Shown here piece by piece: positions 1 through 64,000 of a DNA stretch of 64,000 nt (positions are counted from its first letter, which is position 1; every line of letters starts with the position of its first letter). This stretch comes from Macrostomum lignano (Eukaryota). Where the stretch lies: positions 124,001-188,000 of the forward strand of contig NIVC01000461.1 of assembly GCA_002269645.1 (NCBI GenBank), written 5' to 3'. Below the pieces are notes generated by a model. It saw only the letters and a list, made by a program, of their open reading frames with translations, was not told the origin of the DNA and ran no database searches. The position numbers and the translations under genes are program-made.

Positions 1-272
1 TGACAGTTGCTCGCAGTTCAGTCGCATTGATCTGCGGATCGAACAGGTCTCCTCGAGGCGGCGACCTAGCGCCCAGCATTCGAATGTAGAACTCAGAGGA
101 AGGCAGCTGCGGCAGCTCAGCTGGCTGAGTGGTGTTCTCCGTGTTTTTCCTGCTGAAGCCTTGGTGCATTGTGGGACATTCATTATCGCTAACCGATTCC
201 AGTGACTTTTTCGCCTGTGCGCTCAAGTAATCAAAATATAGGTAGCTTCGCAGATATTGTACAGAACGTTGC
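1..272 (-). CDS. Possible partial coding exon running off the window edge
   Basis: Minus-strand open frame after a cctgttag acceptor (QRSVQYLRSYLYFDYLSAQAKK...DPQINATELRATV) continuing to base 1. No recognisable domain. Confidence 0.25.
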
Positions 273-1721
273 TAACAGGAAATACCCTAAAATCCACTGA
301 GCTGCAGTGCGTCTATTCAGCAACCGAGGCATTTTGATGATGAGCTCCACTTTGCAGAAAAATGTTTACGGTAACATGGCTTCGGTATGCAAGTGTTCAC
401 TGTAGCTCATAGCTCGTATGCACGAACCTGTTTCTTGTAGTCTTTCGCTTGCTTGCATGCCTTTCGTTTACGTCTGCAGTTCATGAAACTGCTGCAAATC
501 AATGTTATCTCTGTACCTTGCGACCAATCAAAATTGAGCTTTAGATAAAAACGATGAAGTGCCATAAAAGTCTAAGCCTTTTAAAAGTCAATTACCGATG
601 CGACCCCCCGTGACTCATGGACGGCCCCTGATTATCTCTTAGCTCCGTCGGAAACTGCGTACATTGTGCCAACTGTATGCTAATATAGTACATTTCGCAC
701 TTGGCGCAATCACCTCCTAGCAAGGCAACGTGGTGACTCCAGCGACATCAGGACGACCACCAAGGACAGTCAAGGTATCGCGAGTCAGACTTGGAGTCAC
801 ACTGTGCAAGGTCACACGAAACAAAGTTGCAATCGATAACGATAAGAATATCAAGAGCCCTGATAAAAACGCAAGTCAGTGTAACTCATGCGGCCCAGAT
901 CGGGAGGCTAATGATAAGGAACTACTGAAGGAGTTGGTGGCAACAGAAGCCCAGGCACCTAGCCGCAGGCTGCACTAAGCAAAATCAGTCATTTCTACTG
1001 TCAAATTTTTGCCGCCCATTTCTTCTGGCAAATGTAAATTGCCAATGGCAATAATTGGCAATAATGTACATTAGCCAGTCCACTGAAAAGTAGATGGCAG
1101 CTTTAGGCTGGAATTCCGAGAAAGGCAATAAAAATTGGGGCGGGGCGGGGGAGGGAGTAGTGTGGAAAGGCGCGGTTGGAGGGTTCAAGCTGGGGGTTAA
1201 GAGCCAATAAATGAGCCTTGGCTTTGAAAATAAATCAAAATGCTTCTGTTTAACTTACTACTGAACTGGAAGTAGTTTACACGCAAATGTGCTGAGTGGC
1301 CCGTCTTGTTATTCTAGTATCTGTTGTCAGTGCCAGCAGGTGCAGCTCGTCGGTCATGTAACAAGTACTATAATAGTCTAGCATTTAATAAAGGGAGAGT
1401 AACAGGATAGAAAGAATATAGAGCAGCACCTGCGGACACACGTATTACAGATAGGGCTCTGTGCAACAGCTTTTGATTCGGCAGATTTCGTATTATTCCA
1501 GCCGTCACACAGGACATTGTGCGTCACTGCATGTCAACAATAACTGGGCGCGAGAGCAACAAATGCCTAAGCTGCTTAAGATCAGCGTATATTGTACTGA
1601 CAAGAAATAAAACAACAACAAAAACAAAAAACAAACATATAAACAAGAATTACAAAACAACAAGACAAAACAATATGAATTATTTACTCAAGGACTACAC
1701 AAGTAGTAGGACGGGAAACCT

Positions 1722-1950
1722 CGTTTCTTGGAAAATTTCAAGAAGCAGGTTTTTCCGGAAAAAACGAAGACCGTCTACGGAGATCGTAAGTTTTTATTTT
1801 TGGCACAAAAATTGTTATTGCTTTTGATACGAAGCGACGACGTAAGAGGCAGACCCAATGTTCATATTTTGATATGTTTTGTCTTTCTTAAGGATTCTAT
1901 GTTAATTTCTTATTCTACGTACATTGCCAGGGGCGAGAACCCTGTCGAAA
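1722..1950. mobile_element. Diverged fragment related to one arm of the MITE at 12891-13504
   Basis: cgtttcttggaaaatttcaagaagcaggtttttccgg...gcacaaaaattgttattgcttt resembles catttcttagaaaattttagaaggaaggttttaccg...gcacaaaaattgttattgcttt at about 12892-12980. Confidence 0.5.
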
Positions 1951-2523
1951 GGTTAGCAACTAAAAGTACGACTTGATTGTCGCTGTGACCAGGAGAGCTG
2001 TGACAGTACTGAGCATATTTCGCGATGTCTTCTTCGCGACTACTGTCGTATGCTTCGATCATTTGTGTACGAGCACACTTCTGGCAACAATTTATGGTAA
2101 GGGTCTTGAACGGGTTCAGCGTGAACCGTAACATTGCCATTTATGCGCCCCGGGCGAGCGGGAAATTACATGGCCAGAATGGAAAGTTTCTTAAATTGAA
2201 GTCAATAAATTATTTTTTTATAATTAGAGGCAATGGGCTGTGCACCCTGGCGCACTTTGAGCGACATTGCCCGAAATATTTGTTCATGGCAATGACCTCC
2301 GGACAATGACCGGCCATTTTCTGGAGGTAAAAAAACAAGACTGGACAACAATACCATAGGCGAAAAAAGTAACACGAAGCGTGAAATTCTTATATTTATT
2401 GAAGTCCAACAAAAAATGTTCCAACAATAACACTGCTTAGTCAATTGAGTGCAAGTCTAACCTATGGTCATGTTCTCATCACGACAGCAGGAGAAAGTCC
2501 AGAAAATACGACGGTTGAGTCCA

Positions 2524-3981
2524 TTACTCAAATTTGCAACCATTGAATGAACAGTTGTAAAAAACTGTACCTGACCGACGGATTGTCATGACTGATGCCG
2601 GTGATCTGCACGGAAGACGACACAGGTACTGGCACCGGTGAACTCTCACGCAATGGAGTCGCAACAGCTTGTGAAGAACCATTCAAATCAAGTGCCATAG
2701 AAACAGCCTCACTGGTAGACTGCAGCGAGCGATCACGGCGCTTGGACAGGTAACGGCGAGTTGTCCTCTCAGAAACCTGACCGGTTATCGACATGCTGTC
2801 AGCCAGGTTGTACCCAGCAGCCTCTAGATCAGCAATCCTGCTCACTCTACAACAGAAATAAAGTATTGCATAGAAAATATGCAACTGGTTTAAAGCAATA
2901 TGAAGAAAAAGGCTTACCGAATGCAATGATTCGTGTACATCTTGGACAAACCGGCCTTCTCGCTCAAGTTTCGCATGAAACGCAGGAAGTAGTTCTCCCC
3001 GCGATTCTGCTTTGTTGAGAACATAGGCTGTCCATTGGAATCCGTGTTGGATAGTGGACGCGGGAACAGATGGTTGTCCTTGGTTGTTGGAGGTAGCAGT
3101 TGTAGATATCTCCTCACTTTGGCCGTGTCGTAGATCCGAGCTTGTTTGTTGTCCGGCCTGGCCTTCGCCTTCACAGGATCGGCTGACTTATTCTTCGTTG
3201 GCAGAGCAGGAAGACAGTAGTACTCCTTGCCGTCAGAATCCGTGTGCAATTCAAGCGAGTCCCTTTGTCTCAGGAACTTCAGATGCTCCTGGCCACGCTC
3301 TCCAAAGGAGTAAAGAACATAGAACAGAAATTTAGCCTGCTCGATTTCAGCCGTAGTCCCTTCAAAGTAGCACCGCAACTTCTGCATGTCGCCTTCTTCA
3401 ATTGGTTCATACTGCCTGGTGCAGCCACCATCTCGATGGAAATCACGAACCTTGACACGCAGCATCTCGTTGCAGGAATTGAATTCCTCACCACCGATTA
3501 TATCGACAGGCAGCTTCAGAACCATGCGTAGGAAACGCTGAATTCCAGCCCGGATACAGATGAGAGAGGCCGGCGAGTAGAACGAGCCATCCTGTTTCTT
3601 CAGCTTGAAGTAGAAGTACCGAAGATATTGGTTCAATGTAGGATTGTTGACATGCTGAATGTTGCGCAGATTCTCCCCTTCCAGGAAGTCTCGAAAACGT
3701 TGGCCATGCTGGTACATCTGCTTCCGAGTATCCTCAGGCAGACTCTCGATCTCGATTCTGTCCATCTCGGAAACGTCTATCTTTTCATCTCCATCGATCA
3801 TTGGCAGCCCAGTATCAGCTGGACCATTTTGGACATACTTCAGGAACGCATCGAAATCTTCGTCGTGCCGATCAACGGCAGAGGATTCCGAGAGGAAGTT
3901 CAGTTCATCCTGCGTGATGTTGCCGAGGTCCTCACACGGGAGGTTACCCCAATTAATATAATGTATTATCGGGTCGCTCAT
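2524..3981 (-). mobile_element. Crypton-type tyrosine recombinase gene (DUF3504-like), two exons: 3981-2918 and 2846-~2528
   Basis: The 355-aa ORF has YSPASLICIRAGIQRFL, FGERGQE (first catalytic Arg) and NHCIR (HxxR). It ends at ATTCG|gtaagc; a 71-nt intron (2917-2847, ends ttgtag) rejoins in frame to VSRIADLEAAGY...ITGQVSERTTRRY (catalytic Tyr). Element ends were not identified. Confidence 0.8.
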
Positions 3982-4222
3982 GATGGACAGAAAACTCTTG
4001 AATCAACAGGTTTGGACAGACTACTTACTGCCTGGGAATCCCTCACACAAACCCCTTCACCCCCACTGAAAGTTTTGCCATAGACATTTCAACCCTCCAT
4101 TCAATCAATAGGATTGTCATTGCCATGAACTCTCCACGCCTTTTGGCTTTCGTGCCATAGACGTTTGTGCCTCCTCCTTCTGGGCCACTTCGATTCGTGC
4201 CATAGATATTTCCTGCAATGAA

Positions 4223-4324
4223 GTTAACTGGAAGAGAGAACTCCAGGCAACGGCCAAAGCCACGAGCGGCGCTAGCCGCGAGTGGAAATTTGGCCGTTGC
4301 CTGGAGTTCTCTCTTCCAGTTAAC
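4223..4324. repeat. Perfect 36-bp inverted repeat (hairpin) with a partly self-complementary 30-nt spacer
   Basis: gttaactggaagagagaactccaggcaacggccaaa (4223-4258) is the exact reverse complement of 4289-4324. Confidence 0.95.
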
Positions 4325-5109
4325 CCCCCATTGTCAAGAAATGAAGTACACAAAGCCTATGTTGCATTTTTCTCGCCTTGAATGCACTTTATTTCAGTAG
4401 ACACACGTGCTATAGGATACAATAATACTCTGTGGAACTAACGTTATCACGTGCGTATATGTACATGCATCAGATATTGGCCCATCACTTTTATACACAG
4501 GTTAGGTGCACGCGTTGGGGCGGCCTGAGCTGCAAAAACTGCTCGCAAAAGAAAGACTGATTGAAAATGAGAGAGTTGTAAATCGAATGATATACTGCTA
4601 AAATTGATTATTATAAGTACAGTCACAGATGCAGTCACAGAGGCTCGCATACAACTGCAGATCCCAATGCTGTACATGCAAATGCGCTGCAATCTTATTC
4701 TTGCCTATACATATAGGAGCGCATGAGGGAATTGCTGCACTTTTATTGGGATTGAAGAGAAAATCGCCCGACTCCCGGACATGCTGCTTTGGCAGGTTTG
4801 GGATCAACTATTGGAGAAGGTGCAGGGATCAGCTGTACATGCATGCATAACAATTGCCTCCCATGGGTCTGCAGAGAATGTATGGGCACTGCAGTATGCG
4901 GTGGTAGCGTTTCGCTTTAGCTTGCGTGCGAGTCAAAAAACCCGAAAATCCAGGGCAAGCCTCATAAAACAGTTCCTCAGCTGTTCTTCCTGTCCGAGAG
5001 CAACCCCTCGCCCTTTTAATTCCTAATCGCTCCGCTTGAGAGCGAAATATGCGTACAATGCGCATACAGAGGGGGGTTACACTTCGAGGTCGGCTTGCTG
5101 CTTCCAGCG

Positions 5110-5172
5110 CTTAGCCAATGACGGAACAGTGGTTGTTCTCATTTCTGCTTCTTGTTGGGCGCCTATAAATCC
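5110..5172 (+). promoter_or_regulatory. Putative core promoter of the KSR-like gene (CCAAT box and TATA box)
   Basis: agccaatg at about 5112 and cctataaat at about 5163, some 230 bp upstream of the ATG at 5397. Confidence 0.4.
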
Positions 5173-5396
5173 AATGCACCGGGAAGGGCAGATATATATG
5201 TAAGACAGAAAGTTGGGGCGAAGCCGAGACGACTGCAGCAGAAGACAAGTTCTCTTCCCCGAGCCAATGTCTATTGGCAGACCGCTGCGCTCAGCGCATC
5301 CGTCGCTTAACTAAGTTTAGTAATCGGAATTATTAAGTTTTAGTTCACTATTGTGCAGTTTTGGCCTGCACTGCCTCTAACAGAAGAAACTGCAGC

Positions 5397-8300
5397 ATGA
5401 TTTCTCAGCAAGCCGGCGGCTTCACTCAGCGCAACAGGCACTGCTGCGCTGGCATGGACGACAACATCTTCAGGGACAAGTGAGTGAAAATGCGAGCCTG
5501 CCTATCGACTTGGCTGCTGAGTTTCGGGCAACTCCTATATCGGATGAAGAAGGAGAGGACTGCTTAATCTAGACAATGCATAGATGAAGGAATAGAATGG
5601 ATTGCTAATCTATTCAATGCATAGATGAAGGAATAGAATGGATTGCTAATCTATCCAATGCATAGATGAAGGAATAGAATGGATTGCTAATCTATCAAAT
5701 GCATGGATGAAGGAATAGAATGGATTGCTAATCTATCCAATGCATAGATGAAGGAATAGAATGGATTGCTAATCTATTGAATGCATAGATGAAGGAATAG
5801 AATGGATTGCTAATCTATCCAATGCATAGATGAAGGAATAGAATGGATTGCTAATCTATTCAATGCATAGATGAAGGAATAGAATGGATTGCTAATCTAT
5901 TCAATGCATAGATGAAGGAATATAATGGATTGCTAATCTATTCAATGCATAGATGAAGGAAAAGAATGGATTGCTAATCTATTCAATGCATAGATGAAGG
6001 AATAGAATGGATTGCTAATCTATTCAATGCACAGATGAAGGAATATAATGGATTGCTGATCTATCCAATGCATAGATGAAGGAACATAATGGATTGCTGA
6101 TCTATTCAATGCATAGATGAAGGAATATAATGGATTGCTGATCTATTCAATGCATAGATGAAGGAATATAATGGATTGCTGATCTATTCAATGCATAGAT
6201 GAAGGAATATAATGGATTGCTGATCCATTCAATGCATAGATGAAGGAATATAATGGATTGCTGATCTATTCAATGCATAGATGAAGGAATATAATGGATT
6301 GCTGATCTATTCAATGCATAGATGAAGGAATAGACTGGATTGCTAATCTATTCAATGCATAGATGAAGGAATAGAATGGATTGCTGATCTATCCAATGCA
6401 TAGATGAAGGAATATAATGGATTGCTAATCTATTCAATGCATAGATGAAGGAATAGAATGGATTGCTAATCTATTCAATGCATAGATGAAGGAATATAAT
6501 GGATTGCTAATCTATTGAATGCATAGATGAAGGAATATAATGCATTGCTAATCTATCCAATGCATAGATGAAATAATAGAATGGATTGCTAATCTATCCA
6601 ATGCATAGATGAAGGAATATAATGGATTGCTAATCTATCCAATGCATAGATGAAGGAAGATAATAGATTTCTAATCTATTCAATGCATAGATGAAGGAAT
6701 AGAATGGATTGCTAATCTATTCAATGCATAGATGAAGGAATATAATGGATTGCTAATCTATTGAATGCATAGATGAAGGAATAGAATGGATTGCTAATCT
6801 ATTGAATGCATAGATGAAGGAATATAATAGATTGCTAATCGAGTCAACATGAAAAAAAAATAAAATAGATAGCTAACCTTGAAAGGCATAGAAATAAATC
6901 ACTCAAATTTTGTCGCTCTAAAACCTCCTGTTTCTTTGCTTTGAGTTTCACAATTGTCATAAATCTTACAGTAGTCAATATCAGTAGACGGTTACTGCCA
7001 GGCTCAGATTTAGGGTTGGATTTTTGTGCAGTTTAATTCGCCTCCAATGTGGTTCTTCGCACAGGCTTTTCTTATCTGCTACTGGGGGACGACTTTGTCT
7101 GGCTGCGAGACAAATTGTTGCAAGTTTCTTCTTTCTCAGGAAAACTGAGAAACTGAACAATTGCAGAGAAATTGGAATGGGATGAAATATGACTATTGGC
7201 AGAGTTCAAAAAAAGGTTTCTCAGGCTATTGATGCCCCCAAGAGCGCTGACAGTGTACATGCCTTCCGATTAGAGGGTCCGCTGTCGCCTTGAAAACGCT
7301 CCACTCTCACCTCACCAGCCTACACTAGCAGCCTGGTGCCGCAACTTGCATCACCCACACAGTTGAGACCAGAACCGCGGTGTAACTTGCGTCACTTGTG
7401 GCTGAGCTCTGAGTGAGACCAGAACCGCGGTGTAAATTGCGTCACTTGTGGCTGAGCTCTGAGTGAGACCAGAACCGCGGTGTAAATTGCGTCACTTGTG
7501 GCTGAGCTCTGAGTGAGACCAGAACCGCGGTGTAAATTGCGTCACTTGTGGCTGAGCTCTGAGTGAGACCAGAACCGCGTTGTAAATTGCGTCACTTGTG
7601 GCTGAGCTCTGAGTGAGACCAGAACCGCGGTGTAAATTGCGTCACTTGTGGCTGAGCTCTGAGTGAGACCAGAACCGCGGTGTAAATTGCGTCACTTGTG
7701 GCTGAGCTCTGAGTGAGACCAGAACCGCGTTGTAAATTGCGTCACTTGTGGCTGAGCTCTGAGTGAGACCAGAACCGCGGTGTAAATTGCGTCACTTGTG
7801 GCTGAGCTCTGAGTGAGACCAGAACCGCGGTGTAAATTGCGTCACTTGTGGCTGAGCTCTGAGTGAGACCAGAACCGCGGTGTAAATTGCGTCACTTGTG
7901 GCTGAGCTCTGAGTGAGACCAGAACCGCGGTGTAAATGGCGTCACTTGTGGCTGAGCTCTGAGTGAGACCAGAACCGCGGTGTAAATTGCATCACTTGTG
8001 GCTGAGCTCTGAGTGAGACCAGAACCGCGGTGTAAATGGCGTCACTTGTGGCTGAGCTCTGAGTGAGACCAGAACCGCGGTGTAAATTGCGTCACTTGTG
8101 GCTGAGCTCTGAGTGAGACCAGAACCGCGGTGTAAATTGCGTCACTTGTGGCTGAGCTCTGAGTGAGACCAGAACCGCGGTGTAAATTGCGTCACTTGTG
8201 GCTGAGCTCTGACTAAAGCTGACCACTGGCTTCGGGGGTAAAAGCGTGTTGCTGATTTCCCTATAAACAGTCGCTAATATTTTCCATACAGCGCGTCCGA

Positions 8301-11300
8301 AACCTCGGCTGGCAGCCTGCGGAGCCGCCTGCCGCTGGACTCCACCGGCACGTCAGTCAGCCGGCCTTCGTCCTCGTCGTACCAGTCGGAGCGATCGGCG
8401 GAGAGCCCCGTGCGACGGCCGCCGCCCCTTGGCGGGCAGCGCAAGCAGCTGACGGCTCTGGCGCTGGCACCACAGCCGCAGCGGCAGCAGCAGCCTCAGC
8501 AACAGCAGCAGCATAGAGTGGCAGAGTTTCAGTTCGGTATGTTTTGGAACCATTTATGACTATATGGGTGCTCAGCTCGGGTCTTTAATTTCATTTTTAT
8601 GCTCAAAACGTGTCAAGAAGTTCATATAAAAATATCGAAATCTTATTCTAAATCGATCGCATCGAAACCGCCCACCCACAGATGAGTCCGAGTACGACAT
8701 CGTGCATAGCAACGCGGTGGAGACCACCGAGATGACGCCCTTTTATCCGCAGCCCCGACTGCGTCTCTCCCGACGCAGTGCCGGCGGCGGCGGCGGCAGC
8801 AGCGGCGTCTGCGCTGACTGCGGAGACGACTGCGAGTGCGACAGCTGCTCGCTGATCTCCTCCACTGGAGCTGCCAGCTGCCGGTCGCGAAAGAGCCGCA
8901 AATCCTCCATCGCGTCAACTTCGAGAGCTCGGCGCGAGATGCGCAAGTCAGCGGCCACAGCGGCAGTGGCCGGATCAGAGGCTGCTCATTCAGGGGTCGT
9001 CGGCGTGACGGTCGCTTCGGCAGCGACGGCCTCTTCTGACGTTGCTTCACCACCAGCTGCGAACCTCTTCTCCAACATCCGCGGCCTCTTCACCAAGTGG
9101 CTCCGCGAGACCAAAGCCTCCTCTGCCGCGGCTGCAACGACAGCCAGTTCCGCTGAAGGTCACAACGGTGTCGCAAACGGCGCCTGCGGCGGGGCCGGTA
9201 GGGGCGGAAAGGCGCAGTACTTGAACATCGCCTGCCCGCAGTTCCCGCAGGAGTGCAGCAACTCGGACCTGCAGCACGCGCACAATGTCATGAACATGAG
9301 CAGCAGCTTTGACAGCGACTATCTGCTGCACTGCTACACCAGCCCGTCGGCCTGCTCGTCCGCCGCCTCCGATCTGCCATCGACGCCGTGCCGCACCGAG
9401 GACGGCGACGCTGCCGGGGCCTTCACCATCGGCGGCGGAAGCGGCTGCGCCAGTGGAAGCAGCAACGGCTTCGGCGCCTTCGACAGCGGCCGCGACGGTG
9501 GAGCCTCCTCGTCCATTGTTGGCGGATTCGTCGACTGGGGCGTCCAGTTCGACTACGACCTGCTGCAGCGGAGGAACCCGCGTCAGGCCGCCCGCCGGAT
9601 GCTTGACGCCGCGACCACCGCGCGCAGCTGGAGTCTTCAGTCGCAGGCAGGCAGCGGCGGCGGGCAGGAGCGAAAGGGCCAGCTGCTGCTCTGCTCCACC
9701 TGGCCGCCAAGCGGTTGGCGATTGGCTGCGCTTAGCAGTGGTGAGAGTCGCCATTGGATGCCATTTTTGCACCCCTGGGCTGCAGGCAACTGGTTGTCCG
9801 ACTGACTGATGGAACGGACTGCTCTGAATTTTTTTGCCTTCCGGGGCTTCAGCCTTCACCGCTTTTTGCCTAATTTTTAAACGGTGCTGCTTAGAGACAG
9901 GGATTTTGTGTTCCACTACAGCATTGGCATAGGCATCAAACGGAGTGTTTGAGGAGTCTTTTTAGTACCGTTGGAGCCTCGCAATCCGTGGTAAAGCCTA
10001 CGATTATAAAGACCCAGGGATCTGCAACACTGTGCTGCGATGGGGTCGCCAGAACCCTTTCTGGAAAACAGAAACCTTTTCCTCCGCCTAACCTCCCTCT
10101 CCGAGAGCAAGCAGGTACACACTGGAGTAGTTGTGTATTGTGCTTTTGCTTCTTCACGTAAGACCTGTTTACTTGTTTACTGGACCCTTTTGTTTCCGAG
10201 GATATCTTAATAGCAAAGTTACCAAGTTTTCCTTGTTTTAGGCTATAGACAGGAGGGGTTGTAGCCTACTGATTAGAGCATCGGACTCACGACTGAAAGG
10301 TCGGGGGTTCGATTCTCGACCCTCGTAACAATATGTGTCCTGGATCAAGACACTTAACTCTGCACTGCTTCAGTTCACCCAGCTGTAAAATGGGTGCCGG
10401 CATTAGCTGGGTTAATTGAGGGTGTGTGGCGACCCCCCAGTCCTTGGACTGAACAGCCGTACGCAGCCTTCAGATGCGCTGCGCAATAGCTGCGGCTGAG
10501 CTGTCGGTTGCATACCTGTCCATTAGGGCAGGTGTACTTAATAAATTATATTAATTATTATGCCATAGACAAAAAATTCAACCGTACCAGTGCATCAATC
10601 AGCTGACCTCGGTCATCGGTCATCGGCCCTTGTTCTCAATCGTCTTCAAAGCTAAAGATCTTTAAGGGGTTGTGAACTTTTAATTCTGAGCAGACTATTA
10701 TATTAAAGCAGAGCCAGGGACTAGTGCGATCCCCGATCCTGTCAATCTCAGGATGAAGTCTAGCGTGAGTGCCTGCAGCCAGGATTAGTCATGCAGCTCT
10801 CTACGAGTGCACTGCAGCTCAACTGTTGCCTGATCGGGAATCCCCCAAAACCACCCCCACAATTACAGAAGAGGAGGACTGCTCAACGGGCGGCGGCGCT
10901 GCCTGCTTCCAAGTTGTTGATAGCGTCGTTCAAAACAGCCGAGGAAGGTAAAGTATAATGCCGGGATCAACAGGAATCCAAGTGTCCCATTGTTCTTTAA
11001 CTGTGCGCCTACTATATTTAGCCGGTGTCCCGCTGTCAACAGAAAACAAATCAATTTACTCACAGCGACTACAGAGAAGGATAATAAAATTAGCTAAGCC
11101 TCTTTTCCCAGCGACTCACTCCGACTGAAGACGTCATAGCAATTATTGAGTCTCATATTTTGTTGAAAATGAATCAATCTTCTGGAGTTTGTAAGTGCAT
11201 GAGCTTTATTGTCTGTTGTCTCCGCGTCTCCCTTGTCCCGGACCGGCCCTTTCTGCTTTGGGGCAGGGGAATTGGGAATCGGTTTTTTGTCCAAGCCAGT

Positions 11301-14300
11301 TTTTTATCGATTGATTTCCTTCTCTCTCTCCCATGCCACTCACCCTTTTGGCTGGGCTGATTTGCACCTCCTACCGGCGCTGCCCTGGCGGCTCCCTGGA
11401 ACTCCCCTATCTGTGGAGCCAAATTATCGCGCTTTCAATCCCTGGATCGGACTCTTGCTGGCTTGCCTGGATCCCGCAGCAGCAGCAGTGACCGGCCTGG
11501 GAGGCCTAGGTGCGGGGGAGTGGAAAGAAACCGAACAAAACTTCTCGAATCATGTGACAGCGTGGGCGTTTTCTCTGCTCGACTTTTCAAAGTTTTAATG
11601 CTTTTTTATTTTCAAAAAGTACAAATCGCCTAAACCCGATTTCGATTCTCTTTCAGCTTCGAAATCAAGGAGTTCGAATTTAACATTCCCTATGACGGCA
11701 TCGTGTTTCAAGACTGCTTAGCCAAGGGCAGGAGGCGCAAAGTGTTCAGGTTGGAGTGGGCACTTGACTTTGACTTTTACGTGTACACTTCACATATCAG
11801 CTTAACGATGGGGGTTGTAGCCTAGTGGTTAGAGCGTCGGGGGTTCGATTCTTAACCTACTTGGAACAATTTGTGTAACCGCTTAACTCTGCACTATTTC
11901 AGCTCACCTAGCTGTAAAATGGGTGCCAGCATTAGCTGGGGTAATTGAGGGTGTGTGTGGTGACCCCCCCCCCCCAGTCATTGGACTGAACAGCCGTACG
12001 CAGCCTTCAGATGCGCCGCGCGATAGCTGCGGCTGAGCTGTCAGTTGCACATCTGGCCCATACAATATGAATTTTATTGTTTAAAAAACGTGGAGGAGGA
12101 ACAAAATAATAATCTAATTTATAGTCATTTTTAGACATTTTAAGGATTTTTGGTGAGGACATCTAGAAAAACTTATAAATTTTTTTTAGTTAAAATATTT
12201 TTAAAGAAATAAGTTTTTCTACTTAGCTAAGTCAAAGATTGGCGTGAGTTATCTCTAGCGACTCAGAAGTGTAAGCTCCAAATCTCGTATGCTCAAATCT
12301 CATGAGCTCAAAACTTCATATCTGTTTAGTTTCTTTCAGTTCAAGCAGTGACCGACATTTCAGCTGTCAACCCTGATCCTAACTGACAAATCCCGCAACT
12401 CCACGCATCCGCAGGGGTCAGTGGCACGGTGACGTCACGATTCACACCTACGAGAATCTTGACTGCAAGGAGCGCAGCAAGTTCTGGGAGGAGGTGGCCA
12501 AGCTCAGCCTCATCAGGCACGAGAACATCTTCCTGTTCATGGGCGCGTCGATGGACCCGCCGACGTCGCGTTTCGCCGTGGTCACCTGCCAGCGGAAGGG
12601 CCAGTCTCTCTACGACCGGGTGCACCTGCACCCCAGGGAGAAGCTGGGCTCAGCCAGTAAGCTGTCAATCATTCGTGACCTGGCGCAGGCGGCCGGCTAC
12701 CTGCACGCTAAAGGCATTTTAATCAGGCGTTTCAATTCGCACAACGTCTTTCTTGAGCCGCGAGCCAAACTGTCGCTGCAGGACTACTCTGTGATCGCAG
12801 AGGAAGAGGAGGACAGGTAAGAAGTCAATTAGATGGATACTCAATATGCGCTTGTATCAAGGACTAATCAAGTGGCAGAATGGTAAAACAACATTTCTTA
12901 GAAAATTTTAGAAGGAAGGTTTTACCGAAAAGAACATTATGGAGTTTTAATTTTTTCAGCACAAAAATTGTTATTGCTTTGAATAGGGGGCAGGCCCAGC
13001 TTCTTATGGCTCTACGGATGTTCATAAAGCTTTTCGTTTAGAAAATTAGTGCTTTGTGTTAATTTTATATCCTACTTTCATTCGTACAATGCATATTGTG
13101 CCTAAAAGAATCATAAAAATGGCACAGCTCGTCTCATTGACGTTATGAATCTTTTTATCATTCTTAGCTCAATGACTGAGTAACAAAATGTGAAACAGAA
13201 TGAATGATCAAATAGTTTAATAAACTCAAAGAGTCCAGTTGTGCCAGTTTTTTTATTATTTAGGCATGGGACATGTCGGAGGATATAAAATCAACATGGA
13301 ATCCTAATTTTCTAAACGAAAAGCTTTAATCGTGAAGATCAATATAGAGCTATAACAAAGGCAAGACATATCGAAAGATGAGCACTGTGTCTCTCTTTTA
13401 TCAAGAGCCATAGCAGTTTTTGTGCTAAAAAAATGAAAACCTATCTCCGTAATGTTTTTTCGGTAAAACCAGCAACCCGCCTACTAAAATTTTCTAAGAA
13501 ACGTAAATATCCTGATAAAATTTTGAGTCAACCTCGGGGAAAAACTTCATAATTTCGCCAGCAATTTATTCTGCAGTGCCCTATTTCTATTGTCATCTCC
13601 TGCAGAGAAGTTGCCACATTCAGAGTGAGTTGCCAAGGAACTTAAGCATAAGCCACGAAGTTAGCAAGAAACTCTTACTCTTGGGGGACCATGTGGTTTA
13701 ATGCTGTACGCAGCCACGCACTCATACACACGCTCACTCCGGGTGTACAGCGGCCCTGACTTTCTAATCGTCAGACATGCACACTCTGTGTGCTTTGGGG
13801 GCTGGCGTTCATGGCTGCAAATCGCACCACAACCTCTCTGGACCAATTTTCGTTCACAAGCCCGAAATGAATGGCCACGCGAGTGCGGAATCGAACCAGT
13901 GTCGTTGGAGTGTCGTTATTCAGATAATCCACTTGTCTCCTATGGCTCATGCTTGGATTTTTAGGTGCAGATAACTTAACGTGACTTGATGACTTGCAGA
14001 TAACTCGATAACTTGTATTGGATAACTAATCAAGCCTGAGTCACAGAAAAAAACGCCTGTAAATCTCGTCCATCATCATATTTTCTGCTTGCAAGCATCC
14101 AATGTCCCGTTTACTTGAGATTTTCGAACTAATCGTGACGAGCAAATAACGCAACAAAAAACGGTGAATGAAATTCTCTGGCAATCGGGCTTTCCCGACC
14201 GAAGTGAATGAGTGACAGAATGGCTGGCATCGCTAGGTATATAATTCATGCAAGTTATTCAAGTTAGCTACAGTTTCAAACAAGTTACCTGCTGGCATGA

Positions 14301-17300
14301 CCACGTTGATTTTAGCAGTAAAAATCGATCAAATTATCCTCCAATTTTCAGCCAATTTTCTAATACTGCGACGTCAAATTCTAAAATTAAGTTTTATAGT
14401 AGCTAGACTAGATTAATCGGCTAAATTAATTTGGTCTGGCTAGGCATCGCAGCATTCTAAACTGATTGAAGAAAGAGGCTTGCAGTGGTGTACTGTCAGT
14501 GTCCCGGCTGTTATGAATCTGAAATTCACGCGGGCGGCGCCCTCAGCGGGTGGTGAAGCCGCGGAGCAGCCTCTCGCGGAAGCTGCCCAGCCGCCGGTAG
14601 GCTCTCTGGCAGCAGCCGTGCGGCCAGGGCAGCTGGATCTCGCACGGCAGCCGGCCCGGCACGCCGGCCTCGAAGAATTCGAATGCGCGATACCACCAGA
14701 CCTGGGCGAGGTGGCTGCTCCGCCGTTCCGCAGAGGGGCACCTGGCCAAGGCGTGGTACACGAGGAACAGGCGGCTGGCCAGCCAGTAGCCGATGATCAG
14801 GTCCACCGTGTAGTGGGCGTGCGAGGACAGCAGCAGCATGAAGCTGATCAGACAGGTGATGAGGCTCGCCCAGCGAAGCGGACTGGCTGACGCAGGAGTA
14901 TACTCCCTGATGGTCAGGTAGGACAGGGTGAGGCTGGCCGTGTGCCCCGAAAAGATGGAGTCGCCGCAGATGTTGTGCGTGTTGCTAACCGAGAAGCCGG
15001 CGCCCATGGCTATGCGGCTAACTCGGCCGTAGATCTCGGCGAAGTTCAGGCTGGAGTTGGAGCGCGGCCCGCAGTGCCGTCGGGCGTTCGGGTCGGGCAT
15101 GGCGGTCACGGCGATGGTCACGGAGCGATAGAGGAACACAATGGCCAGTATGAAGCCGGTCCTGCGCAGCAGCACCCAACGGTGTCTGTGGGCCAAGCAC
15201 AGGGCCAGCGCGGTGCTCATGTTCAATAGTAGCAGGGCCTCGCAGGCCATCAGGGCCCAGTCGCTGCGCGGCACAAGTCTGAGGCTGACGTCCGGCAGCG
15301 GCGGGTACTCGGGCACGTAGTCGTGCACGTACGCCAGGCTGATGGCGGTCAGCAGCATGCCGCCGCCCATGCATGCCAGGGCTAGCAGGGTTTTCCAGCA
15401 TGCAGTCGGCACTGCAACGCTTCCTGCAACACTGCTGCCGCTGCCGCCGCCAGCGCTGCCGCCGACGCCGCTTCGTTCGTTGATTTCAATTTCAGCGTCA
15501 CCAACGGCTGCCGTCTCCGGGATGCTGCAGTCGCCACCCTGTTGCGGCATCAGCTGATGCTGCTGGTGACTGTGCGGCGGACAATCCGGGTCAGCGAACT
15601 CCAGGCGGCGTCGCGGCATGTCCGCGCTGATCCGGTGATCCACTGAGGAATCCATGGGGTCGAGAAATTGATTACCCGTCTGTTGATTCTGAGTTTCCGA
15701 GGTAGCGAAGAAAAACAGCCAACTCTCTTCAGTGGTCAGAATTTTCAAACGAAATTGAGGGGTTTTGAAGCTTGACAGATGCGAGTTAGAGCAACTTTAG
15801 CTAAAGATCCAAGTGAAAGAGTGGGTTTCGGCCATAGACAATTGATTGGTTCAACTATATCGATGTCGATCGACGATCTTGTTGTTTACAAATAATATGT
15901 TTGATTCATTGGACTTCACGAATTTCTGCATACTGAATTTAACCTTAAAAATGCAACTTTGTTTTACTTGTATCATCGAGCCTAAAGCTAAAGTCAATAC
16001 GCATTCTTCATACGCTGATTTTCAGGCCAGGCTATTTGGTGGTACCGGCGTCTCTGGTCTGGTACACGCCGCCAGAGATTCTCACTCAGCTGGCGGACAA
16101 AACGTCTTCTATTCCTGATTCGGCATTCACTACAGCGTCCGATGTGTTTGCATTTAGGTAGGCGGGTGAGGCTTTTGGATGGGCCAGGTGCGGGAGTGAG
16201 GTGGCTGCAAGAGTTCAAAGGGGAGAGAGAGGCGAGAGGCGGGGAGTGAGGTGGCTGCAAGAGTTTAAAGGGGGGAGGCGGGGAGTGAGGTGGCTGCAAG
16301 AGTTTAAAGGGGGGAGGCGGGGAGTGAGGTGGCTGCAAAACTTGGAAAGTGAGATTAAAGGAAGATATCTCAGGTTTGCCTTTAACTTTAATATGTATAT
16401 GTATATAGCCAGCTATCGACTTGCTATTTGATTCGGGCCAGGCTATCTAACAAGTAGATAGGGGCTGTTATCCATGGAGACGCAAATGCAAGCCACTACC
16501 TCTCTTCTCGCCCCAGTGTGATCATGTACGAGGTGTGCGCCGGCCGCTATCCGTACGCCAAATGCGACAGGCGCCAGTACATGGAGAATGTCTGCCAAGG
16601 CAGGCGCGACACAGTGCAGGATATCCGGGTGTCGGACATCATTAAGGTGAGGCTGCTCAGTGTGCTTATAGTTAAAAACGACTAGTCGTTCTTAGTAATA
16701 GGTTAGTTGTTTGTAGCGACATTAAATACCTCGACCCTGAATCCACTAAAAAAACTGCAAAACTCGCGCAGAACCTCATCACGGAATGCTGGAGTCATGA
16801 CCCTCTGTACAGGCCAGAGTTCAGCCAAATCAATGCAGCGCTGCATAATCGGGTAAGTTTATTTTTAGAAACCAAAAAATAGTCGATGGTAATGGGTGGG
16901 GGCCGTAGCCCAGTGGTCTAGCGGGGCGCTTTTTTGTGCCAGCGGCCCAGGCTCGATTCCAAGTGCAGTCACATTCATTTGGGGCTAAATTGGAATCTCG
17001 GCTTGGCTCTGCTCGTGCAATTAACGCCCTTGAGGGCCAACCTCCCAGGCACAGTGAAGTGTACAAGACTAACGATAAATGGAGCTAGGGTCGCTGTACA
17101 TTCCCGTGTGTGTGCCTGTGCGTTTGACTGCGTATGTATCCGCGCACTTGTGTGCCTGCTCAGGGGAGTCGGCGGAATGGGCAGTAATGCCTCTCGCCGG
17201 TTGTGTGACAATGTCGCTTAAAGAGCGCCAGGATGCACACAGCCACTGCCTCTAACTAAACTGTAAACCTATGGTAGTGGGTGGGTGCACCTCTCTGCGC

Positions 17301-17745
17301 CCCCGCCTTTCTCTTAGAGTGTAGCTTAGGCAAAATGTCTATAATACAATATCGGTGATATTTATGCTTTAAGGTGTTAATATGCTGCATATTACAGCGT
17401 ATTGTTGTATTAAAATTGCATATTATTATAGATGGTATTGAGAGACGTTATCTTTAAAAGGACCTACTCACAACCTTATCAGCGATCAAGGCTATTACAA
17501 TAACACCGATTAGGAGATCTATTTAAATGATAAGGTGTGAATCTGCAAGCACAACTTGTCCAAGATGAATGCGGGCTGTAGCTAAAATAGAATACTATTA
17601 GGTATACTGACCGTGTAGATCTTACAGCTCACTATTTGCAAGACAAAGTAACCCGGCATTGCAGGAGACCAGCCACTTGTGGCACAGCTCGTCCGAACCG
17701 GAGAATCTGCACAGACTGCAGTTCGCCAGGAATGGATTCGTCTAA
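5397..17745 (+). CDS. KSR/Raf-family-like pseudokinase, 10 coding exons, about 824 aa
   Basis: Exons 5397-5479, 8292-8536, 8682-9740, 10779-10947, 11657-11749, 12415-12816, 16026-16157, 16517-16646, 16772-16852, 17665-17745. All are GT-AG, phases are compatible, total 2475 nt. KSR-like kinase domain: FNIPYDGI..KGRRRKVFRGQWHGDVTIH, RHENIFLFMGA, GYLHAKGI, WYTPPE, SDVFAF, ECWSHDPLYRPEF. First and last exons are less certain. Confidence 0.8.
5570..6840. repeat. 41-bp minisatellite, about 31 copies, in KSR-like intron 1
   Basis: Unit atgcatagatgaaggaatagaatggattgctaatctattca; shares its core with the 48195-51290 array. Confidence 0.95.
7366..8211. repeat. 50-bp minisatellite, about 17 near-identical copies
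   Basis: Unit gagaccagaaccgcggtgtaaattgcgtcacttgtggctgagctctgagt. Confidence 0.95.
10255..10560 (+). mobile_element. tRNA-derived SINE with CORE-like domain (family A), copy 1
   Basis: A box (tagcctactgattagagc), B box (ggttcgattc), CORE-like caagacacttaactc...cagttcacccagctgtaaaatggg, AT-rich tail. Homologous copies at 11810 and 32263. Confidence 0.8.
11810..12075 (+). mobile_element. tRNA-derived CORE-like SINE (family A), copy 2
   Basis: ggggttgtagcctagtggttagagcgtcgg...ggttcgattc...cacctagctgtaaaatgggtgccagc, same 3' body as the other copies, with an internal deletion in the tRNA head. Confidence 0.8.
12891..13504. mobile_element. MITE-like element with long imperfect terminal inverted repeats
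   Basis: Left end acatttcttagaaaattttag...ggttttaccgaaaag..cattatggag matches the reverse complement of right end ctccgtaatg..ttcggtaaaacc...ctaaaattttctaagaaacgt. Further complementary blocks inside (gcacaaaaa/tttttgtgc; aaagcttttcgtttagaaaattag/ctaattttctaaacgaaaagcttt). Confidence 0.7.
14543..15655 (-). CDS. SGMS: Sphingomyelin synthase / ceramide phosphoethanolamine synthase family protein, intronless, no SAM domain, about 370 aa; nested in a KSR-like intron
   Basis: All four SMS motifs are present: PPLPD, RRTGFILAIVFLYRSVT, CGDSIFSGHT, HYTVDLIIGYWLASRLFLVYH, with several hydrophobic helices. The first ATG is at 15655; the track start at 15748 is TTG. Confidence 0.92.
   Translation of the reverse strand: MDSSVDHRISADMPRRRLEFADPDCPPHSHQQHQLMPQQGGDCSIPETAAVGDAEIEINERSGVGGSAGGGSGSSVAGSVAVPTACWKTLLALACMGGGMLLTAISLAYVHDYVPEYPPLPDVSLRLVPRSDWALMACEALLLLNMSTALALCLAHRHRWVLLRRTGFILAIVFLYRSVTIAVTAMPDPNARRHCGPRSNSSLNFAEIYGRVSRIAMGAGFSVSNTHNICGDSIFSGHTASLTLSYLTIREYTPASASPLRWASLITCLISFMLLLSSHAHYTVDLIIGYWLASRLFLVYHALARCPSAERRSSHLAQVWWYRAFEFFEAGVPGRLPCEIQLPWPHGCCQRAYRRLGSFRERLLRGFTTR
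16190..16340. repeat. About 39-bp intronic minisatellite
   Basis: Unit ggcggggagtgaggtggctgcaagagtttaaagggggga; shares gggagtgaggtgg with the 17905-18340 array. Confidence 0.85.
16898..17260 (+). mobile_element. tRNA-derived SINE (family B), copy 1
   Basis: ggggccgtagcccagtggtctagcg (A box), ggctcgattcc (B box). The roughly 360-bp body matches the reverse complement of 35885-36246; a 3' fragment also lies at about 2220-2270. Confidence 0.8.
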
Positions 17746-17904
17746 TAATTACGAGTATCTGTCATATGCGCTACAAATTGAATAACTGTTTTTTATCCAC
17801 TAGTTGTAGTATGCTATGCACTTTACAAGCTTAATGTACACGATCATTCGCTTAATATAATCGCGCATTCATATGGAAAGAGTGATGTGATTTGAAGTGT
17901 GAAG

Positions 17905-18340
17905 AAGACAGAGGGGCGGGGAGTGAGGTGGTTGGAATTTGAAATGGGCAGAGGGGCAGGGAGTGAGGTGGTTGGAAGTTGAAATGGGCAGAGGGACAGG
18001 GAGTGAGGTGGTTGGAATTTGAAGTGGGCAGAGGGACAGGGAGTGAGGTGGTTGGAAGTTGAAATGGGCAGAGGGACAGGGAGTGAGGTGGTTAGAAGTT
18101 GAAGTGGGCAGAGGGACAGGGAGTGAGGTGGTTAGAAGTTGAAGTGGACAGAGGCGCAGGGAGTGAGAGGGTTGAAAGTTAAAATGGGCGGAGGGGCAGG
18201 GAGTGAGGTGGTTAGAAGTTGAAATGGGCAGAGGGACAGGGAGTGAGGTGGTTAGAAGTTGAAGTGGACAGAGGCGCAGGGAGTGAGGTGGTTGGAAGTT
18301 AAAATGGGCAGAGGGGCAGGGAGTGAGGTGGTTAGAAGCA
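17905..18340. repeat. About 40-bp minisatellite
   Basis: Unit gggcagagggacagggagtgaggtggttggaagttgaaat. Confidence 0.9.
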
Positions 18341-19284
18341 TAAAGAAGGGTTTGAGAGGTACCAGCTACCCGCAGCATAAAAGCTCTGGTTGTTCCAAAA
18401 TTCTCACCTTTTGCTGAAAGACAACTCTTGGCTTCGAGGTCTTAAATAAGCGCATTTTCCACAAAAAGCTATAAAATATTTTCTTAGTCATTCAAGCGTT
18501 GCGCAATCTTTAATTGAGATGGTTGAAATGCGATTGTTTGCTTAACTACTATTTTTCATACACTTGGCTACTACTTGAATATTATAAACATTTTTTCACA
18601 CTAAATGCGAGCATACTGTTCCACACTGCGAGCTCAGACTCCCAAAATGAGTTCTCTTGCGCTGTACATCTCTTGTACAGATTGTGATTAACTACATTTT
18701 CTAGTAAATCTAATTTGGTTACAAGTGCCAGCTCAGCTGATTGACTTTGAGCTGTTGTGCTTCCAATATAGCGAGTCGCGAGACCGTGCTCCTGTCAGCT
18801 GCAACACGCTCGACATGCTTGTCTATGCATCAGCAGTACAATAGCTTCCAGAACATTTCCACTATTGCCTTCCTATTTGTTTTGCTTTGTATACTGGATA
18901 GAAAACATATTTTAAGGCTGGTACAACAGTTCCATTTTAGATTGTAAGCAAATCAGCATTGATGGTCAACTGCCAGCAGGATGACCTTCCCCTTTGCACC
19001 TCGCAGCATCAGCTAACATCTTTTGTGAAAGCACCCCTGCACAACTGCTACAGAATGCTGAAGTTTAATATTTTTGCACCAAAATGTTAAATAAATTTTA
19101 TTGATGCCGTTGCACTGAAGTTTTTCCACTTTTTCTTTCACTGAAATTTGTTCTTTCCGCCACTGTCTACTTAAAAACGTAATTTGTTGTGTTAGTTTAT
19201 GGAAGGTTGCACTTTTGACGCTGGTCTAATAAATATTCCATATCACGCCCTGTACGATCCTTGATTACCGCATGTTACAACTCC

Positions 19285-19465
19285 AATCAGAGTAATTATC
19301 AGAGATTACACCCCAAATCAGAGTAATTATCCGAGATTACAACCCAAAACAGAGTAATTATCCGAGATTACAACCCAAATCAGAGTAATTATCCGAGATT
19401 ACAACCCAAAACAGAGTAATTATCCGAGATTACAACCCAAAACAGAGTAATTATCCGAGATTACA
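19285..19465. repeat. About 30-bp minisatellite
   Basis: Unit agagtaattatccgagattacaacccaaaac, about 6 copies. Confidence 0.85.
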
Positions 19466-19709
19466 CCCTGAAACAGAATTATTTTTCGACATTACACCCT
19501 CCATGCTCGGCCGTATAACTGAAAGAATCGGCAGCACGAAACTGCATGCTATAAATAGCTCGAACTTGATCGTCGAGGACACAAAGCTTCGCCTCCTAAG
19601 CGGTTCATTATTGAAACCATAGACTAAACTTGCGTTCATCTCTCAACCACCAAGCGTTCTCGCGTTGTGCCAGTCTGCGTTGCCTCAACTCTCTCCCAAT
19701 GCGAGCGAG

Positions 19710-22616
19710 ATGCAGCACAGTTTACACAGCTTCAATGCTCCACAGCCGCCAGCATTTCTCGACCCGCTGTACTCGCTGGAGGACTGCTATTACTACTCTG
19801 TACCCAGGTTCCTGGACGCCCTGCACCCGACCAACCGCTGGCTTATTGGCCGCATCAAATGCGACGACTCTGACGCCATCCGCCGGAAGCTGGAGGTGTC
19901 GCCCGACTTTCTGCGCGGTAAATACTTCCAGGTGTTGGACAATCCGGCGCTCTATTTTCAAGATAAGAAGGCCGGCTCGCCGATGTACCACTGCAAGTGC
20001 GTTCTGTACCTGACAGCTCTCGGCGTGGCTCTCTACATGAAGGCTGTGAGTTCGTGACGAACCATTGAGCGCTAAATTTGACAAGACATCCTCTGCTTTG
20101 CCTTCTCTTGCCTCGGTCCCAAATCACTAATCTAGCTAATAATGATTCGAATCCCAGATCTTTAATCCAAGCAATGAGGATTCTACCCCAGATCCCCAAT
20201 CCAGGTAATAAAGATTTTAATCCCAGATTCCTAAATATAGATAATTAGGATTCTAATCACAGATCCCTAATCCAGATAATGATTCTAATCCCAGATTCAT
20301 AATCCAGGTAGTAAGGATTCTAATCCTCGATCCCTTGTCCAGGTAATAAATTACCTGGTGAGGGTTCTAATTCCAGATCCGTGATCCTGGTAAGGATTCT
20401 AAAATCTCTAATTCAGGTAAGGATTCTAATTAAAAATCCCCAATCTACGTAATAAGGATTCTAATCCTAGATAGCTAATCCTGGTAGGGTTCTAATTCAC
20501 TGTGTACTTTGCACCTGCGCCATCTGGGAGTTAACCCTCATGGCTTTAATCTCTTTTTACTACAATTCATCTGCAAGCCTATAAAATACTATATAGCTAA
20601 TGCATTTACACCTGAAGCGAGACATCACAGAGACGCTGCTGATCCAGGAGGACCCGTACAAAGACCGCGTCACGGCGCCCACCGAAGTCCAGTTCGCTTC
20701 GCACATTCAGAACGCCAACGAAGGCGACTTCCACGCCTTCCCGCTGTTCCTGGTGGCACTGCGGCGGGAGTTCTTCGCCGCTATGCTGCCGCTGCAGGCG
20801 GCCGGCTGGCAGCCGAACACCGAGTTGGCGCTACCGTTGCGGCGGCGCTACGAGCGTCGGGCTTTCTACTTCCGCGACTGGCTGGACATTGCGCTGCACA
20901 TGCTGGCTAGCAAGTCTTTCTACCCCGTCCACCTGTTGATTGAAAGCATCATCGGGGCGCCAAGCTACCGCAGCTCGCAGCTGCCGCTCCGCCTGTTCAA
21001 GCCGGGCCCGAAAGACCCCGCGCCGACGCCGACCGGCCTGGTGGACGCCGAGAGCCTCCCACCGGGGCTGCGGATGACCGGCGCGCCCAACCTGCTGGAG
21101 GTGGCCGAGCAGTACGATCGCTACCTGCAGCTCAAGCAGACTCTGCACGCCGTGCAACAGTTGAAACGGCAGGCGGAATGCGACGGCCTGAACCCGGAGC
21201 TGCTGATGCAGGCGGCGCAGGACCACCTGCCCGAGCCGCTGGACACTCAGCCGGCGGAGAACAGCAACCGGAACAACAACGCCAAGAGTCAGGCGGCGCA
21301 GCCGGTTAGAAAATCGAAATTGACTCGCGATCCGGACAGAATCTACTGCTCGGAGCCGCTGCGGATTCTGCTGTACTCGCTTGAGCGGGACCCGCAGCGC
21401 AAGAGCCTGCCGCAGTGCATCCAGGCATTCAATGTCTATTTGAGGAGAAAGTTCTTCTTCGACGCTGAACAGCTGGCTAGCGGCCATCCCAGGTGAGTGA
21501 AGATTGGCCAAACTGATTCATTACAATTAAATATAACAACAGAAATCCGTGACTGTGAGTTCATAATTAACTGGGCAGGTGCAGTCAATTTTTTTGTATT
21601 CAGCGGAGTTAAGAAATTTGTTTAGCTGTATTATGATACACCTAATTTGAGACATTTTCAGATAAGATACGAGTTGAAGAAAGGTTCACTCTGGTAATTA
21701 AATATTAAACCAATTAGATAAAAGGTGCGGTCAGGTAATTAAAGATTTAAGCAATTAGATAACCAGTGCGGTCAGGTAAATAAATATTGAAGCAATTAGA
21801 TAATAGGTGCGGTCAGGTAATTCAAGATTGAAGAAATTATATTACAGGTGCAGTCAGGTAATTAAATATTGAAAAAATTAGATAGCAGGTGCCGTCCAAG
21901 GTAATCAAAGATTGAAACAATCAGATTACAGGTCCGGTCAGGTGTTTCACCATGTATGAGTAGTTAGACAAACGTGTGCAGCCAGGTGGTTAAAGATTCT
22001 ATAGTAATTACATGACAGTTGTTAGTCACTTGTTTTCACATTTAAGTAGCTACTTAGATCAGTAGTTGGATCGAGGCATGCTTCCCCATACGATTGCAGA
22101 GCGCGCGACCTGCGCAACACGGCGACCTGCCTGCTGAACATGGCCAGGCGTGAGCAGGACATCATCGAAAACATCCTAGCCAGAGTGCGGTCTGGCCAGT
22201 GCCGGTTTGCCCACGTCAAGGAGCACAAGGTGCTGGACAGCAGGCGGTTGCAGCACGTCGCCACCATCGACAGGCTGGTGGACTGCCTGGCGCACGTCCT
22301 GCTGCAGGGCAAGCAGCTGCTGACCTTCCTGCGGGTCAGCCAGCGGCGCCTGCCCTTCCCGCCCAGCAGCGTGGACTTCCAGCCGGCGCCGCGCACCAGC
22401 CTGATCTTGTCGGGCGTCCGGTACGGCCTCGTGCGCGCCTTCAACGCCACGCGGACAGCCTGGCGCTACCTGACGGTGGACATGATGCGCAAGGCGGCCA
22501 AGGACCCGTCTCTGGTGCTGCACTGCCGGTTCGGCCAGCGGCCCAGCCGCGATGAGGTGCTGGCCTACGACGCCGAGATGAAGAAGCTGAAAAAGCAGAA
22601 GTCAAGCAAAAGTTAG
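19710..22616 (+). CDS. Uncharacterised protein, 3 coding exons, about 596 aa
   Basis: Exons 19710-20045, 20597-21492, 22058-22616 with GT-AG junctions, compatible phases (0 and 2) and strongly G/C-ending codons. No domain recognised. The true start and the exon-3 acceptor (alternative at 22076) are uncertain. Confidence 0.75.
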
Positions 22617-23934
22617 CCAATAGTTGCGCCACAGTGAGCTTTTTGTGGTTTGTCTGCGATTTCAAATAGGGGTGTGTCTTCTTCTTTCAGCGTTTGTTTC
22701 TTTTGTACGGCAATTGTACGATTAGGTTGCGAAAGAGCGATGTGCCCTGTGTGATAAATTTAGAGCACTTCTAGCAGGTTTCGATTGGGTAACCAATACT
22801 GAACTGCAGATTAGTATGACTTAGCTAATTACACTACTTTGGATAATCACTGGCTGTAAGTAATAACAATAATAGTAATTATTATTAAGTCATACTTATA
22901 ATATAATCATTTTTATTTTATTAGATTCTTAATTTCCTTACATTACAATTATAACAAAATTTTAAAACTGCTTCAAAATTGGTATCATAAATTAAGTTTT
23001 ATACAGTAATATAAGAATAATAAACTAATCATAAGCCCAATAAAATGTCCGCAGCTATAATCCTAACGTAATCGTTATGCTTTTTGATTTAAAAATATAT
23101 AATCTTATTGAAATTTAAGCATCCAGGTGACGTTTTTAAATGCCATCTTTGAAAGTATTAGCTAGTATTATATAAAACCCAGAATAGCAAGAAACATGTG
23201 CTTTAAATTTTCCGGGTTTTGGCGCCAATTCGAAAATAGATTGTTTAAGAATTCATTTATGGGTAGAATACGCGTCGCTCTTTCGACCCTTCCCGTAGAG
23301 TTTGCCTACAAGTTTTGTTATTTAAATAGGATTTGGTGTTGCTGCAATTATCATGGCAGCGTGCGCGAGAAAGACTCTCTGCATTTCTGTTTCTAAGAGA
23401 CGCGACGAGCTCTGTTAAGCGCTTGTCCCAGGGCCCTGCAGCTGATTTATACATAAGCTGCAATTTTTACATAGCTAATAGCTCTCAGTTAGGAGCACTT
23501 TATTGCCTGTTAGCCCAGTCTTGTATATTTTCTAAGCCAAAAATAAAAGTTTAATTGAAGAAAAACGCGACTTGATTTTTTGTTTCTATTCGAGCGAATG
23601 GTACGAGTAATTATTATTATAGCGAGCAGCCACTGGTAGATAATCAGAGAGCGAGGGGGGGGGGAATTCGGTTCTCTTTCAAATGTTCCACGGCGAGGTA
23701 TGAAGATTTCTAGGAAAAAAAAGAATTTTTACAGATGGCTGGCGTACAAAACTGGTGGTGAATGTAGAAAATTAGATTTGGTAAATAAATAAATATAATT
23801 TAAGTGTGGGTGCATAAACTCTGGAGTTACCGCTTTCATCTTTAACAAACAATATAACTTATGTTGAGCCGTGGCTCCAGTAGGGGGCCAAGTGCATACG
23901 AGATGAGTCAGCCAAATTTAACTCGGTGTGGCTA

Positions 23935-24112
23935 GGAATCAGCCAATCAGGATTGAGGGAGGCCGGCAATCAGCCAATCAGGATTGAGGGGGGAGGCCAG
24001 GAATCAGCCAATCAGGATTGAGGAAGTCCCGGAATCAGCCAATCAGGATTGAGGAAGTCCCGGAATCAGCCAATCAGGATTGAGGAAGTCCCGGAATCAG
24101 CCAATCAGGATT
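23935..24112. repeat. About 31-bp tandem repeat, 6 copies, each containing cagccaatcag
   Basis: Unit ggaatcagccaatcaggattgaggaagtccc, lying between two convergent genes. Confidence 0.9.
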
Positions 24113-24247
24113 AGGTGAGGCAGTGACTCCACAAGCCACTGTGCTTATCATCGATGGGATTTATACGAGCAGCAAGTTTTGGTTAGTGAGGCATTGATAA
24201 GGCCCAAGTCTATATGCATTGTTGGGCCGCATTCCTGGCACAGACAG

Positions 24248-28691
<4,444 letters not shown>

Positions 28692-28979
28692 GCCTTAATT
28701 CTGACTGAATGTTTTCTAACAGGTCTGTCGTTCTTCCTTCTGTGGAATTCGCATCAACAGAGTTGCAGTTTTCCTTGAGTTGCTGTGCTGAATCTGCTCA
28801 GCTGCTGCGTAGACTTGGGTCTGACCGCCCCCGTCAGGTATCCAGCCCGAGCTTTTATCTTATTTAACTGTACACAGAAAGTTCAGGTAGCAGGCCTCAC
28901 CGGGCCAAGGAGATCTTGAACGAACATCTGGATAGTTGCCAACTCCCCCGTTCCAATTCTGCTTTTAAGACTCCATATC

Positions 28980-29670
<691 letters not shown>

Positions 29671-30712
29671 TTTTGTGACCGAGAAGCAGTCCCAGGATTC
29701 CGTAATTATCAGAGATGGACAAACTTTTACATTTCATGGAAATTTTCTGTCACTCCAACATACAGACAGATTATGACCAAACAATTTTTTCTAAATTTAA
29801 ATGAGACAGAACTATGTCTAACAATGCTGGTTTAAGAGGGGCAGTTGGCAGCTATCCAGGTATTTTGCCCTGGGTCTCCTTGAGCAGTTGCGCTCCGCCA
29901 CGGTCCGCAGCCACCCAGCGCAGTCGGCCTTTTTATTTTTTCTCTCTCCTGTCCTGCGCTCGCGCACAAGCCCGGCTAATTTTAGCTCGGCCAAGTTCGC
30001 CTCTCGTTCGTTAGCCAGCCTCAGCCCCCGGCTCAGCGCACAGCGCCAAAGGCGAAGAGCACGTGTGTCAGAAAGAGTAACCTCCCGGCCCCCAGGCCCC
30101 CCGGGTAGAGAAACTGAGACCCGCGCCTGCCCGGCCTCCCCAAGTTTCTAAAATTGCGGATGCGGGTGCCTTGCGGTGAAATGATTCCCAAATGGCAATA
30201 ATGAAAAATTGCGCAAAATTAAACCAGCTTGAATTAGAACTGTTGCTTTATTGATGAAGCACGCAATTGAAAGCGTGGTGAATATGAGTTCCCCATTAGC
30301 AGAAGTTTGTTTAACCATTCAGCACTGCAGATGTTTCACGGCATGCTATTTGAGTACTCAAGTAACTTGAAGAACAGCTTTTAAGGGCCTATTGCTTTCT
30401 AAATAAGATGCAATTTGTGGCTGCGAGATTAAACAGGGAGGGATTATAAACATAAATAGTTGAGAAAAAACTGGCTGTGTGAATGAATTATGCCAATCAT
30501 TGATTAGTGTCTGCTGGTGACGGACTGGCGGGCTCCTATTTTGGCACCCCGACAACCCGAAATCTTTGTTCTGCTCCGACGTGCCGAGCTCGATTCCATT
30601 ATTTGAAGTTTGAAAGTCGGAAAGTTGGTTGTAAAAAAGCAATAGCTCGTCTCTGATTGGCTACAGCTCTTGTCAATGCAAATCGCTCAGCCAATCAGCA
30701 GGGACCAGTCGG

Positions 30713-31084
30713 TCAGTCAGCCTCCCGCTGCTGGCAGTCACTCGGCTGAGCTCTGCAGCCCCGTCGGCACTCCTTCTGGCACTCCTTCCTGCGCCGGCGC
30801 AGCCGCCGCCGCCTCTGCCGACGTCGCTGGCGCCTCTGCCTGGAGTTTCGGCCCTTCTTGCCACCGCGCCGGCGATCGCCCCGACGTCGCCGCTGCTGCC
30901 GCCTGTCGGACCTTCGACGACTTGGCGAACTGTTGGCTGCCCGCTGCTTCTTGCGGTGGTTGCGACGGCGGCGCTTCTTTTTGATCTGCTGCTTGCATTT
31001 CTTGCGGCAATAACACTTCTGCTGCAGCTTCAGCAGGTCCGCTGAGGGCGTCAGGCGGGTGAGGGTTTGCGATTGGGGCACATG

Positions 31085-31167
<83 letters not shown>

Positions 31168-31195
31168 TCCTGCCTGCCTGCCTGCCTGCCTGCCT

Positions 31196-31263
<68 letters not shown>

Positions 31264-31286
31264 TCCTGCCTGCCTGCCTGCCTGCC

Positions 31287-31319
<33 letters not shown>

Positions 31320-31322
31320 GCC

Positions 31323-31374
<52 letters not shown>

Positions 31375-31402
31375 AGTCTGTCTGTCAGTCAGTCTGTCTG
31401 TG

Positions 31403-31495
<93 letters not shown>

Positions 31496-31498
31496 GCC

Positions 31499-31559
<61 letters not shown>

Positions 31560-31562
31560 GCC

Positions 31563-31655
<93 letters not shown>

Positions 31656-31658
31656 GCC

Positions 31659-31723
<65 letters not shown>

Positions 31724-31726
31724 GCC

Positions 31727-31775
<49 letters not shown>

Positions 31776-31778
31776 TAG

Positions 31779-31815
<37 letters not shown>

Positions 31816-31816
31816 T

Positions 31817-31863
<47 letters not shown>

Positions 31864-34800
31864 GCCTGTCTGTCTGTCTGTCTGCCTGTCTGTCTGTCTG
31901 TCTGCCGCTCACCCGCGGACAGGCAGGCCTTCCTGAAGCGGTGCTGCATGGTGAGAGATCTCTTCTCGGGCCGGTCGGAAAACTGGAACACGGCGTGGAT
32001 TTCAAACTCGGCCACCCCGCTGACCCTCTTGGTGCACTGCAGGTTGAGCTGAAAGCCTGCGTCAGGAAATAAAACTCTTGATTATGATTGCTATGCAATT
32101 CACATGCGCGTACACTATTGTTAAAGTACATTCTCAGTCTGCCCCTGGGTCAGTAAAGAATGCTGGCAGCGCCGGGACTGCAGCTCATAAAATTGAATCG
32201 AGATAAGGAAGACTGGAGAACACAGTTGACAGTTGCAAATCTGTCTATTTTCAGGTGCTATAGGGGTTGTAGCCTACTGGTTAGAGCGTCGGACTCACGA
32301 CTGTAAGGTCGGGGGTTCGATTCCCGACTTTCTCGGAAAAAGTTGTGCCCTTGAGCAAGACACTTAACTCTCATGCATTGCTTCAGTTCACCCATCTGTA
32401 CCAGCATTAGCTGGGGTAATTGAGGGTGTGTGTGGCGACCCCCCCCCCCAGTCCTTGGACTGAACAGCCGTACGCAGCCTTCAGATGCGCCGCGCAATAG
32501 CTGCGGCTGAGCGGTCGGTTGCACATCTGGCCTAATTGGGGCAAGTGTAATAAGAAAAATCAAAGGCTTGTAGCTCCTGCGCCCAGTGCTTTAACCGATT
32601 GCCGTTTTGACAGGTAAACTTTAAACAATTAAATGTTTTCTTTTAGTTATGTAAAGCTAAAATTCTGCACCGCTACTTACAGTAGACGATAGGCATATTG
32701 TCACAATACTTGACTTACTGGACTCGGCGGCTGGAACAAAGCCGGTACTGGGCACCGTCAGTCTGGGATGCAGCAGCACTGATTGATTGTGCGATTGCAG
32801 TCCCATGAACTTGTACTGCACCTGGTGGGTTCAAATTAGAATGTTTGATTTGAGAGCGATTTAACTCTCGATGAAGGCATGTACAGCCGAAGCAGGTCGC
32901 TGAACTCGAGTTTCTTAGAAATGTGAAATTTTGCTTTTTCTAGCGCCGGATTTTTCTCAACTGAATTCGTCTATGGTGAAACCCCATTTACGGGGACAAC
33001 TAATATTGGTTTTGTCAGCCTAACTGAGAATAAAGCCATCCAAAGTGAGAATCCTGCCTACGCTGACTGCAAAGGGCCTGGCTGCGTGCAGCCTTAGTCT
33101 ATGGGCCATAGACTATAAAGGACAAGCAAAGTGATAAAAAGCCATCCAAAGTGAGAATCCTGCCTACGCTGACTGCGAGGGGCCTGGCTGCGTTCAGCCT
33201 AGTCTATGAGCCATATGAGTCTAGGATTTTAACTCTTTACTTTACTGTATCATCCAGTGTGTTCCTGTTTCCGTTATTCCGTTCAAGCTATTGGCTAGTC
33301 ATATGGCTCAGAAGCTCAGAAGGTATAAAAATAAAAGAGTACGACGCATAGACCAATCGATTCTCACATTGGATGGCTTTTTATCACTTTGCTTGTCCTT
33401 TATTGTCTATGGCCCATAGACTAAGGCTGCACGCAGCCAGGCCCTTCGCAGTCAGCGTAGGCAGGATTCTCACTTTGGATGGCTTTATTCTCAGTTAGGC
33501 TGACAAAACCAATACACTCGGGATGCGAAACGAGCCAAATCATGATAAAAAAGTTGGGAGCTCGTTTGAAAGCAGTGTTCTATGGCCATTCCAACTGCAA
33601 CTCTTGAGTCTAAAGAGGTGTGAGGGCAAATGACAAGCCTTCAACTCTTGTGCGAATGTGAAAAAATGTCGAGAAAGTGCAGCGTCTTTAACTGCAGATC
33701 AAACTATAACTCAGAAGAAGAAAGCCGAACAAGGATATTTGCTTTTCCTCGAGATGCACGAGAACGGGAGCGTTCGAGACAAACCCTACCAAATATTTTG
33801 GAGGTAAGAAAGAAAGAGAGCATAAATGAAAGAGAAAGAGAAAGAGACCATAAATGGGAGTGCACTCAACTTTGATGTTTTGAAAGCTTACATGTAGGGG
33901 TGATTTCGTGACTAAGCTGACACGAAAACGACAATACATCATTTTGCTACCTATTTTTAGATCGTTTGACGCATCCATGTTCGTTCACGCTACTAACCAA
34001 AGAGTAGTTGCAAAAATCAAAACAAGAGTGAACCATCTAGGGTTATAGTATCTGTAATTAATACCACAAAAAGTATGAATATCAGTAATGTTGTACCATA
34101 GACATTTTTGCCCAAGCTACACTTTCATAGCAGGGGGCACAGATCCTATTTACCTAAATGTGTCACTCCAGCCGTCTCCGAGACCCTGAAACCCCTTGAG
34201 TTAAAGTCATAGACACCAGCTGCTGCTGCTAATGCTTCCCAGCAGAAGCTTTAGTCTATGGTCTTAAACCCGGGGTTTTCGCGCTGCGGCCAGGCGGCTG
34301 AAGTGGCGCATCTAGGGTTTTACAGAATCTGTGAAGCCCACTTACTGCCATAGACAATTTTTTAATGTATAATTTTTGTCATTTTTATTCTTTGTTGTTC
34401 TTCCATGTGTATTTGTTAATTATAAATAAACTATTGAAATTTCCAATCGGATACTCGTAATGTTAAGCGGGCGTTAATGGTGTCTGTGGTGTTTAAGGGT
34501 ATCGTATAATAAAGCTTGAGATTTAGCTATGCAAGTTTGAATGACCAGCTCTAAACCCTAAGGCTTGCTTGTCTCTCGGTCGATAGATTATCGTGTTGTC
34601 TATGGCTCACAACCTGTGGTGTCCTCTACAGGCATGAAAAAAGCTGAAGTTTGCTTGTCTCCCAGTCAATAGTTTATCGAGTTGTCTATGGCTCACAACC
34701 TGTGGTGTCCTCTACAGGCATGAAAAAAGCTGAAGTTTGCTTGTCTCCCAGTCAATAGTTTATCGAGTTGTCTATGGCCCACAACCTGTGGTGTCCTCTA

Positions 34801-37186
34801 CAGGCATGACAAAAGCTGAAATTTGGTTGTCTCCCAGTCAATAGTTTATCGAGTTGTCTATGGCTCAACCTGTGGTGTCCTCTACAGGCATGACAAAAGT
34901 TAAAGTTTGCACGAACCCTTGTTGGCGGCAGGCCGTCCCTGGAGGCGGTGGCCCAGTGCACAGTAAAGCTGTTGATGCTGTTAGCCAGAACGATGCCAGA
35001 CCGGGACAGCGAGTTGAAGTAGATGCCAGACAGCAGGTGCCCGTCAGCAACGATGGGGAACCTGTCCGCTGTCAGGCGGTGCAGCAGCTGCTCCGCGCCG
35101 CCTGCGGATGAGTTGGGGAAGGAAATGGCCGCTGGGTGGCAGAGTTGGAGCTGTGACGTGAGAAGAGAAGTCAAGGAAGGGTCCATATGGGGGCTAAGGG
35201 GAGCTAATATGGGGGCTAAGGGAAGCTAATATGGGGCTAAGGGGAGCTAATATGGGGGCTAAGGGTGAGCTAATATGGGGGCTAAGGGGAGCTAATATGG
35301 GGGCTAAGGGGAGCTAATATGGGGGCTAAGGGAAGCTAATATGGGGGCTAAGGGGAGCTAATATGGGGGCTAAGGGTGAGCTAATATGGGGGCTAAGGGG
35401 AGCTAATATGGGGGCTAAGGGGAGCTAATATGAGGGCTAAAGGAAGCTAATATGAGAGCTAAGGGTGAGCTAATATGGGGGCTAAGGGGAGCTAATATGG
35501 GGGCTACGGGTGAGCTAATACGGGGGCTAAGGGGAGCTAATATGGGGGCTAAGGGTGAGCTAATATGGGGGCTAAGGGAAGCTAATATGGGGGCTAAGGG
35601 GAGCTAATATGGTGGCTAAGGGGAGCTAATATGGGGGCTAAGGGGAGCTAATATGGGGGCTAAGGGGAGCTAATATGGGGGCTAAGGGGAGCTAATATGG
35701 TGGCTAAGGGGAGTTAATATAGGGGCTAAGGGGAGCTAAAATGAAGGCTAAGGGTGGAATAATATGAGGGCTAAGGGTGAGCTAATATGAGGGCTAAGGG
35801 GAGCTAATATGGGGGCTAAGGGTGAGCTAATATGGGGGCTAAGGGGAGCTAATATGAAGGCTAAGGGGAGCTAATATGAAGGCTATTTTTTATTAGAGGC
35901 AGGGGGGTTGTGTGCACCCTGGCGCACTTTAAGCGTCATTGGCACACAACCGGCGAGAGGCATTACTGCCCATTCCGCCGACTCCCCTGAGCAGGCATAC
36001 AAGCGCGCGGATACGTACGCAGGCACACACTCACACAGGAGTGCACAGCGGCCCTAACTTTATTTTATCGTTAGGCATGTACACTTCACTGCGCCTTGGG
36101 GGGTTGGCTCTCAAGGCCGTTAATTGCACGAGCAGAGCCAAGTCGAGATTCCAATTCAGCCCCAAATTAATGTGACTGCACTGGGAATCGAGCCTGGGTC
36201 GCTGGCACACCAGAGCCTGCGCTAGACTGCTGGGCTACGGTCCCCCTAATATATAATGAGGGCTAAGGGGAGCTAATATGGAGGCTAAGGGAAGCTAATA
36301 TGAAGGCTAAGGGGTGCTAATATAAAGGCTAAGGGGAGCTAATATGAAGGCTAAGGGTGGACTAATATGAGGGCTAGGGTGAGCTAATATGGGGCTAAGG
36401 GAAGCTAATATGGGGGCTAAAGGGAGCTAGTATGGGGCTAAGGATTAGCTAATATAAGGGCTAAGGGAAGCTAATATGGGGGCTAAGGATTAGCTAATAT
36501 AAGGGCTAAGGGAAGCTAATATGGGGGCTAAGGATTAGCTAATATAAGGGCTAAGGGAAGCTAATATGGGGGCTAAGGATTAGTTAATATAAGGGCTAAG
36601 GGAAGCTAATATGGGGGCTAAGGATTAGTTAATATAAGGGCTAAGGGAAGCTAATATGGGGGCTAAGGATTAGTTAATATAAGGGCTAAGGGAAGCTAAT
36701 ATGGGGGCTAAGGATTAGCTAATATAAGGGCTAAGGGAAGCTAATATGGGGGCTAAGGATTAGTTAATATAAGGGCTAAGGGAAGCTAATATGGGGGCTA
36801 AGGATTAGCTAATATAAGGGCTAAGGGAAGCTAATATGGGGGCTAAGGATTAGCTAATGTAAGGGCTAAGGGAAGCTAATATGGGGGCTAAGGATTAGCT
36901 AATATAAGGGCTAAGGGAAGCTAATATGGGGCTAAGGATTAGCTAATATAAGGGCTAAGGGAAGCTAATACGGGGGTTTGAGAGACGGGTGCTGCAGAGG
37001 GTGTCACGTGAGCGCCAACTCACCTCTCGGCTTGCAGCGGGGCCGCAGCGGGTTTTTAGCGCTGAGCAGCATCATCTGTGAGATCACTGACTCAAGCATT
37101 TGCCGTTCAAACCAGACGTTCAACTCGCCGCTGCAAGCGACAGCCGCCAGCAGCAGGAGGAGGCTGAGGCGCAGCGGACCCGACAT
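30713..37186 (-). CDS. Secreted WIF-domain protein with polybasic C-terminal tail, 5 exons, 307 aa
   Basis: Exons 37186-37024, 35101-34917, 32821-32719, 32056-31913, 31041-30713 (924 nt, phases 1/0/1/1). Signal peptide [23 protein letters not shown]-like sequence ELNVWFE...FPIVADG...INSFTVHW...[30 protein letters not shown]...[19 protein letters not shown]...FRKAC aligns by eye to the WIF1 WIF domain, including both disulfide Cys. The tail is Arg/Lys-rich. Confidence 0.85.
31084..31903. repeat. (GCCT)n grading into (GTCT)n microsatellite
   Basis: Fills the last intron of the WIF-domain gene. Confidence 0.98.
32263..32560 (+). mobile_element. tRNA-derived CORE-like SINE (family A), copy 3
   Basis: ggggttgtagcctactggttagagcgtcggactcacgactgtaaggtcgggggttcgattcccgac...cttgagcaagacacttaactc. 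Confidence 0.8.
33004..33513. mobile_element. Foldback/MITE-like element with inverted arms of about 155 bp
   Basis: 33004-33160 is nearly the reverse complement of 33359-33513. Each arm contains a GTCTATGG-N-CCATAGAC palindrome. Confidence 0.8.
34590..34900. repeat. 86-bp tandem repeat, each unit ending in GTCTATGG
   Basis: GTCTATGG at 34598, 34684, 34770 and 34856. Confidence 0.9.
35188..36975. repeat. 22-23-bp minisatellite interrupted by a SINE
   Basis: Unit atatgggggctaaggggagcta; lies in WIF-domain gene intron 1. Confidence 0.95.
35885..36246 (-). mobile_element. tRNA-derived SINE (family B), copy 2, inside the minisatellite
   Basis: Reverse-complement match to 16898-17260. Confidence 0.8.
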
Positions 37187-37869
37187 CTCTAACTGTTTGA
37201 TGGACAACACAGTTTTTCCAGCCAGGTGCCTCAGCTGCTGCAGTCTCGCTGTCCATCTGACTTATGCGTTTGTGCGCAACACTGCCAGGGTTTGGGGTGG
37301 CCTCGGGCAGGGGGCGGAGGCTGCCCCCTCTCTCTCTAGCTTCTGTCCCTCATCGCGGTCACGTCCCGTTTTGGCGTAATGTGTGTCACGGCCTCTGCCC
37401 CCCCCTTCTGTGCAGCAGCAGAGGCAGCCAGTTTTTCCGCAGAGCCTTTCACCTGCAGGCGTTCAGGGAGTGGGGAGTGGGCGGCATTTTCCCAGTCGGT
37501 TTTTAGTCAATTTTATGCGCCGCCATTGCACTTCTTTTCGCCTGTCAGCTCAGCAGGCAGACATGAATGCAGATTGGTGGCGATAGAACTTTGTGTCTCT
37601 GAATGAGCGCAGCTTCATCTAATCGAGCCGGCGGCAAAACGTTTTGCCAATTGCATACCCTGCCTAAGACTGAACTGGCGAAAGCTTTCCGTTAGTCAGC
37701 TGAATGCGTCAGCGCTGCTTTTTCGCCGCGTTAATGCAGCTACTATTGGCGATCCGCTGCTGTTTATTAAGGTTTGCACTACTTATTAGTAGCGTGCAGT
37801 CCGGCTGCTGTCCAGCTGCTACTTGCCTGTTTTCCTCTCAGGATTTTCTAAGCGATTTTATTTTAAACG

Positions 37870-38490
37870 GGTTGTCAGGATTGCGGATTGGGGTGTCAGG
37901 ATTGCGGATTGGGGTGTCAGGATTGCGGATTGGGGTGTCAGGATTTCAGATTGAGGTGTCAGGATTGCGGATTGGGGTGTCAGGATTGCGGATTGGAGTG
38001 TCAGGATTGCGGATTGGGGTGTCAGGATTGCGGATTGGGGTGTCAGGATTGCGGATTGGGGTGTCAGATTTCTAATTGGGTTCTAATTCAGATCTGGCAA
38101 CTGTCGGAGTCTGAGACTGGGGTGTCAGGGTCGGAGACTGGGGTGTCAGGGTCGGAGACTGGGGTGTCAGGGTCGGAGACTGGGGTGTCAGGGTCGGAGA
38201 CTGGGCTGTCAGTGTCGGAGACTGGGGTGTCAGGGTCGGAGACTGGGGTGTTAGGATCGGATACTGAGGTGTCAGGATCGGATAATGAGGTGTCAGGGTC
38301 GGAGACTGGGGTGTCAGGGTCGGAGACTGGGGTGTCAGGGTCGGAGACTGGGGTGTCAGGGTCGGAGACTGGGGTGTCAGTGTCGGAGACTGGGGTGTCA
38401 GGTCGGAGACTGGGGTGTCAGTGTCGGAGACTGGGGTGTCAGGGTCGGAGACTGGGGTGTCAGGGTCGGAGACTGGGGTGTCAGGGTCGG
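37870..38490. repeat. Two adjacent related 21-bp minisatellites
   Basis: ggattgcggattggggtgtca followed by gggtcggagactggggtgtca. Confidence 0.95.
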
Positions 38491-39329
38491 TATGAAAAAC
38501 CGCAGCTACAACTGGTTTTGGAGTAGATTGGGAGTCTTGGGACAAGAATACTATAGCAGCAGCGTCCACAACAGGACACGGGGCAACGAGCAGCTTATCA
38601 TTGCTTACCCCAAGGCGAGCTCAGAGGAGACTCACAGAAACAAGGGAACCCCAGCGCTATCAATCAAAAGCTCGGTGGGTCACTCGGGCCGGAGCTGAGA
38701 AAGAAATGAAAGCAATAACTGCGCCCCTGCTCATTTTTTGTTCGAGTCGAATGGTCCGAAATTCCCAAGACCCGGCCGAGTCATTTGTCAGTCCGCGAGG
38801 CCCCGCTATACTCTGTGATTTGAAATTGGGCTCCACTGGACCGGTTTATTAAGTCGCGGCCCGGCCATGGCATCCCCAAGCCCAGTCATGCGGCATGAAA
38901 CTGAGCTGCCAGTCGCTTCTCGCTCAGTGAGAAATCTCTATGAATAAACAGAAAGCAAATATACAATTGAGAACGCCTGGTTAGTTGACATGTTTATGGG
39001 GGCCCCGCGCTCCAACACAAGGTGGAAATTTCCAGCAATGGAAAGCGATCCTCTGGGCGAAAAATTGATGAAGTTTAAACAGAGTGCTCGAGTTTCATAA
39101 CGCGCCTTTTTTCTCTGCTAAGCTGGAACGTGACTAGACAACAATTGGTGAGGCGAAATTTCTGACGCAGTTCGGATTTCCGCTGGCTGAATTTTATTTA
39201 TCATTTATCTCCCCAAGGGTTGGGAGTCGGGTTCTTGGCCGGGACAGATTTGGAGCCAATTCAGCAGATTGCTGAGAATCTTCAAGCAGGCATTGCGGTT
39301 GTGCGATGCTTAACACGTATAGAGGGTCA

Positions 39330-40075
39330 GGAAGAGGGAGATGAGAGAGATTAAGATGAGAAAGGGAGATGACAGAGATTGAGATGAGAGAGGGAGATGA
39401 CAGAGATTGAGATGAGAGAGGGAGATGACAGAGATTGAGATGAGAGAGGGAGATGACAGAGATTGAGATGAGAGAGGGAGATGACAGAGATTGAGATGAG
39501 AGAGGGAGATGACAGAGATTGAGATGAGAGAGGGAGATGAGAGAGATTGAGATGAGAGAGGGAGATGAGAGAGATTGAGATGAGAGAGGGAGATGAGAGA
39601 GATTGAGATGAGAGAGGGAGATGAGAGAGATTGAGATGAGAGAGGGAGATGAGAGAGATTGAGATGAGAGAGGGAGATGAGAGAGATTGAGATGAGAGAG
39701 GGAGATGACAGAGATTGAGATGAGAGAGGGAGATGACAGAGGGGAAATGAGAGAGAGGGAAGGTGAGAGAACGGGTCTGGAGATGAGAGAAGGGGGAGAT
39801 GAGATAAGGGGGGAGATGAGAGAAGGGCGGAGATGAGAGAAGGGGGAGATGAGAGAAGGGGGAGAATAGAGAAGGGGGAGATAAGAGAAGGGGGAGATGA
39901 GAGAAGGGGGAGATGAGAGAAGGGTGGAGATGAGAGAAGGGCGGAGATGAGAGAAGGGCGGAGATGAGAGAAGAGCGGAGATGGGAGAAGGGCGGAGATG
40001 AGAGAAGGGGGAGATGAGAGAAGGGGGAGATAAGAGAAGAGCGGAGATGAGAGAAGGGGATATCAGAGAGAGGGA
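39330..40075. repeat. GA-rich 28-bp and about 17-bp tandem repeats
   Basis: gagagggagatgacagagattgagatga; gagaagggggagatga. Confidence 0.95.
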
Positions 40076-40539
40076 GATGAACGAGAGAGGAAGACGAGAA
40101 ACAATGAGATGCAAGTAGCAGATGAAGATGAAGGGAAGACGGGGATCAGAAGGAGTTGGAGGCGGGTAGCTGGCCGGCAAAAAGCCAGATGAAATTCTGT
40201 CAAATCTCAACTGCTTCGAGCATCTCAAAGCTGTCCACAGCAGTTGCTAAATTTTCAGCGCAAGTCGGCAGTTTTGTCACTAAAAAAATTCAATTATTTT
40301 ATCTTAGTGCCGTTGAAAAAGGGAAATTGAATTGAACAAAAAACGGATACTCTGTCAACTGCAGGAGGCGGGCTGGCCCACTCGAGTTGGAAACTCAAGT
40401 TTTTTTAAGCGGCTTGTAATTAAGCCGAAAATGTCAGAGCCAGCCCTGCGAAAGCAGCCGTCTCTAGCCGGGCCCGACTCCCATTGGCTGGCCGAAATCC
40501 CCATATTAAGAAGGCCGGGCCCGACAGGCCGGAGCCGCC

Positions 40540-40619
40540 TTCGCCGAGCGAGATCCGGGACATTCAGACGCGGCCGAACTCGAAATCTGCCTTCGCTCGC
40601 CTACTGACACGCTGCTCAG
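40540..40619 (+). other. Possible non-coding first exon of the peptide-precursor gene
   Basis: Strong donor ctcag|gtgagt at 40619/40620 after a GC-rich stretch; could splice to the ccgcag acceptor at 45567. Not verifiable from sequence. Confidence 0.25.
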
Positions 40620-40729
40620 GTGAGTAAGCTATTTGTCTACCGATATGTTGAGTGAGCCTATTGAGCAAGAGCAACACTATATCGGTATGTAAATATATCC
40701 GGTATGTAATGATTCAGCCAAAAAAGGTG

Positions 40730-41200
40730 AGAGTGAGAGACAGTGAGGGTGAGAGACAGTGAGAGTGAGAGACAGTGAGAGTGAGAGACAGTGAGAGACA
40801 GTGAGAGTGAGAGACAGTGAGAGTGAGAGACAGTGAGAGTGAGAGACAGTGAGAGTGAGAGACAGTGAGAGTGAGAGACAGTGAGAGTGAGAGACAGTGA
40901 GAGTGAGAGACAGTGAGAGTGAGAGACAGTGAGAGTGAGAGACAGTGAGAGTGAGAGACAGTGAGAGACAGTGAGAGACAGTGAGGGTGAGAGACAGTGA
41001 GAGTGAGAGACAGTGAGAGTGAGAGACAGTGAGAGTGAGAGACAGTGAGAGTGAGAGACAGTGAGAGTGAGAGACAGTGAGAGTGAGAGACAGTGAGAGT
41101 GAGAGACAGTGAGAGTGAGAGACAGTGAGAGTGAGAGACAGTGAGAGTGAGAGACAGTGAGAGTGAGAGACAGTGAGAGTGAGAGACAGTGAGAGTGAGA
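40730..41200. repeat. 16-bp (gagagtgagagacagt)n repeat
   Basis: Direct repeat. Confidence 0.95.
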
Positions 41201-42309
41201 GTCAGCGAGAGCAGCACAATGAGACAGAGACAATGAAGGCTGAGATTATTGACCCAAAACCGAGGCTGACACGGACACAGAAAGTCGATACGAGCTGAAA
41301 ACACGAGAACCAGTGTTCAACCAGTTTGTGTTCGCGCAAAGAAGATGGAGGAGTCAGGTGCAGATGAGATCAAATAACAGAATGCATGATACAGAAACAC
41401 AGACACGCACACACAGACAGGTGTGCACAAATCAATGGGCTGCTGAGAACACGGTGCGCAAAGGCGCCCTACTATCAGATACGGCCTTTGCAGCAGCAGG
41501 CGCCTTGTAATGTGCTCAGAGCAGAATCCAGTGAACCGGTGATGGGGTATTTAGATAGGTGAGTTAATTAGGCTGCCTTAATTGCCCGGGCAACTAAGGA
41601 TGAAGCTTCGTTGAAATTCTGTTTATAAAAAAATAAACAAGACTAACTTTCTCGCCACCCTAAATTGAGTGGGTAGGAGGAGGGGGCTTCGCGTTGCCCG
41701 AGTTGATGAGGCTGTCAATCGCAGGAAACTGGCCCAGTTAAGGTGTGCTGAGAAGCAACTCGAGAGCTGTTTAATTAGCCCAGCTGTCAAAGCTAGCAGA
41801 TCCGGAATTCCTCAGGATGCGAAAGCCAGGACGGGTCGTTCTGTCGCATCCATCTGTTGGGGATGCTCCGCAGAGTGGAGGGAGATGGAGGGAGATGGAG
41901 ATGGAGGGATGGGTTGGAGGAGGCTCAGCGGCAGAACAAAACAGAGACAGTGCAAGCAGAAGCAGCAACAAATACTAAGGGCTGGATTTGGAGACCAGGC
42001 AAGCGGATGTAGACAAAAGAGTATACAAGTGCGGCCCGAGAGCGGGCTAAGACGGTGAGATTGAGTTCAGCATCAGATCCGAGCTCGTTGGCTCACAGCG
42101 CTGCCGCTTGCTGGTCATTTCCTTTGGGCTTCTGACGACTTCCTCTTTTGGTAGCAGATGAAGCAGCTGAAGCTGCAGGAAATTCCCGGCGCGAGAAGGA
42201 GGGCGACGGGGCAGGGGGGGGGCGCTCAGGTTTCATGGGGGAGCTTTGGACGGCAGGTTTCTCCTAGATAGCTGGGAATGCATTGCTGACTCTGGAATAC
42301 ATCACCATG

Positions 42310-42990
<681 letters not shown>

Positions 42991-43629
42991 TGCTAGCTCA
43001 CGAGACCGTCAGATGTGCCCCAATTCCAAAGTCAAATAGACTCTCCGCTCACTAAGCGGTTTCCAGCAGCGGTACTCGAAAGACAAACTGGGCGACCGAC
43101 TGACCGCTGCTCACCTGGCAAAAGGAATCCCGTTGAGTCATTTTTAAGCTGGCCAGTCCCGGGTTGCTGGGCAAGTTTGGGACCAACTCAGGTCGGAGCC
43201 CAAAAAAATTGAGAGTTTGAGTTTACATTTAGAAGTAGCTCGCCCCGTGCTCCACTGCGCGCTCAGGCGTGAATGAAACACCCGAAATTGACGGGGGCTG
43301 CGGTGTCTCCAAAGCATGCTGCTTAAAACACGACCCCGGCAACTAATGAAAGTTTTGGTGCAGAGCTGTCAGTCGGCCATGAGAGCTCCGGGCACAGGCA
43401 GAGATGGCTCGCGGCATCCGAGCAGTCTTGTCGCTTTGCCGCTGCATCCCAATCAGCACCCAAAACTGGGGCAGCCCCGGAAAGCCTTCTAAGCCGGGTT
43501 TAAAGCATTGGAAATCAAATTTTTTACTTATCTTTGGCCTTGAAAAATAATAGGATGCCGAGCCGGTCCGAAATGGCTGCTTTGCTTGGGAGCGGGGGCG
43601 GCGACTTCTGGCACTTCTAGGCTATGCTG

Positions 43630-43945
<316 letters not shown>

Positions 43946-45620
43946 TATCTCTCCACTCAGTGACTCCGCATGCAATGATTAGCATGGCAGCTCACTCCGA
44001 GGCCCCACTCAGATCAGCCTGAGCAGCAATCGGCAATCTGAGGCGTGACTCCGCATTCGCGGGCGGGCAGTGCGAGACGCCCAGCCTCACTGCAAATGCG
44101 CCTCTCGGTCGCTTCAGAATCATCGCTTGTATTGAACGCACGCAGCGGAGCAATCTCGGAAGTGGGGCCACACGGATAACCTTTGTCTCGCTCGAATTTA
44201 TTTGAATTCGTTTCCGCCAGGCTGGAACAATCGCTGTCGCGTAGCTGAGACCGGAATAGGAGAACTCATTCAAAGTCGGATAAAATAAACATAAAAACTT
44301 GCCCTCCCCGAACTCAACGAGTGCGAGAGCGGCAGGAAGCTGCATCTGCTCCGGCGGATTCTGCCAACAATGCCGCGCGGCAGACGACAATGAGATGATT
44401 CGCCGTCTTGGTTGAAAATTTCTGTAGCTCTGCTTTCTGTTAGCTTTTGTGTTTGTCCTGCCAGTCTCCGCGTCGGCCTCATCAAGAGTGTGCCAAGGGA
44501 AGAATGAGGAAGAAATCAAACATATGGGATTTTTGACAGAGGGGGGCGCAGTCTCAGTCTTGTCTGTCCCGATCTCCTCTCCTCACAATCCGGTCGGTGT
44601 CCTTAGAAAGTTTGGAAAGAAGAAGTTTTGTGGCCGGAAGTGGGGTGCATTGAGAAAATGATAAAACTGGCTGAGAATTAGCGGGCCAGAGGGGGTCCTT
44701 CTGGTCAGGCGCATTCACCAGCCCCGGATGCGGCGTGGGCCTGAGTGCGGGGTGGGGATGGCGGGCACAGGAGAGACTGGTTGGGCTGTGTGGGTTTTGC
44801 AGAAACTTCATCAACAGCGAGGAGGACATCCGAGCTCCTCCATGCATGACCCGCTCTCGGCGCGCCCCGACCCAATTTTGCTATAACTCCCAGCTGAAGA
44901 AAAACTAGGTCGGCTATGAGAAAGGTTAAGCTGAACAGATAGAGAATGGCCCAGCAGTAATGAGCTGTTATCTCGGGTTCGCTCGCAGCCCCTTCCTTCC
45001 CAGATCCCACAGCACCAACAGCCTCGGCAGCTGCGATCAGCCGCGCGGAAACATTATCTGCACCGATATGAGAGTTAAGGAGCCCCTCCTCCTCCTCATC
45101 CCTCTTTTTTTATAGAATCCCGCAAGCCAGTCAAACTGATTGAATTCGCTTAATTCCCCATTCGGCACTCGGCGAGTCCCGGCCGCACCAGACTTCAGCC
45201 TATAGCTATAGGCGGCAAGATTCGGGCTGCAGATTTTTAACTTGATCAATTTCTCGAATATGAAAGAAATGCGGGTCAGAGGAGAATCTCGCGGCTGAAC
45301 CAACCGACTTTTTTCGATTGCAATCTATTGACTTTTTTATTATACCAAAGCCGCAACTAATTTTGTGTATAAGTCAGCCCTTCAGATAAGAGGGCAGAGC
45401 CACGACCCATGATTCCCTGAGCGGGCACATTCCTTTGGGGCTTGCGTGCGTGAAAGTTGGTCAGGAGGTTATTGTGCGATTCCCTCAGGGCTCCTCTAAT
45501 ATTATATTATGCTAAGCCAGATTAAAAAATGATACTCTGACTGCCCAACTTACTGAAAATCCCGCAGGCGCTCTTACATCTCTACGACGCCAAAGAGGAA
45601 AGCTTTAAATTGCTCCGATA

Positions 45621-48600
45621 ATGAGTCATCAACGCCTGATCCAAGCGCTGGTATTCGCAGCTCTGGTCGCGCTGCTAGTCTGCCAGACCGAGGCTGATCC
45701 GGCCAAGAAGTGAGCTGGGAATTGGGGCAGAGGGCGGCTGCGGGGTAAGTGATTGGCATGGGGAAGGGAGGGGGTGGCTGGGGTGAGTGATTGGCATGGG
45801 GAACGGAGGGGGTGGCTGGGGTGAGTGTTTGGCATGGGGAAGGGAGGGGTGGCTGGGTGAGTGTTTGGCATGGGGAAGGGAGGGGTGGCTGGGGTGAGTG
45901 ATTGGCATGGGGAAGGGAGGGGTGGCTGGGTGAGTGTTTGGCATGGGGAAGGGAGGGGTGGCTGGGGTGAGTGATTGGCATGGGGAAGGGAGGGGTGGCT
46001 GGGGTGAGTGTTTGGCATGGGGAAGGGAGGGGTGGCTGGGGTGAGTGATTGGCATGGGGAAGGGAGGGGTGGCTGGGGTGAGTGTTTGGCATGGGGAAGG
46101 GAGGGGGTGGCTGGGGTGAGTGTTTGACATGGGGAAGGGAGGGGTGGCTGGGTGAGTGTTTGGCATGGGGAAGGGAGGGGTGGCTGGGGTGAGTGATTGG
46201 CATGGGGAAGGGAGGGGTGGCTGGGGTGAGTGTTTGGCATGGGGAAGGGAGGGGTGGCTGGGGTGAGTGATTGGCATGGGGAAGGGAGGGGTGGCTGGGG
46301 TGAGTGTTTGGCATAGGGAAGGGAGGGGTGGCTGGGGTGAGTGTTTGGCATAGGGAAGGGAGGGGTGGCTGGGGTGAGTGTTTGGCATGGGGAAGGGAGG
46401 GGTGGCTGGGGTGAGTGATTGGCATGGGGAAGGGAGGGGTGGCTGGGGTGAGTGATTGGCATGGGGAAGGGAGGGGGTGGCTGGGGTGAGTGTTTGGCAT
46501 GGGGAAGGGAGGGGTGGCTGGGGTGAGTGTTTGGCATAGGGAAGGGAGGGGTGGCTGGGGTGAGTGTTTGGCATGGGGAAGGGAGGGGGTGGCTGGGGTG
46601 AGTGTTTGGCATGGGGAAGGGAGGGGTGGCTGGGGTGAGTGTTTGGCATAGGGAAGGGAGGGGTGGCTGGGGTGAGTGTTTGGCATGGGGAAGGGAGGGG
46701 TGGCTGGGGTGAGTGATTGGCATGGGGAAGGGAGGGGTGGCTGGGGTGAGTGATTGGCATGGGGAAGGGAGGGGGTGGCTGGGGTGAGTGTTTGGCATGG
46801 GGAAGGGAGGGGGTGATTTGCATTCGTGTTGATTCTCAGATCTTATCGATTATAACAACTCGTATGTGCTTTCAATAAGTTCACAATGTTCGTTCGCGAG
46901 TGAATCATTCTAAATAAAGGCTTTCAGTGACCAAAAAAGTTTTTAGTGCTTTCGCCGGTTCAGAAATTTCTCTTTATCACTGGCTGTTTGCGGAGCATCC
47001 GGGCTTTCAAGTCATAGAGTCGGATTCCCCAGCTGAAGTGGAATAGCTAGCTGGGCGCACGCAAGGCCCCGGTAAAAGTTCACGCTGGCATCAGGTCCTG
47101 AGCTTCTTGGAGGAAAATTCCTTAAAGTTTTCAAAAAAATCCCTGCTATTTAATCAAACCAGTTTTGTTCCATTGTTACTAATTCCTATTTCTTATGCAT
47201 TTCTTGTATATTTTTTTCGATTTGATTGCTAGCAAGTTAAGCATAGTTGGCAGCGGTTAGCAGCCCTGACTAGATAAAGCTGAGAGCTCAAGCTCATCCC
47301 CTGCTGGCAGCACTGCACAAGAAGCACAACCATAGGATCTGCTGGCTTTGCTAGTATACTCTGCAATATTGCATGTATAATTTATCAATAATTCAATTCA
47401 AGCATATTGCACATCCGCCCCCATTTTCAGAAGCGCCTCGCAACACGCCGCGCAGAGGGCCAAGTAAGCGGAGCAGTTCTGTTGCAAGAAACCCAATTAG
47501 CAAAAATTTAGGCTTTAAAATTTTCAAAGGTTAAAAAATTGAGCATAGCGAATTTGATATTGTTGGATTGGAAAGCATTTTAGCTAAGATAGGGGGCGGG
47601 AAGGCAGATTCATTTCAACGGCTTGATTGAGAATTTGATAGTCCTGAAACAGCTTGGAATTGCCTCCCCCAAAGCAAGAAGGAAATGGATGTGAAAACTG
47701 CTTACAGTCCGCTGTAAGGTGTAAAAATGTATATAAAATCCCTATACTAAAAAACATTCCACAGGCGATTCTCGGCTCCACAGGCGTTCGACTGGAAAAA
47801 GTGAGCGCTTTCAGTGCCTCGAAGTTCGTTTATTGAGAACTCAAAAAAGGAGGAACTGAGCTTTGAAATCGGGCGGATGTTGGGGGACTGGGGAAAGACA
47901 GGGTGAAAACAGCAACTCATCCGCCCGGGAGCTTAGTTGAAGAGGGGCGTGACGCCAGCCACACAATGCAACTCCAACCCCATTGCTTTTGTAGGAAGCG
48001 CTTCTCCGCTCCCCAGGCCTTTGACTGGCGGTAAGGCAACGGTGACTTCAGTCTGTTCCAGTTGCTCAGTTTCAATTGAGTCTCGTGCTCAACTGCTCAG
48101 TCGCTAACTGGCGCGACCACTTATATCGATTTTGTTTTGTCTTAAAGATTAGCAGTGTAAAAGTGCAAGTTGATAGATTAATAAAGTGAATTACTAATCT
48201 AGCCTACACGGATAAAGGAGTAGAATGGATTGCTAATCTAGCCTACACGGATAAAGGAGTAGAATGGATTGCTAATCTAACCTACACAGATAAAGGATAG
48301 AATCGATTTCTAATCTAGCCTACACAGATAAAGGATAGAATGGATTGCTAATCTAGCCTACACGGATAAAGGAGTAGAATGGATTGCTAATCTAACCTAC
48401 ACAGATAAAGGATAGAATCGATTTCTAATCTAGCCTACACAGATAAAGGATAGAATGGATTGCTAATCTAGCCTACACAGATAAAGGATACAATGGATTG
48501 CTAATCTAGCCTACACAGATAAAGGAGTAGAATGGATTGCTAATCTAGCCTACATGGATAAAGGAGTAAAATGAATTGCTAATCTAGCCTACATGGATAA

Positions 48601-51600
48601 AGGAGTAGAATGGATTGCTAATCTAGCCTACACGGATAAAGGAGTAGAATGGATTGCTAATCTAGCCTACACGGATAAAGGAGTAGAATGGATTGCTAAT
48701 CTAGCCTACACAGATAAAAGATAGAATGGATTTCTAATCTAGCTTACATGGGGGGGATAAAGGATAGACTGGATTGCTAATCTAGCCTACACAGATAAAG
48801 GATAGAATCGATTTCTAATCTAGCCTACACAGATAAAGGATAGACTGAATTGCTAATCTAGCCTACACGGATAAAGGATAGAATCGATTTCTAATCTAGC
48901 CTACACAGATAAAGGATAGAATGGATTGCTAATCTAGCCTACACAGATAAAGGATAGAATGGATTGCTAATCTAGCCTACACAGATAAAGGATAGAATGG
49001 ATTGCTAATCTAGCCTACACGGATAAAGGATAGAATCGATTTCTAATCTAGCCTACACAGATAAAGGATAGAATGGATTGCTAATCTAGCCTACACGGAT
49101 AAAGGAGTAGAATGGATTGCTAATCTAACCTACACAGATAAAGGATAGAATGGATTGCTAATCTAGCCTACACAGATAAAGGATACAATGGATTGCTAAT
49201 CTAGCCTACACGGATAAAGGATAGAATCGATTTCTAATCTAGCCTACACAGATAAAGGATAGAATGGATTGCTAATCTAGCCTACACAGATAAAGGATAG
49301 AATCGATTTCTAATCTAGCCTACACAGATAAAGGATAGAATGGATTGCTAATCTAGCCTACACAGATAAAGGATAGAATGGATTGCTAATCTAGCCTACA
49401 CGGATAAAGGAGTAGAATGGATTGCTAATCTAACCTACACAGATAAAAGATAGAATGGATTGCTAATCTAGCCTACACGGATAAAGGAGTAGAATGGATT
49501 GCTAATCTAGCCTACACAGATAAAGGATAGAATGGATTGCTAATCTAGCCTACACAGATAAAGGATAGAATGGATTGCTAATCTAGCCTACACGGATAAA
49601 GGAGTAGAATGGATTGCTAATCTAACCTACACAGATAAAAGATAGAATGGATTGCTAATCTAGCCTACACAGATAAAAGATAGAATGGATTGCTAATCTA
49701 GCCTACACAGATAAAAGATAGAATGGATTGCTAATCTAGCCTACACAGATAAAGGATAGAATGGATTTCTAATCTAGCCTACACAGATAAAGGAATAGAA
49801 TGGATTGCTAATCTAGCCTACATGGATAAAGGATAGAATGAATTGCTAATCTAGCCTACACAGATAAAGGATAGACTGAATTGCTAATCTAGCCTACACA
49901 GATAAAGGAATAGAATGAATTGCTAATCTAGCCTACACAGATAAAGGATAGAATGGATTGCTAATCTAGCCTACACAGATAAAGGATAGACTGAATTGCT
50001 AATCTAGCCTACACAGATAAAGGATAGACTGGATTGCTAATCTAGCCTACACAGATAAAGGAATTGAATGGATTGCTAATCTAGCCTACACAGATAAAGG
50101 AATTGAATGGATTGCTAATCTAGCCTACACGGATAAAGGAGTAGAATGGATTGCTAATCTAGCCTACACGGATAAAGGAATAGAATGGATTGCTAATCTA
50201 GCCTACATGGATAAAGGATAGAATGGATTGCTAATCTAGCCTACACAGATAAAGGAATAGAATGGATTGCTAATCTAGCCTACATGGATAAAGGAATAGA
50301 ATGGATTGTTAATCTAGCCTACATGGATAAAGGAATAGAATGGATTGCTAATCTAGCCTACATGGATAAAGGAATAGAATGGATTGCTAATCTAGCCTAC
50401 ACAGATAGAGGAATAGAATGGATTGCTAATCTAGCCTACACGGATAAAGGATTAGAGTGGATTGCTAATCTAGCCTACACGGATAAAGAATTGAATGGAT
50501 TGCTAATCTAGCCTACATGGATAAAGGAATAGAATGGATTGCTAATCTAGCCTACACGGATAAAGAATTGAATGGATTGCTAATCTAGCCTACATGGATA
50601 AAGAATTGAATGGATTGCTAATCTAGCCTACATAGATAAAGGATAGAGTGGATTGCTAATCTAGCCTACACGGATAAAGAATAGAATGGATTGCTAATCT
50701 AGCCTACATGGATAAAGAATTGAATGGATTGCTAATCTAGCCTACACAGATAAAGGAATAGAATGGATTGCTAATCTAGCCTACACAGATAAAGGAATTG
50801 AATGGATTGCTAATCTAGCCTACATGAATAAAGGAATAGAATGGATTGCTAATCTAGCCTACACAGATAAAGGAATTGAATGGATTGCTAATCTAGCCTA
50901 CATGAATAAAGGAATAGAATGGATTGCTAATCTAGCCTACACGGATAAAGGAATAGAATGGATTGCTAATCTAGCCTACATGGATAAAGGATAGAATGGA
51001 TTGCTAATCTAGCCTACACAGATAAAGGAATAGAATGGATTGCTAATCTAGCCTACATGGATAAAGGAATAGAATGGATTGCTAATCTAGCCTACACAGA
51101 TAGAGGAATAGAATGGATTGCTAATCTAGCCTACACGGATAAAGGATTAGAGTGGATTGCTAATCTAGCCTACACGGATAAAGAATTGAATGGATTGCTA
51201 ATCTAGCCTACATGGATAAAGGATAGAGTGGATTGCTAATCTAGCCTACATGGATAAAGAATTGAATGGATTGCTAATCTAGCCTACAAAGGCGGTGAGT
51301 GGGATTTTGCCGAAAGGAATTTAGAATAGACAGTAGTTCAAAAGCAGACCTAAAGACGAATTCAGCCTCCCAGCACCTCACACTGGCACTGCCTCTCTGC
51401 ACCCTGCAGCAAGCGGTTCTCCGCTCCCCAGGCGTTCGACTGGAAGTAAGTGGCTTTAAACTGCTCTGGGGCTTCGCCCCTGATGCTTGGCAACTAAACA
51501 GCAGTGCAAAATTAACTTTCTTTCCTTTATTCTTTTTGTTGTCTAGGAAGCGATTCTCGGCCCCTCAGGCGTTCGACTGGAGGTGAGTAGCGCGCTTTCC

Positions 51601-54250
51601 AGATGCGGTGAAAATCTGCTTGATTGCTTGCAGAACTCAATGCTGCCTTTGTTATTGCCTTGGTTTTGTCGCATTTTCAGGAAGCGGTTCTCCGCTCCAC
51701 ATGCATTCGACTGGAGGTGAGTTGGCTCGCTAATTAATAAATAGGTGCAAATATAATTATAGAATCAGTAGTAAGCTATGCCTTTAATAAAAACACTCTG
51801 ATACACTTTTTTAATATTTTAGAAAGCGATTCTCCGCTCCGCAGGCTTTTGACTGGAGGTGAGTTTGGCCAGTTCATGGACTACTGAACTGCTGCCGCTT
51901 GTCGAACTCCTTGGCTAGAATAGAGATAGCACCGGCGACAGCACAAGGGACAACACCAGGGGCAGCACCAGGGACAGCAACCGGGATAGTACCAGGGACA
52001 GTTCCAGGGACAACACCGAGGACAGCAGAGGGAGCAACACGGGGGGCAACGACGGGGACAGCACCGGGGGCAACACCGGGGACAACACCAGGGACGACAC
52101 CGGGGACAGCACCAGGGACAACACCAGGGACAACACCGGGGACAACATCAGGGACAACACCGGGGACAACACCGGGGACAACACCAGGGACAACACCAGG
52201 GACAACACCGGGGACAGCATGGGAACAACACCGGGGACAGCACCGGGGACAACACCAGGGACAGCACCAGGGACAGCATCGAGGCTAGAAGTGGGAATAG
52301 CACCGGGGGACAGCAGTGGAAGATATTTCTGCAGCAATGCAGAAAGAAAAAAGCAGATAGGTCACGACTTCTTGAAAGTTCATGACCCCAGGGTCCATCA
52401 CTTGATAAGCGTCACAGCGGCCATTACGAGTAATCTGCATCCATCATCTCATATCAATAAATTTCTTCACTTAATTTCAGGAAGCGGTTCTCCGCTCCTC
52501 AAGCATTCGACTGGAAGTGAGCCCAAGCTTATAACTGCAATTGTGATGCGCATTTTTAATAAATTATGCATTGCAATTAAGCAATTATAATTCCCTATAC
52601 AAATTCTAATTATAGGAAGCGGTTCTCTGCTCCCCAGGCCTACGATTGGAAGTGCGTAATTTAAAAAATATTTTTAATCTTACTTTTATGTTGCTAATTA
52701 CCAGAAACAAGACAGAATAATGGGTAAAAGACGAGAGTAATTATCCCTATCTGTTAGTAGTTAAATGCTTCGCCGCCTGATTAGTCTTTCTAATTTGAAA
52801 TTTTTAGGAAGCGCTTCAGTGCCCCGATGGCGTACGACTGGAAGAAGTGAGTTTGATAATTTTTAAGACAGATGCTGCAACACAGAGGCCAAAAAATATG
52901 GGGTGAATTCACTCTCTGCGATTTTTTCACAATGTTTAAATTTTAAAGCTTGGTAAATTCTGATACATTACAGTATTTAACTGGTTTTGAAGTTATGAGG
53001 AAATATTAAGGGGCCATGAAGTCAAAAAATAAAAGCACGAGGTCATGAGATACTTCATGATGTAGGAGTATGACTTCATGATGTAGGAGTATGACTTCAT
53101 GATGTAGGAGTATGACTTCATGATGTAGGAGTATGACTTCATGATGTAGGAGTATGACTTCATGATGTAGGAGTATGACTTCATGATGTAGGAGTATGAC
53201 TTCATGATGTAGGAGTATGACTTCATGATGTAGGAGTATGACTTCATGATGTAGGAGTATGACTTCATGATGTAGGAGTATGACTTCATGATGTAGGAGT
53301 ATGAGATCATGAGGTCATGAGGTTGGAGTATGACTTCATAATGTAGGAGTATGAGGTCATGAGGTAGGAGTATGACTTCATGATGTAGGAGTATGACTTC
53401 ATGATGTAGGAGTATGACTTCATGATGTAGGAGTATGACTTCATGATGTAGGAGTATGACTTCATGATGTAGGAGTATGACTTCATGATGTAGGAGTATG
53501 CTTCATGATGTAGGAGTATGACCTCATGATGTAGGAGTATGAGGTCATGAGGTAGGAGTATGACTTCATGACGTAAGAGTATGAGGTCATGAGGTCATGA
53601 GGTAGAATTATGATTTCATTATGTAGGAGTATGAGGTCATGAGCTAGGAGCATGAGGTCATAAAGCTAGGAAAATGAGGTCAGAATGGGAGACGTCATGT
53701 TGATGTGTATTACACTCATCTATAAGCCAGAGCGCGACTCATCCATTGCGTCTTTTTTCAATTCTGTGGCATCGAGTGCACCATATTTGGCTAATGCGCG
53801 CACTGCATTAGAAAGTTAAGCGCTGCAAATGCGGGAGTCGGCAACAGGGAAGTCCCAGTCAGCTCAAGGAAGACTTTTTATCGTTCTCTTTTTCATTCAG
53901 ATCGCCCAATGAATTTTAGTCACGCCCCAGTCACAGAGCGGCCCTGCTGTCGGGATTAATTCAATTGCTTTCGGCTTCATCAACTAAGAAGAGTTTATTT
54001 GGTCTATTTTAGAATATTAAAGACTGAATAGACAAATAATTTTAGTCTGCATTAATATTGCGTTGAGAATTAAATTCTATGATTAGCTGCCGGCACGGCA
54101 AGGTTAAGCAAATTCGGCAGCGGTTAGCAACAAGCTGCTGTACAGGCAACGCGTCCGGGTACCTTGGGTTCGATTCCTATCCGAAGCATCAAATATCCCA
54201 CTAAATTCCCGCCCCTCTCCAGGCGCAGGGCTGACGCTGATGAAGAGTGA
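45621..54250 (+). CDS. Secreted multi-copy neuropeptide-like precursor (nine FSAP[Q/H/M]A[F/Y]DW peptides), 12 coding exons, 158 aa
   Basis: Exons 45621-45709 (signal peptide MSHQRLIQALVFAALVALLVCQTEA), 47431-47463, 47765-47800, 47995-48030, 51410-51445, 51547-51582, 51681-51716, 51823-51858, 52481-52516, 52616-52651, 52808-52846, 54223-54250. All junctions are AG/GT and phase 2; total 477 nt. Product: ...QRA-KR-FSAPQAFDW-KKKR-FSAPQAFDW-RKR-...-FSAPMAYDW-KKRR-ADADEE*. AATAAA at about 54498. The terminal exon is the least certain. Confidence 0.9.
45745..46815. repeat. About 38-bp G-rich minisatellite, about 28 copies, each containing GGGTGAGT
   Basis: Unit gggtggctggggtgagtgtttggcatggggaagggag, starting just after the signal-peptide exon donor. 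Confidence 0.95.
48195..51290. repeat. 38-39-bp minisatellite, about 80 copies, in a peptide-precursor intron
   Basis: Unit ctagcctacacggataaaggagtagaatggattgctaat. Confidence 0.97.
51930..52280. repeat. 12-bp intronic repeat (ccggggacaaca)n
   Basis: Lies between microexons 51823-51858 and 52481-52516; produces the spurious GTTP ORF. Confidence 0.9.
53045..53650. repeat. 21-bp minisatellite
   Basis: Unit atgatgtaggagtatgacttc. Confidence 0.95.
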
Positions 54251-54669
54251 GCAGCCAGGAGCTGAAAGCCGAGGACAAACGGATGGCCTGGATGACGCCA
54301 GCAACATTAACATTGGACCCGACCATCAGACGCATGTCAGAGATGATAAAAAATAATATTTTAAGAATCAGCCCACTTATATTAATCTCACTTTTGTTCC
54401 AAGCGCTTTGAATGTCCTTCGCGAACTAAGTGTAAACCCCCAGCAGTAACCACAGTTACACCTGCCATCAAGTGTCCGCAACAATTCCGCAACAAGAAAT
54501 AAAGCTTAACAACTCATTGACAAGCAGCGGAAAGCCGTCACTGCCGCAAAAAATACGGAGTCTTATTAAATATAAAACAATATCTATATAATTATTGTTC
54601 AATGTTGACTTTTCTGCCAAAGCAGTACTAAAGGTTTGAGTGAGAAGTCTGAAGAGTCATCTCGGGGAT

Positions 54670-55025
54670 GCTCCACATTGAGGATTCCCCTCTCTGAGGA
54701 TTTCCCACACCGAGGATTCCACACACTGAGGATTCCCCACACTGAGGATTCTCCACAATGAGGATTCCCCTTACTGAGGATTCCTCACACTGAGGATTCC
54801 CTTCACTGAGGATTCCCCCACCCAGAGGATTACCCTCACTAACTATTCCCCCACGCCGAGGATTCCCCACACTGAGGATTCCCCACACTGAGGATTCCTC
54901 CACCCAGAGGATTACCCTCACTAACTATTCCCCCACACCGAGGATTCTCCACATCGAGGATTCCCTACATTGAGAATTCCCCACATTGAGGATTCCCCAC
55001 TGACTATTTCCTAACACTGAGGATA
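54670..55025. repeat. About 17-bp degenerate minisatellite
   Basis: Unit cccacactgaggattc. Confidence 0.9.
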
Positions 55026-55564
55026 AGACTGACAGTTCCTCCTAAAAGGGTCCCTACTATTTAGCCAGAAACAGAGCAAGAATGGCCCACACAGACCATT
55101 TTTACCAATGTCATTTGGCTCTCACAGCTCCGACAGTCCATCAATCAATCAATCAATCAATTCGCGAGTTATCAATAGATCCGGTGCCCAGTCGAACCGC
55201 AGCAGCCCCCCCTCCCAAACTGTCTCATGTAATATTAACTAGCGGGCAGCTCTGAAGAGCTAGGCTAGGTGGAGGTCCAAAGTGCACAGCCCAGTTCCAA
55301 GCTGGCCCGCACGAAGTGGAGAAATCTGTTCCTTCTCTCTAGACACTATTTGCTAGCCGCTGCATAATTTATGCTAATTAAACGAAACGCTTTTTACGAA
55401 GAATTTTGTTCAAGCGCGCGACTGCAATTAAGTAGCCGTGCTCATGGAACCACTGCGTGTGTGCTCACACTGTGAGCAGCTGTCGTCGCTAAATTTAACA
55501 CCGCTTTCCCCCGTCACTCTTAGGTAACCGTTTGTTAAATTAGGTAATGAGTTGGTGAGATCTT

Positions 55565-58500
55565 TATTCAGATAGGTGAAGTTCTGTATTCAGATTGGTG
55601 AATTCTGTATTCAGATTGGGGAATTCTGTATTCAGATTGGTGAATTCTGTATTCAGATTGGGGAATTCTGTATTCAGATTGGTGAATTCTGTATTCAGAT
55701 TGGGGAATTCTGTATTCAGATTGGTGAATTCTGTATTCAGATTGGTGAATTCTGTATTCAGATTGGTGAATTCTGTATTCAGATTGGTGAGTTCTGTATT
55801 CAGATTGGTGAATTCTGTATTCAGATTGGGGAATTCTGTATTCAGATTGGGGAATTCTGTATGCAGATTGGTGAATTCTGTATGCAGATTGGTGAATTCT
55901 GTATTCAGATTGGGGAATTTCTGTATTCAGATTGGTGAATTCTGTATTCAGATTGGTGAATTCTGTATTCAGATTGGTGAATTCTGTATTCAGATTGGTG
56001 AATTCTGTATTCAGATTGGTGAATTCTGTATTCAGATTGGTGAGTTCTGCATTCAGATTGGGGAATTTCTGTATTCAGATTGGTGAATTCTGTATTCAGA
56101 TTGGTGAATTCTGTATTCAGATTGGTGAATTCTGTATTCAGATTGGTGAATTCTGTATTCAGATTGGTGAATTCTGTATTCAGATTGGTGAGTTCTGTAT
56201 TCAGATTGGTGAATTCTGCATTCAGATTGGGGAATTTCTGTATTCAGATTGGTGAATTTCTGTATTCAGATTGGTGAATTCTGTATTCAGATTGGTGAAT
56301 TCTGTATTCAGATTGGGGAATTCTGTATTCAGATTGGTGAATTCTGTATTCAGATTGGGGAATTCTGTATTCAGATTGGTGAATTCTGTATTCAGATAGG
56401 TGAATTTCTGTATTCAGATTGGGGAATTCTGTATTCAGATTGGGGAATTCTGTATGCAGATTGGTGAATTCTGTATTCAGATTGGGGAATTCTGTATGCA
56501 GATTGGTGAATTCTGTATTCAGATTGGGGAATTTCTGTATTCAGATTGGTGAATTCTGTATTCAGATTGGTGAGTTTTGTATTCAGATTGGTGAATTCTG
56601 CATTCAGATTGGGGAATTTCTGTATTCAGATTGGTGAATTTCTGTATTCAGATTGGTGAATTCTGTATTCAGATTGGTGAATTCTGTATTCAGATTGGTG
56701 AATTCTGTATTCAGATTGGGGAATTCTGTATTCAGATTGGTGAATTCTGTATTCAGATTGGGGAATTCTGTATTCAGATTGGTGAATTCTGTATTCAGAT
56801 AGGTGAATTTCTGTATTCAGATTGGGGAATTCTGTATTCAGATTGGGGAATTCTGTATTCAGATTGGTGAATTCTGTATTCAGATTGGTGAGTTCTGTAT
56901 TCAGATTGGGGAATTCTGTATTCAGATTGGTGAGTTCTGTATTCAGATTGGGGAATTTCTGTATTCAGATTGGTGAGTTTTGTATTCAGATTGGTGAGTT
57001 CTGTATTCAGATAGGTGAATTTCTATATTCAGATAGGTGAATTCTGTATTCAGATTGGTGAATTCTGTATTCAGATTGGTGAATTCTGTATTCAGATTGG
57101 TGAATTCTGTATTCAGATTGGTGAATTTCTGTATTCAGATTGGTGAATTTCTGTATTCAGATTGGGGAATTCTGTATTCAGATTGGTGAATTCTGTATTC
57201 AGATTGGGGAATTCTGTATTCAGATTGGTGAATTCTGTATTCAGATTGGGGAATTCTGTATTCAGATTGGTGAATTCTGTATTCAGATTGGTGAATTCTG
57301 TATTCAGATTGGTGAATTCTGTATTCAGATTGGTGAATTCTGTATTCAGATTGGTGAATTCTGTATTCAGATTGGTGAATTCTGTATTCAGATTGGTGAA
57401 TTCTGTATTCAGATTGGTGAGTTCTGTATTCAGATTGGTGAATTCTGTATTCAGATTGGGGAATTCTGTATTCAGATTGGGGAATTCTGTATGCAGATTG
57501 GTGAATTCTGTATGCAGATTGGTGAATTCTGTATTCAGATTGGGGAATTTCTGTATTCAGATTGGTGAATTCTGTATTCAGATTGGTGAATTCTGTATTC
57601 AGATTGGTGAATTCTGTATTCAGATTGGTGAATTCTGTATTCAGATTGGTGAATTCTGTATTCAGATTGGTGAGTTCTGCATTCAGATTGGGGAATTTCT
57701 GTATTCAGATTGGTGAATTCTGTATTCAGATTGGTGAATTCTGTATTCAGATTGGTGAATTCTGTATTCAGATTGGTGAATTCTGTATTCAGATTGGTGA
57801 ATTCTGTATTCAGATTGGTGAGTTCTGTATTCAGATTGGTGAATTCTGCATTCAGATTGGGGAATTTCTGTATTCAGATTGGTGAATTTCTGTATTCAGA
57901 TTGGTGAATTCTGTATTCAGATTGGTGAATTCTGTATTCAGATTGGGGAATTCTGTATTCAGATTGGTGAATTCTGTATTCAGATTGGGGAATTCTGTAT
58001 TCAGATTGGTGAATTCTGTATTCAGATAGGTGAATTTCTGTATTCAGATTGGGGAATTCTGTATTCAGATTGGGGAATTCTGTATGCAGATTGGTGAATT
58101 CTGTATTCAGATTGGGGAATTCTGTATGCAGATTGGTGAATTCTGTATTCAGATTGGGGAATTTCTGTATTCAGATTGGTGAATTCTGTATTCAGATTGG
58201 TGAGTTTTGTATTCAGATTGGTGAATTCTGCATTCAGATTGGGGAATTTCTGTATTCAGATTGGTGAATTTCTGTATTCAGATTGGTGAATTCTGTATTC
58301 AGATTGGTGAATTCTGTATTCAGATTGGTGAATTCTGTATTCAGATTGGGGAATTCTGTATTCAGATTGGTGAATTCTGTATTCAGATAGGGGAATTCTG
58401 TATTCAGATTGGTGAATTCTGTATTCAGATAGGTGAATTTCTGTATTCAGATTGGGGAATTCTGTATTCAGATTGGGGAATTCTGTATGCAGATTGGTGA

Positions 58501-58925
58501 ATTCTGTATTCAGATTGGGGAATTTCTGTATTCAGATTGGTGAATTCTGTATTCAGATTGGTGAGTTTTGTATTCAGATTGGTGAATTCTGTATTCAGAT
58601 TGGTGAGTTCTGTATTCAGATTGGTGAGTTCTGTATTCAGATTGGTGAATTCTGTAATCAGATTGGTGAATTCTGTATTCAGATTGGTGAATTCTGTATG
58701 CAGATTGGTGAGTTCTGTATTCAGATTGGGGAATTCTGTATTCAGATTGGGGAATTCTGTATTCAGATTGGTGAATTTCTGTATTCAGATTAGGGAATTC
58801 TGTATTCAGATTGGTGAGTTCTGTATTCAGATTGGTGAGTTCTGTATTCAGATTGGTGAATTCTGTATGCAGATTGGTGAGTTTTGTATTCAGCTTGGTG
58901 AATTCTGTATGCAGATTGGTGAATT
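55565..58925. repeat. 21/22-bp satellite with a 1,630-bp higher-order duplication
   Basis: Unit ctgtattcagattggtgaatt; variant patterns recur at an offset of exactly 1630 bp. Confidence 0.97.
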
Positions 58926-59334
58926 TAGGGTGGATATTCGAATTTATATCTACGCAAATAAAAATAAATCAAAACCCTGATCATTATAACAGCGAATCAA
59001 TTGTTTACAATGATCAATTAGACTAGAAAATTATTGAATAAAAATCAGTTAAATTGGGTACGAGTATATTGTCTCGTATCGTATGCTAGTTAGATCAAAA
59101 TTCAACTACTTACGACAAAGAATATCAGTTTAAAAAATCGATACAGACTACTTCGTTCGTAAGTAGCACACTGTTACAGAAACAAATAAATCAAATCGAA
59201 CATTTTTGTCAATTTGTTCCAGTCGGTAAATCAATGAAACCAAGGTAAATAGGAATTTCCGTTTTCTATTTGGGAATTGGGGACGGGGGTGGCAGCCCAC
59301 CAGAGAATATTTGGACAGGTGGGAACCCTCGGAG

Positions 59335-59495
59335 AGGGATGGCAGCCCTGGGGTGGCAGGCCTGGGGAGGGGTCGCAACCCTGAGGAGGGGTGGCAGCCC
59401 TGGGGAGGGGTGGCAGCCCTGGGGAGGGGTCGCAACCCTGAGGAGGGGTGGCAGCCCTGGGGAGGGGTGGCAGCCCTGGGGAGGGGTGGCAGCCC
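59335..59495. repeat. 19-20-bp G-rich minisatellite
   Basis: Unit ggcagccctggggaggggt. Confidence 0.9.
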
Positions 59496-60080
59496 ACCAG
59501 AGGATCTAGGAAAGGGTGGGACAAGGAACACTGTAGTATAACAGGACTAGTGTCATTTTTGGAGGGTGATTTCCTGGAAAAAATCATTTTTTTCATCAAA
59601 AAATCAACGATTGCAAATGATCTGGGGCAGTGAAGATTACCATTCTTTTGATTTACGGTGCAAAAATGTTGTTGTATTTTATATAGTTGTGTAATGAAAG
59701 TTTCATTTTCATATTGGTCTCTTTTTATTTCAAAATCCCAAGCCAAAAGTTGTAAATACTCATAAGTGAATATTTTTTCTTTTGTTCCTTCTTTTAGATT
59801 TAGATTTAGTTAACTTTAGTAAACTTTGAGAAAACATTTTCGATTTATTTATATAGATTCCTAGACCTGTCTAAATAATTAAATGTAGACTATGTTTACC
59901 AATATCATTTTTTATATTGTTGTTGACCTAGTCTTTAGCAACTTAAGCCAAGGCCTTAGTACAAACGCACTTAATTCAACAAGGAACAATATGAAAATAA
60001 GACCTCCACGGTGTAATCTTTTTAGGAAATCGGCCTCCAAAAATGACACGGATAAAAGTGAGTTATTGAGCGGCGCCAGC

Positions 60081-62114
60081 TCAGCGCGCAGTCGTGCACT
60101 CGCGCACCCAGCCGGCGCACAGATCGGCCATTTCAACTGAATGCTCCAGCACGAAGGCGTGGGCAACGTCGCCTTCGTCTAGTCTGGCGTCGACCTCCGG
60201 GCAGCTGCGACGCATGTCAGCGAAGTATTCGGTGGGACACCAGTGATCGTCAGTGCCGTAGTACAGCAGGATCCGCTGGCTGTGCTGCCTGATGGTGGCC
60301 AAGTCCGGCTGGCGGACGTCCTGCATCTCCGTGTGCGCCATGTACAGCACGTTGCCAAGGACGCTAGGCGATAGCAACAGGCGCTCAGTGGCCGCCACGG
60401 CGCCCGGGTTGGCGTTAGAATGGCCAACTGCGCTGAGACAGCGCGCGGCGAAGCCCCGGCGCCAGGCCAGAGGAATCAGCAGAGACAGCAGGGCGACCAG
60501 CGCCATCGCCAGCCAGCGGAGCGGCGCCAGCGACAGCAGCGGAGCGACGATGCGGCCCTGCGGCGATTCGCGCATCCGCTCGATGGTGGGGAACAGCAGC
60601 AGGCAGCGGGCCACCCTGTCGGTGCCGCGGGCTTGGCGACGAAGCAGCTCCAGGATCATCTGGCACCCGATTGAGTGCCCGATCAGCACCATTTTTGCCT
60701 GCAATGCCGTGCATCAGACACTGGGGCTCCTGAAGTATGGGGATCTGGGAGACTGGGGCTCCTGAAGTATGGGGATCTGGGACACTGGGGCTCCTGAAGT
60801 ATGGGGATCTGGGACACTGGGGCTCCTGAAGTATGGGGATCTGGGAGACTGTGGCTCCTGAAGTATGGGATCTGGGAGACTGGGGCTCCTGAAGTATGGG
60901 ATCTGGGAGACTGGGGCTCCTGAATTATGGGATCTGGGAGACTGGGGCTCCTGAAGTATGGGGATCTGGGAGACTGGGGCTCCTGAAGTATGGGATCTGG
61001 GAGACTGGGGCTCCTGAAGTATGGGGATCTGGGAGACTGGGGCTCCTGAAGTATGGGGATCTGGGAGACTGGGGCTCCTGAAGTATGGGGATCTGGGAGA
61101 CTGAGGCTACTGAAGTATGGGGATCTGGGAGACTGGGGCTCCTGAAGTATAGGGATCTGGGTGACTGGGGCTCCTGAAGTATGGGGATCTGGGACACTGG
61201 GGCTCCTGAAGTATAGGGATCTGGGTGACTGGGGCTCCTGAAGTATGGGGATCTGGGAGACTGGGGCTTCTGAAGTATGGGATCTGGGAGACTGGGGCTC
61301 CTGAAGTATGGGATCTGGGAGACTGGGGCTCCTGAAGTATGGGGATCTGGGAGACTGGGGCTCCTGAAGTATAGGGATCTGGGAGACTGGGGCTCCTGAA
61401 GTATGGGGATCTGGGACACTGGGGCTCCTGAAGTATAGGGATCTGGGTGACTGGGGCTCCTGAAGTATGGGGATCTGGGAGACTGGGGCTCCTGAAGTAT
61501 GGGGATCTGGGAGACTGAGGCTACTGAAGTATGGGAATCTGGGAGACTGGAGCTCCTGAAGTATGGGGATCTGGGAGACTGTGGCTCCTGAAGTTTTGGG
61601 ATCTGGGAGACTATGGCTCCTGAAGTATGGAAATTTGGGATACTGAGCTTCCTGTAATATGAGGATCTGGGAGACTGGGCTTCCTGTAACATGGGGATCT
61701 GAGAGTCTGGAGATATTTTCAAGGCCAGTCATTTGGGGTTGAGAAATTCCCCTGAGAAGACTGGGTGATTACATACAAAATAACTTTGATAGCAGAGCAA
61801 AGTGAGACTTAGCGTCTTACATCTTCAGGTAGAGCAGTTTCCAGGAATTTTACTTTGTGTTCAACTTGCTCAGCAAGAGAAAACTTCTTGCTAGAATTGA
61901 AGGAGTCCCCATGGCCACGATGGCTAAGAGCCCAGACATGGACTTGGCCATCCAGTTTTGTCCAGAGAGAGTGCATGAATTCTTCATAGTAACCCACTAT
62001 TCCTGGATTTCCTGGAATCACAATGGCATACCAGTTGCTATCTAGAGCATCCAACTTATATAAAGAGGCCTCTGACTCAAGATGCCTCATTTTAGGTGAA
62101 ACTTCAGGTGGCAT
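60081..62114 (-). CDS. LDAH: Lipid droplet-associated hydrolase (alpha/beta hydrolase), 2 exons, about 303 aa
   Basis: Exons 62114-61821 (IPGNPG..YY..F, VWALSHRGH, QVEHKVKFL) and 60698-60081 (LIGHSIG nucleophile elbow, LLFPTIERMRESPQG, YYGTDDHWCP, HAFVL), joined by a phase-0 GT-AG intron. The start codon is inferred. Confidence 0.9.
60715..61725. repeat. 31-32-bp minisatellite filling the LDAH intron
   Basis: Unit gggagactggggctcctgaagtatggggatct. Confidence 0.95.
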
Positions 62115-64000
62115 TGACAAAAGTTTTGGCTGGATTGAGCATGCAATAATAGGAAAAACCTTTTTTTGAACAAAGACAAATAAAATTTGTTGTTTTTTAA
62201 TCATAATATTAATTAAATCATATTTACCCAGTAAATTGTCATTCTAAAGAGCATTCTATAAGAATTTTCTTTTAGAAACTAACAATAGTGATTGAATATA
62301 TAAAACTTTCTACCTTTTTATATACATTAATTATAAAAGTTTTTTTCTCATTACCCAATAGGGGCATAGATTTCCAGTATATAAATTTTTACCCATGAAT
62401 ATTAATTATACTAGCTGTCCATACTATAAGAGTAAAAATACATTTAATTTAAGCCTATACAAACATAAACATAAAAAATCACTACTTTTAAGTCTAAGGA
62501 GCTGATGTCATTCATTATTTTAAGAAGTTTAAAATATAGGAAAATTGTAGACCTTGATGCCTTAAGGTCTAAAGCCTACTAAACAAGGATTTAAACTTCT
62601 AGTAATCCCCTAGTATGGTGTTGAAAGTGTTACTAAGATACAAGATGCATCGCTATCAGATTTGATTTTTTGTTGTGTGGATTATGTTTAGCTACCATCT
62701 TTCGTGATCCTTGGCATATGTAAAAAAGACATAATATATAAATCTGATTCATATTCGACGGTATTCCATTTTAAAAAAAAAGCAACAATGTCACAAAGGC
62801 GCATATGATTTATGAATCTAAGAAGGTATAACTCAACTGTAAGTTAGGTAAAAATAAAGAAGCTAAAATTGCAAGAGTTAAGCTTAGGTTAATTCAACGC
62901 TCATAATTTTTTAATGTTTTTACAGAAAATTTCTGGTAAAATCTTACAATCTTCAACATCAATGCTCATTTTTACCTTTACACAAACTTGTGTGACAGCA
63001 GCGTGTTTCGCTTCGTCTTATTCATCACAACATGGCACGACACACAATTTTACGATTCTTGTAAAATTCTGCTTTTAAAGTTTTATTTATAGTACGTAGC
63101 ATAACAAAGTTATTACATTTAAGTCTCAAACTGAGGTTAAAATTTGTACTTAATTGCAAAAAGATTTGCTTTGTGTATATATATTAAGTAAGTTTTATTT
63201 TTTAGCAGAAAGTATTGCTTTAAAAATGTTACCCTTTGACAATTTAGGTTTTAAAATTCTTTCGGATTTTCTAAAATAAAGGTAACATCGATCATAGTTT
63301 TATTTCCTTCTCGTTTTAATGGCTTATTGGCTTTAGCTTTAAATGCTTTATTAGGAAAAGTGCATTGCATAACATTCTCTCATTTTTTATGTTTAACTTA
63401 TGGATAGAGTAGTTTTGTTGTGGAACTTCAAAATTAGCTGGGGTAGTACATTATAAAACTTTTGCTGTTTGTTAGCTCACGCTCATATTGAAAAAAACTT
63501 TTCCTTTGATTTCTGACTTCTTGACAGCTCTTTTAACTAATGGAGAAGGGCCGGACGGATGAAGAATGTTAGCATTAGCTAGAATCGCTTGAGTTCCACA
63601 ATTGAAAAATGGTACTTAAAATATGATTAGGACAGTTTCGCAGACAAATTAATGCACACAGCTTATTTTCCCATTTGTTTACAGTTTGTTCGTACAGCGG
63701 AAAAATTAATGTTTTTTGTACTTATGATTATAGTTTATGGCTGTAAGCAATACAATATTATATGCACGAGTATATTATATGCAGTTTGTTGCTCATCAAT
63801 TTTCAACGAGGCTTATTTTTATAACTGATAGTGATTTTTTAAATATTAAATCTGCCTTTTTAATCCAAAAGTAAGAATACAGTTTATACTTCTTTCTTTT
63901 TCTTTCTTTTATTCGAAATCGCAATTTTCTTTATTCTAAATAGCTAATTGTACTAGAATCCTTTCTTAAAATAACTTTCTATCATTGAGTAGTTTTTTGG

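What the first reader, a model, noticed from the sequence alone, without database searches (positions are those of the whole stretch)
30713..37186. Secreted WIF-domain-only protein with an Arg/Lys-rich tail in place of EGF repeats
Seen in sequence: five phase-compatible exons give a signal peptide, a WIF domain with both conserved Cys, and a tail of about 110 aa dominated by Arg/Lys with two small Cys clusters ([16 protein letters not shown]). There is no transmembrane helix, kinase or recognisable EGF repeat. Established: WIF domains bind Wnt (Hedgehog-related function in Drosophila Shifted) and normally occur in WIF1/Shifted with EGF repeats that bind heparan sulfate, or in RYK/Derailed receptors. 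Inference: the polybasic tail may replace the EGFs as a proteoglycan anchor, giving an unusual morphogen modulator. The gene is fragmented in the ORF track.
Basis: partly seen in the sequence, partly recalled or inferred. Interest (0 to 1): 0.72.

Follow-up and report, generated by a model that had tools for sequence, protein, structure and literature searches.

The report
Flatworm WIF1 lacking EGFs, polybasic tail
This is a real, already annotated Macrostomum lignano gene for a secreted Wnt-inhibitory-factor (WIF) domain protein that lost the usual EGF repeats and kept, and greatly lengthened, a very basic cysteine-stapled tail; the same short form occurs in planarians and tapeworms.

Summary
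Five GT/AG, phase-compatible minus-strand exons (37186-30713) give a 307-aa protein with a signal peptide, a complete WIF domain and a 109-aa tail. Pfam WIF scores 47 bits, and the AF2 model matches human WIF1 with TM 0.82. The tail is 48% Arg+Lys (net +44) and has two Cys clusters. There is no TM, kinase or EGF.

The window is Macrostomum lignano Mlig_3_7 contig NIVC01000461.1.

The gene is not unique. Two near-identical copies, a 36%-identical paralogue, Schmidtea "wif-like" and tapeworm "WIF/Protein shifted" proteins share SP + WIF + K-C-x-C-x3-C ... K-x-C-x3-C-R. They also share an extra invariant Cys in the WIF domain.

Three intron positions and phases match an annelid WIF1. That gene's EGF exons are phase 1-1, and it too ends in a polybasic tail. 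The best reading is therefore WIF1 minus its EGF exons with an ancestral basic tail retained. In this gene the linker between the Cys clusters grew from about 13-20 to 71 residues.

Heparan-sulfate anchoring and Wnt/Hh binding are plausible but untested. This is a new variant of a known kind and of moderate interest.

The parts
37024..37186 (-). Exon 1. ATG at 37186. Signal peptide aa 1-20 (37186-37127, [20 protein letters not shown]). Start of the WIF domain (LNVW...) and the family-invariant extra Cys51 (RCKP). Donor AG|GTGAGT, phase 1.
   Evidence: model; the only hydrophobic window is aa 1-26; L22 N23 W25 R28 C51 P53 invariant in the family
34917..35101 (-). Exon 2, N-terminal half of the WIF domain (aa 55-116). 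Acceptor ...CCGCAG, donor AGG|GTTCGT, phase 0.
   Evidence: The AF2/Foldseek alignment to WIF1 spans about 180 columns and so includes this half. The intron after it matches annelid WIF1 in position and phase.
32719..32821 (-). Exon 3, WIF domain core ([34 protein letters not shown]). Donor A|GTAAGT, phase 1.
   Evidence: Intron position and phase are identical to Paralvinella WIF1.
31913..32056 (-). Exon 4, C-terminal part of the WIF domain with the conserved disulfide cysteines C158 and C195. Donor G|GTGAGC, phase 1, at the same place where the EGF1 exon begins in WIF1.
30713..31041 (-). Exon 5, the whole tail (aa 199-307) plus the TGA stop (30713-30715). First Cys cluster K-C-Y-C-R-K-K-C at 30995-31015. 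Polybasic linker aa 215-285 at 30782-30994. Second Cys cluster C286...C301 at 30734-30781.
   Evidence: Same last-exon junction in paralogue Mlig030313. K207 C208 C210 C214 K288 C290 C294 R295 are invariant in 10 family members. GC3 is 0.79, like the rest of the CDS, and six Arg codons are used. Differences among the 3 copies are 2 synonymous plus 1 K->R, with no indels.
30247..30252 (-). AATAAA, the first polyadenylation-type hexamer, 461 nt after the stop. This is the probable 3' UTR end.
   Evidence: motif only; no poly(A) data examined
31086..31904 (.). Intron 4 is almost entirely a (CTGT/CTGC)n microsatellite of about 205 units.
35185..36976 (.). Intron 1 is mostly a 22/45-nt minisatellite, interrupted at 35886-36250 by a dispersed repeat.

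Best explanation
The locus is copy g3 of Macrostomum lignano gene Mlig015645. It belongs to a flatworm-wide family of short secreted WIF1 derivatives ('wif' or 'wif-like').

Shown here:
- The protein is a signal peptide, a complete WIF beta-sandwich and a C-terminal module, in which two invariant Cys motifs (K-C-x-C-x3-C and K-x-C-x3-C-R) bracket a basic linker.
- The gene is transcribed as modelled and is under purifying selection.
- It shares intron positions with WIF1.

Inferred origin: WIF1 lost its five phase 1-1 EGF exons. This joined the WIF exons in frame to a basic C-terminal exon of the kind seen in annelid and brachiopod WIF1.

Inferred mechanism:
- The WIF domain binds a lipid-modified morphogen, most probably Wnt and possibly Hedgehog.
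- The two Cx3C motifs staple a helical hairpin. The fifth tail Cys probably pairs with Cys51 of the WIF domain.
- The basic hairpin or loop (net +44 here, 71-residue linker against 13-20 in relatives) binds heparan-sulfate proteoglycans or other polyanionic matrix.
- The protein would therefore act as a short-range, matrix-tethered morphogen trap. The tail would do the glypican-binding job that the EGF repeats do in vertebrate WIF1 and Drosophila Shifted.
For: Gene model and domain:
- Searches give the model and the WIF hit.
- The AF2 model has mean pLDDT 76 and its top PDB hits are WIF1 and Drl-2 WIF domains.
- Its CDS is identical to the transcript-derived GenBank CDS.
- The three gene copies differ at 10 sites, 8 of them synonymous (dN/dS about 0.08, P=4e-4). 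There are no indels in the low-complexity tail exon, while the flanks carry 3-14 gap positions.

Family:
- An exhaustive HMMER search found only 10 relatives. The closest are 249-264-aa proteins of M. lignano, Hymenolepis/Rodentolepis and Schmidtea with the same layout.
- All 10 aligned members hit only Pfam WIF.
- The Cys signature and Cys51 are invariant.

WIF1 rather than RYK ancestry:
- The family profile scores WIF1 at 2e-15 (60 bits) and DRL-2 at 1.8e-8 (37 bits).
- The non-flatworm hits are WIF1 of a brachiopod, an annelid and a mollusc.
- Three of three comparable intron positions and phases equal Paralvinella WIF1. That gene's EGF exons are phase 1-1 and its polybasic tail exon starts in phase 1.
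- Terebratalia and Paralvinella WIF1 end in polybasic tails.

Tail structure: helices carry the Cys motifs in both AF2 models. In the Schmidtea model it is a helix-turn-helix with the turn about midway between the two Cx3C motifs.

Function by analogy:
- The WIF domain suffices for Wnt binding but does not bind heparan sulfate. The EGFs bind heparan sulfate and glypicans, and deleting them weakens WIF1 (PMC3285576).
[quoted passage not shown] Tapeworm wif is up-regulated in the scolex-neck together with Wnts.
Against: - No binding, localisation or loss-of-function data exist for this protein or, as far as I could find, for any family member. Ligand identity (Wnt or Hh) and heparan-sulfate binding are inferences.
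- The tail contains eight R-x-[KR]-R motifs. It may be clipped by furin-type convertases in the secretory pathway rather than persist as an anchor.
- AF2 helices in polybasic sequence are often over-confident. The alignment was only 10 sequences deep, and I could not inspect Cys-Cys distances.
- Homology of the flatworm tail to the WIF1 C-terminal tail rests on position, intron phase and composition, not on alignable sequence.
- The intron comparison used one annelid gene with a defective 5' model, and no RYK gene was compared.
- I could not confirm that the planarian 'wif' of the expression papers is the same gene as GenBank 'Smed-wif-like'.
Confidence: 0.6

Rival explanations
1. The polybasic tail is a processing or retention segment, not a lasting anchor. 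Furin-type proprotein convertases cut at one or more of the many R-x-K/R-R sites in the trans-Golgi or at the cell surface. This would release a free, diffusible WIF domain, or switch the protein from tethered to diffusible.
For: There are eight R-x-[KR]-R motifs between aa 222 and 283, all in the linker between the two Cys clusters. The linker varies greatly in length between family members (13 to 71 residues) while the flanking Cys motifs are invariant. That pattern fits an exposed loop.
Against: If the two Cx3C motifs are disulfide-bonded, cleavage within the loop would not release the tail. Tapeworm members have Tyr/Pro-rich linkers with few dibasic sites, so cleavage cannot be the family-wide purpose. 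Long oligo-arginine runs are known furin inhibitors as well as substrates (general knowledge, not tested).
Confidence: 0.2
2. The protein works in the Hedgehog pathway like Drosophila Shifted, stabilising or carrying lipid-modified Hh on the matrix rather than inhibiting Wnt.
For: [quoted passage not shown] NCBI names the Taenia solium member 'Protein shifted'. This is an automatic name.
Against: In Shifted the Hh-promoting activity needs Shifted's own EGF domains, and the WIF domain alone is weak (PMC3285576). Those domains are absent here. Planarian wif is enriched in wnt1+ cells.
Confidence: 0.2
3. It is a truncated, secreted decoy derived from the RYK/Derailed receptor rather than from WIF1.
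For: The predicted fold matches Drl-2 (7me5, TMt 0.75) almost as well as WIF1. RYK-type WIF domains are the other known context of this domain.
Against: Sequence and profile scores favour WIF1 by 23 bits. All non-flatworm hits of the exhaustive search are WIF1 proteins. Three intron positions and phases equal annelid WIF1. There are no TM or kinase exons on this strand. The only kinase fragment in the window is on the opposite strand 18 kb away.
Confidence: 0.05
4. The tail is an annotation or translation artefact of a GC-rich low-complexity 3' exon. All three frames are open there, and the real protein would end differently.
For: All three minus-strand frames across 30713-31081 are free of stops. 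Older gene predictions for other assemblies shift frame in this region (P0002, P0004, P0005).
Against: The frame is fixed by the GT/AG junction, and that junction is conserved in the paralogue. The transcript-derived CDS of three gene copies is identical in length. In this frame the Cys motifs align with invariant motifs of planarian and tapeworm proteins. GC3 is 0.79, as in the rest of the CDS, and both silent changes fall on third positions.
Confidence: 0.03
5. The M. lignano-specific expansion reflects a new, non-morphogen use of a secreted polycation, for example antimicrobial, adhesive or mucus-binding, or a seminal-fluid component.
For: The net +44 tail is far beyond that of other family members. 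No expression data for this gene were found.
Against: The WIF domain and Cys framework stay under purifying selection. A short-tailed paralogue and orthologues exist, and they point to a shared signalling role.
Confidence: 0.08

Closest known systems
Flatworm 'wif' / 'wif-like' proteins: Schmidtea mediterranea Smed-wif-like (AQT19790.1, 249 aa); Hymenolepis, Rodentolepis, Taenia, Hydatigera and Anoplocephala WIF-domain proteins (231-294 aa; HmN_000932100 'WIF'); M. lignano paralogue Mlig030313g1 (264 aa)
   Same: [quoted passage not shown] K-x-C-x3-C-R. Pfam finds only WIF in them. The paralogue has the same five-exon structure.
   Different: Identity is only 24-37%. The linker between the Cys motifs is 71 residues and almost pure Arg/Lys here, against 13-20 in planarian and tapeworms and 26 in the paralogue. 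Both Macrostomum paralogues have two additional cysteines (C286, C301).
WIF1 / Shifted (vertebrate WIF1, Drosophila Shifted, lophotrochozoan WIF1 such as Terebratalia A0AAU7E8Z9 and Paralvinella KAK2158068)
   Same: Both are secreted. The WIF domain has the same disulfide and the same fold (TM 0.82 to 2ygn). This is the best sequence and profile match. Three WIF-domain intron positions and phases are identical to annelid WIF1. Both have a hydrophilic, and in lophotrochozoans polybasic, C-terminal tail.
   Different: All five EGF-like repeats are missing; in WIF1 these are the heparan-sulfate/glypican-binding and Wnt-affinity-enhancing part. Extra features are the insertion with Cys51 in the WIF domain and the Cys-stapled tail motifs. 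A dedicated WIF1 survey reported no platyhelminth orthologue (PMC7565927).
RYK / Derailed / Drl-2 receptors
   Same: They have an extracellular WIF domain of the same fold (7me5 TMt 0.75).
   Different: There is no transmembrane helix or (pseudo)kinase. The sequence match is weaker, 37 against 60 bits for the family profile.
Secreted signalling proteins with heparin-binding polybasic C-terminal tails (R-spondins, long VEGF-A and PlGF isoforms, class-3 semaphorins, midkine/pleiotrophin). This is a functional analogy recalled from general knowledge.
   Same: A folded ligand-binding domain is followed by a highly basic tail that restricts diffusion by binding heparan sulfate. Several of these tails are also furin substrates.
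   Different: They are unrelated in sequence and fold. This tail is far more charged and is bracketed by conserved Cx3C motifs. Nothing about this analogy was tested here.

Membership tests
WIF1 / Shifted family | N-terminal signal peptide (secreted protein) | tested here: met
   The only hydrophobic 19-residue windows are aa 1-26. [20 protein letters not shown] is followed by the conserved LNVW start of the WIF domain. No dedicated signal-peptide predictor was available.
WIF1 / Shifted family | WIF domain (PF02019) with the conserved disulfide pair | tested here: met
   Pfam 47.2 bits against a cutoff of 25. C158 and C195 align to the WIF1 cysteines. Foldseek 2ygn TMt 0.82.
WIF1 / Shifted family | Five EGF-like repeats after the WIF domain | tested here: not met
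   No EGF Pfam hit at E<=1. No EGF Cys pattern in any frame of the 64-kb window apart from translated microsatellites. The transcript-derived CDS goes from the WIF exon straight to the tail exon. The next gene downstream is a PQ-rich protein without domains.
WIF1 / Shifted family | Hydrophilic C-terminal tail | tested here: met
   The 109-aa tail is 48% R+K. Terebratalia and Paralvinella WIF1 also end in polybasic tails.
WIF1 / Shifted family | Shared gene structure in the WIF domain (orthology indicator) | tested here: met
   Three of three comparable intron positions and phases are identical to Paralvinella WIF1, including the phase-1 intron where the EGF1 exon starts. Only one comparator was used, and no RYK control.
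WIF1 / Shifted family | Binds Wnt (WIF1) or Hedgehog (Shifted) and heparan-sulfate proteoglycans | not testable with these tools
   This needs biochemistry. Only an analogy from PMC3285576 is available.
Flatworm wif-like family | SP + WIF-only architecture of about 250-300 aa, with WIF the only Pfam domain | tested here: met
   10 of 10 aligned members hit only PF02019. Lengths are 231-307 aa.
Flatworm wif-like family | Invariant extra Cys in the WIF insertion (R/K-C-x-P) and tail motifs K-C-x-C-[RK]-x2-C and K-x-C-x3-C-R | tested here: met
   C51, P53, K207, C208, C210, C214, K288, C290, C294 and R295 are invariant in alignment A3.
RYK / Derailed receptors | Transmembrane helix and intracellular (pseudo)kinase after the WIF domain | tested here: not met
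   There is no hydrophobic segment after aa 26 and no kinase Pfam hit in the protein. The only kinase-like ORF in the window is on the + strand at 12494-12820.

The most novel reading that the evidence does not exclude
Flatworms rebuilt WIF1. After losing all five EGF exons, the ancestral basic C-terminal exon became a new mini-domain. This is a twin-Cx3C disulfide-stapled helical hairpin, tied to the WIF domain through a lineage-specific Cys, whose basic loop takes over glycosaminoglycan binding. In M. lignano the loop expanded to a +44 polycation. That would make an essentially non-diffusible Wnt (or Hh) trap that could sharpen positional signals during regeneration. It would be a natural experiment showing that the EGF array of WIF1 can be replaced by pure charge.
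Probability: 0.3. Interest if true: 0.6.

Novelty: new variant of a known kind. Interest (0 to 1): 0.45.

Why it matters
WIF1 and Shifted are textbook extracellular modulators of Wnt and Hedgehog. Their EGF repeats are held to be needed for glypican binding and full activity.

A whole phylum, including the main regeneration models (planarians, Macrostomum) and parasitic tapeworms, appears to use an EGF-less WIF1 with a cysteine-stapled basic tail instead. A dedicated WIF1 survey reported no platyhelminth orthologue (PMC7565927), while flatworm papers simply call the gene wif. The difference in architecture seems to have gone undiscussed.

If the tail does bind heparan sulfate, the family gives a compact natural design (WIF domain plus charge) for testing how matrix tethering sets morphogen-inhibitor range. 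M. lignano is transgenic-tractable, so this can be tested directly. The finding also corrects the idea that the tail is a de novo replacement, because lophotrochozoan WIF1 already has such a tail.

Tried and rejected
1. Word-indexed homologue searches with the full protein and with the WIF part returned only M. lignano copies. In the first, the polybasic tail filled the candidate list. Relatives appeared only with the exhaustive HMMER search and the profile search.
2. Older M. lignano predictions (P0002-P0006, P0009; 'ZP', 'C2H2', 'DUF4708' and 'Velvet' names) are frame-shifted or fused models of the same loci from an earlier assembly. I did not use them as evidence for alternative architectures.
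3. I searched for alternative EGF, TM or kinase exons. A regex over six frames found only microsatellite translations. The kinase-like ORF at 12494-12820 is on the other strand. The downstream neighbour has no domains.
4. The tRNA-like sequence in intron 3 is not called by ARAGORN or Rfam. It is a dispersed repeat.
5. Literature searches for 'wif-like' with planarian, and for the gene id Mlig015645, found nothing.
6. I considered whether C-x-C-x3-C is a relic of EGF1. MAFFT places it under the first EGF cysteines of WIF1, but the spacing does not match an EGF, so I leave this open.
7. I could not check disulfide geometry because the structure tool returns no coordinates.
8. I did not analyse the lipid-pocket or Wnt-contact residues of WIF1. 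I could not recall the residue list reliably and had no coordinates.
Full report
**1. What is in the sequence**

On the minus strand, five exons are bounded by canonical AG acceptors and GT donors. They lie at 37186-37024, 35101-34917, 32821-32719, 32056-31913 and 31041-30713. They join with phases 1, 0, 1, 1 into a 924-nt reading frame of 307 codons plus TGA.

The product has three parts:
- It starts with [20 protein letters not shown]. This is the only hydrophobic stretch in the protein.
- It continues with a WIF domain.
- It ends in a 109-residue tail with 38 Arg and 14 Lys (48%, net charge +44). The tail has seven cysteines in two groups, KCYCRKKC (208-214) and [16 protein letters not shown] (286-301).

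Evidence for the WIF domain:
- Pfam finds WIF (PF02019) at 47.2 bits, E 2.4e-12, above the 25-bit cutoff, and nothing else even at E<=1.
- The PDB sequence search finds human WIF1 at E 1e-5 and DRL-2 only at 0.53.
- The HMM covers only the C-terminal half of the domain, but an AlphaFold2 model shows a full beta-sandwich from residue 22 to 195. That model has mean pLDDT 76 and pTM 0.62, from a 10-sequence alignment.
- The model's six best PDB matches are all WIF domains. Human WIF1 2ygn scores TM 0.82 and E 3e-11, and Drl-2 7me5 scores TM 0.75.

**2. Where it comes from and whether it is expressed**

The protein is 99.7-100% identical to three GenBank proteins of the flatworm Macrostomum lignano, BOX15_Mlig015645g1, g2 and g3, and to UniProt 'WIF domain-containing protein' entries. 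The g3 locus (NIVC01000461.1, locus L003) is 100% identical to the window in all exons and in 500-700 nt of each flank. The window is therefore that locus of assembly Mlig_3_7.

The GenBank annotation of that assembly was derived only from RNA evidence: StringTie/TACO on RNA-seq plus a de novo transcriptome, with ORFs called by TransDecoder (PMC5730564). The exon 4 to exon 5 junction and the stop are therefore transcript-supported.

An AATAAA lies 461 nt past the stop.

**3. Is the tail really coding and constrained?**

All three frames are open across exon 5, so openness proves nothing. Four other lines of evidence support the frame:
- **Copy comparison.** The three genomic copies keep exactly 924 nt with no indel, although the flanks differ by 3-5% and carry 3-14 gap positions. 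Of ten distinct nucleotide differences, eight are synonymous and two are not (Q125H, and K230R in the tail). This gives dN/dS of about 0.08, and P = 4e-4 for that many silent changes by chance. In the tail alone the count is two silent changes and one conservative change.
- **Codon composition.** Third-position GC in the tail (0.79) equals that of the WIF part (0.80). Six Arg codons are used, so the tail is not a trinucleotide repeat.
- **Paralogue structure.** A 36%-identical paralogue, Mlig030313g1, has the same five exons with introns at the same places. Its last exon also starts one residue after C-L-S-x.
- **Alignment of the Cys clusters.** In this frame the two Cys clusters align with invariant motifs of planarian and tapeworm proteins.

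**4. The family**

Word-based searches saw only M. lignano. An exhaustive HMMER scan of 1.84 billion representatives with the WIF part gave just ten hits. Apart from M. lignano models, the best are:
- a 254-aa Rodentolepis/Hymenolepis protein, the 'WIF' HmN_000932100 of tapeworm papers;
- a 249-aa Schmidtea mediterranea protein deposited as 'Smed-wif-like'.

Weaker hits are canonical WIF1 proteins of a brachiopod (Terebratalia), an annelid (Paralvinella) and a bivalve (Mactra). A profile search added Anoplocephala, Hydatigera and Taenia solium; NCBI names the Taenia protein 'Protein shifted'.

All ten aligned flatworm members hit only Pfam WIF. The alignment shows a family signature:
- an extra invariant Cys in an insertion of the WIF domain (R/K-C-x-P; C51 here);
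- the WIF disulfide pair;
- K-C-x-C-[RK]-x2-C;
- a linker;
- K-x-C-x3-C-R.

The linker is 13-20 residues in tapeworms and the planarian, and 26 in the Macrostomum paralogue. Here it is 71 residues and almost pure Arg/Lys. A 25-nt imperfect direct repeat spaced 63 nt apart hints at internal duplication. Both Macrostomum paralogues have one more Cys pair (C286, C301).

The unusual feature of this particular gene is therefore the expansion of the basic linker, not the architecture as such.

**5. Relation to WIF1 and RYK**

A profile of the family scores human WIF1 at 2e-15 (60 bits) and DRL-2 at 1.8e-8 (37 bits).

I mapped the exons of Paralvinella WIF1 (locus L005). Its three WIF-domain introns that can be compared sit at exactly the same alignment positions and phases as introns 2, 3 and 4 here:
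- phase 0, before [V/Y]-x-Y-K-F;
- phase 1, in the codon before F-Q;
- phase 1, in the fifth codon after the last WIF cysteine.

In the annelid, the third intron is followed by EGF exons that are phase 1-1. The polybasic tail exon then begins in phase 1. According to PMC7565927, each EGF of mouse Wif1 is likewise a separate 96-bp exon followed by a C-terminal hydrophilic exon. Deleting the EGF exons would therefore leave the frame intact and give the flatworm structure.

Terebratalia and Paralvinella WIF1 end in ...KKSKHNRHHRKRRKDRKKRNRKHLSR and in a 49-residue Lys/Arg-rich tail. A basic tail was therefore probably already present before the EGFs were lost.

I conclude, as an inference, that the family is a WIF1 derivative and not a RYK fragment. 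The tail is better described as retained and elaborated than as a replacement. PMC7565927 reports no Wif1 orthologue in platyhelminths, whereas flatworm papers list WIF as present (PMC11805424). The EGF-less architecture explains this discrepancy.

There are two limits to this argument. Only one annelid gene was compared, and its 5' end is mis-modelled. No RYK gene structure was compared.

**6. No hidden exons**

There are no EGF-type cysteine patterns in any frame of the 64-kb window except translated (CTGT)n arrays. The next gene downstream on the same strand is a PQ-rich protein without Pfam domains. The only kinase-like ORF (12494-12820) is on the opposite strand.

The introns are filled with repeats:
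- an 819-bp (CTGT)n array makes up nearly all of intron 4;
- a 22/45-nt minisatellite fills intron 1;
- an 86-bp x4 array abuts exon 2;
- there are also dispersed and foldback elements.

This explains the length differences between gene copies (4.8 to 6.5 kb) and the fragmented ORF picture.

**7. How it probably works**

*Shown:* this is a secreted WIF-fold protein with a conserved, Cys-framed basic C-terminal module, expressed and under purifying selection.

*From the literature:*
- The WIF domain of WIF1 suffices for Wnt binding but does not bind heparan sulfate.
- The EGF repeats bind heparan sulfate and glypicans, and their deletion weakens WIF1 in flies and fish.
- WIF domains can also engage Hedgehog (PMC3285576; PMC8699845).
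- Planarian wif is enriched in dorsal-midline muscle and wnt1+ cells (bioRxiv 10.1101/2022.08.31.506052).
- Tapeworm wif is up-regulated in the scolex-neck with Wnt ligands (PMC6225667).

*Inferred:*
- The WIF domain traps Wnt, or possibly Hh.
- The five family-core tail cysteines plus C51 make three disulfides.
- The two Cx3C motifs probably staple an antiparallel helical hairpin.
- In the AF2 model of the Schmidtea protein, the tail is helix 195-217, a turn, then helix 220-241. C207/C211 and C230/C234 are roughly symmetric about the turn. In the window protein the tail is three helices with pLDDT 65-93.
- The basic linker then forms a loop or hairpin that binds heparan sulfate or other polyanions and keeps the inhibitor close to its source.

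I put about 0.9 on the identity and ancestry statements and about 0.5 on this mechanism. The overall figure given is 0.6.

**8. Rivals**

- **Convertase processing.** The linker carries eight R-x-[KR]-R motifs, so convertases may cut it. If the Cx3C staples exist, cleavage would nick the tail rather than release it. This rival is compatible with the main model, and I rate it at about 0.2.
- **Hedgehog-directed, Shifted-like role.** This is possible, but Shifted needs its EGFs for that activity.
- **RYK origin, mistranslation, or a non-signalling polycation role.** Each of these is unlikely, for the reasons given in the rival entries.

**9. Novelty and verdict**

The gene is already in GenBank as a hypothetical protein and in UniProt as a WIF domain-containing protein. 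Orthologues are named in planarians and tapeworms.

In the searchable literature I found no description of the EGF-less architecture, the conserved Cys-framed basic tail, its likely origin by EGF-exon loss, or any functional test. It is therefore a new variant of a known kind (WIF1 family), and within that variant the M. lignano gene is an extreme member.

I rate interest as moderate (0.45). It is a tidy and testable case of domain loss in a core morphogen modulator in regeneration models, but it is neither unexpected in kind nor mechanistically demonstrated.

Noticed in passing
window 31086-31904 (also about 27100-27550 and 28950-29700): Intron 4 of the WIF gene is almost wholly an 819-bp (CTGT/CTGC)n tetranucleotide array of about 205 units. 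Similar arrays recur between this gene and its downstream neighbour. They create long spurious ORFs (CLSV..., TDRQ...) on both strands.
   Followed up: partly
window 35185-36976, insert at 35886-36250; copy at 16898-17260: Intron 1 is a 22/45-nt minisatellite (ATATGGGGGCTAAGGGGAGCTA). It is split by a roughly 360-bp dispersed repeat that has an 86%-identical inverted copy at 16898-17260 and fragments at about 13716 and 2217.
   Followed up: partly
window 32262-32550; copies at 10254-10536 and 11808-12058: A roughly 290-bp dispersed element in intron 3 has a head that looks tRNA-like by eye. ARAGORN and Rfam call nothing there. It is probably a SINE-type repeat.
   Followed up: partly
window 33004-33159 and 33359-33514: A 156-bp inverted repeat pair, 98% identical and 200 bp apart, lies in intron 2. 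This is a foldback or MITE-like element. Just downstream (33630-33875, + strand) is a THAP-domain fragment, E 9e-4 and below Pfam's cutoff.
   Followed up: partly
window 34565-34910: An 86-bp tandem repeat of 4 copies ends only 7 nt from the exon 2 splice donor (34917).
   Followed up: no
window 12494-12820 (+): An ORF with a protein-kinase fragment (PK_Tyr_Ser-Thr, 30 bits). By eye it resembles the KSR-type pseudokinase region. It is on the opposite strand and is not part of the WIF gene.
   Followed up: partly
window 14543-15748 (-): A 401-aa single-exon ORF has a PAP2_C domain (74 bits). By eye it resembles a sphingomyelin-synthase-like protein.
   Followed up: partly
window 24700-27090 (-); L001 16481-20719: The downstream neighbour gene encodes a 626-664-aa low-complexity protein with PQ(E)PQ and [10 protein letters not shown] repeats and no Pfam domain. 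It is conserved next to all three WIF gene copies.
   Followed up: no
L001, L002, L003 (NIVC01000128.1, NIVC01000127.1, NIVC01000461.1): The assembly holds three copies of the locus. Exons are 98.6-100% identical, but gene spans are 4.8, 4.9 and 6.5 kb because the intronic repeat arrays differ. This fits the recently duplicated M. lignano genome.
   Followed up: yes
L005 (Paralvinella palmiformis JAODUP010000178.1) 6001-6156: The annotated first exon of the annelid WIF1 model encodes a non-WIF N-terminus, so the N-terminal half of the WIF domain and the signal peptide are missing. The public model is probably incomplete at its 5' end.
   Followed up: no

What the first reader, a model, noticed from the sequence alone, without database searches (positions are those of the whole stretch)
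45621..54250. Hidden neuropeptide-like precursor built as one peptide per microexon (nine FSAPxA[F/Y]DW modules)
Seen in sequence: a signal-peptide exon, a 33-nt linker exon, then nine microexons (eight of 36 nt, one of 39 nt) with canonical AG/GT borders, all phase 2-2. Each encodes one peptide with its basic flank: FSAPQAFDW x6, FSAPHAFDW, FSAPQAYDW, FSAPMAYDW. The split codon at each junction is always Lys or Arg, so the splice junctions complete the basic clusters. Synonymous sites differ freely (CGA/CGC/CGG, TCG/TCC/TCT/AGT) while amino acids are conserved, and the introns show no visible similarity to each other, which points to old exon duplication under purifying selection. Established: signal peptide plus KR-flanked repeats is the prohormone-convertase substrate architecture; no Gly follows the Trp, so the peptides would not be amidated. 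Inference: any subset of symmetric exons could be skipped in frame, so splicing could tune peptide copy number and variant mix, as in schistosome micro-exon genes. I do not recognise the peptide as a described family, and ab initio predictors would probably miss the gene.
Basis: partly seen in the sequence, partly recalled or inferred. Interest (0 to 1): 0.95.

Follow-up and report, generated by a model that had tools for sequence, protein, structure and literature searches.

The report
Micro-exon peptide precursor gene, Macrostomum lignano
A flatworm gene encodes nine copies of a short secreted peptide, each on its own 36-base exon, while its sister genes in the same genome encode the same kind of peptide in one uninterrupted exon; the sequence shows the structure, but expression and function are untested.

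Summary
Twelve + strand exons (45621-54250), all with AG/GT borders and all joined in phase 2, give a 477-nt CDS of 158 aa. It has a signal peptide, a 33-nt linker and nine micro-exons, each coding for K/R-R plus FSAP[Q/H/M]A[F/Y]DW.

The exon cores are 80% identical and their intron flanks are at random level. pN/pS is about 0.1, with synonymous sites near saturation.

The window is Macrostomum lignano.

New here: the peptide belongs to a small M. lignano family. Mlig001773.g8 encodes FSAPGTYDW x8 and Mlig017890/Mlig030851 encode FVQPGTYDW. These genes have the same 36-nt unit and the same KKR/RKR spacers, but they are intronless and their units are about 95% identical.

I found no relative outside M. 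lignano, no Pfam match and no literature match.

The best reading is a secreted multi-copy propeptide, cut at tribasic sites into free-acid nonapeptides, in a gene with schistosome-MEG-like architecture that arose by old duplication of an exon-plus-intron unit.

Transcription, processing, cell type and exon skipping remain untested.

The parts
45621..45709 (+). Exon 1. It holds the start codon, the signal peptide (MSHQR / LIQALVFAALVALLVC / QTEA, likely cleaved before DP) and the start of the pro-region. It ends ..AAGAA|GTGAGC in phase 2.
   Evidence: An in-frame TAA lies 12 nt upstream of the ATG, with no AG between them and no upstream in-frame ATG. The hydrophobic core has a mean Kyte-Doolittle value of 2.82. 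The same exon appears in UniProt A0A1I8IJ07.
47431..47463 (+). Exon 2, a 33-nt symmetric linker micro-exon coding for (K)SASQHAAQRA(K). It is predicted and is the least certain internal exon.
   Evidence: It has the acceptor ccattttcag| and the donor |gtaagc, and it is the best-scoring non-module candidate in the introns. The A0A1I8IJ07 model joins E1 directly to M1.
47765..47800 (+). Micro-exon M1 (36 nt): (K)R-FSAPQAFDW-K-K.
47995..48030 (+). Micro-exon M2 (36 nt): KR-FSAPQAFDW-(R). It ends in CG, and the next exon is the only one that starts with C, giving CGC = Arg.
51410..51445 (+). Micro-exon M3 (36 nt): KR-FSAPQAFDW-(K).
   Evidence: The M3-M7 chain is identical to UniProt A0A1I8HD77.
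51547..51582 (+). Micro-exon M4 (36 nt): KR-FSAPQAFDW-(R).
51681..51716 (+). Micro-exon M5 (36 nt): KR-FSAPHAFDW-(R).
51823..51858 (+). Micro-exon M6 (36 nt): KR-FSAPQAFDW-(R).
52481..52516 (+). Micro-exon M7 (36 nt): KR-FSAPQAFDW-(K).
52616..52651 (+). Micro-exon M8 (36 nt): KR-FSAPQAYDW-(K). Its donor is GTGCGT.
52808..52846 (+). Micro-exon M9 (39 nt): KR-FSAPMAYDW-K-(K). It is the most divergent unit, and its Ser codon is AGT.
54223..54250 (+). Last coding exon: (K)RRADADEE followed by the TGA stop. This is a short acidic tail like those of the paralogues (KKRNEE*, KKKSME*).
   Evidence: Caveat: the stop lies inside GAAGA|GTGAGC, which looks like a donor site.
54498..54503 (+). Candidate polyadenylation signal, AATAAA, 248 nt after the stop.
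   Evidence: Motif match only.
45742..46812 (.). Minisatellite in intron 1 (37 bp x 29).
48190..51288 (.). Minisatellite in intron 4 (38 bp x 80). It accounts for about 3.1 kb of the 3.4-kb intron between M2 and M3.
51937..52275 (.). Minisatellite in intron 8 (12 bp x 28).
53052..53592 (.). Minisatellite in intron 11 (21 bp x about 25).

Best explanation
This is a real, spliced, protein-coding gene of Macrostomum lignano. It encodes a 158-aa secretory pre-propeptide.

Shown by the sequence:
- An N-terminal signal peptide.
- A short pro-region.
- Nine 12-residue units, each made of [K/R]-K-R plus F-S-A-P-x-A-[F/Y]-D-W.
- A short acidic tail.
- Each unit is exactly one symmetric phase-2 micro-exon, and the splice junction falls inside the first basic codon.

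Inferred from established prohormone biochemistry: after signal-peptide removal, subtilisin-like proprotein convertases cut after the K/R-K-R sites. M. lignano has a nervous-system pc2 homologue (PMC4490696). A carboxypeptidase then trims the basic residues. This would release nine free-acid nonapeptides with no amidation: six FSAPQAFDW and one each of FSAPHAFDW, FSAPQAYDW and FSAPMAYDW. They would act as extracellular signals, most probably neuro-endocrine, though the cell type is unknown.

The gene belongs to a small family found only in M. lignano, with the motif F-x-x-[P/A]-x-x-[F/Y]-D-W. The other members carry the same 36-nt unit as uninterrupted single-exon arrays.

The micro-exon layout is best explained by old tandem duplication of an exon-plus-intron unit. 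All introns sit at the homologous position. Synonymous sites are near saturation, so unrecognisable introns are what one would expect. Minisatellites later expanded several introns.

One consequence is that the units in this gene escape the homogenisation seen in the intronless paralogues. Variant peptides can therefore persist.
For: Structure:
- 12 exons, 11 GT-AG introns (7 GTGAG, 3 GTAAG, 1 GTGCG), uniform phase 2, a 477-nt ORF, and every junction codon K or R.
- The only exon starting with C follows the only exon ending in CG, so that junction still codes for Arg.

Selection:
- Exon cores are 80% identical and intron flanks 26-31%.
- pS = 0.64, pN = 0.065, ratio 0.10. All four codons are used at Pro and Ala sites, and Ser is coded by both TCN and AGT. 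The only amino-acid changes are Q to H or M and F to Y.

Signal peptide: a charged n-region, a 16-residue hydrophobic core and T-E-A at positions -3 to -1. An in-frame stop just upstream of the ATG makes this an independent start.

Independent gene models: A0A1I8HD77 joins M3-M7 at exactly these junctions.

Family:
- PAA48327.1 and PAA83548.1/PAA73271.1/PAA59548.1 have a signal peptide, a short spacer, KR-FSAPGTYDW or KR-FVQPGTYDW units with KKR/RKR spacers, and tails KKKSME* or KKRNEE*.
- Their loci are continuous ORFs of eight 36-nt units at about 95% nucleotide identity.
- They come from the RNA-seq-based Mlig_3_7 annotation, so the family is transcribed.
- F, D, W, the Pro and the flanking K-R are conserved across all 25 units of the three genes.
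Against: - I could not obtain any transcript, peptide or expression datum for this locus. No Mlig_3_7 (BOX15_) protein for it turned up, though the word-indexed search is clearly incomplete, since it also missed P0002.
- The older UniProt models read the last exon in another frame and skip or truncate M8 and M9.
- E2 is optional in one model.
- The stop codon coincides with a donor-like GTGAG.
- No homologue exists outside M. lignano, so there is no cross-species conservation to lean on.
- The pro-protein is very basic (pI about 10.9 after signal-peptide removal) and rich in aromatic residues. That would also suit an uncleaved structural or adhesive secreted protein.
Confidence: 0.65

Rival explanations
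1. The gene and its processing are the same, but the peptides are exocrine rather than neuronal. They would be made in gland cells and released to the outside or into the partner, as a pheromone, a defence peptide or a seminal-fluid peptide. The amphibian skin-gland caerulein genes, which also put one peptide on each small exon, would be the analogy.
For: - Nothing in the sequence specifies neurons.
- The peptides lack amidation, which is common though not universal in flatworm neuropeptides.
- The family is lineage-specific, as reproductive and secretory genes of M. lignano often are. In that species 35-45% of genes are Macrostomum-specific and such genes are enriched in the germline set (PMC5816591).
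- Schistosome MEG products are gland or epithelium secretions (PMC4350168).
Against: - Short multi-copy peptides cut at tribasic sites and under strong purifying selection are the classic neuropeptide layout.
- M. lignano pc2 is expressed in the nervous system (PMC4490696).
- There is no direct evidence either way.
Confidence: 0.2
2. The product is a secreted, intrinsically disordered, basic and aromatic repeat protein that is not cut into peptides. This would be a MEG-type or adhesive, mucus or eggshell-type protein. The K/R clusters would serve cation-pi or charge interactions rather than convertase cleavage.
For: - pI is about 10.9, and each 12-residue unit has 3 basic and 3 aromatic residues.
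- The MEG-like gene structure.
- No Pfam domain.
Against: - The invariant K-R immediately before every Phe in 25 units of three diverged genes.
- Strict conservation of a 9-mer, with pN/pS 0.1 after synonymous saturation.
- The short acidic C-terminal tail is typical of propeptides.
- Structural repeat proteins are usually much longer.
Confidence: 0.1
3. The locus is a non-expressed relic, or a redundant homeologue decaying in a polyploid genome. The exon chain would then be conserved only by history.
For: - M. lignano is a hidden polyploid with many duplicated blocks.
- One paralogue copy (L003) carries frameshifting indels.
- The A0A1I8IJ07 copy has Leu in place of the initiator Met.
- No transcript-based model for this locus was found.
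Against: - In this window all 22 splice dinucleotides, the start codon, the reading frame and the stop are intact.
- Nine units have reached near-saturated synonymous divergence with almost no amino-acid change. That pattern requires long-lasting selection on a translated, spliced product.
Confidence: 0.04

Closest known systems
M. lignano paralogues Mlig001773.g8 (PAA48327.1) and Mlig017890.g1/g3 and Mlig030851.g1 (PAA73271.1, PAA83548.1, PAA59548.1), all named 'hypothetical protein'
   Same: - Same species and same design: signal peptide, short spacer, 12-residue units of KKR/RKR plus F-x-x-P-x-x-[F/Y]-D-W, and a short acidic tail.
- Same 36-nt unit length, and no amidation Gly.
   Different: - The paralogues are intronless continuous ORFs. 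Their eight units are about 95% identical at DNA level, with pS 0.11-0.23.
- The window gene has one unit per micro-exon, 11 introns and pS 0.64.
- The signal peptides are not alignable.
- The peptide core is GTYDW in the paralogues and QAFDW or xAYDW here.
[quoted passage not shown] 2010, as described in PMC4350168 and PMC10526429)
   Same: - Both are from the phylum Platyhelminthes.
- The signal peptide sits on a conventional 5' exon.
- Most of the CDS (here 360 of 477 nt, 75%) lies in very small symmetric exons separated by much longer introns.
- Any exon can be skipped in frame.
- Such genes are hard for automatic annotation.
   Different: - There is no sequence similarity to any MEG. An exhaustive HMMER search found hits only in M. 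lignano.
- Here the micro-exons are paralogous copies of one cassette, each a complete peptide plus a cleavage site.
- MEG products are known as secreted proteins at the host-parasite interface under accelerated evolution. Here there is strong purifying selection.
- The host is free-living and belongs to Macrostomorpha, an early-diverging flatworm lineage (own knowledge). MEG organisation had been listed as a proposed neodermatan gain (PMC4398949).
S. mansoni tandemly repeated 81-base exons (Davis et al. 1988, cited in PMC10526429; the 10.3/MEG-4 gene)
   Same: In a flatworm, tandemly repeated small exons each encode one copy of a protein repeat. Multiple transcripts differ in repeat number. 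I know this only from the title and citation; the paper was not held.
   Different: The units are 81 nt, not 36 nt. They have no dibasic flanks and the product is not a short-peptide precursor.
Xenopus laevis caerulein precursor genes (recalled from memory: Vlasak et al. 1987; not verified here)
   Same: One bioactive peptide copy with its processing sites per small exon (about 45 bp). Copy number in the mRNA varies through alternative splicing.
   Different: It is a vertebrate skin-gland peptide of the CCK/gastrin type, amidated and sulfated, with far fewer copies. It is evolutionarily unrelated.
Classical multi-copy neuropeptide precursors (FMRFamide/FLP-type genes; flatworm npp/spp genes of Collins et al. 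2010, PMC2953531)
   Same: A signal peptide plus many copies of one short peptide bounded by KR/KKR sites, with convertase and carboxypeptidase processing.
   Different: - Copies usually share one or a few exons.
- Most flatworm examples are amidated.
- None of the 51 Schmidtea prohormones contains FDW, YDW or DWKK strings.
Myoinhibitory peptide / Wamide family (W-X6-W-amide)
   Same: A roughly 9-residue peptide with an aromatic N-terminus and a C-terminal Trp, in a multi-copy precursor.
   Different: There is no Gly for amidation in any of the 25 units. The N-terminal residue is Phe, not Trp, and no sequence match exists. It is not a member.

Membership tests
Micro-exon gene (MEG) architecture | Most of the coding region is made of very small symmetric exons (length a multiple of 3, typically 36 nt or less). 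| tested here: met
   Ten internal exons of 33, 36 (x8) and 39 nt make up 360 of 477 nt (75%). All are phase 2 to phase 2. The definition is from PMC4350168.
Micro-exon gene (MEG) architecture | The product carries a signal peptide, encoded on a conventional flanking exon. | tested here: met
   E1 (89 nt) encodes MSHQR plus a 16-residue hydrophobic core plus QTEA. This was judged by manual n/h/c-region criteria; no SignalP run was possible.
Micro-exon gene (MEG) architecture | Sequence homology to one of the described schistosome or trematode MEG families. | tested here: not met
   A HMMER search of 1.84 billion representative proteins gave repeat-region homologues only from M. lignano.
Micro-exon gene (MEG) architecture | Protein variation generated by alternative splicing of the micro-exons. 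| not testable with these tools
   No RNA data were available. All forward exon pairings stay in frame, and all but three (any skip that joins an exon ending in AA to M3) keep a basic junction codon.
Multi-copy neuropeptide / peptide-hormone precursor | An N-terminal signal peptide. | tested here: met
Multi-copy neuropeptide / peptide-hormone precursor | Repeated short peptides bounded by di- or tribasic convertase sites. | tested here: met
   Nine units are flanked by KR on the N-terminal side and by K/R-K-R on the C-terminal side. The same holds in 16 units of two paralogues.
Multi-copy neuropeptide / peptide-hormone precursor | Purifying selection concentrated on the peptide and its cleavage sites. 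| tested here: met
   pN/pS = 0.10 with pS = 0.64. The introns are at random identity.
Multi-copy neuropeptide / peptide-hormone precursor | Expression in neurons or endocrine cells, and detection of the mature peptides. | not testable with these tools
   No transcript or peptidomic data could be reached. Gene IDs of the paralogues were not found in the supplements searched.
M. lignano F-x-x-[P/A]-x-x-[F/Y]-D-W repeat-peptide family (defined here) | A 12-residue unit of [K/R]-K-R plus a 9-mer starting with F and ending in [F/Y]-D-W, repeated in a small secreted protein with an acidic tail. | tested here: met
   phmmer E = 1.7e-17 for P0004 and 7.5e-10 for P0007. The alignment has invariant K-R-F..P..D-W columns.
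MIP / Wamide peptides | W-X6-W followed by Gly, giving a C-terminal amide. | tested here: not met
   In every unit the Trp is followed directly by K or R, and the N-terminal residue is Phe.

The most novel reading that the evidence does not exclude
A free-living flatworm of the early-diverging Macrostomorpha lineage has a true micro-exon gene in which every micro-exon is a self-contained 'peptide plus cleavage site' cassette. Regulated skipping of these symmetric exons would set the number and mix of peptides (Q, H, M and F/Y variants) released per transcript. This would show that MEG-type architecture predates parasitism. It would also show that such an architecture can arise from an ordinary tandem-repeat propeptide gene, with intronless sister genes in the same genome as the 'before' state.
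Probability: 0.3. Interest if true: 0.8.

Novelty: new variant of a known kind. Interest (0 to 1): 0.6.

Why it matters
1. It adds an undescribed secreted-peptide family to a flatworm that is a genetic model. Transgenesis and RNAi are available, and three genes give clear targets for peptidomics, in situ hybridisation and knock-down.

2. It places a gene with MEG-like architecture in a free-living macrostomid. This bears on whether micro-exon organisation is an adaptation to parasitism or an older flatworm trait. PMC4398949 raised that question explicitly.

3. The same 36-nt peptide unit exists in one genome both as homogenised single-exon arrays and as nine intron-separated exons that have diverged at synonymous sites. 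This is a natural comparison for how introns shield repeats from concerted evolution and fix copy number.

4. It is a concrete example of a gene that both ab initio and short-read-based annotation handle badly. Searches aimed at "one cassette per micro-exon" genes may find more.

Tried and rejected
**Database look-ups that gave nothing**
- The look-up of encoding contigs for A0A1I8HD77 returned nothing on record.
- A third word-indexed search, with the N-terminal 55 aa, returned nothing, not even P0002, which contains that exon. The absence of a Mlig_3_7 model for this locus is therefore not proven.
- Pfam, PDB sequence, Rfam and ARAGORN gave no meaningful hit. A very weak Rubella_Capsid match (E = 8.3) may lie behind the odd UniProt name "Coat protein"; this is a guess.

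**Literature**
- Literal searches for FSAPQAFDW, GTYDW, DWKKRF, DWRKRF, YDWKR, FDWKR, and AFDW/TYDW/AYDW combined with neuropeptide or flatworm found no relevant paper.
- The Collins 2010 supplements contain no FDW, YDW or DWKK string.
- McVeigh 2009, Wasik 2015, DeMarco 2010 and Davis 1988 are not held. I cannot exclude a prior description in those papers.
- Paralogue gene IDs were absent from two M. lignano expression supplements.

**Readings I rejected**
- The modules as part of a minisatellite or transposon. The introns are unique sequence, the modules are all on one strand, and each has exact splice signals.
- The modules as the 3' end of the upstream 19.7-40.6 kb gene, as in the fused model A0A1I8IJ07. 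There is an in-frame TAA 12 nt before the ATG with no AG in between.
- Independent intron gain in each unit. This is less parsimonious than duplication of an exon-plus-intron unit, because synonymous saturation already predicts unrecognisable introns. It is not excluded.
- The intronless paralogues as recent retrocopies of this gene. Their signal peptides and peptide cores differ too much.

Full report
**Observation**

I read the region directly. A six-frame motif search finds exactly nine F-S-A-P-x-A-[F/Y]-D-W modules in the 64-kb window, all on the + strand. Each is preceded by AG and followed by GT at fixed offsets.

I assembled E1 (45621-45709), E2 (47431-47463), M1-M9 (47765-47800, 47995-48030, 51410-51445, 51547-51582, 51681-51716, 51823-51858, 52481-52516, 52616-52651, 52808-52846) and the last exon (54223-54250). 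The result is a 477-nt ORF of 158 aa:

MSHQRLIQALVFAALVALLVCQTEADPAKKSASQHAAQRAKRFSAPQAFDWKKKRFSAPQAFDWRKRFSAPQAFDWKKRFSAPQAFDWRKRFSAPHAFDWRKRFSAPQAFDWRKRFSAPQAFDWKKRFSAPQAYDWKKRFSAPMAYDWKKRRADADEE

Every exon after E1 starts in phase 2.

- All 11 junction codons are Lys or Arg.
- The donors are GTGAG x7, GTAAG x3 and GTGCG x1, and the acceptors follow pyrimidine- or AT-rich tracts.
- Profiles built from the nine modules find no tenth or degenerate copy in the window.
- In genomic frame each module sits in a stop-to-stop ORF of 15-95 codons, so only a spliced reading is coding.

**Selection**

- The mean pairwise identity of the 33-nt cores is 0.80. Intron flanks are at 0.26-0.31, which is the random level.
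- Gapped local alignments among the module-flanking introns do not rise meaningfully above shuffled controls. The only clear similarity is one short element shared by introns 1 and 11.
- Within the R + 9-mer codons, pS = 0.64 and pN = 0.065 (Nei-Gojobori counts summed over the 36 pairs).
- Pro and the second Ala use all four codons. Arg uses CGA, CGC and CGG. Ser uses TCC, TCG, TCT and AGT. The only amino-acid changes are Q to H or M at position 5 and F to Y at position 7.
- The only exon that starts with C (M3) follows the only exon that ends in CG (M2), so the junction is still Arg.

This pattern requires long-term purifying selection on a spliced, translated product.

**Organism and existing models**

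The product hits UniProt A0A1I8HD77 of Macrostomum lignano.

- Its last 41 residues are identical to window 54230-54353, read in another frame.

The exhaustive HMMER search also returned A0A1I8IJ07 (1378 aa).

- Residues 1-1208 are collinear with window 19710-40617 at 74-100% identity, 82-100% for all but one segment.
- Its C-terminus contains E1, M1-like and M4-like modules, a retained intron and the mis-framed last exon.

So the window is M. lignano. The gene is partly present in older computational models, but no model gives the 158-aa protein. An in-frame TAA 12 nt upstream of the ATG, with no AG in between, shows that E1 is an independent start and not a continuation of the upstream gene.

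**A family, and a contrast in architecture**

The same search found PAA48327.1 (Mlig001773.g8) and PAA83548.1, PAA73271.1 and PAA59548.1 (Mlig017890.g3 and .g1, Mlig030851.g1). All are "hypothetical proteins" of M. lignano. These locus tags belong to the Mlig_3_7 annotation, which was built from RNA-seq with StringTie, TACO and TBONE (PMC5730564). The paralogues are therefore transcribed; I infer this from how the annotation was made.

Their genomic loci (L001, L002, L003) hold uninterrupted ORFs.

- The layout is a signal peptide, a 12-18-residue spacer, and eight 36-nt units.
- The units code for KR-FSAPGTYDW, or for KR-FAQAGTYDW once followed by KR-FVQPGTYDW x7, with KKR/RKR spacers.
- The tails are KKKSME* or KKRNEE*.
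- The units are about 95% identical at DNA level, with pS 0.23 and 0.11.
- The deposited 85-aa and 92-aa proteins lack exactly four units (144 nt). This is probably a collapsed-repeat artefact; I did not test it.

The unit length (36 nt), the tribasic spacers, the absence of Gly after Trp and the short acidic tail are shared by all three genes. Only the window gene is split, and it has an intron inside the first basic codon of every unit.

No relative was found outside M. lignano in 5.8 billion or 1.84 billion sequences. Pfam and PDB give nothing.

**Mechanism**

Shown by the sequence:
- A secretory signal, with a charged n-region, a 16-residue hydrophobic core of mean hydropathy 2.82, and T-E-A before the likely cleavage site.
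- Nine conserved 9-mers, each bounded by K/R-K-R.

Inferred from standard prohormone processing:
- Convertase cleavage after KR, then carboxypeptidase trimming, gives free-acid FSAPQAFDW (x6), FSAPHAFDW, FSAPQAYDW and FSAPMAYDW.
- M. lignano has a pc2 homologue expressed in the nervous system whose knock-down is lethal in juveniles (PMC4490696).

Whether the peptides are neuronal or glandular cannot be decided here.

Origin:
- All introns occupy the homologous position of the unit (TGG A[A/G]|G AAG CGN).
- Because synonymous sites are near saturation, neutral intron sequence should be unrecognisable. Old tandem duplication of an exon-plus-intron unit is therefore sufficient.
- Without their minisatellites the introns are about 100-300 nt.
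- The intron-separated units have diverged, whereas the single-exon arrays are homogenised. This fits the idea that introns suppress unequal exchange (inference).

**Comparison with known systems**

- The architecture meets the structural definition of schistosome micro-exon genes: a signal peptide, with most of the CDS in very small symmetric exons (PMC4350168; PMC10526429).
- There is no sequence relationship to MEGs. The selection regime is also the opposite of the accelerated evolution reported for them.
- MEG organisation had been listed as a proposed neodermatan gain, with the caveat that it might be older (PMC4398949).
- Flatworm precedent for tandemly repeated exons exists (Davis 1988, cited; not readable here).
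- One-peptide-per-small-exon is known, from my memory, for the Xenopus caerulein genes.
- Among flatworm prohormones, the 51 Schmidtea genes contain no FDW, YDW or DWKK string.
- No paper in the searchable library contains the peptide strings.
- McVeigh 2009 and other subscription papers could not be read, so a prior mention cannot be excluded.

**Uncertainties**

- There is no transcript evidence for this locus.
- E2 is the best candidate for the linker, but it is skipped in one model, and a second symmetric candidate lies at 47675-47713.
- The stop codon lies in a donor-like GAAGA|GTGAGC. If that donor were used, 54223-54246 would be another 24-nt symmetric exon. The paralogue tails and the AATAAA at 54498 argue for a true stop.
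- Exon skipping is possible in frame for every internal exon, but it is purely inferential.

**Verdict**

The finding is real and the structural reading is right. It is a new peptide family and an unusual, MEG-like variant of a multi-copy propeptide gene. The intronless sister genes make it more informative.

Interest 0.6.

Noticed in passing
window 1-64000; arrays at 5557-6847, 7364-8212, 35185-36976, 48190-51288, 55552-58925, 60720-61710 among others: The window is packed with long minisatellites (46 TRF rows with score 200 or more). The 41-bp array at 5557-6847 shares the GGATTGCTAATCTA core with the 38-bp array inside intron 4 of the peptide gene. This suggests a dispersed minisatellite family.
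   Followed up: partly
window about 47230-47350 (intron 1) and about 54090-54190 (intron 11): The two introns share a short element containing ggcagcggttagca (local alignment z = 14.7). The 54.1-kb copy also has a tRNA T-arm-like gggttcgattcc. ARAGORN and Rfam call no tRNA, so this may be a remnant of a tRNA-derived SINE.
   Followed up: partly
window 19710-40617 (+): A large multi-exon gene is collinear with residues 1-1208 of UniProt A0A1I8IJ07 (named 'ANK_REP_REGION domain-containing protein'). That database model wrongly fuses it to the peptide gene. Several of its introns hold CAGA/TCTG microsatellites and minisatellites.
   Followed up: partly
window 14543-15748 (-), 17869-18378 (-), 60081-60704 (-): These ORFs have Pfam matches: PAP2_C (sphingomyelin-synthase-like, E = 1e-20), a weak match to the thiamin pyrophosphokinase B1-binding domain (E = 1e-6; no single stretch passed on its own), and lipid-droplet-associated hydrolase (E = 1e-44). 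They are ordinary neighbouring genes.
   Followed up: no
window 54223-54250: The stop codon of the peptide gene overlaps GAAGA|GTGAGC, which is the same motif as the gene's other 5' splice sites. Older gene models read this exon in a +1 frame through to 54353.
   Followed up: partly
L001 10001-10402 and L002 10001-10423 (GCA_002269645.1 contigs NIVC01004175.1 and NIVC01000415.1): The deposited proteins PAA48327.1 (85 aa) and PAA83548.1 (92 aa) each lack exactly four 36-nt repeat units compared with the continuous genomic ORFs (133 and 140 aa). The cause is probably collapsed repeats in the transcript assembly.
   Followed up: partly
L003 818-1289 (NIVC01002254.1): The Mlig030851.g1 copy of the FVQPGTYDW gene has small indels that shift the frame inside the repeat array; the annotated protein reads EALCPT instead of KKRFVQP. 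This is either homeologue decay or assembly error.
   Followed up: no
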